Both the position numbers and the translations under genes were made by a program. From Escherichia phage vB_Ec-M-J, in the sequence record OQ718158.1: a DNA stretch of 64,000 nucleotides; one strand, 5' to 3'. The notes under the pieces are model-generated. The model saw only the letters and a program-made list of their open reading frames with translations, searched no databases and was not told where the DNA came from. Positions within the stretch are counted from its first letter, which is position 1, and the number at the start of each line of letters is the position of its first letter. Positions 1 to 64,000 of the stretch are shown in pieces.

Positions 1-52
1 AGTACCGATAGTGATGTTGATTGGATTGGTGTAAATTTACTGGAGTTGGAGA

Positions 53-337
53 ATGAAAAACAACTTAAAGGAAATACAAGTATTTTATAAATTCTTATAC
101 TTGTCATATGTAAAAGATGAGTACTATGAAAGTGTGTATTATTTTTTATGGCAACATTACCGTACTATAGTAAGAGATTTATATATAGGAAAATCTATCA
201 TATCCAATGGTGAAAAATGTATATGTACTGATGTTGTTAGTTTTAATGGTTCTTTAACACTGTGTTTCAGATGCGATAATAATAGTGGGTCATTTTCATT
301 AAACGTATATCAGTTAGAAGGAATAAATTTTGAATAA
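53..337 (+). CDS. hypothetical protein
   Basis: ORF from track; GGAG upstream of ATG. A frame-1 ORF running off the window start (1..90) overlaps, so the start is uncertain. Confidence 0.4.
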   Translation: MKNNLKEIQVFYKFLYLSYVKDEYYESVYYFLWQHYRTIVRDLYIGKSIISNGEKCICTDVVSFNGSLTLCFRCDNNSGSFSLNVYQLEGINFE

Positions 338-530
338 ATGTCCATATTGCAACAGTACTCAATTAGCTCGTTTCCGTTTAGATTCAGACTGGGCCACTGG
401 TGCTGGTGATTTCTTTCCCATCAATGATGATTCGGAATACACTGAAGAACAGCACAAAGATTTTGATAAATCATGGCGACCTGACATTGAGTGCATTTAT
501 TGCCTTAATTGTGAGCGTATCCATGACTAA
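330..530 (+). CDS. small zinc-ribbon protein (CPYC...CIYCLNC)
   Basis: Two CxxC pairs; TTG start with AAGGA RBS 8 nt upstream. Confidence 0.35.
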   Translation: MNKCPYCNSTQLARFRLDSDWATGAGDFFPINDDSEYTEEQHKDFDKSWRPDIECIYCLNCERIHD

Positions 531-786
531 AGCTGAACTGATCGTGCAAACACTGCGTTTATTGAGGGATTTAGATATCCCACGCATGGATGTGAAACTT
601 GAAGATATCTACATTGAATCTCTTAGTGAAGATTACACCGATACCGTAATGATGCTGAATGACGTGCTTTATCGTATAGATAGCATCAGTCGTCTTGGAA
701 GTACTTTAAAAGTGAATATGGAAAGAGTTGATAAACTTTACGTACATATATATAGTCTACCCATTTCAATATTAAACTATAGATGA
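523..786 (+). CDS. hypothetical protein
   Basis: Internal ATG at 523 of track ORF 400..786 (MTKAEL...), overlapping the previous stop; the longer N-terminus would overlap the upstream gene. Confidence 0.4.
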   Translation: MTKAELIVQTLRLLRDLDIPRMDVKLEDIYIESLSEDYTDTVMMLNDVLYRIDSISRLGSTLKVNMERVDKLYVHIYSLPISILNYR

Positions 787-1073
787 ATATTATATTGATA
801 CAAAAAACATATGCGTTATTGATGAAAGAATATACTAATACTTATGATGAAAAGTGCAGTGCAAATCATAATATGTATAAATTCATCACTCAAGAGTACA
901 GGGATTATATATATGCTGCGTTAGTTGGTAGATATTTCAGTACTAAAAAACGTAAAGAACTCAAAGTTGTAGATATTACTTTTTTCTACAACGGGCATAT
1001 AACAATTCATGGTGTGGAACATAATTCACAAATATATCGTAACTACTCATCCAATGAGGTAACATTTTTATGA
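783..1073 (+). CDS. hypothetical protein
   Basis: Track ORF, + strand, tiles with neighbours. Confidence 0.45.
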   Translation: MNIILIQKTYALLMKEYTNTYDEKCSANHNMYKFITQEYRDYIYAALVGRYFSTKKRKELKVVDITFFYNGHITIHGVEHNSQIYRNYSSNEVTFL

Positions 1074-1243
1074 GAGCATTATTTTTTATCTGGAGTCTTT
1101 TTTCACTAGCAGTACTGACAGTAAGTGGGATTTGTTTCCTTTCGACAATGAATGTCTGGTACATTAATTTACTATTCCCATTCGTAGGTGTAGGTTTAGG
1201 ATTTACTTTACATAGTGTTTGTAAGGATTTTAATGGCAAATAA
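1070..1243 (+). CDS. small hydrophobic membrane protein (57 aa)
   Basis: Own translation: MRALFFIWSLFSLAVLTVSGICFLSTMNVWYINLLFPFVGVGLGFTLHSVCKDFNGK; ATGA overlap with upstream stop; below the 60-aa track cutoff. Confidence 0.3.
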   Translation: MRALFFIWSLFSLAVLTVSGICFLSTMNVWYINLLFPFVGVGLGFTLHSVCKDFNGK

Positions 1244-1517
1244 ATCGAATGAAGTACTTGTTGCTGAAACAATGAAGATGGTTTATGCCATAACAACTAG
1301 TAATGATTTGTCTTACCCAATTAAGTCCAAGTTGAGGGATATAACTCTTCAGGTTATACAGCAGTACTACAAATCTAAACACAAAAGTATTATTAATGTT
1401 TATCGTGACTATGAAAGGATTCGCATTTTGTTCTGGAACAAGAATCGAGTTCGTTCGGAATGTGATATAGAAAACTTTAAATTTGAGAATCTTTATTGTT
1501 ACAAAGCGGGACAATAG
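1236..1517 (+). CDS. hypothetical protein
   Basis: ATG at 1236 (MANKS...) with AAGGA RBS; inside track ORF 1215..1517. Confidence 0.45.
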   Translation, partial: ANKSNEVLVAETMKMVYAITTSNDLSYPIKSKLRDITLQVIQQYYKSKHKSIINVYRDYERIRILFWNKNRVRSECDIENFKFENLYCYKAGQ

Positions 1518-1535
1518 CTCAAGTAGTGATATAAT
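1508..1535 (+). promoter_or_regulatory. sigma70-like promoter, extended -10 (GGGACA-N16-TGaTATAAT)
   Basis: -35-like GGGACA 1508-1513, TG 1527-1528, TATAAT 1530-1535; same architecture recurs at 26524 and 48040. Confidence 0.55.
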
Positions 1536-1575
1536 ATTGGGTATGGAACAATAACTAACACAAGGAGTGTGTAAA

Positions 1576-2499
1576 GTGCCAAGTAAAAAGCCAGATTCTG
1601 AAGTATTCAGACTGGTTGATGAAAAATTGAGTTCAATTGGTTCATCGGTAAAAATGGATAGAACAACATACACAACCATATCAAACAAATCAACTTTTTT
1701 CTGTGATGAATGTGGGTTTAGTAAAAATATCATAGTTAGGAATGTGTACAAAAATGGAATATTTTGTCATTGTCCCACATTTAAAACTTTATATAATAAA
1801 TTGGGTGAAATTAATTCAAAATTAAAATTAGATATTTCCACATTCACAACTACAAAAAACAAATCTAGATTTTATTGTGACGATTGTGCGTTTGAAAGAT
1901 ATATGACGGTGCATGATGTTAAGTCTAGAGGTGCATATTGTAAATGTCATTCATTATATTGTATGCCGTTAGATATCGACGAAGCATATAACACTATTAT
2001 GAATAAAATAAAAGATTACTCAAATACAATACATATGGATAAATCTACATACCGTGGTACACAATATAAGGTTAGATTTTATTGTACAGAGTGTAATTTT
2101 GACAAATATATTAATTATAGTAGAGTTAAATGTGGAACTCTTAACTGCAATTGTATCAGACCAATCCCAGAAGAAAGTAAATTATATATTTTAGGAATAT
2201 ATGAACAAAATATTTTAATAAAATATAAAGTTGGTATTTCTACAAAGATTGATAAATCAAGACTAATTAGTATTAGGTCAAAAACTAATTTTATAGTAGA
2301 GGAATTATATTATTTTACTGGAAATACCGAAGTTATTAAAAGTGTAGAATATAATATTTTAAATCTGCTTAAAAATAGTAGTAAATTGTCAAAGGATTAT
2401 TTTGGCGATGGGTATACTGAAACATTTGATTTACAAGATATAAATCTTGTTATTGATTATGTATGTAAATGTTTACTCGAAAATAAATTAAAAATATGA
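1576..2499 (+). CDS. GIY-YIG-like nuclease domain protein with three tandem Cys-rich zinc-ribbon repeats (possible homing endonuclease)
   Basis: Three repeats of F[FY]C[DT][DE]C.F...C.C; C-terminal GIY...YKVGIS with downstream R/E/N; GTG start at 1576 with AAGGAG RBS. Confidence 0.5.
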   Translation: MPSKKPDSEVFRLVDEKLSSIGSSVKMDRTTYTTISNKSTFFCDECGFSKNIIVRNVYKNGIFCHCPTFKTLYNKLGEINSKLKLDISTFTTTKNKSRFYCDDCAFERYMTVHDVKSRGAYCKCHSLYCMPLDIDEAYNTIMNKIKDYSNTIHMDKSTYRGTQYKVRFYCTECNFDKYINYSRVKCGTLNCNCIRPIPEESKLYILGIYEQNILIKYKVGISTKIDKSRLISIRSKTNFIVEELYYFTGNTEVIKSVEYNILNLLKNSSKLSKDYFGDGYTETFDLQDINLVIDYVCKCLLENKLKI

Positions 2500-2524
2500 A
2501 AATCATAAACACAAGGAATGTGAA

Positions 2525-3253
2525 ATGATAGATAATATAAAATTTGCAACAGAAATGGCGAATCAACTCAATATAGCAAATTTTCAAATGTTAACATCTG
2601 TTATGGCTGAACATGCTGCTGCATATTCATCTAGTGGTATACAATGTGGACAAGCTAACATGTTAGCTGATGTTTATAGTGAAGTTCAAAGCAAACAATA
2701 TAGCGTGAAGACATACAAGGATAAGTTCGTAAGTCTTTATATGAATGAAGATATTTCAGAAGACCGCAAATTCACCGATTTTATTATTGAACGCCGTATT
2801 AGTGGGGTTTCAGACCCAAATGCAGAAAGTGATATTGTATTCGATGAGGTATTAAAAGATATATACGAAAATGAATTGAAAAGTAAGAATCATTACAATG
2901 TACGTGAAACTAACACAGTGCTAGTTGGATATGATGAAGACGAACAATATTTCTATTTTCGTATAACAGAAGTTCCATTTGAATATAAAAAACCAACCAC
3001 TACATCTGTAAAAGAATTCACTGAGAAGAGTAAAAACTTCAAGAAACACGAAGGAAACCGTTGTAGTATTAATGGTTATGATGAAAATGGTGTTCATGTT
3101 TATGAATGGGTTTCACCTAATTGCCAGACATACACCCGTTGCTTGAAGAAACGTTATAATTTAGAAGACAATGAATCCTTCTACTTTAAAGTTAAGAAAC
3201 AAGGTTATACTCGCCCTGAAGATTCAGAATTGATGGGTATGGTATATTTCTAA
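2525..3253 (+). CDS. hypothetical protein
   Basis: Track ORF; AAGGAA RBS; leader shares the aacacaaggaRtgtg motif with the 1576 gene. Confidence 0.6.
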   Translation: MIDNIKFATEMANQLNIANFQMLTSVMAEHAAAYSSSGIQCGQANMLADVYSEVQSKQYSVKTYKDKFVSLYMNEDISEDRKFTDFIIERRISGVSDPNAESDIVFDEVLKDIYENELKSKNHYNVRETNTVLVGYDEDEQYFYFRITEVPFEYKKPTTTSVKEFTEKSKNFKKHEGNRCSINGYDENGVHVYEWVSPNCQTYTRCLKKRYNLEDNESFYFKVKKQGYTRPEDSELMGMVYF

Positions 3254-3262
3254 GGAACTGTT

Positions 3263-3544
3263 ATGGATTTTTACCTACACACATGGTCATACGAACAATA
3301 CATTACATTATATCTTGAGATTATTAATACTGATCCCAGATATGGTTGTGATTTCGCTGATATTATAAAAGAGTATGCAGATGAGTTTGAGTTTGTATAT
3401 CTTGGTTCTGAACTATTTGTAAAGAGTGTAGGTAAAACCGGACGCATCACTGAAATTGATTATGATACTGTTAGTGTGAATTTCTATGTTGATTTTCCTT
3501 GTGATGGCGTTGATGGTGTATATTGTCTATATGAAATAATTTAA
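3263..3544 (+). CDS. hypothetical protein
   Basis: Track ORF followed by an intrinsic terminator. Confidence 0.55.
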   Translation: MDFYLHTWSYEQYITLYLEIINTDPRYGCDFADIIKEYADEFEFVYLGSELFVKSVGKTGRITEIDYDTVSVNFYVDFPCDGVDGVYCLYEII

Positions 3545-3551
3545 ATTTTAA

Positions 3552-3577
3552 GGCCAGCGTTTGCTGGTCTTTTTTCG
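3552..3577 (+). terminator. rho-independent terminator
   Basis: Hairpin CCAGC-GTTT-GCTGG followed by a T-run (3571-3576). Confidence 0.6.
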
Positions 3578-3588
3578 CAGGTACAAAG

Positions 3589-3891
3589 ATGCTCAGTATA
3601 GATTTAATTAACAGTACTATAAAGTTGTTGGCTGATGTAGTAAAAGAATCCAATGGAACTTTATACCCATCAATGTATAAAATCTTTGAACGATACATCA
3701 AGGATTGTAATATATCCTTATATGGACTGGCAGTTGATATAGACGACCACTATGAAATTAATACTTCATATAAAACTGGAATGTTAATTGGTATTAATAT
3801 AAAGATGGGATATTTTCCTTATTACTGTATAGGATTACCAGATAGTACTATGGTAGATTATCCAGCCAGTATTATTAAACTAAGAGGATAA
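3589..3891 (+). CDS. hypothetical protein
   Basis: Track ORF. Confidence 0.5.
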   Translation: MLSIDLINSTIKLLADVVKESNGTLYPSMYKIFERYIKDCNISLYGLAVDIDDHYEINTSYKTGMLIGINIKMGYFPYYCIGLPDSTMVDYPASIIKLRG

Positions 3892-3898
3892 AACTAAA

Positions 3899-4477
3899 AT
3901 GAATGTATTAGAATTATGTACTAAGCTGATTACTATGCGTAATGAGTGGTACGATTGGTTTTATAATGGTACTGATATGGATTTTTCAAAATATCCATTT
4001 ATGGAATCAGGATGTGATGCAAGATACCGCTGGTTGAGCAAAAGTGGTTCTGGTTTATTCATTCGAATTGATGATAGTGGTCAAGGAATTATAAAAGATT
4101 TAATTCGAGTTGAAGAACTCGTCCATGACAATTGGTGTGATAATGATCCATACCTTGGAAATATGATTTATGTAAGTAAAAATGATTGCATATTCGTTAT
4201 CCAGCGTCATGGTGATTCTATGTTTTATGTAGCAGACAACAGTACACCTGACGGTGCAGCAGCCAATGGACTTATGCCTAAGATTGATATATTGAAATTT
4301 GGATTACCTGAGCACTTCCAGATTAGTACTTTATACGATATTCCACCACTTGAGTTCTTTGAAGAATTTAAATTGTACTTCAATGATCTTCAAAAATTGA
4401 GTACTGATCGACGCATGGAAATAACTGTTAAGTACATGGACGGAACGAAATTAACCGATACGGGGATAGAATTTTGA
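3899..4477 (+). CDS. hypothetical protein
   Basis: Track ORF; AGAGGA RBS. Confidence 0.6.
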   Translation: MNVLELCTKLITMRNEWYDWFYNGTDMDFSKYPFMESGCDARYRWLSKSGSGLFIRIDDSGQGIIKDLIRVEELVHDNWCDNDPYLGNMIYVSKNDCIFVIQRHGDSMFYVADNSTPDGAAANGLMPKIDILKFGLPEHFQISTLYDIPPLEFFEEFKLYFNDLQKLSTDRRMEITVKYMDGTKLTDTGIEF

Positions 4478-5163
4478 TTAAAGATTTAGATAGAATTTTA
4501 TATGTACTGAGAGGTGTAATTACATTACAACCACAGGTTAATCGTATGGAGAGAGCCTTTGAATTAAAATCAAGAGAAACTCCATATTCACATATATCAA
4601 ATGTAGTTGGATCATTCAGTACTGAAGACTCGCCTTATGATATTTGTGTATGTGAAGTACAGCCAAGTTCGGATCTTGGATTTGCTATTTTTGATAAAAA
4701 TCAAAATCTCATTAGTATGTTTCAGTGCAATAATCCTTTTTGGAAAACATGCCTGTATCCAGAGTGGGCTATGCTTGATCCAACAAAGAGTTCCATTAAA
4801 GTATATGACTCTAAAAATGATGAAGTCGTTATTGATTTGGATGAGTCAATGTCAGAGGAAGAACACTTTCAGCTAATGATGATGCGTGCTATGCCTGAGT
4901 ACAATGCAATGATTAACACTGTGCAATACATTAAGGATACCATGCCATCGTTGCGTACACATGAGTTTTGTCATCCGGTATTGTATGAACATTTGGATTT
5001 AGATTTCAGTACTATTAAATTTAAAGATAATGTTATTAATTACATTCAAGAGAATGTTAAATTTGATTTTATTAGTACAATGACAAATAATCCAAATACT
5101 AATTTCAGGCATCAGTACAATGAATCTTTGTCTGGTGGTCGTGATACAACTTGGTGGAAATAA
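4474..5163 (+). CDS. hypothetical protein
   Basis: Track ORF; ATGA overlap with upstream gene. Confidence 0.55.
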   Translation: MIKDLDRILYVLRGVITLQPQVNRMERAFELKSRETPYSHISNVVGSFSTEDSPYDICVCEVQPSSDLGFAIFDKNQNLISMFQCNNPFWKTCLYPEWAMLDPTKSSIKVYDSKNDEVVIDLDESMSEEEHFQLMMMRAMPEYNAMINTVQYIKDTMPSLRTHEFCHPVLYEHLDLDFSTIKFKDNVINYIQENVKFDFISTMTNNPNTNFRHQYNESLSGGRDTTWWK

Positions 5164-5164
5164 T

Positions 5165-5428
5165 ATGAATATCCAAGATAGATTGCAATTGTTGCACACA
5201 CTTGAAGAAGCTGCTTTTGAACTTGTTAATAAAATTGCACAAGAACTCCCAAAAGGAACCAAAGTTCGTGTTCGTGAAATGGATTATTTAACGGGAAAAA
5301 TTGATGAAAAAGTTCTAACAGTGATCAAAGTAACATACTATGAATCAGAGTTATCAATTCAATGTAATTCAGATAATGGTTACGTTTCCTACTATGGTAC
5401 AGATGTAGATATAGAGGTAATAAAATGA
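5165..5428 (+). CDS. hypothetical protein
   Basis: ATG at 5165 directly after the upstream stop; inside track ORF 5120..5428. Confidence 0.5.
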   Translation: MNIQDRLQLLHTLEEAAFELVNKIAQELPKGTKVRVREMDYLTGKIDEKVLTVIKVTYYESELSIQCNSDNGYVSYYGTDVDIEVIK

Positions 5429-6567
5429 CCCTTTTACAAATATATGAAGATTTAATGCACTTATGTAATACCCGTGATGCTTTCTTTTATGTGGATCATA
5501 AAAGTCCTGCTGGTGGAACATATCGTGTATTCAGTTATCGTCTAGCATCATATACCGATTTCATGCAACCCAATGCATTAGAAACCCGTGGTTCTATGTG
5601 GGAAATTGATGAAGACGGTGATATGATTCGTTGTGCTGCTCGTACTATGAAAAAGTTCTTCAATGCTTACGAAAATCCTGCTACAATGTTCCCTGCTGAT
5701 ACCTCATTCGATGACATTGCAGTAGTGATGCCTAAGTTGGATGGTTCAGTAATCAGTACTTACCGTGATAATGATGGTGTAATTCGTTGTAAATCACATA
5801 CTGCATTGTATTCAGACCATGCGATTAACAGTACTCGTCTTCTCAATGAGAACCAAAATTTGTATCAATACATTGACGAAGCAGACCGTTTGGGCTATAC
5901 TGTTAATCTGGAGTATACAAGTCCAGAGTACCGTATTGTATTACCATATCAGGTTGAACAATTATTTGTACTAAACGTTCGCAATCGTAAGAGTGGTGAA
6001 CTATTATGTGGTTCTGCATTACGTAATAAGTTCCCATGCCTTGCACAGTACAGTACTAACATGACAGGTAAAGATATTCATTACACTTTCCCTGCTCGTG
6101 CTACATTCAAAGAAAGTGTTGAAGAAGTTAAGAAAATGCTTGACATTGAAGGTTTTGTGTGCATCCTAAATAATGGTACAATGTGCAAAATCAAAACCGA
6201 CTGGTATTGTTCTTTGCATTTAACGAAAGACAGTATTATAATCGATTCCCATTTATATGAAGCTGTATTAAATGGTTCGAGTGATGATTTAAAACAGTTG
6301 TTCAGTACTGACGAATATGCTACCCAAAAGATATTAAGAATGGAACAACTAGTCTTTTCGTGCTATAATGCTTTACAAGATGAAGTTGAAAGCTTCGTCA
6401 AGGAACACAAGCACTTGGAGCGAAAGGAATTCGCTAAGAAGGTTCAGGAGTGTTTAACTAATGAACTGAATCGTCAGGGCTTGGCCTTTGCAATGTACAA
6501 CAATAAGAAAGTCGATTACAAAGAGACTCTTATTAAGTACATGAAAATTGTACTAAAGGATTTTTAG
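5425..6567 (+). CDS. rnlA: RNA ligase 1 (T4 RnlA-like)
   Basis: Recalled similarity to T4 Rnl1 along the N-terminal half (GTYRVFSY, KFFN, KLDGS lysine-adenylation motif, VKSDWY-like segment). Confidence 0.85.
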   Translation: MTLLQIYEDLMHLCNTRDAFFYVDHKSPAGGTYRVFSYRLASYTDFMQPNALETRGSMWEIDEDGDMIRCAARTMKKFFNAYENPATMFPADTSFDDIAVVMPKLDGSVISTYRDNDGVIRCKSHTALYSDHAINSTRLLNENQNLYQYIDEADRLGYTVNLEYTSPEYRIVLPYQVEQLFVLNVRNRKSGELLCGSALRNKFPCLAQYSTNMTGKDIHYTFPARATFKESVEEVKKMLDIEGFVCILNNGTMCKIKTDWYCSLHLTKDSIIIDSHLYEAVLNGSSDDLKQLFSTDEYATQKILRMEQLVFSCYNALQDEVESFVKEHKHLERKEFAKKVQECLTNELNRQGLAFAMYNNKKVDYKETLIKYMKIVLKDF

Positions 6568-6596
6568 TACTATCTAGCCTAGCACAAGGAGAAGTG

Positions 6597-6851
6597 ATGG
6601 CTAAACCTAAGTATAAAAATGACGGTTCCCTTTCTCCGACAGAATTCAGGAAAATACAAGAAGAAATCGATGAATTACAGCACAAACGCTCTAAGAAAGG
6701 TGTGAAGATTAGTAAGAAACGAATCGAGAATACTTTCGGGTGTAGTAGTACTGAATACAAGAAGAAAAGGAAACCAAAAGGTGTTAAGCCGAGAATACAT
6801 GATGTAACTCGCTATACATCGAAACGTGAAAATAAATTCGACCCACTATAA
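6597..6851 (+). CDS. hypothetical basic protein
   Basis: Lys/Arg-rich ORF; AAGGAG RBS. Confidence 0.5.
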   Translation: MAKPKYKNDGSLSPTEFRKIQEEIDELQHKRSKKGVKISKKRIENTFGCSSTEYKKKRKPKGVKPRIHDVTRYTSKRENKFDPL

Positions 6852-6860
6852 GGAGTTCAT

Positions 6861-7097
6861 ATGAAAGTTGAAGTTCAGCATAGTATTGTTCAGGATATGT
6901 CAGTAGTTAAATTTCTTTCCTTGAAAGATTATTTCAGATGTATCAAGTTCCTAGAAGAATCTCAATTACAGTGGACCCCATTAAAGTACAGTTCATCCAA
7001 TGATACTGCTAGTATTCGTTGTGATGAATCTGTACTTGTGAAAATCTCCAAGCGATTTGGGATTGGAAAATACAATGATAAACAATGCACAAAGTAA
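6861..7097 (+). CDS. hypothetical protein
   Basis: Track ORF; AAGGAG RBS. Confidence 0.5.
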   Translation: MKVEVQHSIVQDMSVVKFLSLKDYFRCIKFLEESQLQWTPLKYSSSNDTASIRCDESVLVKISKRFGIGKYNDKQCTK

Positions 7098-7386
7098 TTT
7101 GCTATATATAAAGTCAGTTGAAGCTGAAATTAAAAATTCAGTTCAAACTATCGTCGAGGAAATGATTGACAAATACAAGAGCAATCTTATTGGAAAGAAA
7201 GTCAGATGTTGGGATTACACATTCAAACACTGGTACGATTCCGAGATTGTGAAAGTTGATGTGAATACTGATAGTAATGGTCTAATTAATGGTATTGCGT
7301 ATGTTGGTGTTTTAATACGCAAGGGAACGCCACAGGAATGGCTCACCTATCATAATATAGAGCATGTTAAATTTATAGAGGATTAA
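7075..7386 (+). CDS. hypothetical protein
   Basis: In-frame ATG at 7075 of track ORF 7057..7386; start uncertain. Confidence 0.4.
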   Translation: MINNAQSNLLYIKSVEAEIKNSVQTIVEEMIDKYKSNLIGKKVRCWDYTFKHWYDSEIVKVDVNTDSNGLINGIAYVGVLIRKGTPQEWLTYHNIEHVKFIED

Positions 7387-7389
7387 AGG

Positions 7390-8322
7390 ATGCCAACTAT
7401 CACACTAACAGTTGGATTGCCTGGGTGTGGTAAAACTACATGGGCAGTGCAAGAGATTAAAAAAGCCAAATCCAAGACTATCAACATCAACCGTGATGAT
7501 ATTCGTGAATCTATGGCTGGGTCACATGATGCTTACAAATTCAACGATGCTAATGAGCAGTACGTAACTAATTTACAGTTCAGTGCAGCAAATTCAGCCG
7601 CAGAGAATGGTTGGAACATCATCATATCCGATACGAACCTTAAACAACATTTCCGTAATCTATGGAAAGTATGGGCTATAGATAATGGTTATGATTACAA
7701 AGAAAAGAATTTCTATGATGATTTTGTACCTAATGAAGACCGTGGTGCAGATGTTCATGAATTCTTTAAGATTAAAGAGTTCGTAAAACTTTGTAAGAAA
7801 TATAACCTCCAGCGTGAGCGTTCAGTACAAGATAATATCATTGACACTATGGCAGATACGTACTATTATAGTAAGGCATTACACATTGGTTACTATGGTA
7901 ATTCACGAGAAGCTGCTATTATCGTTGATATCGACGGTACTCTTGCTCATAAATGGGGACGTAACCCGTTCGATGAAAGTACTGTACTCCAGGATACACC
8001 AGACGAAGAAGTTATTTTGTCGATTATCGCAGAAGCAGTTTTTCATAAACGCAAGATTATCGTCATGAGTGGGCGTACTGAAGGGTGTCGTGCTGATACC
8101 GAACAGTGGCTTAAGAATTGGGGTGTTCCTTACGATGCGTTGTTTATGCGAGGCATCGATGATAAACGTCCTGATGATGTTGTTAAATTCGACCTGTACA
8201 TGAAAAATGTGGTTGATCATTACGATGTTAAAAAGGTTTATGATGACCGCAATCAAGTTGTTTTTATGTGGCGTAAGCTACTTGGGTTGAAAGTTTTCCA
8301 AGTGGCAGAAGGAAATTTCTAA
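7390..8322 (+). CDS. pseT: polynucleotide 5'-kinase / 3'-phosphatase (T4 PseT-like)
   Basis: N-terminal P-loop GLPGCGKTT; HAD-type phosphatase motif DIDGT; C-terminal WQVA..G.F as in T4 Pnk. Confidence 0.9.
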   Translation: MPTITLTVGLPGCGKTTWAVQEIKKAKSKTININRDDIRESMAGSHDAYKFNDANEQYVTNLQFSAANSAAENGWNIIISDTNLKQHFRNLWKVWAIDNGYDYKEKNFYDDFVPNEDRGADVHEFFKIKEFVKLCKKYNLQRERSVQDNIIDTMADTYYYSKALHIGYYGNSREAAIIVDIDGTLAHKWGRNPFDESTVLQDTPDEEVILSIIAEAVFHKRKIIVMSGRTEGCRADTEQWLKNWGVPYDALFMRGIDDKRPDDVVKFDLYMKNVVDHYDVKKVYDDRNQVVFMWRKLLGLKVFQVAEGNF

Positions 8323-8325
8323 TAC

Positions 8326-8357
8326 AAAAGGGATCATATATTGGTCCCTTTTTCTTT
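8326..8357 (+). terminator. rho-independent terminator
   Basis: AAGGGA...TCCCTT hairpin followed by TTTCTTTT. Confidence 0.5.
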
Positions 8358-8379
8358 TAAGGTACATTATAGTGAATGT

Positions 8380-8538
8380 AACAACACAGATGTTATTACG
8401 AAAAGACTACTTAGAAAATATAGAAAGATACTACAGAATGTCTTTGTATGAAAATAAACATAAAAATTATAATTTTAATAAACTACTAAATTCCAGTACT
8501 GAAGATTATCTATTTTCATCAATGTTTTATGTGAGAGG
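8380..8538 (+). CDS. small hypothetical protein (52 aa)
   Basis: Own translation of an otherwise unannotated 190-bp gap. Confidence 0.25.
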
Positions 8539-8547
8539 ATTATTGTA

Positions 8548-8808
8548 ATGGATAAATTTCACACAGATATATCACAGATAGGTAATCTTATCAATAGTCT
8601 AATTACTGATTTAGAAGAAAAGTACTTAGGACGAAATGTATACTTAGAAATGTATGAAACATATGGTGTTATTGATATGATTTATTACAGTGCATTGAAG
8701 TATGAAATACGTTTAACTGTATGTTTATATGAAAAAGGTACATTTAAAAGAAGTACTGCAATTCGTCAAGTTGGAGTTGATGACATGGAATTATACGAGG
8801 AACACTGA
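8548..8808 (+). CDS. hypothetical protein
   Basis: Track ORF; GAGAGGA RBS. Confidence 0.5.
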   Translation: MDKFHTDISQIGNLINSLITDLEEKYLGRNVYLEMYETYGVIDMIYYSALKYEIRLTVCLYEKGTFKRSTAIRQVGVDDMELYEEH

Positions 8809-9059
8809 TGTTTGAGCAGGACTTAGAGCTATTCAAAAGTTATGTCGAGTACTTAGTTACATTAGAAAAAGAGCTAACGACAAAGTACAAAGGTATTCGT
8901 GTTCTGTGCTGGTATGATGATTCGGATTATAAACGTGAACTCACCATTGACCGAATCTATTTCATCGACGGTGTATTGAATGTGCATGGTGTAAATGATT
9001 TTGGACATTCATATACTTATTCGAATAATGCTAAATTCAAGAGGATTGACAATGAATGA
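8808..9059 (+). CDS. hypothetical protein
   Basis: Track ORF. Confidence 0.5.
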   Translation: MFEQDLELFKSYVEYLVTLEKELTTKYKGIRVLCWYDDSDYKRELTIDRIYFIDGVLNVHGVNDFGHSYTYSNNAKFKRIDNE

Positions 9060-9354
9060 GTACTATCAAAATTTATTCAATTACATAAAACTAATAGATG
9101 ATCTTGCTTTCGATTTTCTTAGTACTGATAAAGTTGGTGAGCCTTTATATTATGATTGTATTGGAACACTTTGTTCAGATGAAAAGAATATATTAGAAAA
9201 TAAATTACCGTCATCACAGTGCTTAATCAATGGTTCCAAAGCAGTAATAACTGATGTTAATTTTTATAAATCTCTTAATACTATTTGTTATGTATTCAAT
9301 AACACTGTGTTTAAACATGTAACAAGTAATATTAAATCTGTGAGGTTCTTATGA
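9052..9354 (+). CDS. hypothetical protein
   Basis: ATG at 9052 (MNEYYQ) within track ORF 8995..9354. Confidence 0.5.
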   Translation: MNEYYQNLFNYIKLIDDLAFDFLSTDKVGEPLYYDCIGTLCSDEKNILENKLPSSQCLINGSKAVITDVNFYKSLNTICYVFNNTVFKHVTSNIKSVRFL

Positions 9355-9647
9355 ATTTAAAACTTTTGTTAGAACAGGTACATTTATTGTATAGCTGTGC
9401 TGATGGTTCTGATAAGGAGTATAGTGAAGTTTATTTAGAACTGTTTAGAACGGAAATACACATAATTAGAAGATACTTAATTGATAATAAAACTGAAGTA
9501 AAAGTTAGATACCATAATGGTACTTTAAAGAATGGTATAATTATTGGATTGATAGTTACACGAATGTCTAGTAATATTAAAGTTGCAGTTAGATTAATGA
9601 CTGATGATGGTGTCTACACCATAGAAGTAAGTGAGATTATATATTAA
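9351..9647 (+). CDS. hypothetical protein
   Basis: Track ORF; ATGA overlap. Confidence 0.5.
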   Translation: MNLKLLLEQVHLLYSCADGSDKEYSEVYLELFRTEIHIIRRYLIDNKTEVKVRYHNGTLKNGIIIGLIVTRMSSNIKVAVRLMTDDGVYTIEVSEIIY

Positions 9648-9953
9648 ATGGATATACAAACATTCAATAAACTAAAGTACTATGACAATGGTTTTGCTAT
9701 TATCATTGATGAACTAGATGGAATACCATATGAGTATCATAATGATGTAATGAAGATAGTAAAAAGTATTTGTAATGATTTAAAAACTATTTTCGAAAAT
9801 GAATATGTATACGACTTAGGTACAAACAATAAGAAACTATACATAAAGAAATTCTGTGGAACGCATTGTGGTCTGATGGTTGATTTAGGTTTAAGTGCTG
9901 ACAACAATTTCGAAGCATGTAGTTTATATCTGGATGAAATGCGAATCTCATGA
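9648..9953 (+). CDS. hypothetical protein
   Basis: Track ORF. Confidence 0.5.
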   Translation: MDIQTFNKLKYYDNGFAIIIDELDGIPYEYHNDVMKIVKSICNDLKTIFENEYVYDLGTNNKKLYIKKFCGTHCGLMVDLGLSADNNFEACSLYLDEMRIS

Positions 9954-9979
9954 GACATATCTTGATTCGGTGATATAAT
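9952..9979 (+). promoter_or_regulatory. sigma70-like promoter, extended -10
   Basis: GAGACA 9952-9957, 16-bp spacer, TGaTATAAT with TATAAT at 9974-9979. Confidence 0.5.
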
Positions 9980-10010
9980 TTCATTACAACACTGACATGG
10001 AGTGGTTGTT

Positions 10011-10340
10011 GTGAATAACGATTTTTTAAAAATGTGGGAAAAAACAATAGTAATTCTATCTAGTTCATTAATGCACATTTTCAGTACTGATAATTCTTAT
10101 AGTTCACATACATTTGATTTAATATGTAATAACTATGTAAATGGTATATCAGATGAAATATGTCCATTCATTGCGTATTCACCGGATGGTATTGAAGAAT
10201 TTAATATATGCAACATCAGTTGTGGTTTTGGTGATTGGCTTGTGTTAAATGATCGAGGTGGAATCTGTTTATACATCGAAGATATTGGTAAATTTATATA
10301 CAAAGGAGTAGAATATGTTAACAATCGCAGCAGTTATTAG
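10011..10340 (+). CDS. hypothetical protein
   Basis: Track ORF 10002..10340; GTG at 10011 has better spacing to GGAG. Confidence 0.4.
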   Translation: MNNDFLKMWEKTIVILSSSLMHIFSTDNSYSSHTFDLICNNYVNGISDEICPFIAYSPDGIEEFNICNISCGFGDWLVLNDRGGICLYIEDIGKFIYKGVEYVNNRSSY

Positions 10341-10911
10341 TGTACTTGGTGTAGTTATTGCAGGTATGCTTGCATACAATTACAATCGTAGTGTTATCGG
10401 CTATGTACTACTTAGTCTAGTACTAACCCCAGTACTCACCATCGTTACTTTATTAGTGCTAGGTGAACGTAATATCAACTTCATGATTAATGATAAACGT
10501 GATCAGGTTACACCAGAACCTGAAAAAGTTATTCCTGAAGAACAAGAAGAACTTAAAGTTGAAGTTCAAATGCAAGTGAATGTTCACAATGCACTTGATG
10601 AAACTGATCCAAAAGTTAATGTTACTGTTGTTCCTGTCGTCAATGAAGTAAAGCCTAAAGCAGCACCGAAAAGTACTAAAGCACCAAAGAGCACCAAGAC
10701 TACAAAGAAAGCTCGCTATACTAAAGGGAAGAATAAAAACAAAGTCCAAGATGAACCACAACAAGGTACACACGACCATACTTCCCATATTATTACAGCA
10801 GCCACCACCGCAGCAATCGTAACGCCATATATCTCTTCTGCTGATACTGGTTCATATGATAGCTCTAGCTGTGATTCAAGCTCTAGTTCAAGTTCCGGTA
10901 GCTGTGATTAA
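10315..10911 (+). CDS. membrane protein with Lys-rich linker and Ser/Cys-rich C-terminal tail
   Basis: Two N-terminal hydrophobic helices; C-terminus SSSCDSSSSSSSGSCD; AAAGGAG RBS. Confidence 0.6.
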   Translation: MLTIAAVISVLGVVIAGMLAYNYNRSVIGYVLLSLVLTPVLTIVTLLVLGERNINFMINDKRDQVTPEPEKVIPEEQEELKVEVQMQVNVHNALDETDPKVNVTVVPVVNEVKPKAAPKSTKAPKSTKTTKKARYTKGKNKNKVQDEPQQGTHDHTSHIITAATTAAIVTPYISSADTGSYDSSSCDSSSSSSSGSCD

Positions 10912-10913
10912 CA

Positions 10914-11246
10914 ATGAAACATCTTGCACAATATAATCAGTACTTGATTGCGTTGCATCAAATGAAAGATGATTTCTATAAAAGTGCAGAAACAGAACTC
11001 GTCGGTAAGATAGTAAAATTTACTGACGAGTACATCAACCGATATGCGGAAATGGACGATGATCCAGAGTATGAATCATACTACCAGTACATAAATCCCA
11101 ATACAAGAATGAGAATTATTGAAATTATGAAATACGGTATACGTTTAATTGCACAAGTAGAATACATCAATCACGATGCAATTGATGCCGCTGCCTTTGG
11201 TGATGAAATAAGTTTAGAATATCTTATTCAAGTTGATGAGGAATAA
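10914..11246 (+). CDS. hypothetical protein
   Basis: Track ORF. Confidence 0.5.
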   Translation: MKHLAQYNQYLIALHQMKDDFYKSAETELVGKIVKFTDEYINRYAEMDDDPEYESYYQYINPNTRMRIIEIMKYGIRLIAQVEYINHDAIDAAAFGDEISLEYLIQVDEE

Positions 11247-11248
11247 TA

Positions 11249-11464
11249 ATGACTACATTTTTTGCAATATATGGATTTGTTGCGTTTTGCTCATTTATAT
11301 GTAACTTTCTAGTACTGAATTGGAAATGTTTCAAAGATGAAATCATAACTGCAATGAGTCTACAATCAGCAGCACTAATGGCTATAATTTGGCCTGTAAC
11401 TATGGTGTATCTTTTTATCTCAATAACAAAAGATATCATATCCCACTTCAAGAGAAAGAAATAA
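11249..11464 (+). CDS. small membrane protein
   Basis: Hydrophobic ORF; GAGGA RBS. Confidence 0.45.
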   Translation: MTTFFAIYGFVAFCSFICNFLVLNWKCFKDEIITAMSLQSAALMAIIWPVTMVYLFISITKDIISHFKRKK

Positions 11465-11718
11465 TGTTCAACACCGACTATTCACATTTGCGATATCTTA
11501 TGTCTTTGGCTGATGATTTTATTAATGATTTGAAGCCGAAGTATATTGGACAAGAAGTACGTTTGATAAACTCAAGGGGTTATGGGAAGTACATTATCGC
11601 TGATATGTATATTAGCGGTGGTGAATGGCGTTTCAAAGTTAATACGTATCTTAAAGATGGTTCTTTTGCAGGTACACAAGTTACAAAACACACTAACATT
11701 ATATGGTTGGAACAATAA
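11464..11718 (+). CDS. hypothetical protein
   Basis: ATG at 11464 (MFNTDY) within track ORF 11389..11718. Confidence 0.5.
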   Translation: MFNTDYSHLRYLMSLADDFINDLKPKYIGQEVRLINSRGYGKYIIADMYISGGEWRFKVNTYLKDGSFAGTQVTKHTNIIWLEQ

Positions 11719-12461
11719 TGAAACATTTTTTGGAAGTTACAGTACCGGATGATAAAGATTTATATATCGTTGGTGATTTACACGGCAATGGAAAACTGTG
11801 GGATGCTACCAAGAAAGAATTTGGTATCACCAATAATGACTATGTTTTTTGTGTAGGTGATGTTATTGACCGTGGTGACCAGAATTCCAAACTACTATTT
11901 GAATTCCTTTTCGGTGAAAACCGTTTTATGATTGCTGGGAACCACGAGATCATGTGTGTTGATTCTGAAACTCACCGTGACTGGCATCACTGTTGGGTAC
12001 AAAATGGTGGAGATAAGTTCATTGATGAAGTTGGTGAGACAGGTATACAGTTCTTCCGTCAGTACTTAAAGGATCTCCCTATGATTATCCAAATCAATCA
12101 CCGAGGATTGAAGATTGGACTGGTTCATGCTGGTGTTCCTTTGGAATATACCACATGGGAACGTTTCGTTAGTGGGACAAAATCACTTAGTGCTGATATA
12201 ATTGAGAAGTGCTTGTGGGACCGTGATACATTCGACTACTGCAAGAAAAATAACACATATTACGTCCCTAGACTTGATGGCATCCATTGCGTCTTTAGTG
12301 GTCATACCGCAGTATCCGACCCACTCATCTACGGTAATCGTATCTGGATTGATAGTCAGTTTTTAACTGGTGATTTGACTCTTGCAACTCCCCAAAGTGG
12401 CGGGATGAGATACTTACGTAAAGAAAAAGATGAGTATTCATTTAACCGCTTCAAAAGGTAA
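11718..12461 (+). CDS. serine/threonine protein phosphatase (calcineurin-like metallophosphoesterase)
   Basis: Motifs GDLHG, GDVIDRGD, GNHE in canonical order. Confidence 0.75.
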   Translation: MKHFLEVTVPDDKDLYIVGDLHGNGKLWDATKKEFGITNNDYVFCVGDVIDRGDQNSKLLFEFLFGENRFMIAGNHEIMCVDSETHRDWHHCWVQNGGDKFIDEVGETGIQFFRQYLKDLPMIIQINHRGLKIGLVHAGVPLEYTTWERFVSGTKSLSADIIEKCLWDRDTFDYCKKNNTYYVPRLDGIHCVFSGHTAVSDPLIYGNRIWIDSQFLTGDLTLATPQSGGMRYLRKEKDEYSFNRFKR

Positions 12462-12465
12462 TAAT

Positions 12466-12735
12466 ATGCATGATGATATTAAAAAATCATTGTATGATTT
12501 ATATATTATGAAAAAAACCATCAATTCTATACTTGCCGACCAGATCAAACAGGTACGTAACTTCCTATCAAAAAAACTTATTGGTGCAGAGGTTAAATTC
12601 TATTACAAAAAAAATGTCGTGGTTGATGGTGTTATTAGAAGAGTAGTTACAATTTCAGACCAAACAATATATGTTGAAGTTGAATATGATGGTAAATTAT
12701 CACAATTAAGTACTGAAGATTTAACATTTTTATAA
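12466..12735 (+). CDS. hypothetical protein
   Basis: ATG at 12466 within track ORF 12430..12735. Confidence 0.5.
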   Translation: MHDDIKKSLYDLYIMKKTINSILADQIKQVRNFLSKKLIGAEVKFYYKKNVVVDGVIRRVVTISDQTIYVEVEYDGKLSQLSTEDLTFL

Positions 12736-12745
12736 GGAAATAGAA

Positions 12746-12973
12746 ATGAAAGTAATTCAAGTTATGGTAGAAAAATACCAAACCGAAGATGGTCGTATTT
12801 TTGATTCAGCAAAACAAGCTGAACACCATGAACGTATTATTTCTGGAGCACGTAAAGTGTGCCCTACATGTAATGGTACACAACAAGTTCCATCTGAAGA
12901 CTATCGCAGTTATTATGCTTGTCCACATTGTGATGGTAAAGGGTTTGTAGAAAAACAAGAGGTATGGAAATGA
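12746..12973 (+). CDS. small zinc-ribbon protein
   Basis: CPTC...CPHC; AAGGAA RBS. Confidence 0.5.
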   Translation: MKVIQVMVEKYQTEDGRIFDSAKQAEHHERIISGARKVCPTCNGTQQVPSEDYRSYYACPHCDGKGFVEKQEVWK

Positions 12974-13383
12974 AATTATATTGCTTAACAAACATGTACT
13001 GTCAAGGTGTCCAAGCTGGCATTCAAGCATTTCATGCTGGTGTTAAACTAATTAAAGAATATGAAGGTACTGCTTTCAGTACTATTATTGATGAATGGTA
13101 TTATGACCACGAAACTATTGTAGTACTAAATGCTGGTGGTCATGATAAGTTAAATTCTTATTATGATGACCTTTGTAAGCAGGGGAAAGTTCCATTCGCT
13201 AAATTCAATGAAGCCGGATTAAATGATGCAACTACATGTGTAGCAGTACTATGTACATCTGAAATGGTTGAAGACATGTCTGTTATGCGTATGAATCTTC
13301 CTGCTGGGGATCAACTAATGCAAGTAAAATATGGTGCATTGTTTAACACATTAAAAGCAATTAGCACAATGAGGACTGTTTGA
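12964..13383 (+). CDS. hypothetical protein
   Basis: Track ORF. Confidence 0.5.
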   Translation: MEMKLYCLTNMYCQGVQAGIQAFHAGVKLIKEYEGTAFSTIIDEWYYDHETIVVLNAGGHDKLNSYYDDLCKQGKVPFAKFNEAGLNDATTCVAVLCTSEMVEDMSVMRMNLPAGDQLMQVKYGALFNTLKAISTMRTV

Positions 13384-14582
13384 TGGATTTTCCAGAGAAG
13401 TTATTTGTGGCTCGTTCATATGTAAATCATAACCAAGTTACTGGTTACATTATAGATGCCACAAAATCACACACAAAAGCGTTTGAGACTAAAAAAGAAA
13501 AGGCCGAGTACTGGGCTAAGAAAAACAATCTACCGTCACTATGGATTGATAATGTGCCTACAATTGGATTTTCTGTGGTACATAAGCTCACTGTTCATGC
13601 TCGTGAAACATACTTCACCATTCGTCACCCTGAAGGTTTCGAGTTCTTGGTGAGTGCTAAAAACATGAACGACCTTATCATCAACAATGATATTGTTAAG
13701 GGTGTATTTGTTGAACCTATGTTCTTCAATAATAGTTTAGAACTAATTAACGGTAAAACTAAAACCTTTGCTAAATTGGTTGAGAAGGAGAATAAGAAAG
13801 AACAACAAAAAGAAGTTGTTTCTAAATTGAAAGTGGGTGATGGTTTTAGACACAATAAAGAAGATTACTATTATTGTGGTAAAGTAAATGCTATTTGTAT
13901 CAAGAAAACTAAAGAGTTTTCATTTTCTGATAAGAGTTCCAAGTATCACTTAGTATATAATACTACTCGTGGGACATATGCTCTTAATGCTCGTCTTGAA
14001 ACTTATGCGTTAGAACCAAGTGCTGCACTGAATGTAAAAACTACAGTTCAAGATGAAATTGTTAAAGCTAATGCATTTTGGCAAAATATCCAACGAAATC
14101 GCAGTAACCCATTATGTGAAAGCAATATTCCAGTACTGATAAGTGATAAGTCGTTTAAAGCACAAGATTTGAAAGTAAAGTACGAAGAAATCAATCCTGA
14201 TGATATAATGAGTAATGGACGATTCAATGAGAACGTACCGTTCATGTGTAAAGTTGATGAACAGGCATATCGTGTTTTCTTTGGTGTAAAGAACAATACA
14301 ACCAGAAGTTATTATGGTCGTAATGGTGATTATATTCTTCAATACACTGATGTATTTGAACGATACAGTGCGTATCCAGTTGAAATTGATGCTAATGGTA
14401 TTATGACAATGGATGTGGATTTAAACGAACATGTATCATTTGGTACATGGAACGGATACCGTTCTCCTTTCTTCCCACCGACTGAAAATAAAACATCATC
14501 AACTCGTTACTACCAAGAAAAACCTTGTCACGTCCAGCTATCACTAAGTAATAAACTTTATATTGGAAAGTATTATCTATAA
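13380..14582 (+). CDS. hypothetical protein (400 aa)
   Basis: Long ORF with no motif I recognise. Confidence 0.6.
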   Translation: MMDFPEKLFVARSYVNHNQVTGYIIDATKSHTKAFETKKEKAEYWAKKNNLPSLWIDNVPTIGFSVVHKLTVHARETYFTIRHPEGFEFLVSAKNMNDLIINNDIVKGVFVEPMFFNNSLELINGKTKTFAKLVEKENKKEQQKEVVSKLKVGDGFRHNKEDYYYCGKVNAICIKKTKEFSFSDKSSKYHLVYNTTRGTYALNARLETYALEPSAALNVKTTVQDEIVKANAFWQNIQRNRSNPLCESNIPVLISDKSFKAQDLKVKYEEINPDDIMSNGRFNENVPFMCKVDEQAYRVFFGVKNNTTRSYYGRNGDYILQYTDVFERYSAYPVEIDANGIMTMDVDLNEHVSFGTWNGYRSPFFPPTENKTSSTRYYQEKPCHVQLSLSNKLYIGKYYL

Positions 14583-14593
14583 GGGAATATACA

Positions 14594-16012
14594 ATGAGCA
14601 TTTTAGCAATTCTTGAAAGCATTAAAAATACTAGCAGTACTCTGGGTAAAAAAGCTATTCTTGAACAAAACAAAGATAATCAAACATTACAAAAAGTACT
14701 GAAATATACACTAGACCCTTCAATTGTAAGTGGGTATAAAAAGCTACCACAAGCTGATGATGTATACCAACATATGACATTAGAAGAAGCAATTGATAAG
14801 CTAGAATGCATTTACAAACGTGGTGTGACCGGAAATGCTGGGCGTGACTTCATTGCTTCAGTACTGGGTTCAGTATCAGAAGATGACCAAGAAGTTCTTC
14901 GTAAAATGCTCACGAAGAACCTTGATTGTGGTATCCAAGAAAAGAACTGCAATGATGTGTTCGGGAAAGGTTTTATCAAAGACGAACCATACATGCGTTG
15001 TTCTTTGATTGACAAAAAGACTGCAAAGAACATTAACTTCAAAGATTATGGTTATGCTATATCAGAAGTGAAAATGGATGGTCAGTACTTGAACCACGTT
15101 GTCATTAATGGTTCATTAACTTCTACATCCCGTAATGGTAAACTATACGACTTCCTGGGTTGTCGTGATGGTGAAATGGCAGGTCTTGCTCACATCATCC
15201 AAAGTAAAGATGAACGTTTTAGTAGTGGTGTAGTCTTTATGGGTGAAGGTGTAGTACTGGACAATGATGGAGAAACCATTCTCCCACGCACTACTGGTAA
15301 CGGTATTATCCAGAAAGCTGGTAAAGATAGCATCAGTCAGAATGAAGCAATGCGTACTGTATTTGTTCTATGGGATGTTGTTCCATATGATGCATTTTGT
15401 GAAGGTGTATGGAATGTAAAACGTAAAGAACGTCGCGAGATCTTAGTAGATGCAATTAACGAACTCGGTAGTGATTTTGTTCGTATGGTTGGATTCCGTA
15501 AAGTTCTAAACATCAAAGAAGCATTTGAGTACAATAGTGAACTAATGAACGAAGGTGAAGAGGGTTCAGTACTGAAATGTGAAGATGGTATCTGGAAATC
15601 TCACACTTCTCCTAAGCAATTGAAAATGAAACTTAAAATGCAATTGGACTTGCGTATTGTTGGTTTCAATGAAGGTGAAGGTAAGCGTAAAGGTAGTCTT
15701 GGTTCTTTACAACTGGAAAGTGCTTGTGGTACATTGAAAGTTAATGTAGGTACTGGAATTAAAGAGAAAGACGCAGAATGGACGTTTAAAACCATTTGGG
15801 AAAGAATGCAAGAACTCATTGGTCAAGTAGTGACAGTAGAGTGCAATGATATTGTGTTCGATAAGCGAACTGGCGAGCCATCACTATTTTTACCAGTGTT
15901 TATTGAATTTAGATTTGACAAAAACACCTGTGACGACTATACTCGTATCTTAGAAATTCGTGATAGTGCTGTTGAGGTGTTCTCTAATAGTATTCTTGAA
16001 TCACTCGGTTAA
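14594..16012 (+). CDS. ATP-dependent DNA ligase (T4 gp30-like)
   Basis: N-terminus resembles T4 DNA ligase (ILEQNKDN); adenylation motif KMDGQ; AAGGGAA RBS. Confidence 0.9.
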   Translation: MSILAILESIKNTSSTLGKKAILEQNKDNQTLQKVLKYTLDPSIVSGYKKLPQADDVYQHMTLEEAIDKLECIYKRGVTGNAGRDFIASVLGSVSEDDQEVLRKMLTKNLDCGIQEKNCNDVFGKGFIKDEPYMRCSLIDKKTAKNINFKDYGYAISEVKMDGQYLNHVVINGSLTSTSRNGKLYDFLGCRDGEMAGLAHIIQSKDERFSSGVVFMGEGVVLDNDGETILPRTTGNGIIQKAGKDSISQNEAMRTVFVLWDVVPYDAFCEGVWNVKRKERREILVDAINELGSDFVRMVGFRKVLNIKEAFEYNSELMNEGEEGSVLKCEDGIWKSHTSPKQLKMKLKMQLDLRIVGFNEGEGKRKGSLGSLQLESACGTLKVNVGTGIKEKDAEWTFKTIWERMQELIGQVVTVECNDIVFDKRTGEPSLFLPVFIEFRFDKNTCDDYTRILEIRDSAVEVFSNSILESLG

Positions 16013-16031
16013 TCATTTATAGGAGGTAATT

Positions 16032-16823
16032 ATGAAATTTGTTGTAACGTCAGACGTACACGGTGGCACTGATTACCTCCATAGTGGTGATTACAGTGAT
16101 ACAGTTCTGATTATTGCAGGGGACTTTGATGAAGCTAAACGCAGTCGTTATCGTACTGGTATCGAATCCCTGTGCAAGCAGTTCAAGAATGTAGTACTGG
16201 TTCCTGGTAATCATGAGTACTACGGTTCAAACATTCACAAGACTAATAAAGTACTGTCCGATATGCAAGATGAGATTCCAAATTTCATCTTTTTGCAAAA
16301 CAAATTTGTATGGCTGGATGGTGTACTGCTGGTTGGTAGTACACTGTGGACTGACTTTGATAAAGGCAATGCACTGGTTAAGTTTGATGCTCAACAAAAG
16401 ATGAATGATTATAAACACATTCGTCATGGAACAACATCAGAACCGTGGAAACGTAAGCTCAAACCTGATGATGTTGAGTTCATGCATTATCAGGATAAAC
16501 AATTTATCAAAAATTCAGTTAACACAGTTCGTCTAATGAATGATAATGATTTCAAGGTTGTGGTGGTAACACATCATGCACCAAGTTATCAGAGTGTATC
16601 TCCGAGATACAAGAATGACTCACTGAATGGATGTTATTGTTCTGATATGGACCAGTATATCGAAGATTTGGGTGCTGATGTTTGGATTCATGGTCACGTT
16701 CATAGTAGCTTTGACTACATCATTGGGAAAACTCGTATCATTTGTAACCCAAGAGGTTATGAATCTTACAGTGGTGCATGTGAGAACTTCGATTACGATC
16801 CTAAATTTGTATTTGAAATCTAA
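16032..16823 (+). CDS. calcineurin-like metallophosphoesterase
   Basis: Motifs SDVHGG, AGDFDE, GNHEYY, HHAP, GHVH. Confidence 0.75.
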   Translation: MKFVVTSDVHGGTDYLHSGDYSDTVLIIAGDFDEAKRSRYRTGIESLCKQFKNVVLVPGNHEYYGSNIHKTNKVLSDMQDEIPNFIFLQNKFVWLDGVLLVGSTLWTDFDKGNALVKFDAQQKMNDYKHIRHGTTSEPWKRKLKPDDVEFMHYQDKQFIKNSVNTVRLMNDNDFKVVVVTHHAPSYQSVSPRYKNDSLNGCYCSDMDQYIEDLGADVWIHGHVHSSFDYIIGKTRIICNPRGYESYSGACENFDYDPKFVFEI

Positions 16824-16832
16824 GGTAATGTT

Positions 16833-17228
16833 ATGATACATACACTTCACATTGATGATAAAATGCTTGTTATATTGGGTAGTTGTTATATGTTTCAACG
16901 ATTGGGTATGCGTATGCTATACTCTTGTGACAAAACCCAATACTACAATCCTGATGGTACTGGTACTGTGATGAAAGATAGGCATCACTTCACCAGTGAT
17001 GTAAAACAAGCAGACGATTTAGATTCATTTGCGGGAAAGGTGTATGTTCTAATTAATGATGATAGACGTGGTGGTGTGTTACCATTCAGTACTTTATCAA
17101 TTAATACGTTCTTTAAATACGAACAATTTTCAAATTCACTAAGAATGATTGAGATTGATTTTGATGACATCCCAGTTGGTATACGATATGAATTTCTTCA
17201 TGCTCTTGCATCAATAGGGGTGTACTGA
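16833..17228 (+). CDS. hypothetical protein
   Basis: Track ORF. Confidence 0.5.
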   Translation: MIHTLHIDDKMLVILGSCYMFQRLGMRMLYSCDKTQYYNPDGTGTVMKDRHHFTSDVKQADDLDSFAGKVYVLINDDRRGGVLPFSTLSINTFFKYEQFSNSLRMIEIDFDDIPVGIRYEFLHALASIGVY

Positions 17229-17611
17229 TGGAAAATATCGTTGTGTATGTAATTGAGTACAATGATGAAATAAAGTACGTAATTAATGGTTATAAACATT
17301 ACTCCAGTGCAGCCAGAAAGCTGGAAATATATTCAAAAGAAGCAAGAAACTACTGCTTAGATGATGATTCAGTTGAGGTTTGGATTGATGGAAATGCAGA
17401 GTACTTTGATGCTAACTTCTATGAAGATCTTGACAAATCAAATGAATTATACATTTATGTAGAAAATGAACGTTATTACACAAATTCTTTGTTTGACATT
17501 ACCGACTCTACGGTGTATGATAATGCTATGGTTAAGTTGTTAAAGATTGACCACGATATGTTTAATAAACATACAATTTGCGGTTTACTCGATTTTTTAA
17601 GAAACTTGTAG
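17228..17611 (+). CDS. hypothetical protein
   Basis: Track ORF. Confidence 0.5.
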   Translation: MENIVVYVIEYNDEIKYVINGYKHYSSAARKLEIYSKEARNYCLDDDSVEVWIDGNAEYFDANFYEDLDKSNELYIYVENERYYTNSLFDITDSTVYDNAMVKLLKIDHDMFNKHTICGLLDFLRNL

Positions 17612-17636
17612 ACAAATACGAACACTGTGATATAAT
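17609..17636 (+). promoter_or_regulatory. sigma70-like promoter, extended -10
   Basis: TAGACA 17609-17614, 16-bp spacer, TGtGATATAAT with TATAAT at 17631-17636. Confidence 0.5.
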
Positions 17637-17670
17637 ACTCACATCAATGAAACAATAGAGGAAAATAACA

Positions 17671-18366
17671 ATGGTTGAACAATTCAATTTTGGTGGTTAT
17701 GCTGGTGGTGAAGTTCGCAACATTTCTATTCCTTATGTAGTTGAAAAAGTTAATGGTGCAGAACGTACTTATGATCTAGCATCTCGTATGATGCAAGACC
17801 GTATCATTTTCCTTGATACTGACTTCAATGACCAAATGGCACATATCATCAAGCAACAATTGGTGTGGTTGGATTCTCAGGGTTCTGAACCAATTACCTT
17901 CTACATTAGTTCTCCTGGTGGTTCAGTACACGCAGGTTTGGGTATCGCTGACATTGCTAAGTCTTGTGTATCTCCTATCCGTACAGTAGTAATGGGTTAT
18001 GCAGCATCAATGGGTTGCTATACACAATCAGTAGTTGGGACTAAAGGTTTCCGTCTAGGTGGTAAGCGTTCTTACTTCATGTGTCATCAAGTAAGTTCCG
18101 GTACTCAGGGTCTGATTACCGATCAGAAGATTTCTTTGAAACACTCTGACGCATTGAACACACTATTGACGAAAGAAATTGCTGAAGCAGTTGGTGTATC
18201 ACACGAACAACTACTGAAAGATGCTGACCGTGACCTGTGGTTGAACGCTGAAGAAGCACTCGAATACGGTGAACATGGTTTCATTGATGGTATCATCCTT
18301 GGTCCACGCAACGAAGAAGGTAAGTATCTCGTCAAACGTCGCGGTGGCGTGGAAGAGTGGGTCTAA
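17671..18366 (+). CDS. ClpP-family serine peptidase
   Basis: ClpP-like SSPGGSVHAG, catalytic-Ser context AASMG, His context CHQ; GAGGAAAA RBS. Confidence 0.8.
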   Translation: MVEQFNFGGYAGGEVRNISIPYVVEKVNGAERTYDLASRMMQDRIIFLDTDFNDQMAHIIKQQLVWLDSQGSEPITFYISSPGGSVHAGLGIADIAKSCVSPIRTVVMGYAASMGCYTQSVVGTKGFRLGGKRSYFMCHQVSSGTQGLITDQKISLKHSDALNTLLTKEIAEAVGVSHEQLLKDADRDLWLNAEEALEYGEHGFIDGIILGPRNEEGKYLVKRRGGVEEWV

Positions 18367-18380
18367 TTTGAATTTCATTT

Positions 18381-18408
18381 GATGCCTCATTTGGGGCATC
18401 TTATTTCT
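18381..18408 (+). terminator. rho-independent terminator
   Basis: GATGCC...GGCATC hairpin followed by TTATTTCT. Confidence 0.5.
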
Positions 18409-18417
18409 GGAGATTAT

Positions 18418-18708
18418 ATGAAAGTTCTTGTACGTAATAATACTGAAGTCAATGATGTGTTGGATGATTCAGAGTTTATTAATGTCGCATTAGATCAGAT
18501 TAGTGCAGTAGCTCTTGAATTGAAAGGTGTTGACGAGGCAGAACGAGTACTCAATGGTTTTTCTATTGTTCTCGAACTAATGCAAGAAGTTCTTATTAAA
18601 AAGAACATTAATCCAATTAACGCAGTTCAACACGCAGAAGCTATGCGTCAAGAACATGGCACATTCTCAGATAAAAAATTCATCAGTACTGACGAGGGGA
18701 AAGAATAA
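18418..18708 (+). CDS. hypothetical protein
   Basis: ATG at 18418 with GGAG RBS; the longer track ORF would include the terminator hairpin. Confidence 0.5.
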   Translation: MKVLVRNNTEVNDVLDDSEFINVALDQISAVALELKGVDEAERVLNGFSIVLELMQEVLIKKNINPINAVQHAEAMRQEHGTFSDKKFISTDEGKE

Positions 18709-18709
18709 T

Positions 18710-19156
18710 ATGTCTAATGCACAATACAAAGAAGGTTCTGCCGCGTTTAAAAACAAAGTAGTTTTTAACAATGAACAGCTAAAATCACAGCACCCACTAT
18801 TCCGTCAAGGTTATCGTGCTGCACAAGCTGAAGCTATGAAGAAAAACAACGTAACATTCCCAACAACTCTGTATGATATTCCTAAACGTCCATCAGTGTT
18901 TAAAGCAGAATGGACTGACATTATGGCAGCAACTAAACGTCCTCGTTTTGCTAAACTTCACACTGATGAAGGTCGCTGGATGTTGATGGGTATTATGAAA
19001 GCAGTTGAGAAACAGGCACATACCATCGTTCGTTACAAAGACGTTGTAGCTATGGTTGATAAAGCATTTGATCTTATTCTCCAGTACGGTTATGATGAAG
19101 GTGTACTAACTGTATCTGATTGTGAGCAGTACCAGTACACTCCATTCCAGAAATAA
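18710..19156 (+). CDS. hypothetical protein
   Basis: ATG at 18710 with GAGGGGA RBS; within track ORF 18656..19156. Confidence 0.55.
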   Translation: MSNAQYKEGSAAFKNKVVFNNEQLKSQHPLFRQGYRAAQAEAMKKNNVTFPTTLYDIPKRPSVFKAEWTDIMAATKRPRFAKLHTDEGRWMLMGIMKAVEKQAHTIVRYKDVVAMVDKAFDLILQYGYDEGVLTVSDCEQYQYTPFQK

Positions 19157-19163
19157 TTACTTA

Positions 19164-19192
19164 GGGAATCTTTCATGATTCCCATTTTATTT
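19164..19192 (+). terminator. rho-independent terminator
   Basis: GGGAATC-TTTCAT-GATTCCC hairpin followed by ATTTTATTT. Confidence 0.65.
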
Positions 19193-19284
19193 GCTGCATA
19201 TCAAAAATTATTGATCAAAAATTGATCCATACGAGGTAAATACCCAAGGTGTAATTGTTAATAGGGTAGGTGGATATGCAGCAA
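19191..19284. repeat. 12-bp perfect inverted repeat flanking a ~70-bp AT-rich loop
   Basis: TTGCTGCATATC (19191-19202) and its reverse complement GATATGCAGCAA (19273-19284); the loop contains ATTGATC twice. Confidence 0.6.
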
Positions 19285-19428
19285 TATAAATTATCTGAAG
19301 ATCAAAGTGATTTATTTTTCAATCACATGTTTTTAATTGATGAATTTGCCGAAAGTTAAAATTCAGAGGCAATAGCTATAGTTAAAAAGTGGTATTCTTG
19401 CTATAACAAGAACAAAAAATGGTATTGG

Positions 19429-19794
19429 TTGAATAGAAATTTAAAATCATTTCTAGGAACAATAACTAGTACTGATAGTATTGAACTAATATATAGTTCC
19501 ATTGGCTATAGTTACTTAACCAAGCATAATAATACGTCAATAGAGTCTGGCTTTAAAATCAAGCGTCTAATGAAATTGACGGGATTGAGTGCAGAAACTA
19601 TACAAAACGATACAGAAAAGTTATGGAAGATTATAGAATTCATGAATAAAAATATGTCATTTATATATAGAAACTATGATATATTCACTGATGTACGACA
19701 ATTTTATAAGAGTCCATATTCACTTAATGAGAAATATTTCCGACACATGGAATTATGCTCAACTATGGTTGATGAATGGAATTTAGAGGATTAA
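19429..19794 (+). CDS. hypothetical protein
   Basis: Track ORF. Confidence 0.45.
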   Translation: MNRNLKSFLGTITSTDSIELIYSSIGYSYLTKHNNTSIESGFKIKRLMKLTGLSAETIQNDTEKLWKIIEFMNKNMSFIYRNYDIFTDVRQFYKSPYSLNEKYFRHMELCSTMVDEWNLED

Positions 19795-19795
19795 T

Positions 19796-20323
19796 ATGAA
19801 ATACACTGCTCTTAGCCCAACTGATACTAAAGTATGGTTGAGTAATTTGAACAAAACTATTATTTTAACCAAAAAAGTGATATCAACAGCTAATTCATTA
19901 GATGTAAATATCAAGAAGAATGTTCTTAAATATCATCACCGAAGTAAACTTAGTACTTGGTACTCCAATATTTTTTACGGCTTATATGGGATGGATGATA
20001 TTTTAATTGGTACATCATCTGGGTCATGCTTCAGTGCTGGTGGTATGTGCTTTATGGATTTGGGTTTTTCATTATCCGATGAAGAAATCGAGTTTAAACA
20101 ATTCCGTGACAAGTTACTGGGTTCGGGTGATATCAAGTTCTGTACAGAATTAATGGGAGCATGGGACGTTTATGCAGCGAAACCATTTGACATTGAAGAA
20201 TCAGATGTGCTAAACTACCTTCGTGTTCTTAAAATACATTCGAACTGTAAAACCAAATTACAATCCCTAGGAGTATATGATGAAACACTTGACGTGGTTG
20301 AAGATAGCCGAAGTCGTGGCTGA
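19796..20323 (+). CDS. hypothetical protein
   Basis: Track ORF; AGAGGA RBS. Confidence 0.5.
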   Translation: MKYTALSPTDTKVWLSNLNKTIILTKKVISTANSLDVNIKKNVLKYHHRSKLSTWYSNIFYGLYGMDDILIGTSSGSCFSAGGMCFMDLGFSLSDEEIEFKQFRDKLLGSGDIKFCTELMGAWDVYAAKPFDIEESDVLNYLRVLKIHSNCKTKLQSLGVYDETLDVVEDSRSRG

Positions 20324-20759
20324 AGAGAGTAAATGCATTTCACAGAAAGTTGGTTGTGTTATTGTTAAAAATAACCGAGTATTGAGTACTGGTTATAATG
20401 GCACTCCATCTAAACAACCTAACTGCTGTGACGCTAATGAGCACTTAGTTAATGGTGGACGTTTCCAAGACTGGGTTAGCGATGACGCAAAGCATGAACA
20501 CCATGAATGGAGTAATATCCATGAAATCCATGCTGAAATGAATGCATTGTTATACAGTTCACCTACCGAACGTCAGGGAGCAACACTTTACACAACGCTG
20601 CAACCATGCTATACTTGTTCTAAGTTGATCGCGGGAAGTGGTATTGCTCGCGTGATTTATCACAAAAGTTATCCTCGCACTCCACCAGAAGCTATTAAAG
20701 TACTGGAAGATGCTGGGATTATTGTAAATTGCATTTATGATAAGGGGTTGGGACTTTGA
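20277..20759 (+). CDS. cd: dCMP deaminase (cytidine/deoxycytidylate deaminase zinc-binding domain)
   Basis: HAEMNAL and PCYTCSKLI zinc-binding motifs. Confidence 0.8.
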   Translation: MMKHLTWLKIAEVVAEESKCISQKVGCVIVKNNRVLSTGYNGTPSKQPNCCDANEHLVNGGRFQDWVSDDAKHEHHEWSNIHEIHAEMNALLYSSPTERQGATLYTTLQPCYTCSKLIAGSGIARVIYHKSYPRTPPEAIKVLEDAGIIVNCIYDKGLGL

Positions 20760-21016
20760 CTTTCTTGATTTTAGGTATCCCATTTGCAGTTGTGATTCTT
20801 GTACTTTTAGTGATGATGGTATTAAATGATAATACTACTCCACCAGTGATGCGTAATCATGAAGTACGATTTTCAGCACAAAACAACAAGTACTACATTG
20901 TAAATTGTTTAACTTGTAAAGAGTATAAAGTAACTGGTAAATTTGGTTTTACCATTTATTATAAAGACCGTGTTGAAGCTGACATGATTTGTCAGAAACT
21001 TAATACGGTAGAATAA
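20756..21016 (+). CDS. small membrane-anchored protein
   Basis: N-terminal hydrophobic helix; track ORF. Confidence 0.45.
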   Translation: MTFLILGIPFAVVILVLLVMMVLNDNTTPPVMRNHEVRFSAQNNKYYIVNCLTCKEYKVTGKFGFTIYYKDRVEADMICQKLNTVE

Positions 21017-21050
21017 AAAAAAAAGGAGCCATAAGGCTCCTTTTTCTTTT
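21014..21050. terminator. rho-independent terminator (A-run/T-run flanked)
   Basis: AAAAAAAAA-GGAGCC-ATAA-GGCTCC-TTTTTCTTTT. Confidence 0.75.
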
Positions 21051-21137
21051 GTTAGTACACAACTTGTTTGAATTTCAGGAAAACTCTTAGATCCAACAAC
21101 GAGTTCAGTACTACCACGTTATTTGTTGACAAAAGCA

Positions 21138-21165
21138 TAGACATTATACATTAGTGTGATATAAT
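21138..21165 (+). promoter_or_regulatory. sigma70-like promoter, extended -10
   Basis: TAGACA 21138-21143, 16-bp spacer, TGtGATATAAT with TATAAT at 21160-21165. Confidence 0.5.
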
Positions 21166-21233
21166 CATTCAAAAGAAGGTAAAAAGGTGGGATGATTCTG
21201 CGAGGGAATTTGTGAAGTGATATAAAAAACAAT

Positions 21234-21260
21234 TTGACTTAAGTTAAATCTTCCTATAAT
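21234..21260 (+). promoter_or_regulatory. sigma70-like promoter
   Basis: TTGACT 21234-21239, 15-bp spacer, TATAAT 21255-21260. Confidence 0.5.
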
Positions 21261-21300
21261 ATTATTTATGTAATCAACAATCAACTAAGAGGGTTAACCA

Positions 21301-21909
21301 GTGGTACGATTATGTAAAGAAATCATCCAATCTATTATTATTATTTTCTTAATTAACTTTCCTGCAAGTGCAGGTGTTGAAAGAAAAAGTATCATTAGAT
21401 ATGATGAATCTAAACAGACAGTTCAGTTCATTTCAACTTTAACTGAAAATACTGTAAACCGTTTGATGGTTTTTAGAGAAACACACCCATTTGACACTAT
21501 CATCATTACGTCACCTGGTGGTGATTTTGATGCGGGAGTGGCACTAGGAAATTTTGTCAATGATAACAATTTAACAATTATTGTTGAAAGATATTGTAAT
21601 TCTTCTTGCACTATCGCATTCTTTAGTGCTAATATAGAAAACAGATACATGATGAAGGACTCAATTCTAGGTCTACATAATGTGTCAATCGAAAGTAAAG
21701 CACGAAATAGTGATGACACATACATATCAGTTCGCCAAATGACTATTTTTGCTGAACAGCTATCAACTAAGGTTGGTGTTCTATTTGCGTTATATGCAGC
21801 GAATGGTATTCCTCCAGAATTGTTAGTGGAGGTTAGTAAGGTTCGTGGTAATGAAGTTGTGAGACTTACACCAGATCAGTTGCTCGAATTAGGTAGTATC
21901 ATTCATTAG
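21301..21909 (+). CDS. putative secreted ClpP/SppA-fold serine peptidase-like protein
   Basis: Hydrophobic signal-like N-terminus (IIIIFLINFPASA); ClpP-like ITSPGGDFDAG motif; GTG start with AGAGGG RBS. Confidence 0.5.
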   Translation: MVRLCKEIIQSIIIIFLINFPASAGVERKSIIRYDESKQTVQFISTLTENTVNRLMVFRETHPFDTIIITSPGGDFDAGVALGNFVNDNNLTIIVERYCNSSCTIAFFSANIENRYMMKDSILGLHNVSIESKARNSDDTYISVRQMTIFAEQLSTKVGVLFALYAANGIPPELLVEVSKVRGNEVVRLTPDQLLELGSIIH

Positions 21910-22001
21910 TATTAGATACAAAATAATAATATTATAATAAGAGGATGATAAAGTGGTACATCCTTTGTTATAAGTTCACATACACTAGGAGTGTATAAAC
22001 T

Positions 22002-22262
22002 ATGACAAATTTACAAAACTTAACATCTCTTGTTTTTTATGCAACAACTATTGTATATTGCATTACATTAGTTTTAACATGTTTCATCTATAAAGACTAC
22101 AAACGTGGTTTTATGGATTCCAGTACACACAAATTTGCATCCAAGTTAGAAGCAGGAATTTACTATGTTCTATCAATTTCTTATGGAGCATGTTTACTTA
22201 CACTAGGGTTGCTGATATACTGGTTGTATACGGCACTTTTTGCACAAGGAGTTATTTCATGA
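22002..22262 (+). CDS. small membrane protein
   Basis: Two hydrophobic helices; AGGAG RBS. Confidence 0.45.
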   Translation: MTNLQNLTSLVFYATTIVYCITLVLTCFIYKDYKRGFMDSSTHKFASKLEAGIYYVLSISYGACLLTLGLLIYWLYTALFAQGVIS

Positions 22263-22852
22263 CTTGTATTATCGCTCACACAAATGGCACATCTTCCTTC
22301 ATCGCTGGTGATAAATTAGGAAGCAATGGTTTCACTAAAGCAGTTCAAACTGAGCCTAAAGTGTTTGAGAAAGAGTTCATTAAACTCAATGAGGATGGTC
22401 TTTCTCGCACTAAAGAAGTAATGGCGTTGGGGTATACTACCTCGTTCCGCATGGGACAGTTGTTGAATTACAACCTAACTCTACCAGAACAAGTTGCAGG
22501 GGAAACCTTTTCACAGTATCTAGTACTGAAAGTTATTCCTATCATTCGTCAAATGTTTAAAGATGAATGGGGTGCTCGTGATGCATCACAAGATGTTGGT
22601 GGTGGTCAGTTCATTATTCTTCATAATCATACGATTTATGAAGTTCAAGAAGACTTTTCAGTACTGCAACCTAAAACACAAATTACTGCTGTCGGAAGTG
22701 GGACTTATCATGCAATTGCATCCATGTCAGCGTATATTGAAGTTCAAGAAGAAACCAATGTTCAGTTACATGAACGTGTTGAGTCTATTTTCAAAATTGT
22801 TAGTGATAATGTAACAAGTGTTAGTCCAGAGTTTGATATTTTGAAATACTGA
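22259..22852 (+). CDS. HslV-like Ntn-hydrolase (proteasome beta-subunit-like) peptidase
   Basis: After Met, N-terminal Thr (TCIIA..NG...IAGD) as in HslV; C-terminal AVGSGTYHA resembles HslV GSGG; AAGGAG RBS 7 nt upstream of ATG 22259. Confidence 0.55.
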   Translation: MTCIIAHTNGTSSFIAGDKLGSNGFTKAVQTEPKVFEKEFIKLNEDGLSRTKEVMALGYTTSFRMGQLLNYNLTLPEQVAGETFSQYLVLKVIPIIRQMFKDEWGARDASQDVGGGQFIILHNHTIYEVQEDFSVLQPKTQITAVGSGTYHAIASMSAYIEVQEETNVQLHERVESIFKIVSDNVTSVSPEFDILKY

Positions 22853-22883
22853 GAATAATAATTATAAAGAGAGAGTGTATCTG

Positions 22884-23075
22884 ATGGCATACATAATTTA
22901 CGAGTGGATTTTTTGTTTCATAGTTGTGTTTATTTGTGTGGTGTTATACAATCACACTAAATGTTTATACCGAGAATTCAGGAATGGTAATAAACATGGA
23001 CACAATAAGTGGATGTATGTCTATCATATTGCTATCATTGTATTTTTAGTATTAAACTTGATACTTTTTATATAA
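22884..23075 (+). CDS. small membrane protein
   Basis: Hydrophobic ORF; ATG at 22884 after an AG-rich RBS. Confidence 0.4.
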   Translation: MAYIIYEWIFCFIVVFICVVLYNHTKCLYREFRNGNKHGHNKWMYVYHIAIIVFLVLNLILFI

Positions 23076-23084
23076 GGAGTAAAT

Positions 23085-23837
23085 GTGATATCAGATAAAT
23101 TTATACAAAATGCTGGGAACAAAAGATTACTTATAATTTCAGGGGCAGGTCTTTCAGTTGAGAGCGGGATGGAACCATTCCGCTTTGATGATGGGTTGTG
23201 GGACAATTTCAAAATTAATGATGTTTGTAACATTGCACGACTTAGTTCTAAGTATCATGTAGTTCATTCATTTTATAATACATTGCGTGTAAAATTAGGT
23301 GAATGTCATCCTAATGAAATGCATTACTTTATTAAATCATTAGAAGATTTGTATGGTGATTGTTTTTTACACATGACTTCTAATATGGATGATCTATATA
23401 CTAGAATTGGTGGAACCGAACTCAAACTACACGGCAATTTATGTGAAGTAATTGAGAACTTTTCTATTAATACCGATGATTACAATGTCATTAATTGTGG
23501 TTATGAACCATATATTCCTAAAGCTGATGTTTTTGCAAAACCAAATGTAGTGATGATTGGTGAGTATCATCGCTACGTTGATGGGGTACGTCTCCCCATT
23601 TATGAAGAACGAAATGAAGTGTTGAAAAGTCTCACAGAAAATGATACAGTTGTAGTTATTGGAAGTAGTGATACAGTACTGGTATGGTCCAGACTAGCTG
23701 GTGCACTTCCATGCTATAGTGTAAATGTTAACATCCGAAAAAATGATAATGATTTTCTTTTTAATGAGAAGGTCATCAAACCTGCGACGAAAGCAATTCC
23801 ACAGATTGAAACTATAATTAAGGAACGAATGCGATGA
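23085..23837 (+). CDS. Sir2-family (sirtuin-like) NAD-dependent deacylase/ADP-ribosyltransferase
   Basis: GAGLSVESG..FR..GLW; TSNMD (TQNID-like); VVVIGSS; GTG start with AAGGAG RBS. Confidence 0.7.
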   Translation: MISDKFIQNAGNKRLLIISGAGLSVESGMEPFRFDDGLWDNFKINDVCNIARLSSKYHVVHSFYNTLRVKLGECHPNEMHYFIKSLEDLYGDCFLHMTSNMDDLYTRIGGTELKLHGNLCEVIENFSINTDDYNVINCGYEPYIPKADVFAKPNVVMIGEYHRYVDGVRLPIYEERNEVLKSLTENDTVVVIGSSDTVLVWSRLAGALPCYSVNVNIRKNDNDFLFNEKVIKPATKAIPQIETIIKERMR

Positions 23838-24385
23838 GTAAAGCGGAAGTACCACTGGGGCAAATGGGGAAACGTGCAAATTTTGTATTCTGTTTCTTTT
23901 ATGCAAAAGAATGTACCCCATACGCTGGTTATGAACTAAATGATATCCCAGTGGTTAACTTAGTACTCCTACAAGTGCGTTGGGATGGATTGTTGGGTGC
24001 ATGTGGTGGAACAGTTGAAAGTACTGATAAGTCATTAGAAGATGCGTTACAGCGTGAAGTTCAAGAAGAAATGAACTATATCATTGACAAAAGTCGCCTG
24101 TCTCCATTAAAATCACTTGAATTGTTTCCAGAGGGACACTCACATAGCTATAGTTATGAAATGACTTATGCTGAACTTAAAAAACTTCGTGATAATTATG
24201 CATATGGCAAACATGCTAGTGCAGAGGTGGCTGGTGTAAATTTATGTCACATCTCTCGTTATTCGAAGGGACAAAATCGAGAAGCAGGATATAATAATCT
24301 TATGACACAGAACTTCATCGGAACTGCGAAACAAGAATTAGAGTATCTTGTACAAAAAGAAAACTTACTAATCAGCTATCTATAG
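23834..24385 (+). CDS. Nudix-fold hydrolase-like protein
   Basis: Near-canonical Nudix box GGTVE..x..ALQREVQEE with one extra residue. Confidence 0.5.
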   Translation: MSKAEVPLGQMGKRANFVFCFFYAKECTPYAGYELNDIPVVNLVLLQVRWDGLLGACGGTVESTDKSLEDALQREVQEEMNYIIDKSRLSPLKSLELFPEGHSHSYSYEMTYAELKKLRDNYAYGKHASAEVAGVNLCHISRYSKGQNREAGYNNLMTQNFIGTAKQELEYLVQKENLLISYL

Positions 24386-24394
24386 GAGTTTAAA

Positions 24395-24715
24395 ATGTCG
24401 TACTCAATGTTCTTGGATGATATTCGTGATTATCAAAAATATTATCCTGACCAAGAGATGGTATTGTGTCGTGACTACGAAAGTGCATGTGAATACGTAA
24501 TCAAAAATGGAATTCCAGCATTTGTCTCATTTGACCATGACTTGGGTGACTTGAGTACAGATGAGAAAACGGGATACACTTTTGCCAAATTTCTAATTGA
24601 TTATATGTTTGAGCATAATATTAAAGAACCATTTAAATACTATGTACATAGTAGTAATCCAGTAGGGAAAGTTAATATTGAAACTTACTTAACTAATGGA
24701 TTTAATGCACTATGA
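24395..24715 (+). CDS. hypothetical protein
   Basis: Track ORF; TAGGAG RBS. Confidence 0.5.
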   Translation: MSYSMFLDDIRDYQKYYPDQEMVLCRDYESACEYVIKNGIPAFVSFDHDLGDLSTDEKTGYTFAKFLIDYMFEHNIKEPFKYYVHSSNPVGKVNIETYLTNGFNAL

Positions 24716-25014
24716 TTTCAACACATATCAAGAGTCTTATTTGCACAACACTGTTAGGTATAGGTGTTCTATGGTTCAGTTCATATCATGAGAACACTAA
24801 ACGTTACAATATTCATTACAATGCAGCGACTGTAACAGGATTAGGTCAATGTAATGAAAATAAATGCTCATTTACTTATAAAACCAGTACTGGTGAAGTT
24901 CGTAATGGGTTATCAAGAGATCCAGTATCAATTGGTCAACTAGTTTACCAGGAATGCTGGGAGGAAAAGGCTCGTGGTTCAAGATGTTATGTTGAATACG
25001 AACCGAGCATGTAA
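24712..25014 (+). CDS. membrane-anchored hypothetical protein
   Basis: N-terminal TM helix; ATGA overlap. Confidence 0.5.
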   Translation: MISTHIKSLICTTLLGIGVLWFSSYHENTKRYNIHYNAATVTGLGQCNENKCSFTYKTSTGEVRNGLSRDPVSIGQLVYQECWEEKARGSRCYVEYEPSM

Positions 25015-25075
25015 TATTCCGAGTCACTAACCATTAGTCGAGTACAAGGATGTACTCATAACTCAAGGATGTTTT

Positions 25076-26515
25076 ATGAAAAAATATACAATTGACACAA
25101 ACGTACTACTATCTGATCCAAATGCTACCATTGCTTTTGATGGAGCAGCTATCATTCTACCGTTCACAGTACTTGAAGAATTGGATTCAATTAAAAGTCG
25201 TAATGTGGATGTTTCCCGTGATGCTCGTGTTGCAATCCGTAACATTGAAGCTATCCTTTCTGATGCATCACATGAAGAAATTAGTAGTACTGGTGTTAAT
25301 ATTGCTGATGTTCATACTAATATGAGTCCTGAAAGCAAATTGTTTGTTATTACAAGCGAAGAAGCTGAAGCACTAATTCGTACTGCTGGTAACGAAGAGA
25401 AAGTTCAAACTCTTCTAAAAAGCACAGTACCAGATGATAAAATCATTTTAGTAGCATTAGCAACTGATTCAGTACTGGTTACCCGTGATATCAATATGCG
25501 TATCAAGGCTCTAAGCTACGGGGTGGAAGTTCAAGATTATCGTCATGATATCGTGATTGGTGATAGTGATTTGATTCACATTGGTCAACATCACCTTGAC
25601 CTACATTTCTGGGATGTGTATAGTAATCTGACTGATGTATCTATTCAGTCTGAACAAGTTGGTCGTCGTTTGTACCACTACATTCCAAAAAGCTTGATTG
25701 AACATATCATGCCACAAAATATTTGCATCGGTGATTACCTATATGATAATGCTGATGTTCTATTTGTGTACGAAGGTCAATCTGCAATTGAAGAAGATGA
25801 TGGTACTTTAACACCAGAAGATATTCTTGTATTCCAAGATATTGGACAATCTGTTGCTCTACGTGCTAAAGTGTGGGATATTAAGGCTAAGAATATTCAA
25901 CAAGCACTAGCAATCAACAGTATCCTAGATCCTGATGTTCATCTAACAGTACTGTTAGGTTCAGCAGGTACTGGTAAAACACTAATCACCATTGCAACTG
26001 CACTAGAGTTAGTTCTAGAGAAGAAAAAATACGACCGTATCATCTTCTCCAAAACACAAGATTCCCAATTCGAAGACATTGGTTTCTTGCCTGGTTCTGA
26101 AGCAGAGAAAGTGATTCCTTTCTGTGGTGCGGCAATCGATGCGTTGGAATTCCTACACAAAGATGATGCTAACCCACAAGGCAGTATCGAAGAAATCATG
26201 AAACGCAATGTTATCCAATTCAAAGCACTAAACTTCGTTCGTGGTCGTTCTTTCACAAATACTATCCTAGTAGTTGATGAATTCCAGAACATCACACCTG
26301 CTCAGGCAAAAACAATCTTGACTCGTGCAGGGATGAACTGTAAAGTGGTTATTATGGGCAACTTGAGCCAGATTGACTCTAAATTCATTAGTCCAGTAAA
26401 CAGCGGCCTAACTTATGTTACCGAGAAGTTCAAGAACTGGGACGGCTGTCGTGTAATCGAACTAGAAGGTGTCGTTCGTTCACCACTAGCAGAATTTGCA
26501 GAAGAAAATATGTAA
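25076..26515 (+). CDS. phoH: PhoH-like ATPase with N-terminal PIN domain
   Basis: Walker A LLGSAGTGKT, Walker B VVDEFQN; N-terminal PIN-like acidic residues. Confidence 0.85.
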   Translation: MKKYTIDTNVLLSDPNATIAFDGAAIILPFTVLEELDSIKSRNVDVSRDARVAIRNIEAILSDASHEEISSTGVNIADVHTNMSPESKLFVITSEEAEALIRTAGNEEKVQTLLKSTVPDDKIILVALATDSVLVTRDINMRIKALSYGVEVQDYRHDIVIGDSDLIHIGQHHLDLHFWDVYSNLTDVSIQSEQVGRRLYHYIPKSLIEHIMPQNICIGDYLYDNADVLFVYEGQSAIEEDDGTLTPEDILVFQDIGQSVALRAKVWDIKAKNIQQALAINSILDPDVHLTVLLGSAGTGKTLITIATALELVLEKKKYDRIIFSKTQDSQFEDIGFLPGSEAEKVIPFCGAAIDALEFLHKDDANPQGSIEEIMKRNVIQFKALNFVRGRSFTNTILVVDEFQNITPAQAKTILTRAGMNCKVVIMGNLSQIDSKFISPVNSGLTYVTEKFKNWDGCRVIELEGVVRSPLAEFAEENM

Positions 26516-26523
26516 TAATGTGT

Positions 26524-26551
26524 GGGACATTCGTCCCATACATGATATAAT
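26524..26551 (+). promoter_or_regulatory. sigma70-like promoter, extended -10
   Basis: GGGACA 26524-26529, 16-bp spacer, TGaTATAAT with TATAAT at 26546-26551. Confidence 0.55.
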
Positions 26552-26581
26552 AATATTGTTAACAACAAAGGAGAAATACTC

Positions 26582-26779
26582 ATGGCAAAGCAACCTAAGA
26601 AAAAAGAACCAGTAGCAAAAGTTAAGAAAGTTAAAGTTATTCAATCTAAAGAACAACGTAATTACGAACTACGTAAAGCAGAAACCCTATCAGGTCTTCA
26701 AGCTCTACGTAAACAAGGTGTTCTAACTCGTGCTCAATACCGTGAGATCGTAGCACAAAAAGGTTATTGGTCCATTTGA
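26582..26779 (+). CDS. small basic protein
   Basis: Lys-rich 65-aa ORF; AAAGGAG RBS. Confidence 0.5.
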   Translation: MAKQPKKKEPVAKVKKVKVIQSKEQRNYELRKAETLSGLQALRKQGVLTRAQYREIVAQKGYWSI

Positions 26780-26873
26780 GGCAATAAACTGGAGTTCATG
26801 ATAAATACTTTCATAAGAATAATAATACTTTTTATTAATTTAAAAAGAACTCCATGTGTTATTTCAGTTTTTC

Positions 26874-26903
26874 ATCCCTGTCTTTTGGCAGGGATTTTTT
26901 CTT
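26874..26903 (+). terminator. rho-independent terminator
   Basis: ATCCCTG-TCTTTTGG-CAGGGAT followed by TTTTTTCTTTC. Confidence 0.7.
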
Positions 26904-26995
26904 TCTAGATATTGACAAAAGGATTAAACCATGAGAACATGTAGTAAAGGAAGAATGACATTCCATTAGGTTAGTTTAACTTAAAGGAGAAATAT

Positions 26996-27553
26996 ATGTT
27001 TTTTGACCAAACATTTACGTTGTACCATGATTCAGGTAAAGTTGAGATTATTGATAATCTGTTAGAGTACATTGCGGAACATGACGGTATAGACCGTTTC
27101 CACAGTAAGATGAAATTCGATTTAGCTGAATTCAACAAAAAGAATCGTGAAACATTTTGGAAGAACCGTTTCTATTACGAAATGTATCCAGAAAAGTTCG
27201 TAGGTTATTATCTTTGTACTGAAAAAGGATTACTTGTATCTCCTGATTTACTTATGGGTGAATACATGATACTCTATAATGAGTACTGGGAACATAAGCG
27301 TAATGCTCGTGACACTGAATGGCGACACAAGCGTTCGTATATGTACAAACATAACCACTCCAGATACAAACGTCCTAAGACCCAACAAGAGCGTCGTATG
27401 GCTTGTGCAGTACTGAAGGATGAGGGGGAACCTGAAATACGTGGAAGACGTAAGATGCGTTCATTGCCATCGTATTGGGATGATATCAGAACAAGACACA
27501 GTACTGGCTGGAAATACAGTACAAAACGTAAACATCAATACAAAGGGAGCTAA
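26996..27553 (+). CDS. hypothetical protein (basic C-terminus)
   Basis: Track ORF; AAAGGAG RBS. Confidence 0.55.
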   Translation: MFFDQTFTLYHDSGKVEIIDNLLEYIAEHDGIDRFHSKMKFDLAEFNKKNRETFWKNRFYYEMYPEKFVGYYLCTEKGLLVSPDLLMGEYMILYNEYWEHKRNARDTEWRHKRSYMYKHNHSRYKRPKTQQERRMACAVLKDEGEPEIRGRRKMRSLPSYWDDIRTRHSTGWKYSTKRKHQYKGS

Positions 27554-27570
27554 TGCTCCCTAATTTTATA
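27545..27570 (+). terminator. possible terminator hairpin
   Basis: GGGAGC-TAAT-GCTCCC straddling the stop codon, then TAATTTTATA; weak T-run. Confidence 0.35.
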
Positions 27571-27580
27571 GGTGAACTTT

Positions 27581-27910
27581 ATGAACAAAATTGACGTTAC
27601 TGTAGTGATTGGTTATATTGAAATTGAACCGTGTGGCATTGATACCTTTATTGACACTCTTAATAAGTATCGTGCTGAATATGACGGTCACATTAGTCTT
27701 TCACCAGACAGTGGTTACGGCGGTTTTCATGGATACAATGTAATTTGGACCAGAGAAGAAACTGACGAAGAATACCATGCACGAATTGAAGCTGAATCTA
27801 AAAGACGTGAAGAAATTGAACGTCAAGAAATGAAACACTTGATGAACAAGAAATCATTAAGTACCGAAGAGAAATCTAAACTTTTAAAATACATCAAGGA
27901 TTACATGTAA
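27581..27910 (+). CDS. hypothetical protein
   Basis: ATG at 27581 within track ORF 27572..27910. Confidence 0.5.
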   Translation: MNKIDVTVVIGYIEIEPCGIDTFIDTLNKYRAEYDGHISLSPDSGYGGFHGYNVIWTREETDEEYHARIEAESKRREEIERQEMKHLMNKKSLSTEEKSKLLKYIKDYM

Positions 27911-28557
27911 TGAAAAATGTATCACAAGAAAAGATTCTGTACCTTGCAAAGTACAATGGTGGATTTAATATTACCAGTTGTGAATATCATGGTAACATGG
28001 CTAAAATGATTGACGAGCTACTAGAAGGTAAAATGCTCCGTTGGGAGACAAATGACCTTTGGTACGAATATGCGGGTCAACAATGGGAAAGTGACTACGA
28101 TAATGCAATTCATACGTATACAATTACTAAAAGTGGTGAAGTACGTTTGGCTATCATGCGTTGTGCTTACACTTACAAAAATTTCAAAGATGAAGAAAAG
28201 CATATTCGCCGAAATGAAGAGTTAGTACACCTAATGGGTGAAGCTGGCATTACAATGCATGACTTGTTCAATGAACCAAGATGGACTGGGAATCTGACCA
28301 AAGCAGAATACAAAGCATTGCGATACATCCAAGTACCAGAAATCAACAAACCAAAAGAATGTATTGATGATGGTGAACTAAGCCTCAAAAATGTATTTGA
28401 AAGTACCAGTACTGAAAGTATTGCTGATCTTTCAGTTCAGATGGCTATCAAAGCTATGGAACTATTCAAAACACAATATGAAGGACACAGTGCTGAAGAA
28501 GTAGAGCGTGAGTTCATTACGCGAGTACAAATTGCATTACATAAATCAAAAAAGTAG
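27910..28557 (+). CDS. hypothetical protein
   Basis: Track ORF. Confidence 0.55.
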   Translation: MKNVSQEKILYLAKYNGGFNITSCEYHGNMAKMIDELLEGKMLRWETNDLWYEYAGQQWESDYDNAIHTYTITKSGEVRLAIMRCAYTYKNFKDEEKHIRRNEELVHLMGEAGITMHDLFNEPRWTGNLTKAEYKALRYIQVPEINKPKECIDDGELSLKNVFESTSTESIADLSVQMAIKAMELFKTQYEGHSAEEVEREFITRVQIALHKSKK

Positions 28558-28563
28558 GTTCAT

Positions 28564-28743
28564 ATGAAAATTTTACTTGTACTAATCGCCGTTCTTATGG
28601 TATTATCTTGTTCAGTTAGTAATGGTTCATACATTTACGTATCAGTATTTGAAGAAGCACCAACGAACTGTGTATTAACTCACACTGGTATTGTGTTAGT
28701 TAATGGTAAACCATCAATCGAGTACTTATGTATAGGTGATTAA
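28564..28743 (+). CDS. small lipoprotein (59 aa)
   Basis: Own translation MKILLVLIAVLMVLSCS...; lipobox LSC; below track cutoff. Confidence 0.4.
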   Translation: MKILLVLIAVLMVLSCSVSNGSYIYVSVFEEAPTNCVLTHTGIVLVNGKPSIEYLCIGD

Positions 28744-28746
28744 ATT

Positions 28747-28980
28747 ATGAAATTTATTTCTATTGCAATTGTTTCAGCACTCATGATGTTAGTAACAGGC
28801 TGTGCATCTAAAGTTCAGGAGGCTGATGCAGAGTTCATTCGCCAGAATTTGACTAAACTTAACTACGATGGCACATTGTATGCTTGCCATGAGATGCGTC
28901 ATGGGCAAGATCTTAATCTCATGTGCAGGAAGATTGTGAATCGCAAACGTCTTAATACTGTTCCGAAGGATGCACAATGA
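28747..28980 (+). CDS. small lipoprotein
   Basis: Signal peptide with lipobox VTGC. Confidence 0.5.
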   Translation: MKFISIAIVSALMMLVTGCASKVQEADAEFIRQNLTKLNYDGTLYACHEMRHGQDLNLMCRKIVNRKRLNTVPKDAQ

Positions 28981-29147
28981 AAGAAGTAATTGGTTACAAA
29001 TGTAAAAATTGTGGCAAAGATAAGGGTAAGCATTCAGTACAAGGGATGGCTTGTCCGAATCCAGGACGTGGTAATTTCAGAGGGTTCAGTACTGAAAAGT
29101 CTTACGAACTGGATCATACCAAACCTGTAATGGGTTATAAATTATGA
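28977..29147 (+). CDS. small zinc-ribbon protein (56 aa)
   Basis: Own translation MKEVIGYKCKNCGK...MACPNPG; ATGA overlaps on both sides. Confidence 0.35.
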   Translation: MKEVIGYKCKNCGKDKGKHSVQGMACPNPGRGNFRGFSTEKSYELDHTKPVMGYKL

Positions 29148-29503
29148 GTGATTATGTGGCATTTCTTCATCGCTTTGGTGAAGCTCAAGAAAAACACATT
29201 ATCCGTATGCCAGCTTATGGTGAAGAAGACTGGTACAAAAGTACTATCAGTGTAGGTGCATTTCGTGACCGTGAAGCTGAATTCTTTCTGGGTAAGCAAC
29301 ATGAACGAGAGGTACTTTGCTCACTTTGGCGTTTAGATGAATGGGATAGTGAAAATTCAAGAACGGCTAAATCAATGATGACTATTGTTGGTATTGCGAA
29401 CTATCAGCACCCATATGATCTATTACCTACATTTGAACATGCTTCTTTGTTTGACTTTTACAAAGCAGTAGGGTATGATTATAAAAAGAAACGTTACATT
29501 TAA
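29144..29503 (+). CDS. hypothetical protein
   Basis: Track ORF. Confidence 0.5.
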   Translation: MSDYVAFLHRFGEAQEKHIIRMPAYGEEDWYKSTISVGAFRDREAEFFLGKQHEREVLCSLWRLDEWDSENSRTAKSMMTIVGIANYQHPYDLLPTFEHASLFDFYKAVGYDYKKKRYI

Positions 29504-29548
29504 TATCAGTACTGTTATAGTGGCAGTACTTTTTAATTGGAGATTACT

Positions 29549-30163
29549 ATGACTACATCTGAAAAGTACTGGTGGATTATGGGCCATCCTAAATTCATCA
29601 ACGGAGATATGGTTCCCCCAAGGATTGATATCGAACCACATGATGTGTGTCCAATCACAAACCGCATTGAATCATTTAAAGCTCTGAATACAAAGACACA
29701 ATTTTGGGTAGAATTCATCTCACCTATGTACGTTGAGCAAGATGATGAATGGGTACAAGCACATGATTATGAGTTAGATTGCGGTGGTGATACTTATGAT
29801 GAGGCAATTGATGAACTATACAAAAATGTGCTAAACACTTATGGTGATTACACCCAACAAGAAGCAGACGATACGTTTAATAAGATCCATGCAGTCATTC
29901 CTACATCATCAATTTACAATTCAGCAAAAACAGTTTGGGAAGAACGTCACGGGTGGAGTTCATCTGTAATTGATGCAGAAGCCAAAGAAACAATTCTCGA
30001 AGACATAAAAAATATAAAAAGTACAATAGAAGCCTTGCGTGAATTTATAAAGTCTTGTACAATAGAACAACAGAAAGAGGCAAAGATGCATTTGGAGAGT
30101 GAAGAATGTAAACTTTGGGTTCTAGAGAAATCATTTGAAAAGGGTATAGACTTAGACTTATGA
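29549..30163 (+). CDS. hypothetical protein
   Basis: ATG at 29549 with GGAG RBS; within track ORF 29537..30163. Confidence 0.5.
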   Translation: MTTSEKYWWIMGHPKFINGDMVPPRIDIEPHDVCPITNRIESFKALNTKTQFWVEFISPMYVEQDDEWVQAHDYELDCGGDTYDEAIDELYKNVLNTYGDYTQQEADDTFNKIHAVIPTSSIYNSAKTVWEERHGWSSSVIDAEAKETILEDIKNIKSTIEALREFIKSCTIEQQKEAKMHLESEECKLWVLEKSFEKGIDLDL

Positions 30164-30528
30164 ATCGTAAACTTGAGAAACTAATTGAAGAACTACGCCG
30201 GATGCCACCCATCGAGCAAGTGGGGAGCTACAAACGTTATCGTGTGATTGCTCGTGCACTAGATAAGAAAGGTCGTGTATTGGCAACACGTACTAATTCT
30301 TACACACATACTCACCCAGTACAGAAAGGTTTTGCAATCCGTGCTGGGCGTCCACAAGGTGAATTTCTTCATGCTGAAATCTCATGTTTGCTGGCTTCTC
30401 GTGCTGAAGTTCATACTTTGTTGATTGCACGGGTAAGTAAAGATGGTATTCCAGTCCCTGCCAAGCCTTGTGAGATTTGTACGTTGGCAATTCTGGAATA
30501 TGGGGTAAAAGAAATTATTCACACATGA
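30160..30528 (+). CDS. CDA-fold (cytidine/nucleotide deaminase-like) zinc-binding protein
   Basis: HAEISCL ... PCEICTLAI, the H[AC]E / PCxxC deaminase signature (TadA/CDA-like). Confidence 0.55.
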   Translation: MNRKLEKLIEELRRMPPIEQVGSYKRYRVIARALDKKGRVLATRTNSYTHTHPVQKGFAIRAGRPQGEFLHAEISCLLASRAEVHTLLIARVSKDGIPVPAKPCEICTLAILEYGVKEIIHT

Positions 30529-30746
30529 AGAAAATTGAACGCTACCAAAACCATACAGTTGTGACTGAAGATGATATATTTTATTATTATATTTTCAGAC
30601 CCACACACTGTTTACAAATAACGACATATGAGAATGGTAAATTCAAAGATGTCAACTTCCATATAACAGATTTAGCAAAATATTCCAGTACTGAATACTT
30701 TAGTAATTTAGTATTTGTGTACTGTATACCACATCATAACATTTAA
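30525..30746 (+). CDS. hypothetical protein
   Basis: ATG at 30525 (ATGA overlap) within track ORF 30477..30746. Confidence 0.4.
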   Translation: MKKIERYQNHTVVTEDDIFYYYIFRPTHCLQITTYENGKFKDVNFHITDLAKYSSTEYFSNLVFVYCIPHHNI

Positions 30747-30756
30747 GGAGTCAACT

Positions 30757-31116
30757 ATGGCTAAAACTATTTCTTTAAAAAATGAAAATGTAGGACAACG
30801 CAAAGATGGGTTCTTTGGATTCTCATGGACAACATTGTTCTTTGGTCCGTTCCCTGCATTGTTTCGTGGTGACTTTATTACGTTCATCGGTGCATTTGTA
30901 ATTTACTTCATCCTCAACGCAGTGTCTTTTTGGATTGTGGGTACAGTTGCAATGGTCGTGTGGGCATTTCTTTATAATAAGTACTACACTGTGAATCTCA
31001 TCAAGAATGGGTATAAATTCAATGGTACACATGAAGAAAATGCTGAAGCTGCAATGGCGTTACAAATTGATCTAAACAAAAACAATACTGTAGATAAAAA
31101 CAAAGAACCAGAATAA
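30757..31116 (+). CDS. membrane protein
   Basis: ATG at 30757 with AAGGAG RBS; two hydrophobic helices. Confidence 0.55.
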   Translation: MAKTISLKNENVGQRKDGFFGFSWTTLFFGPFPALFRGDFITFIGAFVIYFILNAVSFWIVGTVAMVVWAFLYNKYYTVNLIKNGYKFNGTHEENAEAAMALQIDLNKNNTVDKNKEPE

Positions 31117-31335
31117 ATGGATCAATATGAGATAACTTACGATTATTATGGTAAGGCTTATATGAAGTGTGGTCGTTTTATTGAACTATCGAATAGAGAA
31201 GCAATCGACCCACAAACCATTATATCCATCCATAACTCGTACTATAAAAAAATTACCATAGCTAATTTTGCAACATACGTAGATAATCCTATATTTCCGT
31301 ATATTATTCAGTTCTATTGTAGAGCTATAAAATAA
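31117..31335 (+). CDS. hypothetical protein
   Basis: Track ORF. Confidence 0.45.
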   Translation: MDQYEITYDYYGKAYMKCGRFIELSNREAIDPQTIISIHNSYYKKITIANFATYVDNPIFPYIIQFYCRAIK

Positions 31336-31346
31336 GGTAAAACGAA

Positions 31347-31757
31347 ATGTTAGCCGATGATTTTATGTCTCTAAGTATCAAGATATTTGATATATTAGGT
31401 GATGAAATAGATTTCCATCTAAATGATAAAACTATACCACACGAAGATGGTGGGTATTTTTTCGCATTTGGTAATAAGTTCAATGTTGATTTTTCAATTC
31501 CGGTTCCTGATGGAAGTGATTATGCAGCATCAACATATTTTGAATTTCAGTTCAGTGGTCATACCGAGCGTTTACTAACATATAGACGTAAAGGAAATTT
31601 CAGTAGGCCAGAGATTATATTAATGGATTTTGAAAAACGCATAGAACTTGCCAAGAATAATCCATTCATCAGTACTTATGCGTTAAACCAATTCATTGAT
31701 CTATTTGATGGATATCCAGACAGAATACGAGGGTCGTTACGTATAAATGCAGAATGA
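31347..31757 (+). CDS. hypothetical protein
   Basis: Track ORF; TAAGGT RBS. Confidence 0.5.
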   Translation: MLADDFMSLSIKIFDILGDEIDFHLNDKTIPHEDGGYFFAFGNKFNVDFSIPVPDGSDYAASTYFEFQFSGHTERLLTYRRKGNFSRPEIILMDFEKRIELAKNNPFISTYALNQFIDLFDGYPDRIRGSLRINAE

Positions 31758-31932
31758 AATCTTTAAAAAAGAATACGATGGTGAAAGTCTCTATGATATT
31801 CAGCGAGACGTACATGAAGCATTCGATTCAAGATTTAACCCATTAGCTGGACAAATCCCACAAGATGAGTTTGGTTTCCAAGAAGGCACATTTACAGTGA
31901 CTATTACATGGAGTCCAGATGAGACTAGCTAA
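31747..31932 (+). CDS. hypothetical protein
   Basis: Track ORF. Confidence 0.4.
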   Translation: MQNEIFKKEYDGESLYDIQRDVHEAFDSRFNPLAGQIPQDEFGFQEGTFTVTITWSPDETS

Positions 31933-32035
31933 ACTTGTAATCGGATGCAGTGCAATTGCTGCATATATGTTTTTTGCCGCTCCAACCAATGTAGTACTGC
32001 TAATTTGGGCAGTTTTTATATTAGCAGTACTTTAA
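31919..32035 (+). CDS. very small hydrophobic protein (38 aa)
   Basis: Own translation MRLAKLVIGCSAIAAYMFFAAPTNVVLLIWAVFILAVL, ending just before a terminator. Confidence 0.25.
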   Translation: MRLAKLVIGCSAIAAYMFFAAPTNVVLLIWAVFILAVL

Positions 32036-32058
32036 AGCACCCTAGTGGTGCTTTTTCT
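32036..32058 (+). terminator. rho-independent terminator
   Basis: AGCACC-CTAGT-GGTGCT followed by TTTTTCT. Confidence 0.65.
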
Positions 32059-32194
32059 ATTTGTACAAATATAAAGCAATGTGACCTTTCCTTGATATAG
32101 GTCAAGAGAAATACCCTGTTCTGACGCTATAATGGTGTCTGGTGATGTTAAATAACTTCACCCCCAGATGATTTCAAAATACAAGGAAAGTAAA

Positions 32195-34000
32195 ATGCAA
32201 TTAGATAAATTATATACTGACGTAACAAATTTCCTAAATCAGAGCAATACTGATCTTACAAATGAAAATGCAAACAAAGATGCGAAATGCGTCAATACAC
32301 ACAGGGATTTACTTGCTGGTATCCTATCTAAGCATTATTCACAAGATGTTATTCCAAAGGAGCTAATGCAGTGGCATAATGATGGTTATGGTCACATTCA
32401 TGATTTAGACTACTATATCAGCCCATTAACTAACTGCTGCTTGGTTAACTACCCAGATATGCTAAAAAATGGATTTACCATTGGTTGTGCAAAAATTGAA
32501 GAACCAAAGAGTTTTAGTGTAGCATGTACAGTACTGACACAAATTGTACAAGCTGTTGCTAGTTCCCAGTACGGTGGTCAATCGTTGGCTCATATCGACG
32601 TGGGTCTTGAACCTTACGTCCAAAAGTCGTGGGATAAGCTATTAGCGAAGCAAAAGGCATATAATCTCAGTACTGAATACATTGAGGAAGAATTACGAAA
32701 AGAAGTCTATGATGGGTGTCAAACCTTACTTTACCAGACAAATTCAATGATTAGTACAAATGGTCAAGCAGCATTCATTTCTCTTAGTTTGGGACTGAAT
32801 ACTTCAAAATTTGGTAAATTAATCACTGAACAGTACTTAAAAGTACATGAGAATGGTTTAGGTAAAGATAAGATTACTCCTGTGTTTCCTAAAGTAATTT
32901 TCTTTTTACAGGACGGAATCAACATGAATAGCGATGATTGCAACTATGACATGAAACAGTTGGCAATGCGTTGTGCATCGAAGAGAATCTACCCAGACTT
33001 CGTTTCTGTGCCGTTAAATCACAAAGTTACAGGAAGTGGCAGTACAGCAGTAACTCCGATGGGTTGTCGTTCATTTTTAGGAAAATGGGAAGATTCCAAT
33101 GGAAATGAGCAATATAACGGTCGTTTCAACTTAGGCGTAGTTTCTATCAATTTACCTCTAATTGCTCTTGAAAGTGCCTCAGATGGAGAGTTTTTTGATA
33201 AAATAGACGAGCATATGAATATTGCATATCGTGCTCAGATGAACCGTGTAGAGCGTTTAAAAGGCACAAAAGCGAAGCAGAATCCGATTTTGTTCATGGA
33301 AGGTGCACTTTCACGTTTAGGGGCAGAAGAAACGATTGACAAGCTATTTTATAACGGATATGCTAGTATTAGTATTGGTTACGTTGGTTTAGTTGAATGT
33401 TCAGAAATTCTGACTGGTTCTATCAGTAAGGAGTTCTGCATGTCAGTACTGAATTATATGAAAGTAAAATGCGATGAGTTCAAAAAAGAGAGTAATATAG
33501 CTTTTAGTCTATATGGAACCCCAGCAGAGTCACTTTGCTACAAATTTGCACGTTGCATCGAATCTAAATACCCTTCAGTACTAAAACGTGATTACATCAC
33601 AAATTCCTTCCACCAACCAGTATGGGTAGCAAGTTCACCATTTGATAAGTGGAGTTACGAAGAGGGTTTTGCTTACCTCAGTAATGGTGGAAACATCAGT
33701 TATGTTGAATCACCCAACCTAAGTAACAATATTCAAGCACTTGAGACTTTAGTCAATTACGCTTACACAAAGATCCCATATTTTGGTATCAACCAGCCAA
33801 TTGACCAGTGTTACGAGTGTGGGTATAAAGGTGAGTTCAGTGTAGATAAACACGGTTTTCATTGTCCAGTATGTGATAATCGCAATGAGAAGACAATCTC
33901 AGTGATTCGTCGTGTTTCTGGATATTTGGGGAACCCATCGTCTCGTGGATTCAACAAAGGCAAACAACAAGAATGTTGTGAGCGTATACAACACAAATAA
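32195..34000 (+). CDS. nrdD: anaerobic ribonucleoside-triphosphate reductase NrdD
   Basis: N-terminus resembles T4 NrdD (NENANKD, TNCCLV); C-terminal zinc site CYECG...CPVC; glycyl-radical motif RRVSGYLG; ATG 32195 with AAGGAAAG RBS. Confidence 0.9.
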   Translation: MQLDKLYTDVTNFLNQSNTDLTNENANKDAKCVNTHRDLLAGILSKHYSQDVIPKELMQWHNDGYGHIHDLDYYISPLTNCCLVNYPDMLKNGFTIGCAKIEEPKSFSVACTVLTQIVQAVASSQYGGQSLAHIDVGLEPYVQKSWDKLLAKQKAYNLSTEYIEEELRKEVYDGCQTLLYQTNSMISTNGQAAFISLSLGLNTSKFGKLITEQYLKVHENGLGKDKITPVFPKVIFFLQDGINMNSDDCNYDMKQLAMRCASKRIYPDFVSVPLNHKVTGSGSTAVTPMGCRSFLGKWEDSNGNEQYNGRFNLGVVSINLPLIALESASDGEFFDKIDEHMNIAYRAQMNRVERLKGTKAKQNPILFMEGALSRLGAEETIDKLFYNGYASISIGYVGLVECSEILTGSISKEFCMSVLNYMKVKCDEFKKESNIAFSLYGTPAESLCYKFARCIESKYPSVLKRDYITNSFHQPVWVASSPFDKWSYEEGFAYLSNGGNISYVESPNLSNNIQALETLVNYAYTKIPYFGINQPIDQCYECGYKGEFSVDKHGFHCPVCDNRNEKTISVIRRVSGYLGNPSSRGFNKGKQQECCERIQHK

Positions 34001-34008
34001 GGTACATT

Positions 34009-34335
34009 ATGGATTTAAAGCCAATTGTGGTTAACAAATATAAAGAACCGTATGATGTGTATATCGGGCGTGGGTCTAAATGGGGAAACCCATTTACCCA
34101 TATCAGTGATAAACAGACCAAAGCCGAGTTCATTGTTGCTACAAGGGAAGAATCAATCGAAAAGTTCAGAGAATACATTATTGAGCGTATTTCTAATGGA
34201 GAAGTTAAGATTGATGATTTACTTGAGTTAGCAGGGAAACGTCTTGGCTGTTTCTGTAAACCGAAATCATGTCATGGTGATGTTCTCGTTGAGATAGTGA
34301 GTGCAATATTAGATGAATTACCAGACGATAATTAA
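34009..34335 (+). CDS. DUF4326-like protein (YIGRG...WGNPF family)
   Basis: VYIGRGSKWGNPF signature recalled from the DUF4326 family; function unknown. Confidence 0.5.
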   Translation: MDLKPIVVNKYKEPYDVYIGRGSKWGNPFTHISDKQTKAEFIVATREESIEKFREYIIERISNGEVKIDDLLELAGKRLGCFCKPKSCHGDVLVEIVSAILDELPDDN

Positions 34336-34783
34336 AGACGACCTTATTAATGGGGAGGGAGTAAGATGCTCCCTTTTTGTTAGTGGGTGCAGTCATGGAT
34401 GTGACGGATGCTTCAACGAAGAGGCATGGGATTATAGAAGTGGGCAAGAGTTCAGTACTGATACAATTGATACAATTTTAGCTGAACTCAGCAAACCGTA
34501 CATTAGTGGGTTATCACTCCTTGGTGGAGATCCTCTAATGAAAAAGAACATCGAAACAATTTTAGAGCTATGTAAAATTGTAAAAGAGACTTATCCCAAT
34601 AAAACTATTTGGTGCTGGAGTGGATATACTTTAGAAGAGATTATGGATAATCATGCTAAAGACATTCTTCAGTACTTAGATGTATTAGTTGATGGTAAAT
34701 TTGTTTCAGAAGAAAAGAATTTAACATTACCATTTCGTGGTTCAAATAACCAACGTATACTTTATAAAAATAAAAATTTTTAA
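34313..34783 (+). CDS. nrdG: anaerobic ribonucleotide reductase activating protein NrdG (radical SAM)
   Basis: CxxxCxxC cluster GCSHGCDGC; recalled similarity to E. coli/T4 NrdG (RCSLFVSGC, LVDGKF, RGSNNQ). Confidence 0.85.
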   Translation: MNYQTIIKDDLINGEGVRCSLFVSGCSHGCDGCFNEEAWDYRSGQEFSTDTIDTILAELSKPYISGLSLLGGDPLMKKNIETILELCKIVKETYPNKTIWCWSGYTLEEIMDNHAKDILQYLDVLVDGKFVSEEKNLTLPFRGSNNQRILYKNKNF

Positions 34784-34818
34784 CAAAAAAGCACCCAAAT
34801 GGGTGCTTTGTCTATTTT
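34784..34818. terminator. bidirectional rho-independent terminator between convergent genes
   Basis: AAAAAA-GCACCC-AAAT-GGGTGC-TTTGTCTATTTT, between nrdG (+) and the RCC1-like gene (-). Confidence 0.7.
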
Positions 34819-35984
34819 GGTGTTTGTAACGTTACAAACGAACCAGTTAATGTATCAGAAGTTGGGTTTATACCAGTATACATAACACCATTACTTATTA
34901 CTATTGCAGTAAGGTTGTAAGACATTGAAATGAAATCATCAGAATCAGTTAGTGAATTTGGAATTAAACTAAATGTAAGTGTTGGATTTGGATTGGAACC
35001 CAAACGAGTTGTATAGTTTCCACCAGTTCCATATAAACCATCTGATTTTTTTATACCTATACCAAAATATCCTTCTGAATATACTGGATACAATTTATAA
35101 TCAGTTCCCATATCAAATGCAATCAAAGTTGGGTTTACAACGTTTCCTGATGCAGAAACACCATTACCCAAGTTACCAGCTATTCGGTTACCACATACCC
35201 ACATTTCATCAACCGATGTTGTAGTATTACGTAATACCATATATGTACCATAGTAAGAAACCATAATATCCGAAACGGTGTATGATGCTTTTGTATATTC
35301 TGTGAACGTTGTTAAGGCAGTTGTGTTACCCGTTCCAAGCTGCCCATTATTATTGATACCACATCGAAAAAGTGTATTATTATTTTTTAATATCCAAGTT
35401 CCATTATCAGCAGCTATACATATTTTTTTAACATCAGTACTAATTAATGTGAATTTAGTTACTGCTGATGTGTTTCCAGTTCCTAATGTACCATTAGCAT
35501 TTCTACCCATTCCGTAAGCTGAACCATCATTGAAATGTATAATTATATTATCCACCCAAACATGTATATCTTTTATATTATTGAGTTGTTCTTCTGTAAA
35601 TACACTAGAAAAGTAACTAGTTCTATCTACATAAACATTCGAGAATGATGACACACCCCCAAATGCATAAGTCGTGGTTGAGCATGATAAAAATTCATCA
35701 GTTTTCGTTTGTAATAATATAAATCGTCCAAAGGAACACCAAGCGTTTTTAACATTACTTCGGATAAGGGTCCAGGTAGTACGGTTAGTGCTTACATCAC
35801 CATCACCAAAAATATAATTTGAACCAGCACCACTACCACCACCACCACCAATTCCCCATAACTCACCATTATCATATAATATTATGATAGCAGAATAGTT
35901 GCTCGTTGTTGGTGTTAGTATTTTAGATATATTTGGTGTTGGAGCACGATTTCCGTACTTCACCATTCTTGCAAATGGAAGCAT
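34812..35984 (-). CDS. RCC1-repeat (beta-propeller) Gly-rich protein
   Basis: The only substantial minus-strand gene; repeated G.N.GQLG.G-type motifs (NNNGQLGTGNT, NANGTLGTGNT, AGNLGNG); second ATG (MLPFARM) chosen for AAGGAG RBS. Confidence 0.65.
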   Translation of the reverse strand: MLPFARMVKYGNRAPTPNISKILTPTTSNYSAIIILYDNGELWGIGGGGGSGAGSNYIFGDGDVSTNRTTWTLIRSNVKNAWCSFGRFILLQTKTDEFLSCSTTTYAFGGVSSFSNVYVDRTSYFSSVFTEEQLNNIKDIHVWVDNIIIHFNDGSAYGMGRNANGTLGTGNTSAVTKFTLISTDVKKICIAADNGTWILKNNNTLFRCGINNNGQLGTGNTTALTTFTEYTKASYTVSDIMVSYYGTYMVLRNTTTSVDEMWVCGNRIAGNLGNGVSASGNVVNPTLIAFDMGTDYKLYPVYSEGYFGIGIKKSDGLYGTGGNYTTRLGSNPNPTLTFSLIPNSLTDSDDFISMSYNLTAIVISNGVMYTGINPTSDTLTGSFVTLQTPK

Positions 35985-36096
35985 TTTAAGTCTCCTTATC
36001 ATTATTATATAGTATATTTATGCAACTTTCCTTTAGTTCGCTTTTAGTAACCTCTAATAAATACAGTAACTAATATCTAAATTACAAGGGATATGT

Positions 36097-38793
36097 ATGT
36101 CAAAGAAAATATATGGTGGCTTAGACGTCACTCATAATGTGACAGTTAAAGGGAAAAGAACAGTACAGGGCATCAATGAACAAGTATTTGATGCTAATGG
36201 TAATATGGAAATTGATACATATTCCAAAGAAGAATTACTTGATGTAATTAGTTTACTTCCAATCTCGCATTATGGTACACATAACTATCTACCTGCTGGG
36301 GTATCTGGTGATTTTAATGGTGCATCAGAAAACCAATCCCAACGTAGAAACAAAATACTTTTAGAAAACGATGGCACATTAGTACTATTACGTAGTGGTA
36401 CAAACGGTAGTGTTGAAGGTTTATTTTATTCTTACCTAGCGAACGCATTATCCGTTACCGATATGAGCCGTACTGTTAATACAAGCCGTCAGTATAAGCC
36501 TGGCTATTTTGGGGCAAACCGTGTTGCTATTGGTTTATACAATACCGATTCAAAAATACTGTTAGGTCGTTACAATGACACATCTACCAATACTAATGGG
36601 TTGTTTATATCAGTAACGAATGGTACATTGGATGATACTCAACATAGTGGTCTTTTTGTGAACCAAGCTGATATTTCACCTGAAGGTGGGATTGAGTATG
36701 CTATGATGGCAGAAGACGGTTCAGTTTATGTATTCAACGTCCTTAATGAAAATAACAAACTACAGATTGTTGTTGTTCGTGTTGTATTGAATATTGCAAA
36801 CGGTACTTATACTGCTACCCGAATCACGGGGTGGACAACAAAAACTTTTTACAATACTACATATACTGCTCAGAATAATATGATCATTACTGACCATGTT
36901 AACTCAACTAATATTGCTGATAAGCCCTATGTCTATGTACCACAAAATTTGGCTGGTATGGGGATTTATATGACATCTATCGATTTATATGTTGCTCAGG
37001 AGCCAGGAACGCAGAACTTCCGATTCAGAATGAATGGTGACGCATGGTTCACTATGGCAAACTACAATACCCGACCACAGCATAGTTATAGTTTCAATTT
37101 TAACATGAGTACTAAACAATGTAACTTGGATAATGGGAACGATATTGGTACATTTGCTGCACCATTTGTTGTTACAAACACAGGTTCGGCATTGGTTGCT
37201 ACTGGTAATGTTCTCAACAACGATCCGTTATATGACCATAGCGGTGCAAGAAACATTTACAGTTCATATTATTATTTGAATACAGGTGAAGTATTCTGTA
37301 CTGCATGTCCAAACTTAGCAGAACCATTACTTATGCAGAAAGCTAAATTTACTGCACAATCAATATATAGCATGATTAATGTACGTGCGAACATTTCAAC
37401 TGATTTCAGAAATGGCATAGTTCGTCCTTCATTTGGTTCAGCAGTTGGTTCTTTTATTAACGGCGTAGAATTGCTTCCAGGGAACAGTACTAAACAGTAT
37501 TCTCGTTCAACTGGTTCTGGTGCATTCCGTCCATCTTATGCAGTTCATAAAAGTACTCCTAACTTTACGTTTAATTCTTTATCACGTGGAACCATACAAG
37601 GTTATGAGCCAACAACAGAACGTGCTAATGTGACAGATAACACGAACAACAGAGTTTTTATTAGTTCCATTAGTGGTAATAATGTTACTACAAATGGTGG
37701 GATATTCATGGTAGGTCAGAGATATTCCCAATCACTATCATATGATAAAAATATGAACGGAACTGGTATCATTAGTGTTACTCAATCTGTACTTGATAAT
37801 TTCAGAAATGCTGAATACGCCAAAGTACTAAGCGACTGGAACTTATCTTCTGCTGCTTATAAAGATATGACATTGTTTGTTCCACAACAAACTGATATAC
37901 CTGCATTCGTAATGCTAAGTACAGTTACAAATACATATCAGAACTATATTAGAATTGCTGAAGTGAATGTGAATACACGTTCAGGTAATATCACTACAAT
38001 TACCTTCAAGCGTTTAGTACTAGAAAACGTTTACGGAAGTAACTTTACACCAAATGGTAATGGTAGTTTTGCATTGTCTTCTGTTGGTTTAACAATATAT
38101 GATGGTGGTTCTTTCTACTTCATAGGTGGTTCTGACCCATTATCTCACCCAACTATTGGTAATACAAACACACACCAATTCAGAGCATATGTAACAAAAG
38201 CAACTGCACAATTTGATAGTTTTATTATCAGTGGTTCACATGCAAGTTATGAGCAAGGTATTCAACCAGCAGCTTTACCTGGTATTGGTTTTGGTTATTT
38301 CCAAGCAATAGACTATGTAAACAAAATGACTTTCCAAAAATGTGGTACTACAATTGCTGATTATAATAACTGGACTGCTCAAGGTGCACCGATTAACGTA
38401 GTTTCACAAGACGTTGCTCAAGGTTTTATTGTGTACTTCACAGAAGAAACTCCAGTAATTCTTTCTGGTAAAGCATTTACATTACCGATTACTAGTATAA
38501 ACTTAACTACAGTTAAGGCTAATCCAGCAAACACATTATTTCATGTATATGTTAAAATGGAACAAGGTAATGCAAAATATGTAATAACAACTGATGTTAT
38601 TTCAGAGACTGGTACTACAGCATATAATATTTTCTGGATAGGTACTATACAAACAAACTCACTACAAATATCAAATGTTAACATACAAAAACGTTCAAGA
38701 TTGGATATTTTCGGTGCGTCACTTGAAGCTGCTGGTTCTTCATTCCCAGTTAGTTATGGTCTACCGTCACAAACAGGAACAATCAATTGGTAA
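36097..38793 (+). CDS. tail-fiber-like / putative receptor-binding protein, paralog A (898 aa)
   Basis: Asn/Thr/Ser/Gly-rich; shares N-terminal LPIS.YG and C-terminal ~130-aa module (VVSQDVAQGF...FPVS.G.P.QTGT..W) with 38806 and 39410. Confidence 0.65.
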   Translation: MSKKIYGGLDVTHNVTVKGKRTVQGINEQVFDANGNMEIDTYSKEELLDVISLLPISHYGTHNYLPAGVSGDFNGASENQSQRRNKILLENDGTLVLLRSGTNGSVEGLFYSYLANALSVTDMSRTVNTSRQYKPGYFGANRVAIGLYNTDSKILLGRYNDTSTNTNGLFISVTNGTLDDTQHSGLFVNQADISPEGGIEYAMMAEDGSVYVFNVLNENNKLQIVVVRVVLNIANGTYTATRITGWTTKTFYNTTYTAQNNMIITDHVNSTNIADKPYVYVPQNLAGMGIYMTSIDLYVAQEPGTQNFRFRMNGDAWFTMANYNTRPQHSYSFNFNMSTKQCNLDNGNDIGTFAAPFVVTNTGSALVATGNVLNNDPLYDHSGARNIYSSYYYLNTGEVFCTACPNLAEPLLMQKAKFTAQSIYSMINVRANISTDFRNGIVRPSFGSAVGSFINGVELLPGNSTKQYSRSTGSGAFRPSYAVHKSTPNFTFNSLSRGTIQGYEPTTERANVTDNTNNRVFISSISGNNVTTNGGIFMVGQRYSQSLSYDKNMNGTGIISVTQSVLDNFRNAEYAKVLSDWNLSSAAYKDMTLFVPQQTDIPAFVMLSTVTNTYQNYIRIAEVNVNTRSGNITTITFKRLVLENVYGSNFTPNGNGSFALSSVGLTIYDGGSFYFIGGSDPLSHPTIGNTNTHQFRAYVTKATAQFDSFIISGSHASYEQGIQPAALPGIGFGYFQAIDYVNKMTFQKCGTTIADYNNWTAQGAPINVVSQDVAQGFIVYFTEETPVILSGKAFTLPITSINLTTVKANPANTLFHVYVKMEQGNAKYVITTDVISETGTTAYNIFWIGTIQTNSLQISNVNIQKRSRLDIFGASLEAAGSSFPVSYGLPSQTGTINW

Positions 38794-38805
38794 AGGATTA
38801 ATCTT

Positions 38806-39393
38806 ATGGCATATATTATAAGATCCGATATCGAAGCTATGTCACAAATCGTAGTCCAGAATAAAAACACTGGACTATCTATTAGTGATATTAATGACGT
38901 ATCGTATCGAACAGACGCAAATGGGGAATGTACATTCCCCCTCTTAACAAAAGATGAAGTTGATTCTATTGTTAACGGTTTACCATTATCACAATATGGT
39001 GAACTTTATGATGTATCTAGTTTGTCAATTACATCAAGCGGTTATTCATTACGTTTTAACCGAGAGATACCTGCATTCATCGGTGGCTATCTTTATAATT
39101 ACCCTGTTGTTGCAGTGACAGCACCAACAGTGGCATCAGGAACACAAACACAATATGTATACGCTACTTTAGTACTGGGTGAGCCAATTTATAGAATCTC
39201 AACTTCACAATTACAAGAATCACAGATTATAATGTTCATCGGGACTATTACCGTTGGAACTTCTGGTATTACTGCTATCAACATTGAACGCGTATCACGA
39301 TTCAATACATACAGACCAAGTACAACACAAAAAGGTTCATCTTTCCCAGTCAGTACTGGAAATCCAACACAAACTGGTACATTAGGCTGGTAA
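38806..39393 (+). CDS. tail-fiber-family mini-paralog (195 aa; N- and C-terminal modules only)
   Basis: N-terminus LPLSQYG and C-terminus RFNTYRPSTTQKGSSFPVSTGNPTQTGTLGW match the flanking large paralogs. Confidence 0.6.
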   Translation: MAYIIRSDIEAMSQIVVQNKNTGLSISDINDVSYRTDANGECTFPLLTKDEVDSIVNGLPLSQYGELYDVSSLSITSSGYSLRFNREIPAFIGGYLYNYPVVAVTAPTVASGTQTQYVYATLVLGEPIYRISTSQLQESQIIMFIGTITVGTSGITAINIERVSRFNTYRPSTTQKGSSFPVSTGNPTQTGTLGW

Positions 39394-39409
39394 TTAAAGG
39401 AAAAAGAAT

Positions 39410-42139
39410 ATGTCATCCAAACGCATCATTGGTAGTGCTGCTATACTTGGAAATTTAGCAATTGGTGGAAAGTACGCTATGCGTACTTTTAATGGTACAG
39501 CACCAGACGCAAATACAGGTATTGTTGACTATCCAATTTATAAAAGATCAGAAGTTCAAAAAATACTTGATATGTTACCAATCTCCCGTATAGGGGAAAT
39601 GGATTATCTACCATTAAACGTTAATGGTTCATACGAAGGGGCAACGTCGCTTTCAGATGTATACCGTATGCAACCAACAATAGTCGAAGATGATGGTACT
39701 GGTGTGGTATTACGTGCTGGTACAAATGGTAGTACTGAAGGATATTACTATGCATTCATTCGTGATTTGCGTAATATTGATGCACTAACACAAAGTAGTG
39801 TTATCAGTACTACATCAAAATATCATCCTAGAATTCTTCCAAGTACTGAAAATGTTAAACAGTTTATCGGAACGAATGGTTATGAATTACTAGTTAGCCT
39901 ATCTAGTGCAAGTAATTATATTTTCACTTTAACAAATGGTACATTTAACGAAGTTGCACATATTCACGCTTCTATCGCTGCTACATCATTTGGTACAGAT
40001 AAACCATTGTATGCACATATCGTTAATGATAAAGTATTTGTGTGGTGCAAAGACACTACTATAGCAAACTATGGTTTGGCTTTAACATTATATACTGTTA
40101 ATACAAGTAGTATTAAAGATGGTACTATGAGTACTTTTGCTAAGGTTACTGGTTTTTCTGGTCAAACCTTAAGAAGTGTTAACTACACAAGTGCTAATAA
40201 TTTGAAAATTTATGAAAGATTATATTCAGTTGGAACTAGTAGTGATTCATTATTTGAATGCACTTCACCAGTTACACGAGTTGAATATTCAGATTATACA
40301 GATTATAATATACAAGCAAACGTAAGTCCAGATTTATCAAAGATTAGAATTACATTATTTCCAACTAACCGTTTAGTATCAAATCTATATATTAGTACTG
40401 TTTATGCTAGTGGTTTTAGTTTTGTTTATACTATCAACTCTAAATCATTATCAATTGATGGAAGTAGTAGAGCACCAATAGCAGCGGAATATAATGATGT
40501 TGATGGATTCACATTAACAAACCCATTTGCCATTGAGATGAACAACTTCATGGGTACACAGTTAGGTGTTCCGCAATTAGGTAACGTTGGTTCTATATGC
40601 CAAACCTATGACGGTTTAGTATTCAGTACTCGTGCTCGTTGGAGTTCTTCTGAAACCTATGGTATTCAGGTTTATAACGTAACAGGAACACCATATGATA
40701 GTTGGGTTGCCAGTACTCGCAAAGCGAACAATTCTAAATTTGTAAACGTTGCCCCAACATATGGTAGTGCAGTAGGTGAAAACCTTTTAGGAACACGTTT
40801 TATTGATAAACGTAAAGTACTGTTAGCATGTTCTGGAACATATGAAGATGAGTCATATGGTTATAACAATACAGTATTTTCTGAAATTGGCACTGATCCA
40901 ACCTTCCAGTTCAATTCAGTACAAAACAATACAACACTTAATGGTTTTGCACCACAAGCCAACCGAACTCGCCTCGGCGACAACTACAAATATACAGGTA
41001 TGATTTCATTAATTGATACTGACGGTTCAGTTAAATGTTATGGGACATCATTCATTGAAGGTGTATACAAAACAAGTGGTGGTTTGTTTAACCCAGATAC
41101 TTTAGAATTTGATGGTTCTTATACAATTGGTGATAATGTTCTGGAAACATTAAAACAAGAAATACTTGCTAATATTGGAATAGTAGGAGCATTTACTGGT
41201 AAAATTGCTTTATATTATGTACCAGATAGTTCTTTCTCAAAATCTATTGCGGTGGTTTCTGCATATAACTTAGGAAATAACCAAGGTTATGCAATATATT
41301 CTGAAGTTGATGTCACTGTTTCAGGAACCAATATTAGTTCTGCGTCTATGGTGAGTTCTAGATACGAAACACTTAATTCTGTAACAGGTATTGTAACCGA
41401 AGCCTATATGAAACGCTGTACTGGTCTAACTGTTGCTAAGTATTCTGGTTTTGGTTATATTGGTGTTGATGCAGTTCATCAGTTTTCACAACCTGGTAAT
41501 GCTCAATTCAAATTGATGATTGCTAAAACAGTGAATGGTTTGATTACATCTAACCGATTTATGTCATCCAGCTACATAGATAATGGCAATGCATTCCAGC
41601 ACGGAGTTATACCAGGTGTTGGATTTGGATACTATCATCTTCAAGATTCAGATTATCAAACTAAAGCAGTGTTTAGTCTCTTTGGGACAACATCAGCACA
41701 GATGGATGGGTTGATTGATGGTTCAGGAACTGTACAAGATAAAATCGTAGTAGTTTCACAAGATGTTGCTGAAGGTTTCACTGTGTACTTCACCCGTGAA
41801 GTTCCGGTATTCCTTGGTGGTATGTTTGATAGATTAGCGATTCAAACCATAGAATTAAGTACTATTAAAACTAACCCAGCTAACAGTACTTTTTATCTTT
41901 ACATTCAAATGAACCGTAACACAAGAAAAGCGGCATACGTTATCAGTACAACTCTTCTTGATGAGACATTGACAAACGTATATGTTGGTGATATTGTTAC
42001 TGGAAGTACGAGTATTACGTCAATTGATACTGAAAAGGTAACCCGATTCTTGACATACAGACCTAGTACGACCAAGCGTGGTTCTGCTATCCCAGCAAGT
42101 ACTGGTGTTCCTTCAAGCTCTGGTACACGTTGGCATTAA
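39410..42139 (+). CDS. tail-fiber-like / putative receptor-binding protein, paralog B (909 aa)
   Basis: Collinear similarity to 36097 (GTNGS.EG..Y, VVSQDVAEGFTVYFT, C-terminal RPSTTKRGSAIPASTGVPSSSGTRWH). Confidence 0.65.
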   Translation: MSSKRIIGSAAILGNLAIGGKYAMRTFNGTAPDANTGIVDYPIYKRSEVQKILDMLPISRIGEMDYLPLNVNGSYEGATSLSDVYRMQPTIVEDDGTGVVLRAGTNGSTEGYYYAFIRDLRNIDALTQSSVISTTSKYHPRILPSTENVKQFIGTNGYELLVSLSSASNYIFTLTNGTFNEVAHIHASIAATSFGTDKPLYAHIVNDKVFVWCKDTTIANYGLALTLYTVNTSSIKDGTMSTFAKVTGFSGQTLRSVNYTSANNLKIYERLYSVGTSSDSLFECTSPVTRVEYSDYTDYNIQANVSPDLSKIRITLFPTNRLVSNLYISTVYASGFSFVYTINSKSLSIDGSSRAPIAAEYNDVDGFTLTNPFAIEMNNFMGTQLGVPQLGNVGSICQTYDGLVFSTRARWSSSETYGIQVYNVTGTPYDSWVASTRKANNSKFVNVAPTYGSAVGENLLGTRFIDKRKVLLACSGTYEDESYGYNNTVFSEIGTDPTFQFNSVQNNTTLNGFAPQANRTRLGDNYKYTGMISLIDTDGSVKCYGTSFIEGVYKTSGGLFNPDTLEFDGSYTIGDNVLETLKQEILANIGIVGAFTGKIALYYVPDSSFSKSIAVVSAYNLGNNQGYAIYSEVDVTVSGTNISSASMVSSRYETLNSVTGIVTEAYMKRCTGLTVAKYSGFGYIGVDAVHQFSQPGNAQFKLMIAKTVNGLITSNRFMSSSYIDNGNAFQHGVIPGVGFGYYHLQDSDYQTKAVFSLFGTTSAQMDGLIDGSGTVQDKIVVVSQDVAEGFTVYFTREVPVFLGGMFDRLAIQTIELSTIKTNPANSTFYLYIQMNRNTRKAAYVISTTLLDETLTNVYVGDIVTGSTSITSIDTEKVTRFLTYRPSTTKRGSAIPASTGVPSSSGTRWH

Positions 42140-42146
42140 AAATTTT

Positions 42147-42177
42147 AAGCTCGTCTATTGACGGGCTTTTCTTTTAT
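42147..42177 (+). terminator. rho-independent terminator
   Basis: AGCTCGTC-TATT-GACGGGCT (one mismatch) followed by TTTTCTTTT. Confidence 0.6.
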
Positions 42178-42186
42178 GTGTATAAT
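42158..42186 (+). promoter_or_regulatory. sigma70-like promoter overlapping the terminator
   Basis: TTGACG 42158-42163, 17-bp spacer, TATAAT 42181-42186 preceded by TGTG. Confidence 0.45.
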
Positions 42187-42209
42187 GCTAGAAAATACAG
42201 GAGGAAATT

Positions 42210-42776
42210 ATGGTCAAATCTTTACTACCACCACCAAAGCGTCACAAAATCCAAGAAATGAAAGACCAACGTACATTAAAGATGTACAACAATTTAGTTA
42301 AGTTACTGTGTAAAAGTCCATCGCTCAAAGCAGAGTTTAAAACTGATGATGACCGCAAAGCACTAATTGAGATGAAGTATATGCTCAGTAAAATGTCCTT
42401 TTACAAATTTGTAAAAGAATACGCATCTGACCCATTTAGTCCTCGTTGGAGAACCAAACCAAGAGAGTTTTTTTTCGGTGGTTCATATACTGATATCATT
42501 CAAGATACTGTGATAGGCGTAGAGTTCGAGATTGATTATGAGCCGAATGGTGTGGAAAACTTGCTGATTGAGAAACGTTTACCAAGTGAAGAAGAAATTT
42601 ATGTTTATGCAAGAAAACTTTCAACTTACAGTTCAAGAATTACTCTAGGCAAGTTAGATTCATTTATTATTTTCTATATACGTGTTGGCGTAGACAAAAT
42701 GGTAACTAAACTCAATGAACTTTCATTACAACAAAAACAGATTAATGCATACAAAGACATTACTGATTTATACTAA
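42210..42776 (+). CDS. small paralog family member 1 (188 aa)
   Basis: Shares N-terminal motif (SPSLKAEFKTDDDRKALIEMKYMLSK) with the next two genes. Confidence 0.55.
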   Translation: MVKSLLPPPKRHKIQEMKDQRTLKMYNNLVKLLCKSPSLKAEFKTDDDRKALIEMKYMLSKMSFYKFVKEYASDPFSPRWRTKPREFFFGGSYTDIIQDTVIGVEFEIDYEPNGVENLLIEKRLPSEEEIYVYARKLSTYSSRITLGKLDSFIIFYIRVGVDKMVTKLNELSLQQKQINAYKDITDLY

Positions 42777-42788
42777 TGAGGAATGAAT

Positions 42789-43304
42789 ATGTTTTTTGGC
42801 CCAGTTGGAAAACAAAACAGTACTTTAATTTGGCATGAAATTATCTTTAAAATTATATCAAAAAGTTTCACACTTAAAGATATCATCAATACAGATCAAG
42901 ATCGTCGTGTTCTGTTAGAAGCAAAATATAAATTGAGCAAACACCCTTTGCTACCATTAATCATTGATTACGTTAATGATTATGAATCCAGTCGTTGGAA
43001 GTTTGAAGAAGGCGGTTTATTTCGTGGAAAAACATTCTACGGTGCGGAACGATATGTATTCAGTGATGCAACAAATGGCGTTAAGTTTGCTATTAGAAAC
43101 TTTAACTCCAAAGAAAATGATTATCTTGAAAGTGGAGTGAAAGTATATATCGATAACAATAGCAATGTTCTAACATATGACGAATCACTAATTATGTTAC
43201 AAATAATGCGTGGCGTTGAAGGTGTAAGACACAATCTTACTAATTTGAAAATTCAGCAAAATGATATACATAATAGACAGAAAATTAAGGGTTTATATAA
43301 ATGA
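42789..43304 (+). CDS. small paralog family member 2
   Basis: FTLKDIINTDQDRRVLLEAKYKLSK; ATG 42789 with GAGGA RBS. Confidence 0.5.
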   Translation: MFFGPVGKQNSTLIWHEIIFKIISKSFTLKDIINTDQDRRVLLEAKYKLSKHPLLPLIIDYVNDYESSRWKFEEGGLFRGKTFYGAERYVFSDATNGVKFAIRNFNSKENDYLESGVKVYIDNNSNVLTYDESLIMLQIMRGVEGVRHNLTNLKIQQNDIHNRQKIKGLYK

Positions 43305-43810
43305 TTTCATTTTTCAAAAAGAAAGAAAAAGTTGATGAAACTGGATTAGAATCGTTTCTATGGACTCTTATCATCAAAAAAAGTCCATTGATAAAAGAAT
43401 ATGCCATCAATGATACTAATAGAAAAACTATCATTGAATACAAATACGAATTAGCAAAATGTGATCCGATTGTTTACCACTTCGTAAAGTACTGTTCTGA
43501 AAATTTATCGGATATCACTATTGAACACGAGTCAGTACCAATGAGTTTTCCTTATGGAGATTGGGTATATACTTATGATATTTTTGATGGGTCTAACGGA
43601 TTCAGTTTTTATTTCACATCAAATAAAGCATATGTTCGAATCAAAACAGATATAGGTTGGGTATTGCATAGCACAAATAAAGAAGATTATAATTTATTAG
43701 CTGATGTATACAGAAGTGTTAAGAACTCAAAGGATATTGATGAAAGAATTAAAAAGCAAAATCGTATTTCTTTATCAATAGAAACATACAAGTCAAAGTA
43801 TGGTGGTTAA
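43301..43810 (+). CDS. small paralog family member 3
   Basis: SPLIKEYAINDTNRKTIIEYKYELAK; ATGA overlap. Confidence 0.5.
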   Translation: MISFFKKKEKVDETGLESFLWTLIIKKSPLIKEYAINDTNRKTIIEYKYELAKCDPIVYHFVKYCSENLSDITIEHESVPMSFPYGDWVYTYDIFDGSNGFSFYFTSNKAYVRIKTDIGWVLHSTNKEDYNLLADVYRSVKNSKDIDERIKKQNRISLSIETYKSKYGG

Positions 43811-43812
43811 CT

Positions 43813-44214
43813 ATGACTACAGTTGATGATATCTACAGTACTATACGAAATATGAGTACAGATAGAAAAGTGTTTGGTGACAAAGAAAAGTCAAAATGTT
43901 ATGGCATCGATTCTTTTGATATTATTTCATACGAATATAATAACAACGGGACCAGTTCACTAAACATTGTGTGTCCACGAGATCCAGAAAATAATTTCAT
44001 GTACGTTGAAATTAACAATGATGGTATGTTCTTTACTAAAGTATATAAAGGTGGGAAAGAATACGAACCCATCGAAGTAATGAATGAAGAGAAATTCTTC
44101 CAAGAAGATACCATCATCAATCTTGGATTTAGTTACAATGACTATCAAGTACTGGATCATGATTTTAAACGATACTATAATGGTTTTCTAAAGGAGTTAA
44201 CGATTTACTTATGA
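43813..44214 (+). CDS. hypothetical protein
   Basis: Track ORF. Confidence 0.5.
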   Translation: MTTVDDIYSTIRNMSTDRKVFGDKEKSKCYGIDSFDIISYEYNNNGTSSLNIVCPRDPENNFMYVEINNDGMFFTKVYKGGKEYEPIEVMNEEKFFQEDTIINLGFSYNDYQVLDHDFKRYYNGFLKELTIYL

Positions 44215-45449
44215 AAAACAATTTTCTAGAACAAACTATTGTGAAACACTTAGCTGGTTCACAGGCGTATGGCACAAGCACACCAGAAAGTGATACCGAT
44301 TATCGTGGTATCTTCCTTGCAAACAAAGAATTTATCCTAACTCCTTTTTTTAATGTTAAGGAAGTTTCAGATCCTTCTGAAGAAGATACTAAATTTTATG
44401 AAGTCAATCAGTACTTAAGTCTGTATACTGAAGCTAACCCAAACATTCTTGAATCACTATGGGTTAAACCTGAACACATCGTAGAAAGTACTGAAATCTA
44501 TGACTATCTACGCTCATTCAATCAGCAATTATTGAGTTCAAAGATTGCACACTCATACAGTGGATATGCATACAATCAGGTTAAGCGTATGTCTAATCAC
44601 CACGGCTGGCTCGATAAGGAACGAATTGCTGAACGTAAACTAAATGAAATTTTAGAAGAACATCCAGTTGACGAAGTACTTTCATGGATGTATGATACAT
44701 TCCCGCAGTATTTGGTAGACCGTTTGAATAAATCCAATCTTCACCCATTCAATGCTACAAAAATTGATTTTGAAAAATACATGCGTGATACTTCATTACA
44801 ATTAGTTTCAACACAAGCATTGAAACAATATCATTTTGTACGTTTAGTACATAATTATAGTACTGATAAAGTATTAGATCGTGATTTCAATTTATTGAAT
44901 TACAATTCAGGGTATGAACTAATCCATTACGGTGAAAACATCTTTGGGGTAATTATCAACCCGAATGAAAGTACAGTGAATGCTGATGGTTCACTACGTT
45001 ACTTCAACAAAGAACGTACTACAGAAGAATTGAAAGTTCGTCCTGAACTCATTGTAAAATTCAATGAAAAGGAATACAAAGAAAATAGTGAGAACCGTAA
45101 GAGTTATCACAAATGGAAGCAGAATCGTAATGCCAAACGTGCTATTCTTGAATCACACCACGGTTATGACTGCAAACATGCTATGCATACAATCAGGCTG
45201 CTGAATACAGCACAGGAAGCACTTGAAACTGGTATCATCCAAGTTCACCGACCGGATGCTGCTATGTTGATGGACATTCGTAACGGGAAGTGGTTGTATC
45301 AAGAAGTTATGGATTATTTCAACGAAAAGGTTGACTACATCCGAAATGTGGCGTATCATAAGACCCATCTACCGAAGCGACCAAACATAAAGTTGGCTAC
45401 GAAGGTACTATTAGATATCCGTGAAATGCAATGGTACAGTAAAAAATAA
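44211..45449 (+). CDS. Pol-beta-superfamily nucleotidyltransferase (RlaP-like)
   Basis: N-terminal hGS-x9-D-x-D motif (AGSQAYGTSTPESDTDYRG) recalled as typical of RlaP-type predicted nucleotidyltransferases. Confidence 0.55.
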   Translation: MKNNFLEQTIVKHLAGSQAYGTSTPESDTDYRGIFLANKEFILTPFFNVKEVSDPSEEDTKFYEVNQYLSLYTEANPNILESLWVKPEHIVESTEIYDYLRSFNQQLLSSKIAHSYSGYAYNQVKRMSNHHGWLDKERIAERKLNEILEEHPVDEVLSWMYDTFPQYLVDRLNKSNLHPFNATKIDFEKYMRDTSLQLVSTQALKQYHFVRLVHNYSTDKVLDRDFNLLNYNSGYELIHYGENIFGVIINPNESTVNADGSLRYFNKERTTEELKVRPELIVKFNEKEYKENSENRKSYHKWKQNRNAKRAILESHHGYDCKHAMHTIRLLNTAQEALETGIIQVHRPDAAMLMDIRNGKWLYQEVMDYFNEKVDYIRNVAYHKTHLPKRPNIKLATKVLLDIREMQWYSKK

Positions 45450-45459
45450 GAGGATTGTT

Positions 45460-45876
45460 ATGCTAAACGAACAAATCAAAGACGCACTACGTGTACTGAA
45501 TCGCGAAGTTAACCGCATCCAGAAAAGTACTGATCGTTATAAACTAATGCATGAACTTAGACTTTCGTTGGAAGCTATCAATAATGGCGAATGGTATCTT
45601 GAACCAGAATATCGCACACGTGAACTAACTGACGTTGAAAAAGCAATTGTCAAATTCATTACAAGTCGCGACAAAAATGCATCCGAAAAAGATGTATCAA
45701 TGAACTTCCATCTTACTAAATGTGAAGTCGTGGAAAAATTTAAATTCGATTGGCTTGACTGGATTGAAATGATCATGGAACTTGAAGAAGAATTCAAAGT
45801 TGAAGTTGATTTGGAATACGAGAATGAAAACACTAAACTGTATAAACTCGTAGATCATATTCAAAAAATGTTGTAA
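45460..45876 (+). CDS. ACP-like (acyl-carrier-protein fold) protein lacking the phosphopantetheine-attachment serine
   Basis: C-terminal FDWLDWIEMIMELEEEFKVEVD resembles ACP helix II ([17 protein letters not shown]) with Ser replaced by Trp; ATG 45460 with AGAGGA RBS. Confidence 0.5.
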   Translation: MLNEQIKDALRVLNREVNRIQKSTDRYKLMHELRLSLEAINNGEWYLEPEYRTRELTDVEKAIVKFITSRDKNASEKDVSMNFHLTKCEVVEKFKFDWLDWIEMIMELEEEFKVEVDLEYENENTKLYKLVDHIQKML

Positions 45877-45929
45877 ACATATAATATAGTACACTCTAAA
45901 TAATATTACCAACTATAGGAGATGTTATT

Positions 45930-46304
45930 ATGAGTGTACTAGAAATTATTGTTTCAAAAGTTTTAATACCATATTGGAAACCAATTTTGGTAGTAGGAGT
46001 AATGGCAGGTTGTGTTTACGGTGGATGGTCAGCAAATACTTATTATACTGGTTATAAAGAAAGTATTGACCAAAAAATAGAAAAGAAAGTTGATTCTGCA
46101 CTCGCTAAGATGCAGCAAGAAAATGCAAAAAACTATATAGAAACCAAAAAGATAATGCAAGATAATGCTAAAGTTATCGAGACACAAGTGCCTATTATAG
46201 TAGAAAGAGAAGTTTACAAAAATGTATGTCTAGATGAAGATGGCGTTAAACTTCTGAATGAACTTAAACAGAATTCCCTTGCAGCGAGGAATAAATTCAA
46301 ATGA
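45930..46304 (+). CDS. i-spanin-like (Rz-type) inner-membrane protein
   Basis: N-terminal TM helix then charged coiled-coil-like region; ATGA-coupled to a downstream lipoprotein gene. Confidence 0.55.
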   Translation: MSVLEIIVSKVLIPYWKPILVVGVMAGCVYGGWSANTYYTGYKESIDQKIEKKVDSALAKMQQENAKNYIETKKIMQDNAKVIETQVPIIVEREVYKNVCLDEDGVKLLNELKQNSLAARNKFK

Positions 46305-46615
46305 AATACGCTTTAGTATTTGCAATTTCTTTTCTATTAATTAGTGGTTGTGCTGAAGAAATTAAGTATCAACCTAAACCAATTGTAGAACAAGAAATCT
46401 TACTTGAACGTTGTGACGAAAATACACCACTACCAAGTAAAATCATGGTCGATAAAAACGGGTTCAGAGGATATGATGGTGCTGAAATTCTTGCAGTACT
46501 CGTAAAATGGGATGCAATGTACAATGACTGTGCACTAAAACATGATGCATTAATTAAAACTATTCGTGATTTACAAAATCAAGATGTTAAGGTTAAAATT
46601 AAATCCGAGGATTAA
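46301..46615 (+). CDS. o-spanin-like (Rz1-type) lipoprotein
   Basis: Signal peptide with lipobox LISGC immediately downstream of the i-spanin-like gene. Confidence 0.55.
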   Translation: MKYALVFAISFLLISGCAEEIKYQPKPIVEQEILLERCDENTPLPSKIMVDKNGFRGYDGAEILAVLVKWDAMYNDCALKHDALIKTIRDLQNQDVKVKIKSED

Positions 46616-46617
46616 AA

Positions 46618-47229
46618 ATGTCAAAATATCAGGTCTACTATGTTGCCAAACTATCACTTCTTGATGAGTTAAATCAAAGAAGTACACAGATGAAACGCTA
46701 TACATATAACGGTGTTACTTTCCGATACTTCCCACAAAAAGTACTTACATTCGTTAAGAATTGTAAATGCGTTGCGTGTGGTATTGAAGCTACTGAAGTT
46801 CGCATTGAGCGTTCACATAGCACTGATCCGGTATATGGTAAACCTCACTTAAATGTCTATGCAGTTTGTGGTCTATATGAAGTACTGATGACAGTAGATC
46901 ATAACCAACTAGCATCTAAGGGTGGACCTGATTTAGAGTCAAATTACAACACAATGTGTTCACGTTGTAACAGTCTTCGTTCTAATAAAACTGAATCAGT
47001 AGGTGAATTCCTGGAAAAAGTTAAGGGTAGAAATCTACTGGAAGAGCATATGAATGATTTTTTCAATAAAGATAAGAAGAAATCTAAAACTCCTACTCCA
47101 GAAGAATTGGAAGAACGCCGTTTACGTACAGAACTATGGGAAACCGACCATATATGGCATGTTCGTGATTTTGGACGACATATGAAAGCTCTAAAAAAAG
47201 AACAAAAGAAATTGAATAATCACAATTAA
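46618..47229 (+). CDS. HNH endonuclease (possible free-standing homing endonuclease)
   Basis: HNH signature VDHNQLASKGG...N..CSRCNSLRSNK plus CKCVACG zinc motif. Confidence 0.6.
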   Translation: MSKYQVYYVAKLSLLDELNQRSTQMKRYTYNGVTFRYFPQKVLTFVKNCKCVACGIEATEVRIERSHSTDPVYGKPHLNVYAVCGLYEVLMTVDHNQLASKGGPDLESNYNTMCSRCNSLRSNKTESVGEFLEKVKGRNLLEEHMNDFFNKDKKKSKTPTPEELEERRLRTELWETDHIWHVRDFGRHMKALKKEQKKLNNHN

Positions 47230-47239
47230 TATGTTATGA

Positions 47240-47273
47240 TAGGGACTTGAGAAATCGAGTCCCTATTTTTTTG
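47240..47273 (+). terminator. rho-independent terminator
   Basis: TAGGGACT...AGTCCCTA hairpin followed by TTTTTTT. Confidence 0.75.
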
Positions 47274-47283
47274 GAGAAAATAA

Positions 47284-47640
47284 ATGAAATCTAAAATCTT
47301 TTTACCGCAGTTAATGTGGCATCTGGCAGAGTTAGATGAAGATGATGAATATACTGACTATGGTACATGGGATGACAGTACTGAATCATTCAATCCAGAT
47401 GTTAAGTACAAAATCATTAGTAATGAAAGTAAAGGGTATAGACGATGGACAGAAGAATTTGATCTAGTTTTTCTTGACATGAACACGAACAAATATTATC
47501 ATTGTACGTATGAACGAGGTTTAACAGAAGATAGACCAGCAGAACCATTCAGAAATGAAACTGATGGTGTTAAGTGCTATGAAGTTTCTGTTACCAGAGA
47601 AGAAATTATCACTTATCGAACTTTGTGGAAATATTTGTAA
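47284..47640 (+). CDS. hypothetical protein
   Basis: Track ORF. Confidence 0.5.
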   Translation: MKSKIFLPQLMWHLAELDEDDEYTDYGTWDDSTESFNPDVKYKIISNESKGYRRWTEEFDLVFLDMNTNKYYHCTYERGLTEDRPAEPFRNETDGVKCYEVSVTREEIITYRTLWKYL

Positions 47641-48038
47641 TGCTAAAAGAATTAGATTTTTCAAACTTAGAAATCATCAGTGCTGTTAAAAATATCTCTG
47701 ACTTTGGAGATGAGAAGTCAGTACTGGTAACTGTTACATTCGTCAAAGAACAGGATAGCTATAGCCATTTAGATGGTATTGAAGAACTAATTCACAAGAC
47801 TAATCTACAAAACGATGGTAAACTCATTAAGCTTCAGGCTTCCTATACGCAAAAATCGTCATTTTTTGTAGACCTAAATAATGTAGTCAAGGTGGTATAC
47901 AATCACCCTGAACACAAATACAGGAACACGACAAGAAACGAGAATGATGCTATAGACTCCAATATCAAAGAGGATGTCGAATTCATCAACACAATTTTTG
48001 ACCGTTGTTCCAAGGATTTGAAAAAGGTATACATGTAA
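47625..48038 (+). CDS. hypothetical protein
   Basis: Track ORF; start uncertain. Confidence 0.45.
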   Translation: MEIFVMLKELDFSNLEIISAVKNISDFGDEKSVLVTVTFVKEQDSYSHLDGIEELIHKTNLQNDGKLIKLQASYTQKSSFFVDLNNVVKVVYNHPEHKYRNTTRNENDAIDSNIKEDVEFINTIFDRCSKDLKKVYM

Positions 48039-48039
48039 C

Positions 48040-48067
48040 GGGACATAATACATCCTAGTGATATAAT
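48040..48067 (+). promoter_or_regulatory. sigma70-like promoter, extended -10
   Basis: GGGACA 48040-48045, 16-bp spacer, TGaTATAAT with TATAAT at 48062-48067; fires into a region without a convincing ORF. Confidence 0.55.
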
Positions 48068-48073
48068 GTATAT

Positions 48074-48590
48074 TGTAAAATGACAACGGACATTGAAAAA
48101 TGGATAATGAGAACCTACTTCTCTTGAAAATGTAAAGGATAGATGAGCTTTACCGTTGTAGCGAACAGCAAAAGAAACCTGTTAGAGTACTGGCAATCAA
48201 ACAAACACGAGATAAGACCACGAATCACGGCGACACGGCTGTATAAAGAACTCCAATAAGCACACAGAGAGTTCCTAGATAGATGTATAAGGTTCGCACC
48301 TTACGAATTTGCTAAGGGAGTTCAAGGATTGTGGACGCGATTTTACAAGAAAGTTGCGTCCAAAATTTGAGAACAGGTACTACTTTGATCGAATAGAGTT
48401 TAGTACTGAGTGCTGTTGATGAAAAGACCAGCGACCGTTGCATATGACTGCGATAGAGAGAAACCGAGCAACCCGCTTTCGCTCTCTAAATTTTGGTACA
48501 GGAAAGATCCGTCCAAAATTTGAGAAATTCGCAATTCGATAATATCCGATGCCATCATCGTCAAGAGAGACTTAATTGTCTCTTTTTTAT
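48074..48590 (+). ncRNA. candidate noncoding transcript(s) of unknown class
   Basis: Promoter-to-terminator unit of ~0.5 kb, visibly GC-richer than surroundings, several hairpins, a ~28-bp imperfect direct repeat (48347-48374 and 48503-48530), no plausible ORF. Confidence 0.3.
48564..48590 (+). terminator. rho-independent terminator
   Basis: AGAGAC-TTAATT-GTCTCT followed by TTTTTT. Confidence 0.7.
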
Positions 48591-48728
48591 TACCTTCATT
48601 CCCCTGCGGGGGGATGAAATAGTCCTCAACAAATCCCGTCAAGCTTTTAAAGTACATTATCATTTTCAGAAGGAACTAGTTTACGAAGTAAACGTAGTGA
48701 CTTCTTGAGTTACGAGAGAACGAAGTGA

Positions 48729-49157
48729 ATGAGTAACACAACGAAAATATCCAATACATCTGAATTAACACAAATGTTATTCAAAGAATATTTTGAGTAT
48801 CAAATCAAAAGCGATCATGATTTGGTTCAGACATATTTGAAGAGAATCAAAGATCCATTAAGTTTAAACAAAGGAACTGAATTTTATAACAGTATTTTAG
48901 ACTTTATTAATTTAGTTCATACAAACAGACCTATTGTAGTTTTCTTCTTTGATAAATCAATTCCTGTAGAAGTTCCTGATAATGTATTTTTTGTTACAGA
49001 AACTGATTTAAGTAATCAAAGTACTGTAAGTAGATTAAGGAATTGCTTACTTATAATTTGTGATTCTTCATTATATAACAATAGAGTACTATGGAATAGA
49101 AGTAAGAGAAATGCAGTTTCAGAAATGAATCCTGAAGTTACCTTTATTATTAACTAA
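48729..49157 (+). CDS. hypothetical protein
   Basis: Track ORF. Confidence 0.5.
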   Translation: MSNTTKISNTSELTQMLFKEYFEYQIKSDHDLVQTYLKRIKDPLSLNKGTEFYNSILDFINLVHTNRPIVVFFFDKSIPVEVPDNVFFVTETDLSNQSTVSRLRNCLLIICDSSLYNNRVLWNRSKRNAVSEMNPEVTFIIN

Positions 49158-49187
49158 ATACCATAGAATAACTCTAAGGAGAGATTT

Positions 49188-49628
49188 ATGGAAAATATTA
49201 ATGATTTACGACATGTAATGGACTTTATCGGAGATACTGAAGAAGATAGTTCTTATGATGAAGTACTACTTACATTTATTGAGAATAGTTTATTTTTAAG
49301 TGCTGCTGCTCACAACTGGCATTTACAGAGCCATTTCTACACTAAGCACCTACAATTGGATGAACTATACAAAGAGTTACCTGAGTACGTTGATGCATTT
49401 GTAGAGGGTATTATGAACACTCGCGGGGCATTGCAGGTAGGTACTGGTAACAGTTATCGTTTTACCCCTATCGAGGATTGTGTACCAATTCTTGAAGAAT
49501 ATGTTAGTCAATGTAAAGCCATTCATGCTATGCTAGAAGAGGCTGAAGACTATGGTAGTACTAACACGCTAGAAGACATTATGAGTTTTTGTGAAGGAAT
49601 GCTTTACAAACTTAAAGTTTTACAATAA
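49188..49628 (+). CDS. hypothetical protein (possible Dps/ferritin-like helical bundle)
   Basis: Weak resemblance of AAHNWHLQSHFYTKHLQLDELY to Dps helix motifs; low confidence. Confidence 0.45.
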   Translation: MENINDLRHVMDFIGDTEEDSSYDEVLLTFIENSLFLSAAAHNWHLQSHFYTKHLQLDELYKELPEYVDAFVEGIMNTRGALQVGTGNSYRFTPIEDCVPILEEYVSQCKAIHAMLEEAEDYGSTNTLEDIMSFCEGMLYKLKVLQ

Positions 49629-49635
49629 AATATAT

Positions 49636-49666
49636 GGAGAGTCATTGTGACTCTCCTTTTCTTTTG
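49636..49666 (+). terminator. rho-independent terminator
   Basis: GGAGAGTCA-TTG-TGACTCTCC followed by TTTTCTTTT. Confidence 0.8.
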
Positions 49667-49674
49667 GAGAATAT

Positions 49675-50028
49675 ATGAGTGATTACCGCGTAACATCTGG
49701 ACTAATGGCACGTCTTATTGAAGCAGTTCCTGAAGATGATTATGAAGCTATTTCAGATCGTCTTTTTGACGCAGATTCTAAACTCCATATTACATATGAT
49801 GGTGCATTGATTTACAGTACTGATATTGATATGTCTAGTTATGAATTTGATATTTCTTTTGGTAACAAACTAACTACTGAAGAATTCGCTCGAAAATGTG
49901 AGCGTGAAGGGTTGTGTATTGATATTAGTTCAGTTCAGCCATATACATCACTGTGGTATGATGGTGCTGATAGTCCAATGTCTACTACATCTTTACAGGA
50001 TTTTCTAAATGCAAATCAAAAAGATTAA
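49675..50028 (+). CDS. hypothetical protein
   Basis: Track ORF. Confidence 0.5.
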   Translation: MSDYRVTSGLMARLIEAVPEDDYEAISDRLFDADSKLHITYDGALIYSTDIDMSSYEFDISFGNKLTTEEFARKCEREGLCIDISSVQPYTSLWYDGADSPMSTTSLQDFLNANQKD

Positions 50029-50401
50029 ATTCCACCAGCATTGTTCTATACATGAATGTGATGATTGTGGTATGAACATGAGTGACATTTATACAGTTTC
50101 CTGTAAAGGATTCAAATTCACTCACGGTGAACCTGCATATTGTTATGGCACAGAAGAAGGTGATATCGAAGTAGTTCTGAAAGAATTGTTCCAGTACTTG
50201 CAAAGTGCTGGTCATGATGTTACAATGCCCACATATTACGAAGATGATTATGACTCACATGTAGAAGAAAATACATATTATAATCAATTCGTTCATGGTA
50301 ATGGCTTTATCACATACCTTCATGAGAATGGTATTGAGGTAAAAACTAAGTACACTAGTGATGATTACGAAAGTGATGACTCTATGGAGATTGAAGATTG
50401 A
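50009..50401 (+). CDS. hypothetical acidic protein
   Basis: Track ORF. Confidence 0.45.
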   Translation: MQIKKIKFHQHCSIHECDDCGMNMSDIYTVSCKGFKFTHGEPAYCYGTEEGDIEVVLKELFQYLQSAGHDVTMPTYYEDDYDSHVEENTYYNQFVHGNGFITYLHENGIEVKTKYTSDDYESDDSMEIED

Positions 50402-50985
50402 AAGCAAAAGACCTAGCAGCACTGTTGATGCAGAACCCTGAAATGGAAGTGTATCATGAGCACATGCATATTGATGATATGTGTGAATCGTACTATTCAC
50501 CAGAAAATGTGTCTGGGATTGAAATCACACCAAGTGGTGTATTCATCAGTACTGAACGTATTGATTACAATTCCCAGCAAGAAATCAAAACTCCACATAA
50601 TAAACCTCGCATTGGTGCTATTGAACTTGTATTTCAACAGGATCGTCTGGTTGAGTACAACGAAGACGATGGTACTACCAGAACTGATGTTGAGAATGTT
50701 GTTTTTCCTTTTTATAACGCCTATGATGACCCAACAACAGGTGAAGACTTCTTCCGTGAGTTATCAGAGGATGGTTATGTTTATGGTGAAAATGGAACTA
50801 TTTTTGTACTGGACCCTAATTATGAGCCAGATCACAACACTTGGCAATTCTATACACCTCAAGATGTAATGGAAGTTAAAGTACTTACAGATCTTGACGA
50901 TAATTGGAACCCAGTATATACTTCAATGACATTTGAAGAAGCAAAAAACCATTTCGTTTCTAAACTAAACATTACAAAAGAATAA
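50398..50985 (+). CDS. hypothetical protein
   Basis: Track ORF. Confidence 0.5.
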   Translation: MKAKDLAALLMQNPEMEVYHEHMHIDDMCESYYSPENVSGIEITPSGVFISTERIDYNSQQEIKTPHNKPRIGAIELVFQQDRLVEYNEDDGTTRTDVENVVFPFYNAYDDPTTGEDFFRELSEDGYVYGENGTIFVLDPNYEPDHNTWQFYTPQDVMEVKVLTDLDDNWNPVYTSMTFEEAKNHFVSKLNITKE

Positions 50986-50989
50986 GGAT

Positions 50990-51280
50990 TTGAAATTTAT
51001 GAAAATTGTCGCAAGTGCATGGATGAAACTTACTGATGGTACTACTGCTTTTGAAGAGTATGGCTTTGTTGAAAGTGTAGAAGAATTAAAGCGTTTCAAA
51101 AGTGAAAATGATGATGATGTATTTGACATTGTATTCACCTATCACCATATTCCAAATGATACAGATTATGAACATTATTATTACAATCAAGATCTGTTGG
51201 AAAATCTAGTGTGCGACAATCAACATGAAATTGATGAAAACACTGCTCTACTAATGCTGAGTACCGTATCTCCGGTATAA
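50990..51280 (+). CDS. hypothetical protein
   Basis: Track ORF. Confidence 0.45.
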   Translation: MKFMKIVASAWMKLTDGTTAFEEYGFVESVEELKRFKSENDDDVFDIVFTYHHIPNDTDYEHYYYNQDLLENLVCDNQHEIDENTALLMLSTVSPV

Positions 51281-51288
51281 GGAGTTAT

Positions 51289-51768
51289 ATGTATAACCTT
51301 ACAATTATCCGCGAACCAAATGAATATGACGGTAATACAACCTATGGTGAAGTTTTGGTATTTCAAAGTACTGAACAAAGTGGTATTGAACATAAATTAA
51401 AAGATTATTTACGTGATCATTTATATCTGCACCGTACTGATGCAAATTGTAATTATGGTGATATAATGTTTATTGTAACGCACAATGGTGCGGTAATTGA
51501 ACATATGAACATGACAAATGTAATGGATTTTTATAATTACACTGATACTTCTTTTCCATTGGATAACTATTTCAGTACTGTTTTTGATGCGTTACGTAAG
51601 AACGTTGCTAAAAATGATAGATTCTGTACTAATTTTAGATTATTAGAAACAAATACAAGAAAGAATCTTTCTAAGAAGTATGATGAAGAACATAAGAAAA
51701 ATCAGGAAATTCAACGTTTACATGAGTTAATGAAGAAATATCCCAACGAGGTCAAATATGGCTCTTAG
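51289..51768 (+). CDS. hypothetical protein
   Basis: Track ORF; AAGGAG RBS. Confidence 0.5.
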   Translation: MYNLTIIREPNEYDGNTTYGEVLVFQSTEQSGIEHKLKDYLRDHLYLHRTDANCNYGDIMFIVTHNGAVIEHMNMTNVMDFYNYTDTSFPLDNYFSTVFDALRKNVAKNDRFCTNFRLLETNTRKNLSKKYDEEHKKNQEIQRLHELMKKYPNEVKYGS

Positions 51769-52096
51769 AGGACAAACTCAATATAAGTGTATTGAAGAAA
51801 TCAGAAAGAAAGATGGAACACTTTTTGACAGGAAATTAAAACAAGAATATAAAGACCTAAGAGATGTTATCCGAAATGAAAGTTTCGGTGGGAAGCGTAG
51901 GCAGAAGATTTATGAATTTCTGAAGAATGGTGTAGAAATTCAAGTCAATGGTCTTCATTGTGTACAAACCAAAAACGATCCAGATATTTTACGTCTTTTA
52001 AAAGAGGGTAAAATAGAAATGTTCAATATCCCAATTTCATCCTATGGTAATAGATTAAAATGTAAGCACACGTACTTAAGGATTAAAAATGGGTAA
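51758..52096 (+). CDS. hypothetical protein
   Basis: Track ORF. Confidence 0.45.
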   Translation: MALRGQTQYKCIEEIRKKDGTLFDRKLKQEYKDLRDVIRNESFGGKRRQKIYEFLKNGVEIQVNGLHCVQTKNDPDILRLLKEGKIEMFNIPISSYGNRLKCKHTYLRIKNG

Positions 52097-52673
52097 ATTA
52101 GTATATTACTATGGTAGTATGTCTAGTGGTAAAAGTACTCATCTTTTACAAAAAGCATATAACCATAAGAAAAATGGAATGAAGGTAATTTACTTAACCA
52201 GTGCACTTGATGATCGTTATGGAACAGGAAAGATTACTTCAAGAATTGGCATCGAAGCTGAGGCTGAAGTAATTCCAAAAAATGACATTAGTGTTCTTCT
52301 TAAAGTTAAAGAAACACTCAAAAATGACGTTGACATTAACAGTATCTATGTTGATGAATGTCAATTTTTAAACAGAGAACAAATTGACCATTTAGCTGAT
52401 ATAGCAGATAATTATGGTGTTGATGTTTCCTGTTATGGAATCCGAACAGATTTTGAATCCAATCTTTTTGAAGGTTCACAAAGACTGTTCGAAATAGCTG
52501 ATGACATACATGAACTTAAGAACGTGTGTGAGAATCAGAAGTGTGGCAAAGAAGCCACTATGAATGCCCGTATAGTTGAAAGTACTGATAAAGTCTTTAT
52601 TGGTGGTGATGAATCATACAAGAGTCTATGCAGAACTTGCTATATGGATTATATGAGGAATAAAAATGGTTGA
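52089..52673 (+). CDS. tk: thymidine kinase
   Basis: P-loop GSMSSGKST, VDECQF, GIRTDF..LFEGS, C-terminal Cys pairs, as in T4/E. coli Tdk. Confidence 0.85.
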   Translation: MGKLVYYYGSMSSGKSTHLLQKAYNHKKNGMKVIYLTSALDDRYGTGKITSRIGIEAEAEVIPKNDISVLLKVKETLKNDVDINSIYVDECQFLNREQIDHLADIADNYGVDVSCYGIRTDFESNLFEGSQRLFEIADDIHELKNVCENQKCGKEATMNARIVESTDKVFIGGDESYKSLCRTCYMDYMRNKNG

Positions 52674-52890
52674 TTCATTTATGAAACGCGTTTTGAATGA
52701 TGTACTATCTGGATTTAAAAAAGCGACTAGTCTTATTTTTAGTTCAGTAGTGATGGTTATTACCGTAATGGCATTTGCACTTGTACTGCATTTTGTACCA
52801 TTCTGGTTAGTATTCATTGTACTCATTGTTCTTCTAGGTACGCATGTTTATTATGTTTACCGTGAAGCTTTGGATGATGATAACGTTTAA
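52666..52890 (+). CDS. small membrane protein
   Basis: Two hydrophobic helices. Confidence 0.45.
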   Translation: MVDSFMKRVLNDVLSGFKKATSLIFSSVVMVITVMAFALVLHFVPFWLVFIVLIVLLGTHVYYVYREALDDDNV

Positions 52891-52898
52891 AAGTATTT

Positions 52899-52923
52899 GA
52901 CCTCACTATGTGGGGTCTTTTTA
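52899..52923 (+). terminator. rho-independent terminator
   Basis: GACCTCAC-TAT-GTGGGGTC (one G-U) followed by TTTTT. Confidence 0.65.
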
Positions 52924-52933
52924 AGGTATCTAT

Positions 52934-53377
52934 ATGCATAACGAAACTGAAGTCTTCAAACGTTTCATTGATATTTGTTTACACACGAATTTGGTATATT
53001 TGGGTCCAGGAGCAAACTTCAGAACTTTATCTTCAATTTTAGGATACACTGAACCATCATGCTTATATTGCGATGGGAACATGATCCATCTCACTGATGG
53101 TGATTTTAATGTTCAGTACATTTATCAATGTGATATGTATGTATTCAATACACCAGAATATAATATTATTATTGAAGAACGTACTAAAGATAATTACCCA
53201 ACCCAATATGTAAGTTGGGATAGAACAGATTGCGTATATGCCACTGGTCCAGTACAGAAACCTATGAACTATCCTACTATTCATTTGAATGTTATCCATG
53301 ATGAATTGAAAGATTACTGTAACAGTATTTCAGATTCGGAAACAAAATACTTTCCTATTATATTTTTTAAGGTTTGA
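52934..53377 (+). CDS. hypothetical protein
   Basis: Track ORF. Confidence 0.5.
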   Translation: MHNETEVFKRFIDICLHTNLVYLGPGANFRTLSSILGYTEPSCLYCDGNMIHLTDGDFNVQYIYQCDMYVFNTPEYNIIIEERTKDNYPTQYVSWDRTDCVYATGPVQKPMNYPTIHLNVIHDELKDYCNSISDSETKYFPIIFFKV

Positions 53378-53769
53378 TTATGAGATGGCGTAAACGACAT
53401 GTAACAAGATTTGATAAAATAATCAAAAAATATTTCTCACATAAGTTAGATCCAATCATACTTCAACTAAGAAGTAGTATGTTTGATAGACGTTTCCCAC
53501 AGTGTTTAGAATCGTACAGTCGTAAACGTTACAAGAATGAATACCTGGTATATCGTTATGATTTATCAGAATTCTTTTTGAATACTCGTGTATCTGTACC
53601 CATCAGACTGTACTCAAGGGTAAAACGCAGTAGGGTTCAAGATATCACTTATGGTTATCTTATGCTTGAGATTAATGAACTCAATGAAAAAACAGGTAGA
53701 AATTTCAGTACTTTATGTCTGGAAAACAATGATACCATAAAAAGAATTATAGAAGATTTGGGCAAGTAG
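53374..53769 (+). CDS. hypothetical basic protein
   Basis: Track ORF. Confidence 0.5.
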   Translation: MIMRWRKRHVTRFDKIIKKYFSHKLDPIILQLRSSMFDRRFPQCLESYSRKRYKNEYLVYRYDLSEFFLNTRVSVPIRLYSRVKRSRVQDITYGYLMLEINELNEKTGRNFSTLCLENNDTIKRIIEDLGK

Positions 53770-53786
53770 GATTTTTTATGCTATAA

Positions 53787-54143
53787 TTGGAGATGAGTAT
53801 GAAATACATCGACAAAGGTACAGTTGAAACACAGTACTGGAATATTCATATTGCTGGTGATATCCAAACAGCAAGAGAGTACACAAGAAAGTTTGCATTC
53901 AAGCTTGGATTTTGTGTACAATTGATTCCGTGTGAATACATCTACACGGGTGGTCTTGAAAGTGGAATGTGTGCTCGTATTATTCAGTACCCACGCTTTC
54001 CAAAAGAAGAAGTATATCTCAACCGAGATGTATTAAACTATGCTAAGGGTTTAGCTGAAGAGTTGTGTCAAAAGAGTTTTACTATTGAGCGAAACAATGA
54101 TACAATCTATTATGAAAGTGCCGACCCTTTACACAAGAAATGA
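53787..54143 (+). CDS. hypothetical protein
   Basis: Track ORF. Confidence 0.5.
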   Translation: MEMSMKYIDKGTVETQYWNIHIAGDIQTAREYTRKFAFKLGFCVQLIPCEYIYTGGLESGMCARIIQYPRFPKEEVYLNRDVLNYAKGLAEELCQKSFTIERNNDTIYYESADPLHKK

Positions 54144-54154
54144 AAGGAAAATAT

Positions 54155-54286
54155 ATGAATGGACTAAAAAAGTTTGGTAAAGATTTTCTAAAGTGCATCC
54201 GTTATACATACGATGCTAACCCTGAAATGACCGCCATTGTGGGTGTGTTTATTACACTCGTTGTATTAAGCTTTATTGTGGTGTAA
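54155..54286 (+). CDS. very small membrane protein (43 aa)
   Basis: Own translation MNGLKKFGKDFLKCIRYTYDANPEMTAIVGVFITLVVLSFIVV. Confidence 0.3.
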   Translation: MNGLKKFGKDFLKCIRYTYDANPEMTAIVGVFITLVVLSFIVV

Positions 54287-54289
54287 AAT

Positions 54290-54493
54290 ATGATTGAAAT
54301 TAATGCTGATGTTTATTGTAGTGCATCACCAAACTACTTCATTTATGCACTAAGTACATTTGGTGAAACTGAAGGTGAAACTTTTGTTTTAGTAGATAAT
54401 ACTACATGGTACAAAACAAGTAATAAAATTCCGAAAGATGTTTTAGAAACTTATGTTCGTATTGAAAATAAAAACATATATGTAAATTTATAG
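54290..54493 (+). CDS. hypothetical protein
   Basis: Track ORF. Confidence 0.45.
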   Translation: MIEINADVYCSASPNYFIYALSTFGETEGETFVLVDNTTWYKTSNKIPKDVLETYVRIENKNIYVNL

Positions 54494-54500
54494 GTAAAAT

Positions 54501-54911
54501 ATGATTGAAATGGAAGGAACTCTGGTGTATGATCCAGATCGTGGCACTATGAAAAAGAAGAAGGACTTCTGGTTAGTACTGCAACTTCCATTACAGTTGG
54601 TTCGATACTACCAGTACTTCATCAGAACTGACTTACATATTGATATTAAAGACCCACAATGGGGAGCACATGTCAGTATCGTTCGTGGTGAAGTGCCACC
54701 AAATCCAGAGTACTGGAAAAAGTACGATGGTATGAAAGTTAAGATTAAGTTCGAACCTTTCATCGAAGAAGTAAAAGACAATAAGAAACCTGGGTCATTC
54801 TTTATCATAGAGTTTGAAGATGATTTCATTGCACAAATTCGTGATGAACTTGGTTTAGCATCTAAATATTTCAAATATCACATCACCATTGGTAGAACAT
54901 ACTACGATTAA
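54501..54911 (+). CDS. putative 2H-phosphoesterase (LigT/cyclic-phosphodiesterase-like)
   Basis: Two H-x-[ST]-x motifs (AHVSIV and YHITIG) about 70 aa apart. Confidence 0.4.
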   Translation: MIEMEGTLVYDPDRGTMKKKKDFWLVLQLPLQLVRYYQYFIRTDLHIDIKDPQWGAHVSIVRGEVPPNPEYWKKYDGMKVKIKFEPFIEEVKDNKKPGSFFIIEFEDDFIAQIRDELGLASKYFKYHITIGRTYYD

Positions 54912-54934
54912 TGTGGTTATTTGGTAAATAGGTC

Positions 54935-54962
54935 TTGATATAACTAAAAAGTATGCTATACT
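54935..54962 (+). promoter_or_regulatory. sigma70-like promoter
   Basis: TTGATA 54935-54940, 16-bp spacer, TGcTATACT 54954-54962. Confidence 0.45.
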
Positions 54963-55078
54963 ACTTAAATGTTCCAAAGAACAACTGAGTACTGTAGAAA
55001 GTCCAATGAGGCTTTTGCAAATGGCCTCTTTGCCCTCTTTGTGATTGCTCATTGTTAACAACCAACAAAGGAGGCGTT

Positions 55079-56005
55079 TTGAAAAAAGCGAAAAAAGCAC
55101 TGAAAACTAAAATTGCCGTAGGCGTATTAGTTTCATCAGCCCTATTCGCTGCGATTGGATTTTATGGTTTTTCTCAAAGTGATCGTGCATCATCATTAGA
55201 CGAAAGTCAGGTGCATAATTTAAAACCACAAGTTACGCAAATTCAAAAGCAGGAACTACCACAGGTATCAGTACCAAAAGCAGTTCCAAGCAGCGAGAAA
55301 CATTATACGGTTCAACCTGGAGATAGTTATTATTCTATTGCACAGAAATTTAAACCTAAAAATGTACAGATTGAAGATTATGTCATTTTGTTGAAGAACA
55401 TCAACTTAAATGCAACTCTTCATACTTCTCAGGGTATCTTTATCCCAACAAAAGAGGATTTGAAGAACGTATTGTTACCAGATGTGACTGTACTGTTTGA
55501 TTATAAAGATCCAGAAATTGTCAATCACATCAAAGAAGCTGAAGGTTCTATTGAATTTCAGTCCAAGAACAAACGACGTTTACTTGGTGGGAAAGTTGGA
55601 GTTCCTTTCCACAATTCTAAATTTCATCCCTATAAGGACATGAAAGGTAATTATACAATTGGTTATGGGCATTATTTGGGTAAGAAAGATTCTGATGCAA
55701 TGAAGTACAGAAACGGGATTACCAAAGCACAGGCCAACAAACTTTTAATGCAAGATATGAAAAGGACTTACGAGGACTTTACACTATTGATGCAGAAGAA
55801 AGATGCAGTTAATCTGACAAAAGAACAGCAGCGTATCCTGTTTGAAATGTCATACACAATGGGCGTTGATAAGTTGGCAACATTTAACAAACTATGGAAA
55901 AGTGTTAAAATGGATAACCCTAAGAAATTCAAGAAAGAAATCATGAATTCCTTGTGGTATCGCCAAGTTACAAACAGAGCGGATTTGTTGTTAAGCTCAC
56001 TCTAA
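55079..56005 (+). CDS. T4-type lysozyme (GH24) with N-terminal signal-anchor and LysM domain
   Basis: TTG start after AAAGGAGG RBS; hydrophobic anchor; LysM-like YTVQPGDSYYSIAQKF; C-terminal YTIGYGH..ITK.QA..LL.QD as in T4 lysozyme. Confidence 0.7.
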   Translation: MKKAKKALKTKIAVGVLVSSALFAAIGFYGFSQSDRASSLDESQVHNLKPQVTQIQKQELPQVSVPKAVPSSEKHYTVQPGDSYYSIAQKFKPKNVQIEDYVILLKNINLNATLHTSQGIFIPTKEDLKNVLLPDVTVLFDYKDPEIVNHIKEAEGSIEFQSKNKRRLLGGKVGVPFHNSKFHPYKDMKGNYTIGYGHYLGKKDSDAMKYRNGITKAQANKLLMQDMKRTYEDFTLLMQKKDAVNLTKEQQRILFEMSYTMGVDKLATFNKLWKSVKMDNPKKFKKEIMNSLWYRQVTNRADLLLSSL

Positions 56006-56020
56006 AAAGGTAGGTAAATT

Positions 56021-56353
56021 ATGCTAAATCTAGTTATCCAAGGTAATGTTGATATTACTCCAGCAATCAATGACGCAATTCATGCTGAAGCAAATGCACT
56101 AACGAAGTTTAGTGATTCTTCAGTACTGCATATTGGTGTTCATGTGAAGAAAGAGCATAAGAATCAATATTTCGTAACTTTAACATCAGGCGGTAAGAGT
56201 GTTACAGCCGATGATGCAGATTTATACAAAGCAATTGGTGATTCATTTGAAAAAATGGAAACTGTCTTAGGTAAAGACAAAAGCATCAAATTGCATCGCC
56301 GTAACCACCCCGAACATCCAGTTCAAGAAGACTTGACTGAAGACGAAGAGTAA
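56021..56353 (+). CDS. hpf: ribosome hibernation promoting factor (HPF/YfiA family)
   Basis: Collinear with E. coli HPF (MLNLVIQGNVDITPAINDAI...V.VKKEH...LYKAIGDSFEKME). Confidence 0.75.
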   Translation: MLNLVIQGNVDITPAINDAIHAEANALTKFSDSSVLHIGVHVKKEHKNQYFVTLTSGGKSVTADDADLYKAIGDSFEKMETVLGKDKSIKLHRRNHPEHPVQEDLTEDEE

Positions 56354-56362
56354 GATATAATA

Positions 56363-56392
56363 AAGGGACAGAGATTATTCTGTCCCTTTTCT
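56363..56392 (+). terminator. rho-independent terminator
   Basis: GGGACAGA-GATTAT-TCTGTCCC followed by TTTTCTT. Confidence 0.8.
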
Positions 56393-56407
56393 TATGGGGT
56401 TTTAATT

Positions 56408-56824
56408 ATGAATTATGTTTGGGTAGATGTAGTAAAATCTCTCGTATCAACACATGATGTTGATTTACCAGATAGTCTGGTATTTAACAGATGGTACTAT
56501 CCAAATCCAGAGGACTGTAACGTTGGAATTGGATTTTTTATTAATGATAAATCTAATTTGTTTGGATTAATTGAAGATGAGACAAAATCCAACCTTATAT
56601 TCTCGATTGAGTTGAATGCTGATCACATAAAATACTACACCAATAAAATGGACGAAGACGATGGAGATGTTATAATCCCAGCAGAAATAGACGAAGCTTC
56701 ATTTTTTCAGTTATCATTGATTTATGATCTATCTAACATTAATTATGATAATGTGAAAGACCTTTTTATATTGTACAATAAAATGTATAATTACTTTTTA
56801 AGACCTTTTTATATTGTACAATAA
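56408..56824 (+). CDS. hypothetical protein (3' end lies inside a 43-bp tandem duplication)
   Basis: Track ORF; stop codon falls in the second repeat copy. Confidence 0.5.
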   Translation: MNYVWVDVVKSLVSTHDVDLPDSLVFNRWYYPNPEDCNVGIGFFINDKSNLFGLIEDETKSNLIFSIELNADHIKYYTNKMDEDDGDVIIPAEIDEASFFQLSLIYDLSNINYDNVKDLFILYNKMYNYFLRPFYIVQ

Positions 56825-56842
56825 AATGTATAATTACTTTTT
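56757..56842. repeat. perfect tandem duplication, 2 x 43 bp
   Basis: aagacctttttatattgtacaataaaatgtataattacttttt at 56757-56799 and again at 56800-56842. Confidence 0.9.
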
Positions 56843-56860
56843 TATAACAGAGGAATTGTA

Positions 56861-57046
56861 ATGGAATATACCATATGTGTAATTGTATGTATCATAGCCT
56901 TACTCGCAGGAGTTGGTGTGATGATTTACTGTGATGCGGAACCCAGTACTGAAGTAGGTACAACCATCACACTTAAACCTGGTGTTAAAATTAATGATAC
57001 CTATTGCTACAATCCAAACACAAACCGTTATGAGATTTGTTTATGA
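56861..57046 (+). CDS. small membrane protein
   Basis: N-terminal hydrophobic helix; AGAGGAA RBS. Confidence 0.45.
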   Translation: MEYTICVIVCIIALLAGVGVMIYCDAEPSTEVGTTITLKPGVKINDTYCYNPNTNRYEICL

Positions 57047-57450
57047 AAACATTCAACATTGTTCATATAATTGAACCGATTGCAGAACATATTAAAAACA
57101 TAAGTAAGAACGAGTCAGGTTTTTTCTTCAATTTAGACAAACTTCATCGCTATACCAATGTATCTAGTTTTAATCGTGCTAAGAGACTTTACATCCGTAT
57201 ACACAACCTATGGTACAGTGACGATACGTTGATGATAGATATCACGGTTGGTGAAGAAATAACATTAAGATATATTGACGATTTTAAATCAGATGATATT
57301 CGTGCTGGATCATTACCAATTGATGCTTCATATGAAGAATATCTGCAATACCAGTTCATTGATGACACATTTGGATTTGACTTTGAACTATATAATAGTA
57401 TAATGAACGTATACCATATATACGAAAGGAATTTGAATGGACATTCGTAA
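57037..57450 (+). CDS. hypothetical protein (paralog of 57437..57859)
   Basis: Shared C-terminal motif QFIDDTFGFDF vs MFIDDTFSIDY. Confidence 0.5.
   Translation: MFMKTFNIVHIIEPIAEHIKNISKNESGFFFNLDKLHRYTNVSSFNRAKRLYIRIHNLWYSDDTLMIDITVGEEITLRYIDDFKSDDIRAGSLPIDASYEEYLQYQFIDDTFGFDFELYNSIMNVYHIYERNLNGHS

Positions 57451-64000: not shown

Follow-up and report, generated by a model that had tools for sequence, protein, structure and literature searches.

Homing endonuclease genes (HEGs) of the T5orf172 type are abundant in phages and poorly characterised, their activity being inferred mostly from genomics, and to our knowledge no homing site has been mapped for any of them in the work cited below. 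T5orf172 is a subfamily of the GIY-YIG nucleases (Barth, Dunham and Seed 2023, PMC10448857). In that paper, 200 of the 229 T5orf172 HEGs carry CxxC...CxC fingers of the CapR, DUF723 or DUF4379 type, often several in one protein as 'beads on a string'; the modules recombine between genes, and the presence of nuclease genes at boundaries of sequence exchange is described as a pattern. The enzymes treated there include gp174 and gp165 of Vibrio phage ICP1 and those of T5-like, Plateaulakevirus and VpaJT-like phages. For CapR, encoded by the PLE satellite of Vibrio cholerae, Netter et al. (2021, PMC8096241) showed that DNA binding depends on the finger's four Cys.

Here we describe a member of this class in a jumbo phage of E. 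coli. The window, that is, the whole stretch of 64,000 nucleotides analysed, matches in its first 6 kb 35 records of Asteriusvirus jumbo phages from E. coli and Salmonella, among them 121Q and PBECO4, with EC.P1 as the closest record (97.1%), and its source is an Asteriusvirus (121Q/PBECO4-like) E. coli jumbo phage. In this host the gene differs from the named T5orf172 HEG lineages: in the text of PMC10448857 at hand, Asteriusvirus is not among the lineages named as enriched, and neither 'jumbo' nor '121Q' was found. Strong comparative evidence suggests that the gene, together with a piece of its neighbour gene, was recently copied into this phage.

The endonuclease gene and its expression signals

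An earlier note on this DNA had pointed to an ORF at 1576-2499. The ORF is present and encodes a protein of 307 aa, 100% identical to the annotated 'endonuclease' of Escherichia phage vB_Ec-M-J. Its GTG start codon at 1576 lies 8 nt downstream of AAGGAG, and the same GTG is used as start codon by gp432 itself (121Q numbering) in genomes free of the insert. An alternative start, GTG at 1567, was discarded because it overlaps with the Shine-Dalgarno sequence, GTG 1576 being the homologous gp432 start in empty-site genomes. The signals around the gene are as follows.

1508..1535, + strand: promoter-like site, GGGACA-16-TATAAT with TG extended -10 (10 of 12 matches, TG present)
1557..1578, + strand: native gp432 translation-initiation region AACACAAGGAGTGTGTAAAGTG, captured by the endonuclease gene (the same sequence initiates gp432 in insert-free Ecwhy_1)
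1576..2499, + strand: probable homing endonuclease gene, three zinc-finger repeats and a T5orf172-type nuclease (307 aa; phrog_681 and profile-search relatives)
2508..2527, + strand: duplicate translation-initiation region AACACAAGGAATGTGAAATG at the 3' end of the insert, restarting gp432 (alignment of loci)

The promoter-like site was kept in all 14 alleles compared, with or without the endonuclease gene; judged from its sequence, it would originally have been the promoter of gp432 and now lies upstream of the endonuclease gene. The initiation region at 1557..1578 is the upstream copy of an imperfect direct repeat flanking the insert, and the duplicate initiation region was found downstream of the endonuclease gene in 5/5 alleles carrying the gene. 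A paralogue search in the 64-kb window detected no second copy of the endonuclease gene. Between endonuclease orthologues dN/dS is 0.16-0.24, and the gene is under purifying selection.

Family placement and the zinc-finger array

The search of Pfam with the protein and its two halves gave no significant nuclease or finger family. In the PHROGs collection the protein matched phrog_681 'endonuclease' (E = 2e-20). As a word-indexed protein search retrieved three close orthologues only, an exhaustive profile search was built on these three and detected 53 relatives. The family set of 55 sequences was then run against Pfam as a whole: DUF4379 and CapR matches were each observed in 23 of the 55 sequences, MUG113 matches in 18/55, T5orf172 matches in 17/55 and DUF723 matches in 14/55.

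The N-terminal part of the protein is composed of three repeats.

1597..1779, + strand: zinc-finger repeat 1, aa 8-68 (C43, C46, C64, C66; FFCDEC..CHC)
1780..1968, + strand: zinc-finger repeat 2, aa 69-131 (C101, C104, C122, C124; FYCDDC..CKC)
1969..2169, + strand: zinc-finger repeat 3, aa 132-198 (C170, C173, C191, C193; FYCTEC..CNC)

Each repeat is about 62 aa long, with the spacing CxxC-17-CxC in all three. The similarity among the three is well beyond chance, pairwise blastp giving E-values of 1e-18, 9e-12 and 1e-14, and 12/12 finger Cys are invariant in the orthologues of 75% and 55% identity. The array of three tandem F[FY]C[DT][DE]C...C.C repeats, as described earlier from the letters, was thus confirmed by the blastp E-values and the invariant Cys. 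The secondary structure predicted for each repeat is helix, three strands, helix, with the four-Cys CxxC...CxC signature, present in three copies, between beta strands. This is the four-Cys DNA-binding finger type of CapR, but the spacing is 17 in the window protein against 24-26 in CapR (PMC8096241). Repeat 3 aligns with a weak CapR match in one relative (P0009) and with the DUF723 match of another (P0013; 24 bits, cutoff 20.9). Neither the whole window protein nor its halves matched Pfam CapR, DUF723 or DUF4379, and only sub-threshold matches to CoiA_N and DUF7838 appeared; in lacking a direct match to these three families, and to T5orf172 and MUG113, it differs from the T5orf172 HEGs.

The same finger array was observed with a different C-terminal domain in six relatives (P0011, P0021, P0023, P0028, P0035 and P0044), a set with one match to DUF559 and one to the MTES_1575 restriction-endonuclease-like family. 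From these sequences the array appears to be shuffled between nuclease types. Its exchange onto other C-terminal domains in the six relatives agrees with the domain shuffling published for T5orf172 HEGs, as described in PMC10448857, and is a likeness between the window protein's family and that class.

The C-terminal nuclease domain

The remainder of the protein is a single predicted domain.

2170..2496, + strand: nuclease domain, predicted GIY-YIG fold, T5orf172/MUG113 type (conserved Y204, K218, G220, R229, E258, E282)

T5orf172, MUG113 and GIY-YIG all failed to match in the Pfam search, either with the whole protein (E limit 1) or with the isolated C-terminal domain (E limit 10). Matches were found for the relatives: P0007 scored 24.0 bits with MUG113 (cutoff 22.3) and P0008 scored 22.1 bits with T5orf172 (cutoff 20), the two matches overlying query aa 194-303 and 143-296, respectively. 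The profile search for GIY-YIG that had been proposed as a check therefore gave a divided answer, with no direct Pfam match for the protein itself and T5orf172/MUG113 matches for its relatives.

In an alignment of 30 C-terminal domains, Y204, K218, G220, R229, E258, G279, T281 and E282 are invariant, and all are present in the window protein; therefore the real motifs are LYI...YKVG...R...E...GYTE. By analogy of sequence, the conserved Y, K-x-G, R, E and E would have catalytic roles. The YKVGIS core of the earlier note proved to be a real second motif, K218 and G220 being kept in 49/55 relatives. The tripeptide GIY itself, at aa 207-209, falls in an alignment column that is not conserved and so was not taken as the catalytic motif; the conserved first-strand Tyr is Y204 in 'LYI'. 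The first description of the protein as a GIY-YIG-like nuclease with a triple zinc array is thus retained for the superfamily, now in its T5orf172/MUG113 branch, and for the array, but the literal GIY is coincidental.

AlphaFold models support the GIY-YIG alpha/beta fold, with a pLDDT of 74.5 for the whole protein and 94.8 for the nuclease domain alone, and the model of the whole protein gave the same top structural matches as that of the domain. Among the lower-placed structural matches were I-TevI (4.5), PD-T4-3 (4.3), Eco29kI (3.8), UvrC (3.6) and T4 EndoII (3.6). A profile of the nuclease domain gave only chance matches (E above 0.1) against the sequences of solved structures. Alignment of the domain profile by hhalign with the I-TevI catalytic domain gave no alignment, and the window protein has no detectable sequence similarity to I-TevI. 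The structure-specific GIY-YIG nucleases SLX1 and HIGLE share only 13-15% identity with the window protein. These enzymes act in eukaryotic DNA repair, carry a RING or PHD domain as partner and have no homing role. The assignment to T5orf172/MUG113 thus rests on homologues and the predicted fold, with no direct Pfam match.

With the T4-type free-standing GIY-YIG endonucleases (Seg proteins, I-TevI) the locus shares the features of intronless homing with flanking co-conversion and the 'beads on a string' build. Differences are also apparent: the nuclease domain is C-terminal in the window protein, whereas it is N-terminal in I-TevI and the Seg proteins; LYI and YKVG stand in place of the literal GIY and YIG; and DNA would be bound through the zinc-finger array, in contrast to the NUMOD or helix-turn-helix modules of the T4-type enzymes. 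N-terminal finger repeats followed by a C-terminal T5orf172/MUG113 nuclease are, by contrast, shared with the T5orf172 HEGs of PMC10448857, as are the position of the gene, free-standing beside a conserved phage gene, and its location at an exchange boundary. The architecture had been called unusual; it is in fact typical, since finger-bearing enzymes are the norm (200/229) among the T5orf172 HEGs in that paper. We conclude that the window endonuclease adds one more member to the T5orf172 HEG class already described.

Insertion at the start codon of gp432

Presence or absence of the gene at the same locus in relatives, named earlier as a check on mobility, is indeed polymorphic: among the 35 related records the gene is found only in two, EC.P1 and TH47, and the site at the start of gp432 is fixed. 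In the window, EC.P1, TH47 and two metagenome contigs, the insertion is always at the start codon of the 121Q gp432 homologue. The two metagenome contigs carry the orthologues of 75% and 55% identity at exactly the same site, both with the duplicated initiation region. A precise empty junction was found in nine genomes, including Ecwhy_1, JP4, 121Q, PBECO4, SD-15_S21, A4, JNE01 and WPEC5. In gene-lacking phages of the Ecwhy_1 or 121Q type, the gp431-gp432 junction reads ...AAGGAGTGTGTAAAGTGCTTGACCGTATCCGTTTCGCTACAGAG..., and in the empty genomes ...TGATATAAT...AACACAAGGAGTGTGTAAA-GTG is followed directly by the homologue of 121Q gp432 (V/M-L-D-R-I-R-F-A-T-E...). The promoter-like site, ribosome-binding site and GTG that the window has in common with the empty genomes now start the endonuclease. 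The inserted cassette is 949 bp long (1576-2524) and closes with a second copy of the ribosome-binding site, AACACAAGGAATGTGAA, and an ATG that serves as the new start of gp432.

The comparison of alleles covers 14 fetched loci, 5 with the gene and 9 without. Pattern scans of IMG/VR for two gp432 5' alleles gave no match for one and only 121Q itself for the other, and the allele counts therefore rest on these 14 loci.

Another insert was observed in one genome, ph0011 (L002:2045-3529), which carries at the same gp431/gp432 site, corresponding to about position 1576 of the window, an unrelated ORF of 494 aa with similarity to the C-terminal region of tail-fibre proteins (phrog_13714, E = 6e-184). 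In ph0011 the gp432 allele belongs to the type found without the endonuclease gene. The gp431/gp432 intergenic site appears to be an insertion hot spot.

The location of the gene directly between the promoter-like site and gp432 would also suit a regulator, a domesticated derivative whose array binds the shared promoter and start region and tunes gp432 and itself, as in CapR or in the autorepression by I-TevI, its nuclease no longer driving mobility. Such a role is improbable in our estimate. CapR is a DNA-binding repressor derived from the T5orf172 HEG class (PMC8096241), and purifying selection on the endonuclease gene would be in line with a regulatory function. CapR itself is domesticated and plays no active part in homing, whereas the window protein has an intact nuclease domain, three fingers and, by comparative evidence, mobility. 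Against a regulator, the nuclease motif residues are fully conserved, the sporadic occurrence (2/35) is unlike that of a useful regulator, and the two independent conversion tracts described below point to recent lateral spread. As exemplified by I-TevI, regulation and homing are not mutually exclusive.

Divergent tracts in gp432 and recoding of the predicted target

Over 6 kb the window is 99-100% identical to insert-free Ecwhy_1, the exceptions being the insert, a separate, unrelated indel of 579 bp, nt 1-591 of gp432, and three upstream patches of 92-97% identity (745-895, 995-1145 and 1345-1575). The major divergent tract adjoins the insert.

2525..3115, + strand: 5' part of the gp432 homologue, apparently co-converted (70-86% identical to the insert-free, otherwise 99-100% identical Ecwhy_1)

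Within gp432, 109 of the 111 mismatches between the window and Ecwhy_1 fall in nt 1-591, and identity increases with the distance from the insert: 70% for nt 1-60, 80% for nt 61-312, 86% for nt 313-600 and 98% for nt 601-729. A second, independent pair was found in a contig with the gene (L005) and JNE01 without it, the flanks of which, over more than 2 kb on either side, are about 100% identical; beside the endonuclease gene, their identity climbs through 73, 76, 81, 85, 87, 91 and 94 to 100%. A further divergent patch in this pair, at L005 7424-7524, is one that a simple gradient does not explain. Of the upstream patches, that at 1345-1575, the 230 nt directly upstream of the insert, is 92-96% identical between the window and Ecwhy_1; it is unlinked to the endonuclease gene, because the window differs there from gene-carrying EC.P1 as well. 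A search for the donor of the divergent gp432 tract gave only EC.P1 and TH47 as close. Over gp432 nt 1-312, the sole part of gp432 in the 2-kb contig, identity to the metagenome orthologue loci is only 79-88%.

Differences linked to the gene are concentrated at the extreme 5' end of gp432. Nine differences are fixed between the 5 alleles with the gene and the 9 lacking it, and six of these fall within gp432 nt 9-43; of the 15 changes that occurred in parallel in the two near-isogenic pairs, 10 lie in nt 1-30. The parallel or fixed changes in the gene-carrying alleles destroy two tandem CCGT motifs. From this distribution, the target is predicted to be approximately gp432 nt 9-43, and gp432 nt 1-45 of the gene-carrying alleles is presumably a recoded, cleavage-immune form of it. 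Site specificity, decaying co-conversion and an altered target are the expected signatures of intronless homing, and the earlier reading of the gene as a free-standing homing endonuclease thereby gains comparative support from the fixed-site polymorphism, the co-conversion tracts and the recoded target.

Part of this pattern could have other origins. Mosaic tracts could arise from general phage recombination without a nuclease, and the AT-rich recoding of the 5' codons of gp432 could instead have been selected because it helps translation to restart at an internal cistron. More broadly, the ORF and the divergent gp432 segment might be passive cargo, transferred between co-infecting jumbo phages through ordinary homologous recombination at an insertion hot spot without any part for the nuclease, or might serve in conflict between phages or between phage and satellite. 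The phage group is highly mosaic, ph0011 carries its tail-fibre-like ORF at the same intergenic site, and Odn, cited in PMC10448857, is an example of a T5orf172 nuclease that can be co-opted against satellites; however, three lineages, with proteins as little as 55% identical, have the endonuclease gene at one and the same site, the fixed differences cluster in the first 45 nt of gp432, and in each of two separate backbones the divergence gradient starts from the insert. We consider a passive or conflict role highly improbable. The combined pattern is explained less well by each of these alternatives, and by the regulator, than by homing.

The closest gene-carrying relatives are mosaic within 1 kb of the endonuclease gene. 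Window positions 895-1145 are 65-81% identical to EC.P1 but 97-100% identical to Ecwhy_1. Other polymorphisms of these genomes were also observed. An ORF of 192 aa at 3899-4477 (phrog_37163) is cleanly absent from Ecwhy_1, and the annotation of WPEC5 contains no ORF of this size either; the 192-aa ORF represents a second presence/absence polymorphism, without a nuclease signature. A segment of about 3.5 kb in 121Q (L016:9300-12866, gp507 to gp509, annotated as tail fibre and tail protein) has no counterpart at window 45448-45460.

Proposed mode of homing

Taken together, 1576-2499 is very probably a free-standing T5orf172-class homing endonuclease, the cassette of which is copied together with donor gp432 sequence. 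By analogy with CapR, in which four Cys are needed for DNA binding, the three CxxC-17-CxC modules would read an extended DNA site, and the C-terminal GIY-YIG-fold domain, given its conserved Y, K-x-G, R, E and E, would cut nearby. The target would be the gene-lacking allele at the extreme 5' end of gp432, around GTGCTTGACCGTATCCGTTTCGC. In a mixed infection, the cut genome would be repaired from a gene-carrying genome, and the repair would copy the 949-bp cassette (1576-2524) and a graded stretch of donor gp432. With the cassette placed exactly at the gp432 start codon, the endonuclease would run on the promoter, ribosome-binding site and GTG of gp432, and the 3' end of the cassette would bring the duplicate ribosome-binding site and ATG, so that gp432 is still made. 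The gene-carrying alleles, with the recoded target ATGATAGATAATATAAAATTTGC, would presumably be immune to cutting.

In gene-lacking alleles (for instance L003:2084-2101), the candidate target at gp432 nt 9-26 contains the tandem hexamers CCGTAT, CCGTTT and CGCTAC. A link of these three hexamers to the three finger modules is speculative. The joint reading, that the CxxC-17-CxC array defines a distinct subfamily with one module per target hexamer and an insertion mode of 'start-codon capture', is offered as a doubtful proposal; by start-codon capture, the endonuclease takes the promoter, ribosome-binding site and start codon of the target gene and donates a replacement. If true, it would provide a genetically tractable E. 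coli system for mapping the homing site and recognition logic of a T5orf172 HEG.

The HNH gene next to the spanin genes

The second nuclease gene listed in the earlier note is located as follows.

46618..47229, + strand: HNH endonuclease gene (Pfam HNH 26.2 bits, cutoff 21.4; phrog_23285 E = 7e-112)

Both matches confirm its identification as an HNH endonuclease, but the suggestion that it is mobile was not borne out. All 35 Asteriusvirus records contain the gene in the conserved order i-spanin, o-spanin, HNH, and this order is kept in Klebsiella phage K64-1 (Alcyoneusvirus) at 48% aa identity. Neither presence/absence polymorphism of the HNH gene among the 35 Asteriusvirus records nor a known empty site was found. 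Its divergence is in step with the left flank and upstream neighbours (83% aa in the 121Q clade). The stretch of about 70-84% identity to 121Q contains an acyl-carrier-like gene, the spanins and HNH; after the HNH stop codon, identity to 121Q is 99-100% for about 1.4 kb (window 47230-48640) and then drops.

There is only a slight chance that this gene, too, acts in homing or gene conversion. In favour are its true HNH motif and the abrupt rise in identity to 121Q, from about 70-84% to 99-100%, precisely at its stop codon near 47,230; therefore a recombination boundary abuts the gene, which fits the location of nuclease genes at exchange boundaries described in PMC10448857. However, a single boundary in a mosaic genome may be due to chance, and presence and synteny in every Asteriusvirus record with divergence following the left flank, retention beside the spanin genes in the distant K64-1, and the lack of a known empty site argue against mobility. 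As judged from these genome comparisons, the HNH gene is conserved, syntenic and outside the mobile element. Annotators are thereby warned not to take the conserved HNH gene beside the spanin genes for a mobile one.

Implications

The gp432 locus is a clean natural experiment in an E. coli phage, in which each of two independent near-isogenic pairs has one member carrying the gene and one lacking it. It offers a precisely defined 949-bp cassette and a candidate target of about 45 bp with presumed immunity changes, so that cleavage-site mapping and homing crosses would be straightforward there. Homing would explain a local mosaic patch in the Asteriusvirus genomes. The main value of the finding is a clean, testable prediction of a homing site in a phage of E. 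coli.

What the first reader, a model, noticed from the sequence alone, without database searches (positions are those of the whole stretch)
5425..8322. RNA ligase 1 plus polynucleotide kinase: core of an extended RNA-repair gene set
RnlA and Pnk are the classic T4 pair that heals anticodon-nuclease damage to tRNA. This window additionally carries a CCA-adding enzyme (57995..59110), an RlaP-like nucleotidyltransferase (44211..45449), a putative 2H phosphoesterase (54501..54911) and a TadA/CDA-like deaminase (30160..30528). Together they suggest the phage can repair or remodel tRNA ends, anticodon loops and 2',3'-cyclic phosphates well beyond the T4 paradigm.
Basis: partly seen in the sequence, partly recalled or inferred. 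Interest (0 to 1): 0.6.

Follow-up and report, generated by a model that had tools for sequence, protein, structure and literature searches.

The report
Jumbo coliphage tRNA repair gene set
This stretch of a known giant E. coli phage carries the classic T4-type RNA ligase and polynucleotide kinase pair plus several scattered helper enzymes for mending damaged tRNA; the set is real, but it has already been described for giant phages, so it is ordinary.

Summary
All six ORFs sit exactly where stated and have profile support. The window is an Asteriusvirus (PBECO4/121Q-like) jumbo coliphage, 98.8% identical to phage Turkey3.

- **Rnl1 (5425-6567) and Pnkp (7390-8322):** full-length T4 homologues with the catalytic residues checked all present. 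They lie in the T4 gene order and are followed by a terminator-like hairpin.
- **RlaP (44211-45449) and CCA-adding enzyme (57995-59110):** solid assignments. In two unrelated phages their homologues cluster with a PTH2-like hydrolase, and in one of them also with Thg1 and Rnl1.
- **2H protein (54501-54911):** a real 2H-fold, 2H-SAK-family protein. Its substrate is open: RNA 2',3'-cyclic ends or Acb1-like signal degradation.
- **Deaminase (30160-30528):** CDA superfamily only. Its nearest solved relatives are dCMP deaminases, and I found no TadA-specific feature and no RNA link.

"Well beyond T4" is overstated. T4 itself has an RlaP (NrdC.11) and a 2H protein (Acb1). The genes are spread over 53 kb, and the whole concept was published for jumbo phages in 2021.

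The parts
5425..6567 (+). RNA ligase 1 (T4 RnlA family), 380 aa, with the C-terminal Rnl1 domain
   Evidence: TIGR02308 equivalog 286.9 bits, above the 242.25 cut-off. PF09511 plus PF20819. Aligns with T4 Rnl1 structure 2C5U at E=3.2e-56; the motif I lysine in KLDGS lines up with T4 K99. 35% identity to T4 rnlA, E=9e-61.
6594..7386 (+). Three small ORFs of unknown function between ligase and kinase (6594-6851, 6861-7097, 7057-7386)
   Evidence: They match only function-unknown PHROGs 15306, 14730 and 31355. No Pfam hit. No similarity to T4 alc or pseT.1-3, which occupy the same position in T4.
7390..8322 (+). Polynucleotide 5'-kinase / 3'-phosphatase (T4 PseT type), 310 aa
   Evidence: AAA_33 plus HAD_PNKP 1.8e-43. 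Full-length alignment with T4 Pnk 1LTQ at E=2.7e-38, with GCGKT, NRDDIR and DIDGT conserved. 33% identity to T4 pseT, E=1.3e-44.
8326..8352 (+). Terminator-like hairpin plus T-run, 4 nt after the Pnk stop codon
   Evidence: 11-pair stem with a T-rich tail. The number of such sites in the region is not above the shuffled expectation (3 against 2.5), so the position is only suggestive.
12964..13383 (+).
   Evidence: PF01981 at 8.5e-5, 23.2 bits against a cut-off of 23. Its homologues in Klebsiella phage KB57 and Vibrio phage D181 (34-36% identity) lie immediately upstream of RlaP and downstream of the CCA enzyme.
23085..24715 (+). SIR2 (23085-23837), Nudt16-like Nudix (23834-24385) and cRec, the cyclic-phosphate-processing receiver domain (24395-24715)
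   Evidence: PF02146 2.4e-18, PF22327 4.6e-17, PF20274 1.3e-21. cRec is predicted to clear cyclic 2',3' ends and is linked to RNA ligases in PMC7824862.
25076..26515 (+). PIN-PhoH protein (PhoH2-like RNA helicase with an endoRNase domain)
   Evidence: PF13638 4.6e-20 plus PF02562 2.7e-44. NCBIfam PhoH2 at 1.9e-45.
30160..30528 (+). Minimal CDA-fold zinc deaminase, 122 aa; substrate unknown; probably not part of RNA repair
44211..45449 (+). RlaP-family Pol-beta nucleotidyltransferase, 412 aa
   Evidence: PF10127 at 4.2e-16. G16-S17, D28, D30 and D59 are invariant against the KB57, D181 and T4 NrdC.11 proteins. BLASTP to T4 NrdC.11 gives 7e-13 (N-terminal part) and 3e-5 (C-terminal part).
54501..54911 (+). 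Stand-alone 2H phosphoesterase of the 2H-SAK family, 136 aa
56021..56353 (+). HPF/YfiA-like ribosome hibernation factor, 110 aa
   Evidence: PF02482 at 9.2e-9. TIGR00741 at 5.8e-8, below its cut-off.
57995..59110 (+). Class II tRNA nucleotidyltransferase (CCA-adding type), 371 aa, without an HD domain
   Evidence: PF01743 plus PF12627. Residues 1-204 match the E. coli-type Cca model NF008137 at 1.4e-83, against PcnB at 5.8e-26. PDB hits to CCA and A-adding enzymes. GGYVRD, DKD, RRDLTIN and EDPLR motifs seen in the sequence.

Best explanation
The window is part of the early/middle gene region of an Asteriusvirus jumbo coliphage. ORFs 5425-6567 and 7390-8322 are a T4-type heal-and-seal pair. After a host tRNase cuts a tRNA and leaves 2',3'-cyclic phosphate and 5'-OH ends, the Pnkp phosphatase domain clears the 3' end, its kinase domain phosphorylates the 5' end, and Rnl1 reseals the anticodon loop. 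Around this pair the phage carries a dispersed, non-operonic set of accessory enzymes. RlaP adds back one or two nucleotides when a nuclease such as RloC has excised a base. A CCA-adding enzyme rebuilds or completes tRNA 3' ends. A PTH2-like hydrolase frees peptidyl-tRNA or its fragments. The 2H-SAK protein and cRec are candidates for opening cyclic phosphates. Shown here: homology, conservation of the catalytic residues checked, predicted folds and conserved neighbourhoods in other phages. Inferred: substrates, the in vivo role, and which host nucleases are countered. The 122-aa deaminase is not supported as a member of this set.
For: Rnl1 passes the T4 RnlA equivalog cut-off and aligns over its full length with T4 Rnl1, with motif I, III, IV and V residues conserved. 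Pnkp aligns end to end with T4 Pnk, with the P-loop, the Asp-Arg of NRDD-x-R, and DxDGT, R, SGR, DD and DDR of the phosphatase conserved. Gene order is the same as in T4: rnlA, then small ORFs, then pseT, all on one strand. [quoted passage not shown] That enzyme adds 1-2 NMP to RNA 3'-OH and is needed to restore aminoacylation of over-damaged tRNA. In Klebsiella phage KB57 and Vibrio phage D181, the full-length RlaP homologues (36% and 32% identity) sit about 2 kb from a tRNA nucleotidyltransferase gene with a PTH2-like gene in between. In D181 they are also within 3 kb of Thg1 and Rnl1 genes. The 2H protein belongs to PF22547 and has a 2H fold. One homologue is fused to a YqeY-like (PF09424) domain, and Atu_ph07 encodes that same domain, annotated 'tRNA amidotransferase', two genes downstream of its 2H gene. 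That this domain type binds tRNA in GatB is my own knowledge. The general model is published for jumbo phages (PMC7824862).
Against: The genes are spread over 53 kb with about 120 other genes in between, and only Rnl1 and Pnkp are adjacent. No experiment exists for this phage group; the phAPEC6 paper names RNA ligase and polynucleotide kinase only in a reference title. Three of the four tRNA genes of the close relative TH47 lack an encoded CCA, so the CCA enzyme may serve maturation rather than repair. The best structural match of the 2H protein is the anti-CBASS nuclease Acb1. T4 Pnkp already opens cyclic phosphates, so a separate 2H enzyme is not required. The 2H Pfam score of this particular protein is below the family cut-off. 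T4 RnlA also has a non-catalytic tail-fibre attachment role, according to the T4 annotation.
Confidence: 0.7

Rival explanations
1. The CCA-adding enzyme is there mainly to finish the phage's own tRNAs, not to repair attacked tRNA. Phage tRNA precursors without an encoded CCA need CCA addition after 3' trimming.
For: In the 97%-identical relative TH47, ARAGORN finds only four tRNA genes (Thr-UGU, Asn-GUU, Ser-GCU, Arg-UCU). Three are followed by C-A-A or T-A-A instead of CCA after the discriminator base. CCA-enzyme homologues occur in 497 phage records, many of them large genomes of the kind that carry tRNA genes (the tRNA link is my own knowledge).
Against: The chemistry is the same, so the two roles are not exclusive. 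E. coli already has its own Cca (own knowledge). In KB57 and D181 the CCA gene is a neighbour of PTH2-like and RlaP genes, and in D181 also of Thg1 and Rnl1 genes, which points to repair or rescue.
Confidence: 0.4
2. The 136-aa 2H protein is an immune-signal-degrading phosphodiesterase, like Acb1 or the coronavirus ns2 and poxvirus cGAMP phosphodiesterases, rather than an RNA-end healing enzyme.
Confidence: 0.25
3. The listed genes are not one functional set. They share a 53-kb early region simply because all nucleic-acid enzymes of the phage are there. The deaminase is a nucleotide-pool enzyme, and only Rnl1 and Pnkp work together.
For: The same region holds NrdD/NrdG, thymidine kinase, a dNMP kinase-like ORF, DNA ligase, a Cd orthologue, glutaredoxin and ClpP. 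Every gene runs on the + strand apart from one inserted ORF. The deaminase's best solved relatives are dCMP deaminases.
Against: RlaP, CCA-enzyme and PTH2-like homologues are tightly clustered in unrelated phages, in D181 together with Thg1 and Rnl1 genes. RlaP has a demonstrated RNA 3'-end activity. Spacing of about 10-13 kb between the RlaP, 2H and CCA genes is kept in Klebsiella phage RaK2, where they lie at 1860, 13168 and 15164.
Confidence: 0.2
4. The 122-aa deaminase edits tRNA or other RNA (TadA-like).
Against: The family profile prefers dCMP deaminases: about 30 bits against 20-23 for the nucleoside/tRNA-deaminase-like entries. No NCBIfam model of any kind matches. The model ends right after the strand that follows the PCxxC helix, with no C-terminal helix; that TadA uses such a helix to bind the tRNA is my own knowledge. 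No RNA-repair gene lies next to it.
Confidence: 0.1

Closest known systems
Phage T4 RnlA (gp63) and PseT (Pnkp) tRNA repair pair, which counters the PrrC anticodon nuclease
   Same: Both proteins are full-length homologues (35% and 33% identity) with the catalytic residues checked conserved. Gene order and strand are the same: ligase, small ORFs, kinase.
   Different: The intervening small ORFs are unrelated to alc and pseT.1-3. Pnkp has a roughly 16-residue insertion in the kinase domain. No Rnl2 homologue was detected in the relative TH47 (the query sequence was recalled from memory). Activity has not been tested.
RlaP family (PF10127): T4 NrdC.11 and Pseudomonas PfRlaP/PaRlaP of RtcB-RlaP-RtcA operons
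   Same: Pol-beta nucleotidyltransferase N-terminal domain with GS and three Asp, plus a C-terminal region that is also similar to NrdC.11.
   Different: 412 aa, with an insertion of about 55 residues (roughly 146-200) that is absent from the KB57, D181 and T4 proteins. It lies 37 kb from the RNA ligase rather than next to it. No solved structure is detectable by sequence.
CCA / PTH2-like / RlaP gene neighbourhood of Klebsiella phage KB57 and Vibrio phage D181 (D181 also has Thg1 and Rnl1 nearby)
   Same: Homologues of CCA enzyme, PTH2-like hydrolase, RlaP and Rnl1 are all present in the window.
   Different: In those phages the genes lie within 3-7 kb. Here they are scattered (12.9, 44.2, 58.0 and 5.4 kb), and no Thg1 was found in the window.
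E. coli multifunctional Cca (CCA addition/repair protein)
   Same: The head and neck domains are very similar: NF008137 at 1.4e-83 over residues 1-204.
   Different: The C-terminal half is unrelated and no HD phosphohydrolase domain is detected.
Jumbo-phage RNA-repair complement described by Iyer, Anantharaman, Krishnan, Burroughs and Aravind 2021 (PMC7824862)
   Same: Same families and the same proposed logic: Rnl1, PNK-HAD, RlaP, CCA enzyme, 2H, cRec, PTH2, PhoH.
   Different: Nothing essential. I could not confirm from the text held that this phage genus is tabulated, because the supplements are not held. Only four tRNA genes were found here, against a mean of 18 reported for subgroup 2.2.
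Acb1 (T4 57B), the anti-CBASS 2H phosphodiesterase
   Different: No detectable sequence relationship. The window protein belongs to a different Pfam family, 2H-SAK.

Membership tests
T4 RnlA (Rnl1) RNA ligase family | Score above the curated equivalog cut-off (TIGR02308) | tested here: met
   286.9 bits against 242.25.
T4 RnlA (Rnl1) RNA ligase family | Covalent nucleotidyltransferase motifs: the KxDG lysine, and the motif III, IV and V acidic and lysine residues | tested here: met
   The alignment with 2C5U pairs KLDGS with T4 KEDGS, NLEY with NFEF, IEGF with IEGY and KIKTDWY with KIKSDWY. Which residues are essential is from my knowledge of T4 Rnl1 mutagenesis.
T4 RnlA (Rnl1) RNA ligase family | C-terminal Rnl1-specific domain (tRNA specificity) | tested here: met
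   PF20819 at 2.6e-16, residues 268-379 covering profile positions 1-113 of 122.
T4 RnlA (Rnl1) RNA ligase family | Seals broken tRNA anticodon loops | not testable with these tools
   Needs biochemistry.
T4 Pnkp (PseT) | N-terminal P-loop 5'-kinase with Walker A and the Asp/Arg of NRDDxR | tested here: met
   GLPGCGKT and NRDDIR align with T4 GCPGSGKS and NRDDYR.
T4 Pnkp (PseT) | C-terminal DxDxT (HAD) 3'-phosphatase domain | tested here: met
   PF25109 at 1.8e-43. DIDGT aligns with T4 DVDGT, and SGR, DDVVK and DDR are conserved.
RlaP (PF10127) | Pfam score above the gathering threshold | tested here: met
   59.8 bits against 23.
RlaP (PF10127) | Pol-beta catalytic signature: GS plus three conserved aspartates | tested here: met
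   G16, S17, D28, D30 and D59 are invariant in a 4-way alignment that includes T4 NrdC.11. The three-Asp requirement comes from PMC12776372.
RlaP (PF10127) | Gene adjacent to an RNA ligase (the origin of the family name) | tested here: not met
   In this window the gene lies 37 kb from Rnl1. The feature is met in Vibrio phage D181, where Rnl1 is within 3 kb.
Class II CCA-adding enzyme | Head domain with GGxVRD and DxD, RRD, EDxxR, plus the neck RNA-binding domain | tested here: met
   PF01743 at 5.4e-19 and PF12627 at 2e-9. The motifs are read directly in the sequence. NF008137 at 1.4e-83.
Class II CCA-adding enzyme | Adds C-C-A, as opposed to being A-adding, CC-adding or a poly(A) polymerase | tested here: inconclusive
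   The CCA models score far better than PcnB (281 against 91 bits) or the A-adding model (67 bits). However, every score is below the equivalog cut-offs because the C-terminal half differs.
E. coli-type multifunctional Cca | C-terminal HD phosphohydrolase domain | tested here: not met
   No HD hit at E<=0.1. The match to the 409-position model stops at position 204.
2H phosphoesterase superfamily / 2H-SAK (PF22547) | Two conserved H-x-T/S motifs | tested here: met
   H57 is invariant and S59 nearly so; H127 and T129 are invariant in 17 sequences.
2H phosphoesterase superfamily / 2H-SAK (PF22547) | 2H fold | tested here: met
2H phosphoesterase superfamily / 2H-SAK (PF22547) | Pfam gathering score | tested here: inconclusive
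   This protein scores 23.8 bits, below the 27-bit cut-off. All 17 aligned relatives match the family, best 3.9e-10, and most homologues carry a precomputed PF22547 hit.
Acb1 anti-CBASS nuclease family | Sequence homology to T4 57B/Acb1 | tested here: not met
   hhalign probability 0.5%, E=0.11.
TadA tRNA adenosine deaminase | CDA-fold core with H(C)AE and PCxxC | tested here: met
   These residues are invariant, but the feature is shared by the whole superfamily.
TadA tRNA adenosine deaminase | Specific sequence affinity to TadA rather than to other deaminase clades | tested here: not met
   The profile search ranks dCMP deaminases first (2.5e-6 to 4.1e-6). The entry I recognise as TadA, 2A8N, scores 4e-3. 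No NCBIfam model matches.
TadA tRNA adenosine deaminase | C-terminal helix that contacts the anticodon arm | tested here: not met
   The predicted secondary structure ends with strand 118-121 and no helix follows. The role of that helix in TadA is from my own knowledge.
PTH2 peptidyl-tRNA hydrolase (ORF 12964-13383) | Pfam gathering score | tested here: met
   23.2 bits against 23, so only marginally. Homologues in KB57 and D181 score below the threshold (16.8 and 18.4 bits).

The most novel reading that the evidence does not exclude
Asteriusviruses, which carry only about four tRNA genes of their own, may rely on repair rather than replacement of tRNA. The scattered genes would form one coordinated multi-lesion pathway able to defeat several different host tRNases: Pnkp and Rnl1 for cut loops, RlaP for excised bases, the CCA enzyme for eroded 3' ends, PTH2 for stuck peptidyl-tRNA fragments, and 2H-SAK and cRec for cyclic phosphates. 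In addition, the extra minimal deaminase, which coexists with a bona fide Cd orthologue and lacks the usual C-terminal elements, could act on RNA or on a defence-related nucleotide.
Probability: 0.2. Interest if true: 0.5.

Novelty: already known. Interest (0 to 1): 0.22.

Why it matters
If the set works as proposed, it shows how a giant coliphage keeps translation running when the host cuts, trims or strips its tRNAs. That bears on the host range of jumbo phages considered for therapy. The idea and the families involved are already published, and the phage group is already sequenced. The practical value here is better annotation: RlaP and the 2H protein are 'hypothetical' in the closest record, Turkey3, where the PTH2-like ORF is labelled a protein phosphatase and cRec is also 'hypothetical'. 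The work also leaves two concrete open questions: the substrate of the 2H-SAK protein and that of the extra small deaminase.

Tried and rejected
- **PDB sequence searches.** Searches with RlaP, the 2H protein and the deaminase as single sequences gave nothing meaningful. Structure prediction and a family profile were needed instead.
- **Acb1 membership of the 2H protein.** Rejected at sequence level.
- **TadA assignment of the deaminase.** Rejected.
- **Neighbourhoods of distant 2H homologues.** Bacillus phage G, Atu_ph07 and RsoM2USA are mostly 'hypothetical' and gave little. The exceptions were a Macro-domain gene within 3 kb in phage G and a YqeY-like gene in Atu_ph07.
- **YqeY-like gene.** None was found in the window or in TH47 by tblastn.
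- **Rnl2.** No homologue was found in TH47 by tblastn. The query was recalled from memory, so this negative is weak.
- **Promoter scan of 3000-10000.** Not above shuffled expectation: 34 sites against 38.6.
- **Interruption of the TH47 RlaP gene.** An Rfam search found no intron. Translation showed it is an intein.
- **tRNA genes.** None in the window itself.
- **Literature access.** Burroughs and Aravind 2016 (PMC5062991) is not held, and the supplements of PMC7824862 are not held. Whether 121Q/PBECO4 are tabulated in its Figure 7a therefore stays unverified.
- **Host PrrC/RloC genes.** These could not be searched, because no protein search of the E. coli genome collection is offered.
Full report
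**Identity of the window**

Bases 5000-9000 match 35 phage records. The best is Escherichia phage Turkey3, at 98.8% identity over 100% of the query. PBECO4, 121Q-type phages, phAPEC6 and others follow at 92-98%. The relative TH47 is classified in Asteriusvirus. The window is therefore a piece of a known jumbo coliphage of about 350 kb.

GC content is 30-37%, and nearly all genes are on the + strand. In Turkey3 the two core genes are already annotated 'RNA ligase I' and 'polynucleotide kinase'.

**Observation check**

*Rnl1 (5425-6567)*
- It hits PF09511 and the T4 Rnl1 C-terminal domain PF20819, and phrog_562 at 9.5e-108.
- It passes the NCBIfam equivalog for T4 RnlA, at 286.9 bits against a cut-off of 242.25.
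- It aligns with the T4 Rnl1 crystal structure sequence at E=3.2e-56. The motif I lysine (KLDGS) and the motif III, IV and V residues are in place.

*Pnkp (7390-8322)*
- It aligns end to end with T4 Pnk (1LTQ) at E=2.7e-38.
- The P-loop, NRDDxR and the DxDGT phosphatase nucleophile are conserved.

*Comparison with T4*
- Direct BLASTP against T4 gives 35% identity for rnlA and 33% for pseT.
- The arrangement is the same as in T4: ligase, a few small ORFs, then kinase, all on one strand.
- The intervening ORFs are unrelated to those of T4.
- A terminator-like hairpin lies 4 nt after the Pnkp stop codon.

**The two nucleotidyltransferases**

*RlaP (44211-45449)*
- It hits PF10127 at 4.2e-16.
- It is similar to T4 NrdC.11 in both its N-terminal (7e-13) and C-terminal (3e-5) parts.
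- It keeps GS and three invariant aspartates. These match the catalytic triad reported for PfRlaP.
- That study shows RlaP adds one or two NMP to RNA 3'-OH ends, and that it is needed to restore aminoacylation of tRNA that has lost a nucleotide. The same study places T4 NrdC.11 in the family.
- Homologues occur in 1579 phage records, including T4-like phages, where the match lies next to genes annotated thioredoxin or glutaredoxin nrdC.

*CCA enzyme (57995-59110)*
- It has the class II head and neck domains.
- Residues 1-204 match the E. coli-type Cca model at 1.4e-83, far better than PcnB at 5.8e-26.
- No HD domain is detected, and the C-terminal half is unrelated to that of E. coli Cca.
- Homologues are in 497 phage records, including Vibrio phage KVP40.

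**Neighbourhood evidence**

In Klebsiella phage KB57 and Vibrio phage D181, the closest full-length RlaP homologues lie about 2 kb downstream of a tRNA nucleotidyltransferase gene. A small 'hydrolase' gene sits directly upstream of RlaP. In D181 a Thg1 gene and an Rnl1 gene follow within 3 kb.

That 'hydrolase' is PTH2-like. It has a homologue in the window at 12964-13383 (PF01981 at 23.2 bits against a cut-off of 23). This is the strongest evidence here that RlaP, the CCA enzyme, PTH2 and Rnl1 work on a common substrate, tRNA.

**The 2H protein (54501-54911)**

- By Pfam alone it is sub-threshold, at 23.8 bits against 27.
- Two H-x-T/S motifs are conserved across 17 relatives. All of those relatives match PF22547.
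- The family is confined to 76 phage records; every one listed, and all but one of the named contigs, is a genome of more than 300 kb.
- It has 903 clusters in the large representative library, and nearly all of the 150 best are stand-alone proteins of about 100-250 aa.
- One relative is fused to a YqeY-like (PF09424) domain. Atu_ph07 encodes that same domain, annotated 'tRNA amidotransferase', two genes from its 2H gene. This is a modest hint towards tRNA.

**The deaminase (30160-30528)**

- It has invariant HAE and PCxxC motifs and a confident CDA-fold model.
- The family profile prefers dCMP deaminases, including that of cyanophage S-TIM5 at 2.5e-6, over the nucleoside/tRNA-deaminase-like entries.
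- No NCBIfam model matches.
- The real Cd orthologue is a different ORF, 20277-20759, at 40% identity to T4 Cd.
- I see no evidence tying the 122-aa protein to tRNA.

**Other relevant genes in the window**

Found by scanning almost all ORFs of 60 aa or more against Pfam (two large ORFs, 36097-38793 and 39410-42139, were left out):
- A SIR2 / Nudt16-like Nudix / cRec triad at 23085-24715.
- PIN-PhoH at 25076-26515.
- An HPF/YfiA-like protein at 56021-56353.
- A Nudix gene directly after the CCA gene (59217-59630).
- A Macro domain with DarG-like affinity at 60450-60926.

**tRNA genes**

The window has none. The relative TH47 has four. Three of them lack an encoded CCA, which offers a mundane role for the CCA enzyme.

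**Comparison with what is known**

Iyer et al. 2021 (PMC7824862) describe exactly this complement for jumbo phages: Rnl1, PNK-HAD, RlaP, CCA enzyme, 2H, cRec, PTH2 and PhoH. They propose the same logic, including RlaP restoring bases removed by RloC.

T4 itself has an RlaP and a 2H protein. T4 Pnkp opens cyclic phosphates, according to the title of PMC3592404 and the T4 pseT annotation.

The finding is therefore a correct reading of the sequence, but it is not new. Its 'beyond T4' framing holds mainly for the CCA enzyme and the PTH2, cRec, PhoH and HPF genes.

**Verdict**

Novelty is 'already known', and interest is low.

Noticed in passing
window 12964-13383 (+): PTH2-like peptidyl-tRNA hydrolase (PF01981, 23.2 bits against a cut-off of 23). 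The closest record annotates it as a serine/threonine protein phosphatase. Homologues sit between the CCA-enzyme and RlaP genes in phages KB57 and D181.
   Followed up: yes
window 23085-24715 (+): Three consecutive genes: SIR2, a Nudt16-like Nudix, and cRec (the cyclic-phosphate-processing receiver domain, PF20274 at 1.3e-21). This is the NAD/ADP-ribose-linked arrangement described for jumbo phages. PIN-PhoH follows at 25076-26515.
   Followed up: partly
window 60450-60926 (+), with the Nudix gene at 59217-59630: A Macro-domain protein (Pfam Macro at 21.7 bits against 22). Its best NCBIfam match is the DarG antitoxin macrodomain (2.4e-8), so it could reverse ADP-ribosylation by DarT-like defences. 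It lies 1.3 kb from the CCA-Nudix gene pair.
   Followed up: partly
window 56021-56353 (+): A phage-encoded HPF/YfiA-like ribosome hibernation factor (PF02482 at 9.2e-9), between the 2H and CCA-enzyme genes.
   Followed up: partly
window 34812-36002 (-): The only sizeable minus-strand ORF (396 aa, RCC1-like repeats, PF00415 at 4e-10). It lies in an extra segment of about 1.2 kb that is absent from the closest relative Turkey3, between nrdG and a large protein gene.
   Followed up: partly
window 36097-38793, 38806-39393, 39410-42139 (+): Three consecutive ORFs (898, 195 and 909 aa) end in nearly the same C-terminal motif (…GSSFPVS.G.P..TGT..W). They look like paralogous fibre-like proteins sitting in the middle of an enzyme-rich region.
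   Followed up: no
L008 about 48950-49997 and L009 (phage TH47, record positions about 348950-350000, - strand): In the relative TH47 the RlaP gene carries an in-frame intein of about 340-350 aa, with LAGLIDADG-type motifs (…ESHHGYD|CYSFDTEF…TALHGN|CKHAMH…). It is inserted at the conserved GYD-CKH site. The window's RlaP has no intein.
   Followed up: partly
L005 12219-12532 (-) (phage TH47, record positions about 162219-162532): An Rfam group I intron hit (100.5 bits, E=2e-25), 100 nt from the tRNA-Ser gene inside the phage's small tRNA cluster.
   Followed up: no
window 44211-45449, residues about 146-200 of the protein: The window's RlaP has an insertion of about 55 residues after the nucleotidyltransferase domain. 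It is absent from the KB57, D181 and T4 NrdC.11 homologues.
   Followed up: no
window 20277-20759 and 30160-30528 (+): There are two CDA-fold deaminases in one phage. The first is the T4 Cd orthologue (40% identity). The second is a 122-aa minimal form that ends right after the strand following the PCxxC helix. It is conserved in 195 phage records, including phiKZ-like Pseudomonas phages and cyanophages.
   Followed up: partly
window 17671-18366, 21301-21909, 22190-22852 (+): A ClpP homologue (PF00574 at 2.3e-40) and two further ORFs that Turkey3 annotates as Clp/ATP-dependent protease subunits lie in the same region.
   Followed up: no

Follow-up and report, generated by a model that had tools for sequence, protein, structure and literature searches.

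Why does a jumbo coliphage carry three protease-like genes within about 5 kb, and do their products act together? We addressed this in a 64,000-nucleotide stretch (hereafter the window) of Escherichia phage vB_Ec-M-J (OQ718158.1). The phage is Asteriusvirus-like, with 98-99% identity to WPEC5, Ecwhy_1 and fEgEco12 in a comparison over the window and about 80% identity to PBECO4 and 121Q. The trio pointed out in a preliminary description was borne out in coordinates and families: genes A, B and C are all confirmed plus-strand entries of the ORF list (Table 1), and their neighbours encode DNA ligase, dCMP deaminase, Sir2, Nudix and PhoH. Profile and structure searches returned the expected fold and family for each, with assignments far beyond chance, and the catalytic residues checked in alignments are all conserved (Ser/His of A and B, Thr1 of C). 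The genes are real and, from these residues, their products look catalytically active. We think it rather probable that they are non-structural peptidases without common ancestry, transcribed from separate units in an early/nucleotide-metabolism block, namely a ClpAP-paired A, an exported B and an HslU-free C. The early timing is presumed, as are the oligomeric states and all substrates.

Table 1. Coordinates of the genes and sites discussed (positions in the window, except for the TH47 gene).
Feature	Coordinates	Strand	Basis or remark
Extended -10 promoter-like site, sigma70 type, TAGACA-N13-TGTGATATAAT	17609..17636	+	11/12 consensus; 35 nt before clpP start
Gene A, ClpP, 231 aa	17671..18366	+	Pfam CLP_protease, NCBIfam, PDB matches
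Terminator-like hairpin directly 3' of clpP	18381..18400	+	8-bp stem, 5 GC pairs, T-rich tail
Strong terminator-like hairpin between dCMP-deaminase block and gene B	21020..21045	+	11-bp stem, T run
Second copy of the promoter-like motif TAGACA-N13-TGTGATATAAT, upstream of gene B	21138..21165	+	consensus match
Gene B, ClpP-fold Ser-His hydrolase, 202 aa, GTG start	21301..21909	+	AAGAGGG Shine-Dalgarno
Predicted signal peptide of gene B, residues 1-24	21301-21372	+	cleavage between ASA and G
Predicted two-TM membrane protein, 86 aa	22002..22262	+	ORF list; TAGGAG Shine-Dalgarno
Gene C, proteasome-beta/HslV/BPH-type N-terminal-Thr hydrolase, 197 aa	22259..22852	+	alignment, profile, structure
ClpA-type gene of the relative TH47	289538-291823		tblastn 1.9e-140; NCBIfam ClpA 7e-226

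A phage ClpP and its candidate unfoldase

Gene A had been described as a canonical ClpP-like peptidase, which its family matches and complete triad support. The product matched Pfam CLP_protease at 1.3e-41 (142.9 bits, cut-off 20.2) and 109 ClpP sequences in the PDB (best 3.3e-36); the NCBIfam ClpP match reached 6e-45, yet stayed under the equivalog cut-offs (153 vs 308.6). Identity to E. coli ClpP is 37-38%. The Ser113/His139/Asp188 triad is intact in the alignment, the N-terminal gating loop is kept (P4, V6, E8, E14, R15 and D18), and the protein carries an N-terminal extension of ~19 aa and a basic C-terminal tail of ~20 aa. Judged by its sequence, gene A is a genuine ClpP that should be catalytically competent. 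Its docking pocket is altered at four of the eight hydrophobic positions (Y60T, F82S, F112L and L114G), and the same remodelling is seen in phage ClpP orthologues just 54% identical to one another.

The search for unfoldase partners suggested earlier succeeded for ClpP and failed for gene C, for which no phage HslU was found. A ClpA-type double-AAA+ unfoldase gene lies beyond the window in all eight close relatives, at least 99% identical in the 8 records; we infer the ClpA of the source phage from these relatives, which are at least 98% identical to it. The TH47 protein aligns with E. coli ClpA from end to end at 43.7% identity. Its Walker motifs and both pore loops (KYR and GYVG) are retained, it lacks a ClpB-type middle domain, and IGM takes the place of the IGL ClpP-docking loop of E. 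coli ClpA. ClpA is conserved out to phages RaK2, CBB, PA5oct and Atu_ph07, and ClpP is carried by the same groups. Neither a phage ClpS nor a phage ClpX was found. The ClpA gene in 8/8 relatives, the 44% identity and the IGM loop point to a phage-encoded ClpAP protease as the unit that A likely forms. A would pair with the phage's own ClpA-type unfoldase, and the resulting ClpAP machine may unfold and degrade cytoplasmic proteins in infection. That host proteins are the targets, as the preliminary description suggested, is plausible, and such an action has been proposed before for jumbo-phage ClpP (PMC7824862).

Alternatively, phage ClpP might hijack host ClpX or ClpA, or form mixed tetradecamers with host ClpP, changing host Clp degradation, with phage ClpA as a separate chaperone or translocase, roles suggested for it previously (PMC7824862). 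We regard this as unlikely, even though A keeps the unfoldase-contacting N-terminal gating loop and shares 37% identity with host ClpP, and clpP and clpA are far apart (~88 kb across the record ends in TH47) with no co-transcription. The altered pocket, presumably similar to the non-docking ring found in heteromeric ClpP1P2 systems, counts on the same side. Against it, the IG(M) tripeptide of phage ClpA sits exactly at the docking-loop position and the ClpB-type middle domain is absent, ClpA and ClpP co-occur in the same jumbo-phage lineages, and pocket changes common to distant phage orthologues fit co-evolution with a private partner. Equally, the altered pocket could mean that A binds no ClpA/ClpX-type loop at all. 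Pairing of A with the phage ClpA remains our preferred reading.

A probably exported ClpP-fold hydrolase and a threonine hydrolase

The earlier view of gene B as a ClpP/SppA-fold protein with a signal-like N-terminus holds: it matched phrog_26024 'protease' at 3.7e-70, the hydrophobic stretch is real and the Ser/His residues are conserved. Hydropathy at the N-terminus peaks at 3.07 (Kyte-Doolittle) over residues 8-18, followed by P-A-S-A and then G, the cleavage between them being judged by eye and hydropathy only. A hydrophobic or lipobox-like N-terminus is common to all members of the family, phage and cellular; among phages the family occurs in 47 records, all RaK2-like. S71-x-G73-G74, C99-x-S101-x-C103 and H126-N127 are invariant. 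The precursor would carry a Sec signal peptide that is cleaved off, and the protein, a Ser101/His126 ClpP-fold hydrolase that needs no ATPase partner, probably acts in the periplasm or the cell envelope. Whether it is a protease is less certain, because no Asp is conserved in the family alignment where ClpP has its triad Asp, and the Pfam CLP_protease score is borderline (just 20.6 bits, cut-off 20.2).

For gene C, the proposed HslV-like N-terminal-Thr hydrolase is supported by an invariant Thr1 together with profile and Foldseek matches to HslV. Its ATG start at 22259 is preceded by an AAGGAG Shine-Dalgarno sequence, and the product begins M-T-C-I-I-A. It matched phrog_1040 'peptidase HslV family' at 2.6e-22, its family profile matched PDB HslV at 7.6e-8, and an AF2 model (pLDDT 92.2) retrieved HslV (1.8e-10) and BPH (TM 0.75) in Foldseek; the HslV family model gave 18.9 bits, well short of the cut-off of 137. 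In a 34-sequence alignment of the family, M1, T2, C3, D18, K34, G146 and G148 are invariant, which in Met-less numbering gives the catalytic set Thr1/Asp17/Lys33/GSG. Only the jumbo-phage clade has an 18-aa hairpin inserted after Lys33. The family is present in 197 phage records, T5-like phages included. In one T5-like phage and one Vibrio phage the homologue likewise has genes for RNR, thymidylate synthase, PhoH and ligase around it. Assignment as a PPH was rejected, because gene C has 197 aa and all four flanking helices, whereas a PPH has ~140 aa and no H2. Removal of the initiator Met would expose Thr1, and the product is predicted to be a proteasome-like (HslV/BPH-type) peptidase that, given the absence of a phage HslU, would act alone or with a host factor.

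Either or both products may be something other than proteases, B another ClpP/crotonase-fold hydrolase or a non-catalytic binder, and C an Ntn-type amidase or ligase with a non-protein or very specific substrate. Not every proteasome homologue is a protease, connectase being one example (PMC8665760); we nonetheless consider this quite improbable.

The stop codon of the 86-aa ORF overlaps the gene C start (ATGA). In fEgEco12 this ORF bears the name g215 and is labelled a hypothetical protein, and it gave no significant match in a Pfam search; a joint role of the two-TM protein with gene C is speculative.

Capsid maturation and the arrangement of the block

The suggestion that these enzymes process virion components found no support. 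As anticipated, the T4-type prohead protease belongs to another family: a Peptidase_S77 gene (phAPEC6 gp227c, Pfam 9.9e-21) adjoins the major capsid gene, between the scaffold and portal genes, and its product is present in virion MS; the TH47 orthologue (254769-255383) is beyond the window. The counterparts of A, B and C (gp353c, gp346c and gp345c) are all missing from the 62-protein phAPEC6 virion proteome determined by MS. Automated annotation has placed the label 'head maturation protease' on A or B in WPEC5, fEgEco12 and the PBECO4 RefSeq record, A matched phrog_94 'head maturation protease' at 9.5e-44, and many phages have ClpP-fold prohead proteases (NCBIfam NF045542 and NF045540 matches). 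However, the head-maturation model related to ClpP gave A 51 bits (cut-off 120) and cellular ClpP models gave it 153-156, sigma70-like promoters mark the early metabolic block in which the genes stand, and the predicted signal peptide of B is incompatible with acting inside proheads. A head-maturation or virion-processing role for any of the three is therefore largely refuted and very unlikely.

Promoters and terminators were called as consensus matches. The extended TAGACA-N13-TGTGATATAAT motif has 3 copies in the window against 0.10 expected, whereas the overall promoter-like count in the region (46 vs 39 +/- 5.6 in shuffled sequence) is not above expectation. The copy before gene A may serve as its promoter, and the 3' hairpin suggests that clpP is its own transcription unit.

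That all three genes fall inside 5.2 kb, with A-B spacing kept from Asteriusvirus to RaK2 (ClpP 300148, B 304573) and in metagenomic relatives, might indicate one proteolytic module, a cascade or shared pathway. We find this extremely unlikely. The whole ligase-to-PhoH block is syntenic, and remains so in a metagenomic relative with a B at 23% identity, so the proximity is inherited with this early-gene block and is no evidence for a functional module. Terminator-like and promoter-like sites separate the units, and the predicted compartments differ (cytoplasm vs periplasm). The metagenomic relative L004 lacks gene C although its gene order otherwise agrees; most RaK2-type phages lack it too, yet T5-like phages without A and B have it. 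With separate transcription units and unlike phyletic patterns, the best explanation is that A, B and C do not make one system.

Relation to known systems

Gene A resembles the ClpP of bacterial ClpAP (S14 ClpP with Hsp100 ClpA) in fold, family, Ser-His-Asp triad and gating loop, and phage ClpA resembles its partner in N-D1-D2 architecture, pore loops and docking-tripeptide position. A differs in its 37% identity, sub-equivalog score, 4/8 pocket changes and extra conserved basic C-terminal tail, and the phage set in having IGM, not IGL, and genes ~88 kb apart in an arrangement unlike that of the host. Earlier work recorded ClpP in jumbo phages and the conservation of ClpA across RaK2-like phages (Attai 2018, PMC6102473; Iyer 2021, PMC7824862); these are the same genes as here. 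Neither paper reports experiments on these Clp proteins, and both present ClpA as a potential chaperone or translocase, with no explicit ClpP pairing, IGM loop or pocket changes. Near-identical genes carry database annotations, and the literature already covers phage homologues of ClpP, ClpA and the proteasome; the finding is fairly ordinary, though solid.

The T4 gp21-type prohead protease (S77) is also a phage-encoded serine protease, in the same type of genome, but its fold and family are unrelated, its gene is next to those for the capsid, it occurs in virions and it has no match to A, B or C. For B, the closest known systems are SppA (S49) and NfeD/PH1510 (clan SK), secreted or membrane ClpP-fold peptidases. 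Gene C shares with HslV/BPH the proteasome-beta fold, Thr1/Asp17/Lys33, the oxyanion Gly, GSG and the lack of a propeptide, with group I proteasome homologues a compact subunit, and with PPH, AAH and CPH (Fuchs et al. 2021, PMC8665760) its carriage by phages. It differs from HslV in identity (17-20%) and in a phage without HslU, and is set apart from HslV/BPH and the phage homologues by its invariant Cys2 and the clade-specific 18-aa hairpin after Lys33.

A divergent phage ClpP and a candidate ClpA partner

The 17000-23000 region is 98-99% identical to that of eight jumbo E. coli myophages (WPEC5, Ecwhy_1, fEgEco12, EC.P1, CMSTMSU, Turkey3, TH47 and WPEC3) and ~80% identical to the Asteriusvirus PBECO4/121Q/phAPEC6 group. 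Its early/metabolic block runs in the order DNA ligase, metallophosphoesterase, clpP (gene A), dCMP deaminase, a ClpP-fold gene (B), an HslV-type gene (C), Sir2, Nudix, cREC and PIN-PhoH; the order is preserved in a metagenomic jumbo phage in which B is just 23% identical. A, B and C are already annotated in nearly identical genomes. The preliminary description had noticed three protease-like genes within 5 kb, and the observation is therefore correct from their coordinates together with the Pfam and PDB matches of A, the Pfam and PHROG matches of B and the PHROG and NCBIfam matches of C, profile and structure evidence being needed for B and C.

Coordinates of the three genes, their flanking signals and related loci (window positions unless a genome is named)
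Feature	Position	Strand	Remark
Gene A, clpP	17671-18366	+
Gene B, ClpP fold	21301-21909	+
Gene C, HslV/BPH type	22259-22852	+
Promoter-like site 5' of A	17609-17636		consensus match
Basic C-terminal tail of A	18304-18366		..KRRGGVEEWV; ..LRRGNKVEYI in metagenomic relative L004
Terminator-like hairpin 3' of A	18381-18400
Strong terminator-like hairpin before B	21020-21045
Extended -10 promoter-like motif before B, as at A	21138-21165		TAGACA-N13-TGTGATATAAT
Sir2	23085-23837		downstream of C
Nudix	23834-24385		downstream of C
cREC_REC cyclic-phosphate-processing receiver domain	24395-24715		downstream of C
PIN-PhoH	25076-26515		downstream of C
S77 (T4 gp21-type prohead protease) orthologue	TH47 254769-255383		locus distinct from A, B and C
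ClpA-type double-AAA+ unfoldase, 762 aa	TH47 289538-291823 (piece L014 44538-46823)	-	outside the window

Judged by its sequence, A is a real ClpP, divergent and not the housekeeping orthologue. It scored 142.9 bits against PF00574 (CLP_protease; cut-off 20.2, 1.3e-41), matched 109 PDB ClpP sequences (best 3.3e-36) and shares 37-38% identity with E. coli ClpP. The triad S113/H139/D188, in the motifs AASMG, MCHQV and DADRD, corresponds to E. coli S97/H122/D171, and the N-terminal gating loop is preserved (P4, V6, E8, E14, R15 and D18). Scores of 153.3 and 156.4 bits fall below the NCBIfam ClpP equivalog/subfamily cut-offs of 308.6 and 249 (TIGR00493 and NF001368, respectively). A basic C-terminal tail of ~20 aa, missing from E. 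coli ClpP, is common to all phage ClpP orthologues. In E. coli ClpP, eight hydrophobic residues form the docking pocket for the IGF/IGL loop of ClpX/ClpA. Of these, Y62, M92, I90(V) and L189(I) are preserved in A and the other four positions are altered (Y60T, F82S, F112L and L114G); PBECO4 and a metagenomic orthologue of 54% identity show identical or comparable changes.

E. coli ClpX, ClpA, HslU, Lon and ClpS were used as tblastn queries against the whole assembled genome of the close relative TH47. ClpA was the sole query giving a partner gene (43% identity over 579 aa, E 1.9e-140); no HslU, ClpX, Lon or ClpS partner was found in that genome. The encoded protein has ClpA as its best NCBIfam model (7e-226), aligns with E. 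coli ClpA along its entire length at 43.7% identity and is without the ClpB-type middle domain. Both sets of Walker A and B motifs are retained, as are the KYR and GYVG pore loops, and I-G-M stands at the exact position of ClpA's ClpP-docking I-G-L loop. Eight records (TH47 and seven other relatives) carry the gene at 99% identity or above, and phage ClpA is conserved through RaK2, CBB, Yersinia, Erwinia, PA5oct and Atu_ph07 phages, the same groups that have ClpP. A is matched by a candidate cognate Hsp100 unfoldase with the docking tripeptide, encoded in relatives outside the window, and the remodelling of the ClpP pocket fits co-evolution with a private phage ClpA. Phage ClpA has been considered a possible chaperone and jumbo-phage ClpP a probable anti-host peptidase (PMC7824862), and RaK2-like phages are known to conserve ClpA (PMC6102473). 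No experimental study of phage-encoded ClpP came up in literature searches, and the PA5oct omics paper makes no mention of Clp.

The ClpP-fold protein B and the Thr1 hydrolase C

Of the three proteins, least is understood about B. It barely exceeded the Pfam ClpP cut-off (20.6 vs 20.2 bits) and matched phrog_26024 'protease' at 3.7e-70; a single-sequence PDB search gave no match, and profiles and structure models were required. Word-indexed searching returned 10 close relatives only. An exhaustive profile search retrieved 1486 proteins at E<1e-3, through which B leads to a large family of putatively secreted bacterial ClpP-fold proteins. Across 19 full-length relatives, to 23% identity, S71, G73, G74, C99, S101, C103, H126, N127, Y165, G169 and P171 are invariant; S-x-G-G, C-x-S-x-C and H are still invariant in the longer cellular members. 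In hhalign, S101 and H126 fall on the ClpP Ser and His. The full Ser-His-Asp triad was not recovered, as the Asp position aligns with V186, and no Asp or Glu is invariant or nearly so anywhere in the family alignment. B has the ClpP fold, and shows neither the Ser-Lys dyad nor the closest structural similarity of an S49-type (SppA/NfeD) enzyme. Nine of ten family members had no match in a Pfam scan and the remaining one matched NfeD1b_N weakly. The names of the cellular members are uninformative (just one carries a 'ClpP class serine protease' label), and so are their neighbours, which are toxin-antitoxin genes or an efflux adaptor.

The N-terminus of B, MVRLCKE-IIQSIIIIFLINF-PASA/G (hydropathy peak 3.07), looks like a classical Sec signal peptide, with predicted cleavage after Ala24. 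The model of B has a helix at 2-19, a disordered linker and then the domain, and all cellular members examined have hydrophobic or lipobox-like N-termini. With the predicted ASA/G signal peptide and such N-termini family-wide, the putative localisation of B differs from that of a cytoplasmic, ATPase-coupled enzyme. B probably acts as a hydrolase in the periplasm or envelope, its export, activity and substrate being putative. Among phages, B occurs in RaK2-like jumbo phages only (47 records). Between this clade and PBECO4, B is 52% identical and neighbouring enzymes mostly 88-97% (ClpP 96%, C 88%, Nudix 78%); the small membrane ORFs diverge similarly to B.

C matched phrog_1040 'peptidase HslV family' at 2.6e-22 and had no Pfam match. 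Against the NCBIfam HslV models it gave 9e-4, with 18.9 and 18.1 bits, below the cut-offs of 137 and 157.75 (NF003964 and TIGR03692, respectively), and a single-sequence PDB search gave only 0.16, profiles and structure models again being required. We found 72 homologues. In an alignment of 34 sequences, to 25% identity, M1, T2, C3, D18, K34, G146 and G148 are invariant and G58 nearly so; by alignment these are the proteasome set of Thr1/Asp17/Lys33, oxyanion Gly and G-S-G. In the PDB, the family profile matched HslV first (7.6e-8), followed by beta subunits of bacterial proteasomes and by BPH. Foldseek with the AF2 model (pLDDT 92.2) likewise gave HslV (1.8e-10) and BPH (TM 0.73-0.75), and the model assigns C a proteasome-beta fold. 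An AAGGAG Shine-Dalgarno sequence lies upstream of the start ATG at 22259; presumed removal of the Met would expose Thr1, as in HslV. Conservation of the catalytic residues, raised in the preliminary description, was seen for the triad of A, the Ser and His of B and Thr1 of C, but B is without a conserved Asp.

Phage proteasome homologues PPH, AAH and CPH have been described, PPH being of ~140 residues and without helix H2 (Fuchs et al. 2021; PMC8665760). C is not a PPH, because it has 197 aa and four model helices (63-72, 84-104, 149-161 and 170-184). The C family spans 197 phage records. Most come from T5-like phages of Salmonella and Escherichia, and Vibrio, Aeromonas and Geobacillus phages are represented as well; there the homologues again lie among RNR, thymidylate-synthase, PhoH and ligase genes. 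E. coli HslU, searched by tblastn against the whole TH47 genome, hit the ClpA gene only, and weakly (7e-4). Of the co-encoded unfoldase partners that the preliminary description proposed to look for, a ClpA-type candidate was found in relatives for A, and no HslU was found in TH47 for C.

Invariant cysteines adjoin the nucleophiles of both B and C, with disulfide, metal or redox control as possible roles. Two small predicted membrane-protein ORFs flank C (22002-22262 and 22875-23075). The upstream one (86 aa, two-TM) has a stop that overlaps the start of C (ATGA) and is translationally coupled to it. A gene for a small membrane protein (DUF3307; piece L019, 3549-3902) also directly precedes the C homologue of the T5-like phage Sw2. 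Small membrane genes beside C may reflect coincidence or a membrane link.

Capsid maturation and organization of the locus

The family calls of the preliminary description stood, as did its view that none of the three is a T4-type prohead protease: PF03420 (Peptidase_S77) matched none of A, B or C. The processing of virion components that it also considered was not supported. In phAPEC6, gp227c is a Peptidase_S77 protein (9.9e-21) encoded between scaffold and portal genes, adjoining the major capsid gene, and is present in the virion proteome; the A, B and C orthologues (gp353c, gp346c and gp345c) are absent from that list of 62 proteins. Against NF045542 (ClpP-related head maturation protease; cut-off 120), A and B scored 51.1 and 15.5 bits, and the 51 bits of A compare with 153-156 on cellular ClpP models. 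A head-maturation role of A, B and C is rejected on the S77 gene beside the capsid gene and the absence of all three from the phAPEC6 virion proteome. In WPEC5, fEgEco12 and the PBECO4 RefSeq record, A or B carries a 'head maturation protease' label, in all likelihood an artefact that arose from PHROG naming.

We also considered A, B and C as a single operon or module, and rejected this on the terminator-like hairpins, promoter-like sites and discordant phyletic patterns. Three copies of the promoter-like motif TAGACA-N13-TGnTATAAT lie in the window, at 9952-9979 and at the sites before A and B, vs 0.1 expected. Its recurrence suggests host-sigma70 (early) transcription, and it may be the early-promoter consensus of the phage. 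ClpP and ClpA are group-wide, B is found in a subset, and C in Asteriusvirus and unrelated phages. The syntenic relative L004 lacks C; NadR-like, NAMPT and Acb1 genes occupy its stretch between B and Sir2.

Several further features of the locus were observed. The 285-bp intergenic gap at 21017-21300 has a terminator-like hairpin and a promoter-like site; PBECO4/phAPEC6 have there a minus-strand 378-bp gene (gp098/gp347) encoding a protein of the phAPEC6 virion proteome, and two distant relatives (L004 and L023) a minus-strand Big_2 gene. This clade has apparently lost the gene. The block directly 3' of C (23085-26515) resembles NAD/cyclic-nucleotide counter-defence, and metagenomic relatives have in the same place also NadR-like NMN adenylyltransferase-Nudix, NAMPT and Acb1 genes (L004 8697-12697). 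PADLOC gave zero matches to defence systems for A, B, C and the flanking small ORFs. The window corresponds to TH47 1-45378 and 326420-352450. Megablast gave no TH47 match for the 3' portion of the DNA ligase gene (15081-16022), and ~0.9 kb here corresponds to ~2 kb in TH47, which may carry an insertion. Both ends of the TH47 record have matches at window 42737-43163, which points to a terminal repeat or to permutation of the record.

A possible proteolysis toolkit

The three enzymes could form a private two-compartment proteolysis toolkit, with an orthogonal cytoplasmic ClpAP, a periplasmic B and, in C, an ATPase-independent proteasome-like particle; we consider this proposal rather unlikely as a whole. 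The T60/S82/L112/G114 pocket and the IGM loop would insulate phage ClpAP from host ClpX, ClpA and ClpP, and phage ClpAP would degrade host or defence proteins on the phage's own schedule. B would be the first virus-encoded secreted ClpP-family enzyme, a fast-evolving Ser-His hydrolase in which the two Cys flanking the nucleophile may be disulfide-linked; it might cut envelope or receptor proteins, with superinfection exclusion, receptor destruction or lysis timing as possible outcomes. The putative particle of C would be shared with T5-like phages.

If these inferences hold, the phage would be independent of host proteolysis, being equipped with an ATP-dependent ClpAP, a ClpP-like enzyme that is exported and a proteasome-like peptidase, all phage-encoded, and would offer a tractable E. 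coli system for what large phages degrade at takeover; host regulators, defence proteins and envelope components are candidate targets. The main present value lies in correcting the misleading 'head maturation protease' labels in several GenBank/RefSeq records. Added here are the candidate ClpA partner with its IGM loop and the remodelled ClpP pocket; the predicted signal peptide, C-x-S-x-C/Ser-His signature and large cellular family of B; the complete catalytic set in C; and the exclusion of a capsid-maturation role.

No new kind of system is revealed, and phage ClpP is now linked to phage ClpA. The C-x-S-x-C around the nucleophile of B (residues 99-103, window 21595-21609), invariant in the whole family including cellular members, is absent in ClpP, and Thr1-Cys2 (C residues 2-3, window 22262-22267), invariant throughout the C family, is absent in HslV.

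Follow-up and report, generated by a model that had tools for sequence, protein, structure and literature searches.

The window analysed here, a stretch of 64,000 nucleotides from Escherichia phage vB_Ec-M-J (OQ718158.1), encodes a block of five genes in one orientation (23085-26515): a sirtuin, a NUDT16-like Nudix hydrolase, a cREC protein, a membrane protein of 100 aa and a PIN-PhoH2 protein. We suggest, with a probability of roughly 40%, that this block is the jumbo-phage form of the NAD+-dependent RNA end-processing and repair neighbourhood of Iyer et al. 2022, and that it works by the mechanism predicted there. Iyer, Burroughs, Anantharaman and Aravind described a sirtuin-centred phage neighbourhood, predicted to act in NAD-dependent RNA repair, in which the sirtuin would strip 2'-phosphates from RNA as Tpt1/KptA does, and cREC and Nudix would destroy the ADP-ribose cyclic-phosphate by-product (PMC9503650).

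The first-pass annotation of this DNA had reported a sirtuin gene next to a Nudix gene. This finding is correct and already known, as GenBank records annotate the block and a description of it appeared in 2022 (PMC9503650). For the window itself, nothing goes beyond existing annotation and discussion. The window represents an Asteriusvirus-type jumbo phage with 99% identity to Turkey3, CMSTMSU and fEgEco12, and both sirtuin and Nudix are already annotated in the records of these three phages. The genes of the block and the transcription signals around it are as follows:

21020..21045, + strand: terminator-like hairpin (11 bp stem and T-run), ending the transcription unit that precedes the block
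21138..21165, + strand: promoter candidate, the best sigma-70-like match 5' of the block (TAGACA-16-TATAAT with extended TG, 11/12; a consensus match only)
23085..23837, + strand: sirtuin, 250 aa (Pfam SIR2 1.3e-19, 71.3 bits against a cutoff of 24; PHROG 2162 1e-73; CobB in the PDB 2e-21)
23834..24385, + strand: NUDT16-family Nudix pyrophosphatase, 183 aa (Pfam Nudt16-like 1.5e-18, 67.7 bits against a cutoff of 27; NUDIX 2.4e-7; NUDT16 in the PDB 9e-12)
24395..24715, + strand: cREC (cyclic-phosphate-processing receiver-like), 106 aa, predicted phosphoesterase (PF20274, 83.4 bits against a cutoff of 27)
24712..25014, + strand: conserved protein of 100 aa, hydrophobic in an N-terminal segment and with Cys in its C-terminal part (PHROG 14661 'membrane protein' 2.6e-38)
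25076..26515, + strand: PIN-PhoH2, 479 aa, an N-terminal PIN endoRNase and a PhoH-type P-loop RNA helicase (Pfam PIN_4 4.5e-20, PhoH 8.5e-45; NCBIfam 'RNA 5'-3' helicase PhoH2' 1.9e-45)
26874..26895, + strand: terminator-like hairpin, the first strong one 3' of the block

Positions 23085-24385 are taken up by two ORFs and no others, with an overlap of 4 nt where they meet. Stop and start codons overlap at two junctions of the block, sirtuin/Nudix and cREC/membrane protein (4 nt each), and together with the flanking terminators these overlaps give it an operon-like layout. The hairpin downstream of the block suggests a transcription unit of about 21.2-26.9 kb. The cREC, membrane protein and PIN-PhoH2 genes downstream of the sirtuin-Nudix pair had been missed in the first-pass annotation. 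Neither tRNA genes nor Rfam families were found in the window.

The sirtuin and its phage clade

The sirtuin ORF starts with GTG, preceded by AAGGAG, and its product matches the SIR2 superfamily profile (PF02146). All of the motifs that had been read from the translation alone (GAGxS, FR, GLW and TxN(I/M)D) were found, as G20-A-G-L-S24, F32-R33, G37-L-W39 and T98-S-N-M-D102, along with the catalytic H116-G117. G20-A-G-L-S24, N100, D102 and H116 are invariant or nearly so in alignments A1 and A2, F32-R33 is nearly invariant in A1 only, and the alignments also show a conserved G159-E160 loop. The AlphaFold2 model (pLDDT of 91) matches CobB with Foldseek TM-scores of 0.76-0.84, and the beta-rich small domain is still built in it despite the missing zinc cysteines.

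One reading of such a protein is a CobB-like lysine deacylase that resets acylation on proteins of the host or the phage as the cell is taken over, while the Nudix, and perhaps the distant macrodomain encoded in the window, hydrolyses O-acyl-ADP-ribose. Both in sequence and in fold, the sirtuin comes closest to E. coli CobB and SIRT5, the GAG, FR, N100, D102, H116 and G159-E160 positions are all conserved, and GenBank/PGAP name it 'NAD-dependent protein deacylase'. O-acetyl-ADP-ribose is hydrolysed by Nudix and macro enzymes, which would suit the partner gene. That the best matches in sequence and structure are protein deacylases, with deacylase active-site motifs, counts at the same time against RNA repair.

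We nevertheless consider a deacylase somewhat unlikely. To our knowledge, zinc-binding cysteines are required in all characterised deacylase sirtuins, but this sirtuin has no Cys pairs after the HG motif and hence no Cys4 zinc ribbon. The pairs are likewise absent from 77 of the 80 viral homologues and kept in 76 of the 80 nearest cellular ones. The sirtuin scores far under every NCBIfam deacylase cutoff, reaching 85-89 bits against the CobB equivalogs NF040867 and NF001755, whose cutoffs are 318-320. A deacylase would also give no role to cREC or PIN-PhoH2 and would not account for the RNA ligases and end-healing enzymes that neighbour the clade in other phages.

Where the TQNID motif has Gln, this sirtuin has Ser (TSNMD), and across the clade the motif reads T(T/A)NVD. 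Judging by the lost zinc cysteines, the replaced Gln and the low CobB equivalog score, the sirtuin is probably not an ordinary deacylase. The zinc-less clade, present in 986 of 50,697 phage records (phage T5 included), is phage-specific; the 80 closest bacterial sirtuins (27-35% identity) are of the ordinary CobB-like kind, contain zinc and lack the partner genes of the block. It is possible, if doubtful, that the zinc-less phage sirtuins are not protein deacylases at all and transfer ADP-ribose from NAD+ to a nucleic-acid phosphate, such as an RNA 2'-phosphate in a Tpt1-like reaction, with the by-product destroyed by the NUDT16-like enzyme and cREC.

A defence-type SIR2 NADase was rejected as the identity of the sirtuin: no PADLOC model matched it, defence SIR2 proteins were absent among its top 50 Foldseek matches, and its top fold matches were all deacylase-type sirtuins. 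A SirTM-like system was rejected because the macrodomain gene is not adjacent, the only one in the window lying 36 kb from the sirtuin.

Partner genes and their order in related phages

The Nudix protein matches the NUDT16-like profile (PF22327) and has the catalytic Glu. Its near-canonical Nudix box REVQEE, already recognised in the first pass, spans R74-E-V-Q-E-E79 and aligns with the human NUDT16 box at each residue. R74, E75, E78, E79, H104 and E131 are invariant in alignment A4 and common to human NUDT16. Wider homologue searches, which consisted of alignment-based scans and an exhaustive HMMER search, placed the family in 223 clusters among 1.84e9 representatives; single-protein pattern scans of IMG/VR and a word-index search with the Nudix returned only close relatives. 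Human NUDT16 cleaves the ADP-ribose pyrophosphate regardless of the attached moiety (PMC12879935). With the Nudix placed in this family, the proposed coupling of an NAD-consuming sirtuin to a Nudix that degrades its ADP-ribose products is the best-supported one.

The cREC protein has a receiver (CheY-like) fold, a conserved acidic pocket and no histidine-kinase partner. Its invariant residues are D8, D9, R11, D47, H48, D49, H85, S86, N88, P89 and G91. By sequence it had no match in the PDB, and a fold search was used instead. The family has been called uncharacterised, its cyclic-phosphate phosphoesterase activity being a prediction (PMC9503650). On contigs of uncultured phages, distant cREC genes directly adjoin those of RNA ligases and of a kinase, and RNA ligases are the strongest association of cREC.

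The order sirtuin, Nudix, cREC, membrane protein, PIN-PhoH2 was found in each of the 15 loci of Rak2-like jumbo phages whose flanks are long enough. Kept in every such locus, the Sir2-Nudix order is far from chance. Loss of this adjacency in relatives had been named in the first-pass annotation as evidence against its own proposal; since the adjacency is conserved, that test does not refute it. Nudix and cREC, separate genes in the window, are fused in GAP32, BF and XbC2, which suggests that they act on one shared substrate bearing a pyrophosphate as well as a phosphate that is cyclic or terminal.

Synteny could also persist among independent auxiliary enzymes by descent of a conserved genome arm, for example if a NUDT16-like enzyme for IDP/ITP house-cleaning or RNA decapping happened to lie beside an unrelated sirtuin. 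Because the Rak2-like phages are one related group, the synteny in 15 of 15 loci is partly shared ancestry. Elsewhere, the Nudt16-like domain occurs in fusions with Ham1/ITPase and HD domains, a setting of nucleotide sanitation; an additional ORF separates Sir2 from Nudix in one sub-lineage; and the block persists in RaK2 even though the sirtuin there has lost the GAG and FR motifs. However, the block order is fixed among Rak2-like phages at identities down to 43-50% while the flanks are reshuffled, with NAMPT, NMNAT, 2H, HslV-like and ClpP-like genes gained or lost. Together with the Nudix-cREC fusions in several lineages, the stop/start overlaps between some adjacent block genes and the linkage of the sirtuin clade to cREC in independent lineages, this makes the absence of any coupling quite improbable.

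The flanks of related loci bear on a further explanation, in which Nudix-cREC would act by destroying immune signals made from NAD or toxic derivatives of ADP-ribose, or by removing ADP-ribose from RNA, DNA or protein, and the block would be part of an anti-defence island. NAMPT and NMNAT (an NMNAT-Nudix gene) lie just upstream of the block in 15 of 16 related loci, and a 2H gene adjoins it in 14 of 16, the copy in Serratia phage BF matching Pfam Acb1 at 3.6e-15. NAMPT and NMNAT are the NARP2 enzymes, reported to counter NAD depletion (PMC13464706), and Iyer et al. proposed that the Nudix, Macro and cREC domains of phages act against ADP-ribose signals in soluble form (PMC9503650). The broad cleavage of ADP-ribose pyrophosphates by NUDT16 (PMC12879935) is also consistent with such a role, as is the resemblance of the macrodomain in the window to DarG and SCO6735.

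A purpose against NAD-depleting or ADP-ribosylating defences, as put forward in the first pass, is partly backed by genes of relatives, but the context of the block favours a different role and all three of these genes are absent from the window. Sirtuins consume NAD+, and we know of no anti-defence role for them. Searches of the window with the BF proteins (tblastn) found no NAMPT, NMNAT or 2H, and the Asteriusvirus (121Q) locus keeps the block without any of the three nearby. No Asteriusvirus record was among the 40 best NAMPT matches (down to ~38% identity), and the hosts listed for 325 phage records that match the 2H protein do not include those of Escherichia phages. None of Sir2, Nudix and cREC matched a PADLOC or anti-defence family, and the strongest association of cREC is, again, with RNA ligases. 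We therefore regard counter-defence as an unlikely main function.

Several candidates in this context were rejected. The ORF at 18656-19156, considered as the missing 2H gene because it is of the same 447-bp size class, is not similar to the 2H protein of BF and falls in an unknown PHROG. NAD+ reconstitution (NARP1/2/3) does not apply to the window, as the NAMPT and NMNAT that make up NARP2 are not encoded there and the NARP3 paper is unrelated to the block genes. The WGR-domain gene of fEgEco12 (g228), a possible PARP-like link, is absent from the window.

The first-pass annotation had also grouped the sirtuin-Nudix pair with three other genes as a toolkit for handling NAD and ADP-ribose:

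34009..34335, + strand: DUF4326 protein (profile match 3.7e-24)
59217/59220..59630, + strand: second Nudix hydrolase (NUDIX 7.9e-12, canonical Nudix box)
60450..60926, + strand: stand-alone macrodomain protein (PF01661, 21.7 bits, 0.3 under the cutoff of 22; DarG models of NCBIfam and PADLOC, 2e-8 and 7e-11)

All of these genes are real, but they lie 10-36 kb from the block in different gene contexts and their link to it is thematic. The DUF4326 assignment was borne out; its gene sits between nrdD and nrdG, which suggests a tie to anaerobic ribonucleotide reductase and not to the sirtuin. The second Nudix gene was correctly recognised, although its start at 59186 did not hold, as that range contains 19 in-frame stops; it adjoins a CCA-adding enzyme and a glutaredoxin-like gene. 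Positions 60450-60926 encode, by their sequence matches, a real macrodomain, as had been proposed: phmmer searches of the PDB matched BT1257 (6e-16), SCO6735 (2e-11) and Poa1p (1.5e-6). Standing alone and 36 kb from the block, this DarG/SCO6735-like gene would fit an anti-ADP-ribosylation role.

A predicted route of RNA repair

The RNA-repair reading draws on the block and on two genes upstream of it:

5425..6567, + strand: T4 Rnl1-type RNA ligase (Pfam RNA_lig_T4_1 9.7e-15, T4_Rnl1_C 2.6e-16)
7390..8322, + strand: Pnkp, polynucleotide kinase-phosphatase, an end-healing enzyme (Pfam HAD_PNKP 1.8e-43, AAA_33 1.2e-12)

In the predicted mechanism, RNA cleaved during infection would carry 2',3'-cyclic phosphate ends. 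The cREC protein would open the cyclic phosphate, and the sirtuin would move the remaining 2'-phosphate onto ADP-ribose, using NAD+. This step would parallel known sirtuin chemistry, in that an oxygen nucleophile would attack C1'' before the His-activated 2''-OH attacks in turn, and it would release nicotinamide and ADP-ribose 1'',2''-cyclic phosphate, as with Tpt1/KptA. Breakdown of the by-product to AMP and ribose phosphates would fall to the NUDT16-like Nudix together with cREC. The ends could be healed and sealed by Rnl1 and Pnkp, and PIN-PhoH2 may contribute RNA unwinding or cleavage.

This reading is supported by the identity of the parts (from profiles, folds and alignments), the operon-like layout, the fixed synteny and the Nudix-cREC fusions of some relatives, as well as by the departure of the sirtuin from ordinary deacylases and the published prediction (PMC9503650). 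In other phages, the same sirtuin clade recurs among RNA-repair genes. In rV5- and phi92-like phages it is part of an Rnl1/cREC/metallophosphoesterase/Sir2/ligase cluster, and in T5-like phages it adjoins a HAD_SAK_2 ('Swiss-army-knife' HAD) RNA-repair phosphatase; distant cREC genes lie beside RNA ligases. Besides Rnl1 and Pnkp, the window encodes an RlaP-family RNA-repair nucleotidyltransferase and the CCA-adding enzyme. A literature search for experiments on phage sirtuins, cREC and phage NUDT16-like enzymes found none.

Other observations weigh against RNA repair. PIN domains are metal-dependent nucleases leaving 3'-OH ends, and PIN-PhoH2 would therefore not itself be the source of cyclic-phosphate substrates. 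It is also not evident why a 2'-phosphotransferase would be needed, given that Pnkp of the T4 type can already take off 2',3'-cyclic phosphates. The window lacks the 2H gene that the published type-1 neighbourhood includes, and the 2H of BF matches the anti-CBASS Acb1 family, not a dedicated RNA-repair enzyme. Finally, both Rnl1 and Pnkp are encoded at a distance from the block (15-17 kb). Rnl1, 16.5 kb upstream, is a candidate sealing partner, and we infer its link to the block, as we do that of Pnkp.

Since NAD-dependent phosphotransfer has already been published as a prediction, novelty would lie in its proof. If true, it would be a new reaction class for sirtuins, as nucleic-acid phosphotransferases, and cREC would have an activity assigned for the first time. 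It would also give phages a second way to repair RNA damaged by host nucleases, one that depends on NAD and would tie NAD+ supply to RNA repair, because NAMPT and NMNAT adjoin the block in relatives. This would be relevant to how jumbo and T5-/rV5-like therapeutic phages resist RNA-targeting and NAD-depleting defences. The practical value of the window is that it offers a clean minimal example of the block for experiments, without 2H and NAD-salvage genes.

Comparison with known systems

The closest known system is the type-1 neighbourhood of Iyer et al., as found in Serratia phage BF. The block has the same genes in the same order (sirtuin, Nudix, cREC, PIN endoRNase), with 44% identity to BF for Sir2, 50% for Nudix-cREC and 69% for PIN-PhoH. 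The linkage of sirtuin, Nudix, cREC and PIN that marks this type is present in the window, but a linked 2H is not. In BF, Nudix and cREC are fused, NAMPT and NMNAT lie upstream and 2H is present, whereas in the window Nudix and cREC are separate and the other three genes are absent. Iyer et al. 2022 mention neither the membrane protein of 100 aa nor an affiliation of the Nudix with NUDT16 (PMC9503650).

With CobB and human SIRT5, which are class III sirtuin lysine deacylases, the sirtuin shares the NAD+-binding motifs and the catalytic His at ~28-32% identity, but it lacks the zinc-ribbon cysteines. The zinc ribbon is likewise missing from the defence SIR2 NADases ThsA, DSR1/2, SIR2-HerA and SPARSA, which belong to the same SIR2 superfamily; unlike these, the sirtuin is found in a lytic phage and not in a host defence island. 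Human NUDT16 and Xenopus X29 act in U8 snoRNA decapping and as IDP and ADP-ribose pyrophosphatases. The Nudix falls in the same Pfam family and keeps the box and the equivalents of H104 and E131 over the whole domain, at ~30% identity, while its flanking by sirtuin and cREC has no eukaryotic counterpart.

The proposed logic of the block would be that of the Tpt1/KptA, 2H cyclic phosphodiesterase and Poa1 macrodomain pathway, which removes the 2'-phosphate in tRNA splicing. In that pathway, NAD+ accepts the RNA 2'-phosphate to form ADP-ribose 1'',2''-cyclic phosphate, which is opened, dephosphorylated and broken down. The block contains no Tpt1/ART-fold protein, and the sirtuin would take its place, with cREC in that of 2H; the macrodomain of the window matches Poa1p at 1.5e-6. 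For healing and sealing, the window encodes both an Rnl1-type ligase and a Pnkp, as used by T4 on tRNA, but T4 lacks a sirtuin, a cREC and a NUDT16-like partner. Rnl1 lies immediately beside cREC and the sirtuin in rV5-like phages, whereas in the window 15-17 kb separate Rnl1 and Pnkp from the block.

A five-gene block in a Rak2-like jumbo phage

Positions 22000-26000 are 99% identical to Escherichia phages Turkey3, CMSTMSU, EC.P1, Ecwhy_1 and fEgEco12 and ~80% identical to 121Q and PBECO4, so the window is an arm of an Asteriusvirus-type, Rak2-like jumbo phage. Its GC content is ~35%, and the plus strand carries nearly all genes. Exactly two ORFs lie within 23085-24385 and, as the first-pass annotation had proposed, they encode a sirtuin and a neighbouring Nudix protein. 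That annotation overlooked the three genes downstream:

23085-23837, +, sirtuin, 250 aa (SIR2 family: Pfam 1.3e-19; PHROG 2162, 1e-73)
23834-24385, +, Nudix; best family Nudt16-like (Pfam PF22327, 1.5e-18)
24395-24715, +, cREC ('cyclic-phosphate processing receiver') domain protein (PF20274, 1.9e-23)
24712-25014, +, conserved membrane protein, 100 aa (PHROG 14661)
25076-26515, +, PIN-PhoH2 RNase/helicase (Pfam, NCBIfam)

The sirtuin ORF starts with GTG behind an AAGGAG ribosome-binding site. Two junctions in the block overlap, namely Sir2/Nudix (by 4 nt) and cREC/membrane protein. Strong terminator-like hairpins were found only at 21020-21045 and 26874-26895, which suggests that the block and the upstream ClpP-like and HslV-like genes form a single transcription unit. 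The ClpP-like gene, which is divergent, and the HslV-like gene lie directly upstream of the sirtuin within the putative unit; EJP2-type relatives also have the HslV-like gene ahead of the block. Together with a clear ClpP (1.3e-41), these make three protease-like genes in all (17671-18366, 21301-21909 and 22259-22852).

Divergence of the sirtuin clade and conservation of its neighbourhood

The motifs predicted for the sirtuin (GAGxS, FR, GLW and (T)xN(I/M)D) are all present, as GAGLS (residues 20-24), FR (32-33), GLW (37-39) and TSNMD (98-102), together with the catalytic H116-G117. The closest fold to its structure model (pLDDT 91) is E. coli CobB (TM-score 0.76-0.84), followed by archaeal Sir2 and SIRT5; no defence-type SIR2 appeared among the top 50 fold matches, and the protein matched none of the PADLOC models. 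It scores 85-89 bits against NCBIfam CobB models with cutoffs of ~320, lacks the zinc-ribbon cysteines and has the Gln of TQNID replaced. Both changes are properties of the clade: of 80 viral homologues, 77 have no Cys pairs and 70 carry T(T/A/S)N(V/I/M)DD. The nearest cellular homologues (27-35% identity, n = 80) keep the Cys pairs in 76 cases and lack the partner genes.

The Nudix protein aligns with human NUDT16 across the whole domain (9e-12), sharing the invariant residues R49, G52, G55, G58, G59, R74, E75, E78, E79, H104 and E131. Its family is small (223 clusters among 1.84 billion representatives at E<=1e-3), with domain fusions to cREC, Ham1/ITPase, HD and NMNAT. In cREC, D8, D9, R11, D47, H48, D49, H85, S86, N88, P89 and G91 are invariant among 71 homologues. 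By tblastn, 986 phage records contain a member of the sirtuin clade and 140 contain cREC; the block's Nudix was found in just 74, essentially Rak2-like jumbo phages.

The gene order of the block recurs in annotated GAP32, Serratia phage BF, RaK2, Munch and XbC2, with Nudix and cREC fused in GAP32, BF and XbC2 and separate in RaK2 and Munch. Scanning IMG/VR with the sirtuin alignment yielded 80 loci, all of which were searched by local tblastn. Sixteen were Rak2-like (sirtuin identity 43-90%), and all 15 with enough flank kept the order; the Sir2-Nudix observation is correct and non-random. In RaK2 itself (database region L012, 6258-6995), GAG of the sirtuin is changed to GNG and the segment with FR and GLW is gone, while the N, D and catalytic His remain; judging from these residues, the sirtuin of that lineage may have lost its activity even though the complete block persists.

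Outside this group, T5-like phages have the order nrdD, sirtuin and a HAD_SAK_2 'Swiss-army-knife RNA repair' phosphatase, while rV5-/phi92-like phages have metallophosphoesterase, Rnl1, cREC, metallophosphoesterase, sirtuin and ATP-dependent ligase. Two distant cREC genes on uncultured phage contigs each have an Rnl2-type RNA ligase gene directly downstream; a kinase and a T4 Rnl1-type ligase are additionally encoded on one of these contigs. Across three unrelated phage groups, the only recurrent partners of this sirtuin clade are RNA ligases and end-healing phosphoesterases.

Proposed RNA end-processing and alternative functions

The definition of cREC comes from Iyer et al. 2021 (PMC7824862), who predicted that this jumbo-phage enzyme processes cyclic phosphates or cADPr; Iyer et al. 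2022 (PMC9503650) called it experimentally uncharacterised. The latter proposed that the sirtuin is KptA/Tpt1-like, taking 2'-phosphates off RNA, with its partners opening cyclic phosphates or processing ADPr>P. A literature search found no later experimental work on phage sirtuins, cREC or phage NUDT16-like enzymes. We consider this published RNA end-processing model the most likely reading, with a probability of roughly 40%, because of the clade's recurrent partners and its consistent divergence from deacylases. The Nudix-cREC fusion further implies a substrate carrying a pyrophosphate plus a phosphate that is cyclic or terminal, which ADP-ribose 1'',2''-cyclic phosphate would fit. Lastly, the window carries a CCA-adding enzyme and the following repair genes:

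5425-6567, +, Rnl1, T4 Rnl1-type RNA ligase
7390-8322, +, Pnkp
44211-45449, RlaP-family RNA-repair nucleotidyltransferase

The steps leading from sirtuin chemistry to 2'-phosphate transfer are inferred. Weighing against the model, cyclic-phosphate ends are not a product of PIN nucleases, and Pnkp already heals them. The sirtuin active site is also still deacylase-like. The block might instead combine a deacylase with disposal of its product, a less likely reading.

The first-pass annotation had read the genes as an NAD/ADP-ribose toolkit against host defences. Its ADP-ribose coupling logic was right; the counter-defence purpose is unlikely and probably wrong, despite real support from relatives. 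NMNAT-Nudix and NAMPT lie upstream of the block in 15 of the 16 Rak2-like loci and a 2H gene immediately upstream in 14, and the BF 2H gene (gp110; region L011, 5504-5950) matches Pfam Acb1 (anti-CBASS, 3.6e-15). In addition, NUDT16 has linkage-independent ADPr pyrophosphatase activity (PMC12879935). NAMPT, NMNAT-Nudix and 2H are all missing from the 121Q-type lineage, including this window. The upstream gene in relatives is labelled '2H / RNA ligase', and the 2022 RNA-repair interpretation left out the Acb1 match.

Other genes of the window and previously described systems

The remaining supposed toolkit members, though real, have only a thematic tie to the block. The stand-alone macrodomain protein (60450-60926) is closest to BT1257 (PDB, 6e-16), SCO6735 and DarG-type proteins (PADLOC DarG, 7e-11) and also matches Poa1p; from these similarities, it may act against DarT as a phage DNA ADP-ribosyl glycohydrolase, without connection to the sirtuin block. 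The second Nudix gene begins at 59217/59220 rather than 59186. The DUF4326 gene (34009-34335; Pfam) lies between nrdD and nrdG (32168-34783), overlapping the nrdG start, and matches a PHROG annotated NrdA-like, observations that favour a connection with anaerobic ribonucleotide reductase over one with ADP-ribose handling.

Nucleic-acid end-processing genes are abundant in the arm (5425-8322, 11703-16823, 44211-45449 and 57995-59110), where two calcineurin-like phosphoesterases, a PTH2-like hydrolase and an ATP-dependent ligase were also found. The window contains no tRNA genes or Rfam families. A minus-strand gene, one of very few, encodes a 396-aa RCC1-repeat protein (34812-36002; Pfam RCC1 3.6e-10, RCC1-like domain 3.7e-16); the corresponding gap in fEgEco12 is just ~77 bp, so the gene seems to have been inserted between nrdG and the large gene that follows. 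Conversely, the 99% identical fEgEco12 has a 972-bp 'WGR domain-containing protein' gene (g228; region L001, 12690-13661) that is missing from the window at 28557-28750, making this a variable locus between near-identical phages.

Several near-identical GenBank records name the sirtuin gene 'Sir2-like protein' or 'NAD-dependent protein deacylase' and its neighbour 'NUDIX hydrolase'. Besides being annotated there, the sirtuin-Nudix system has been described computationally.
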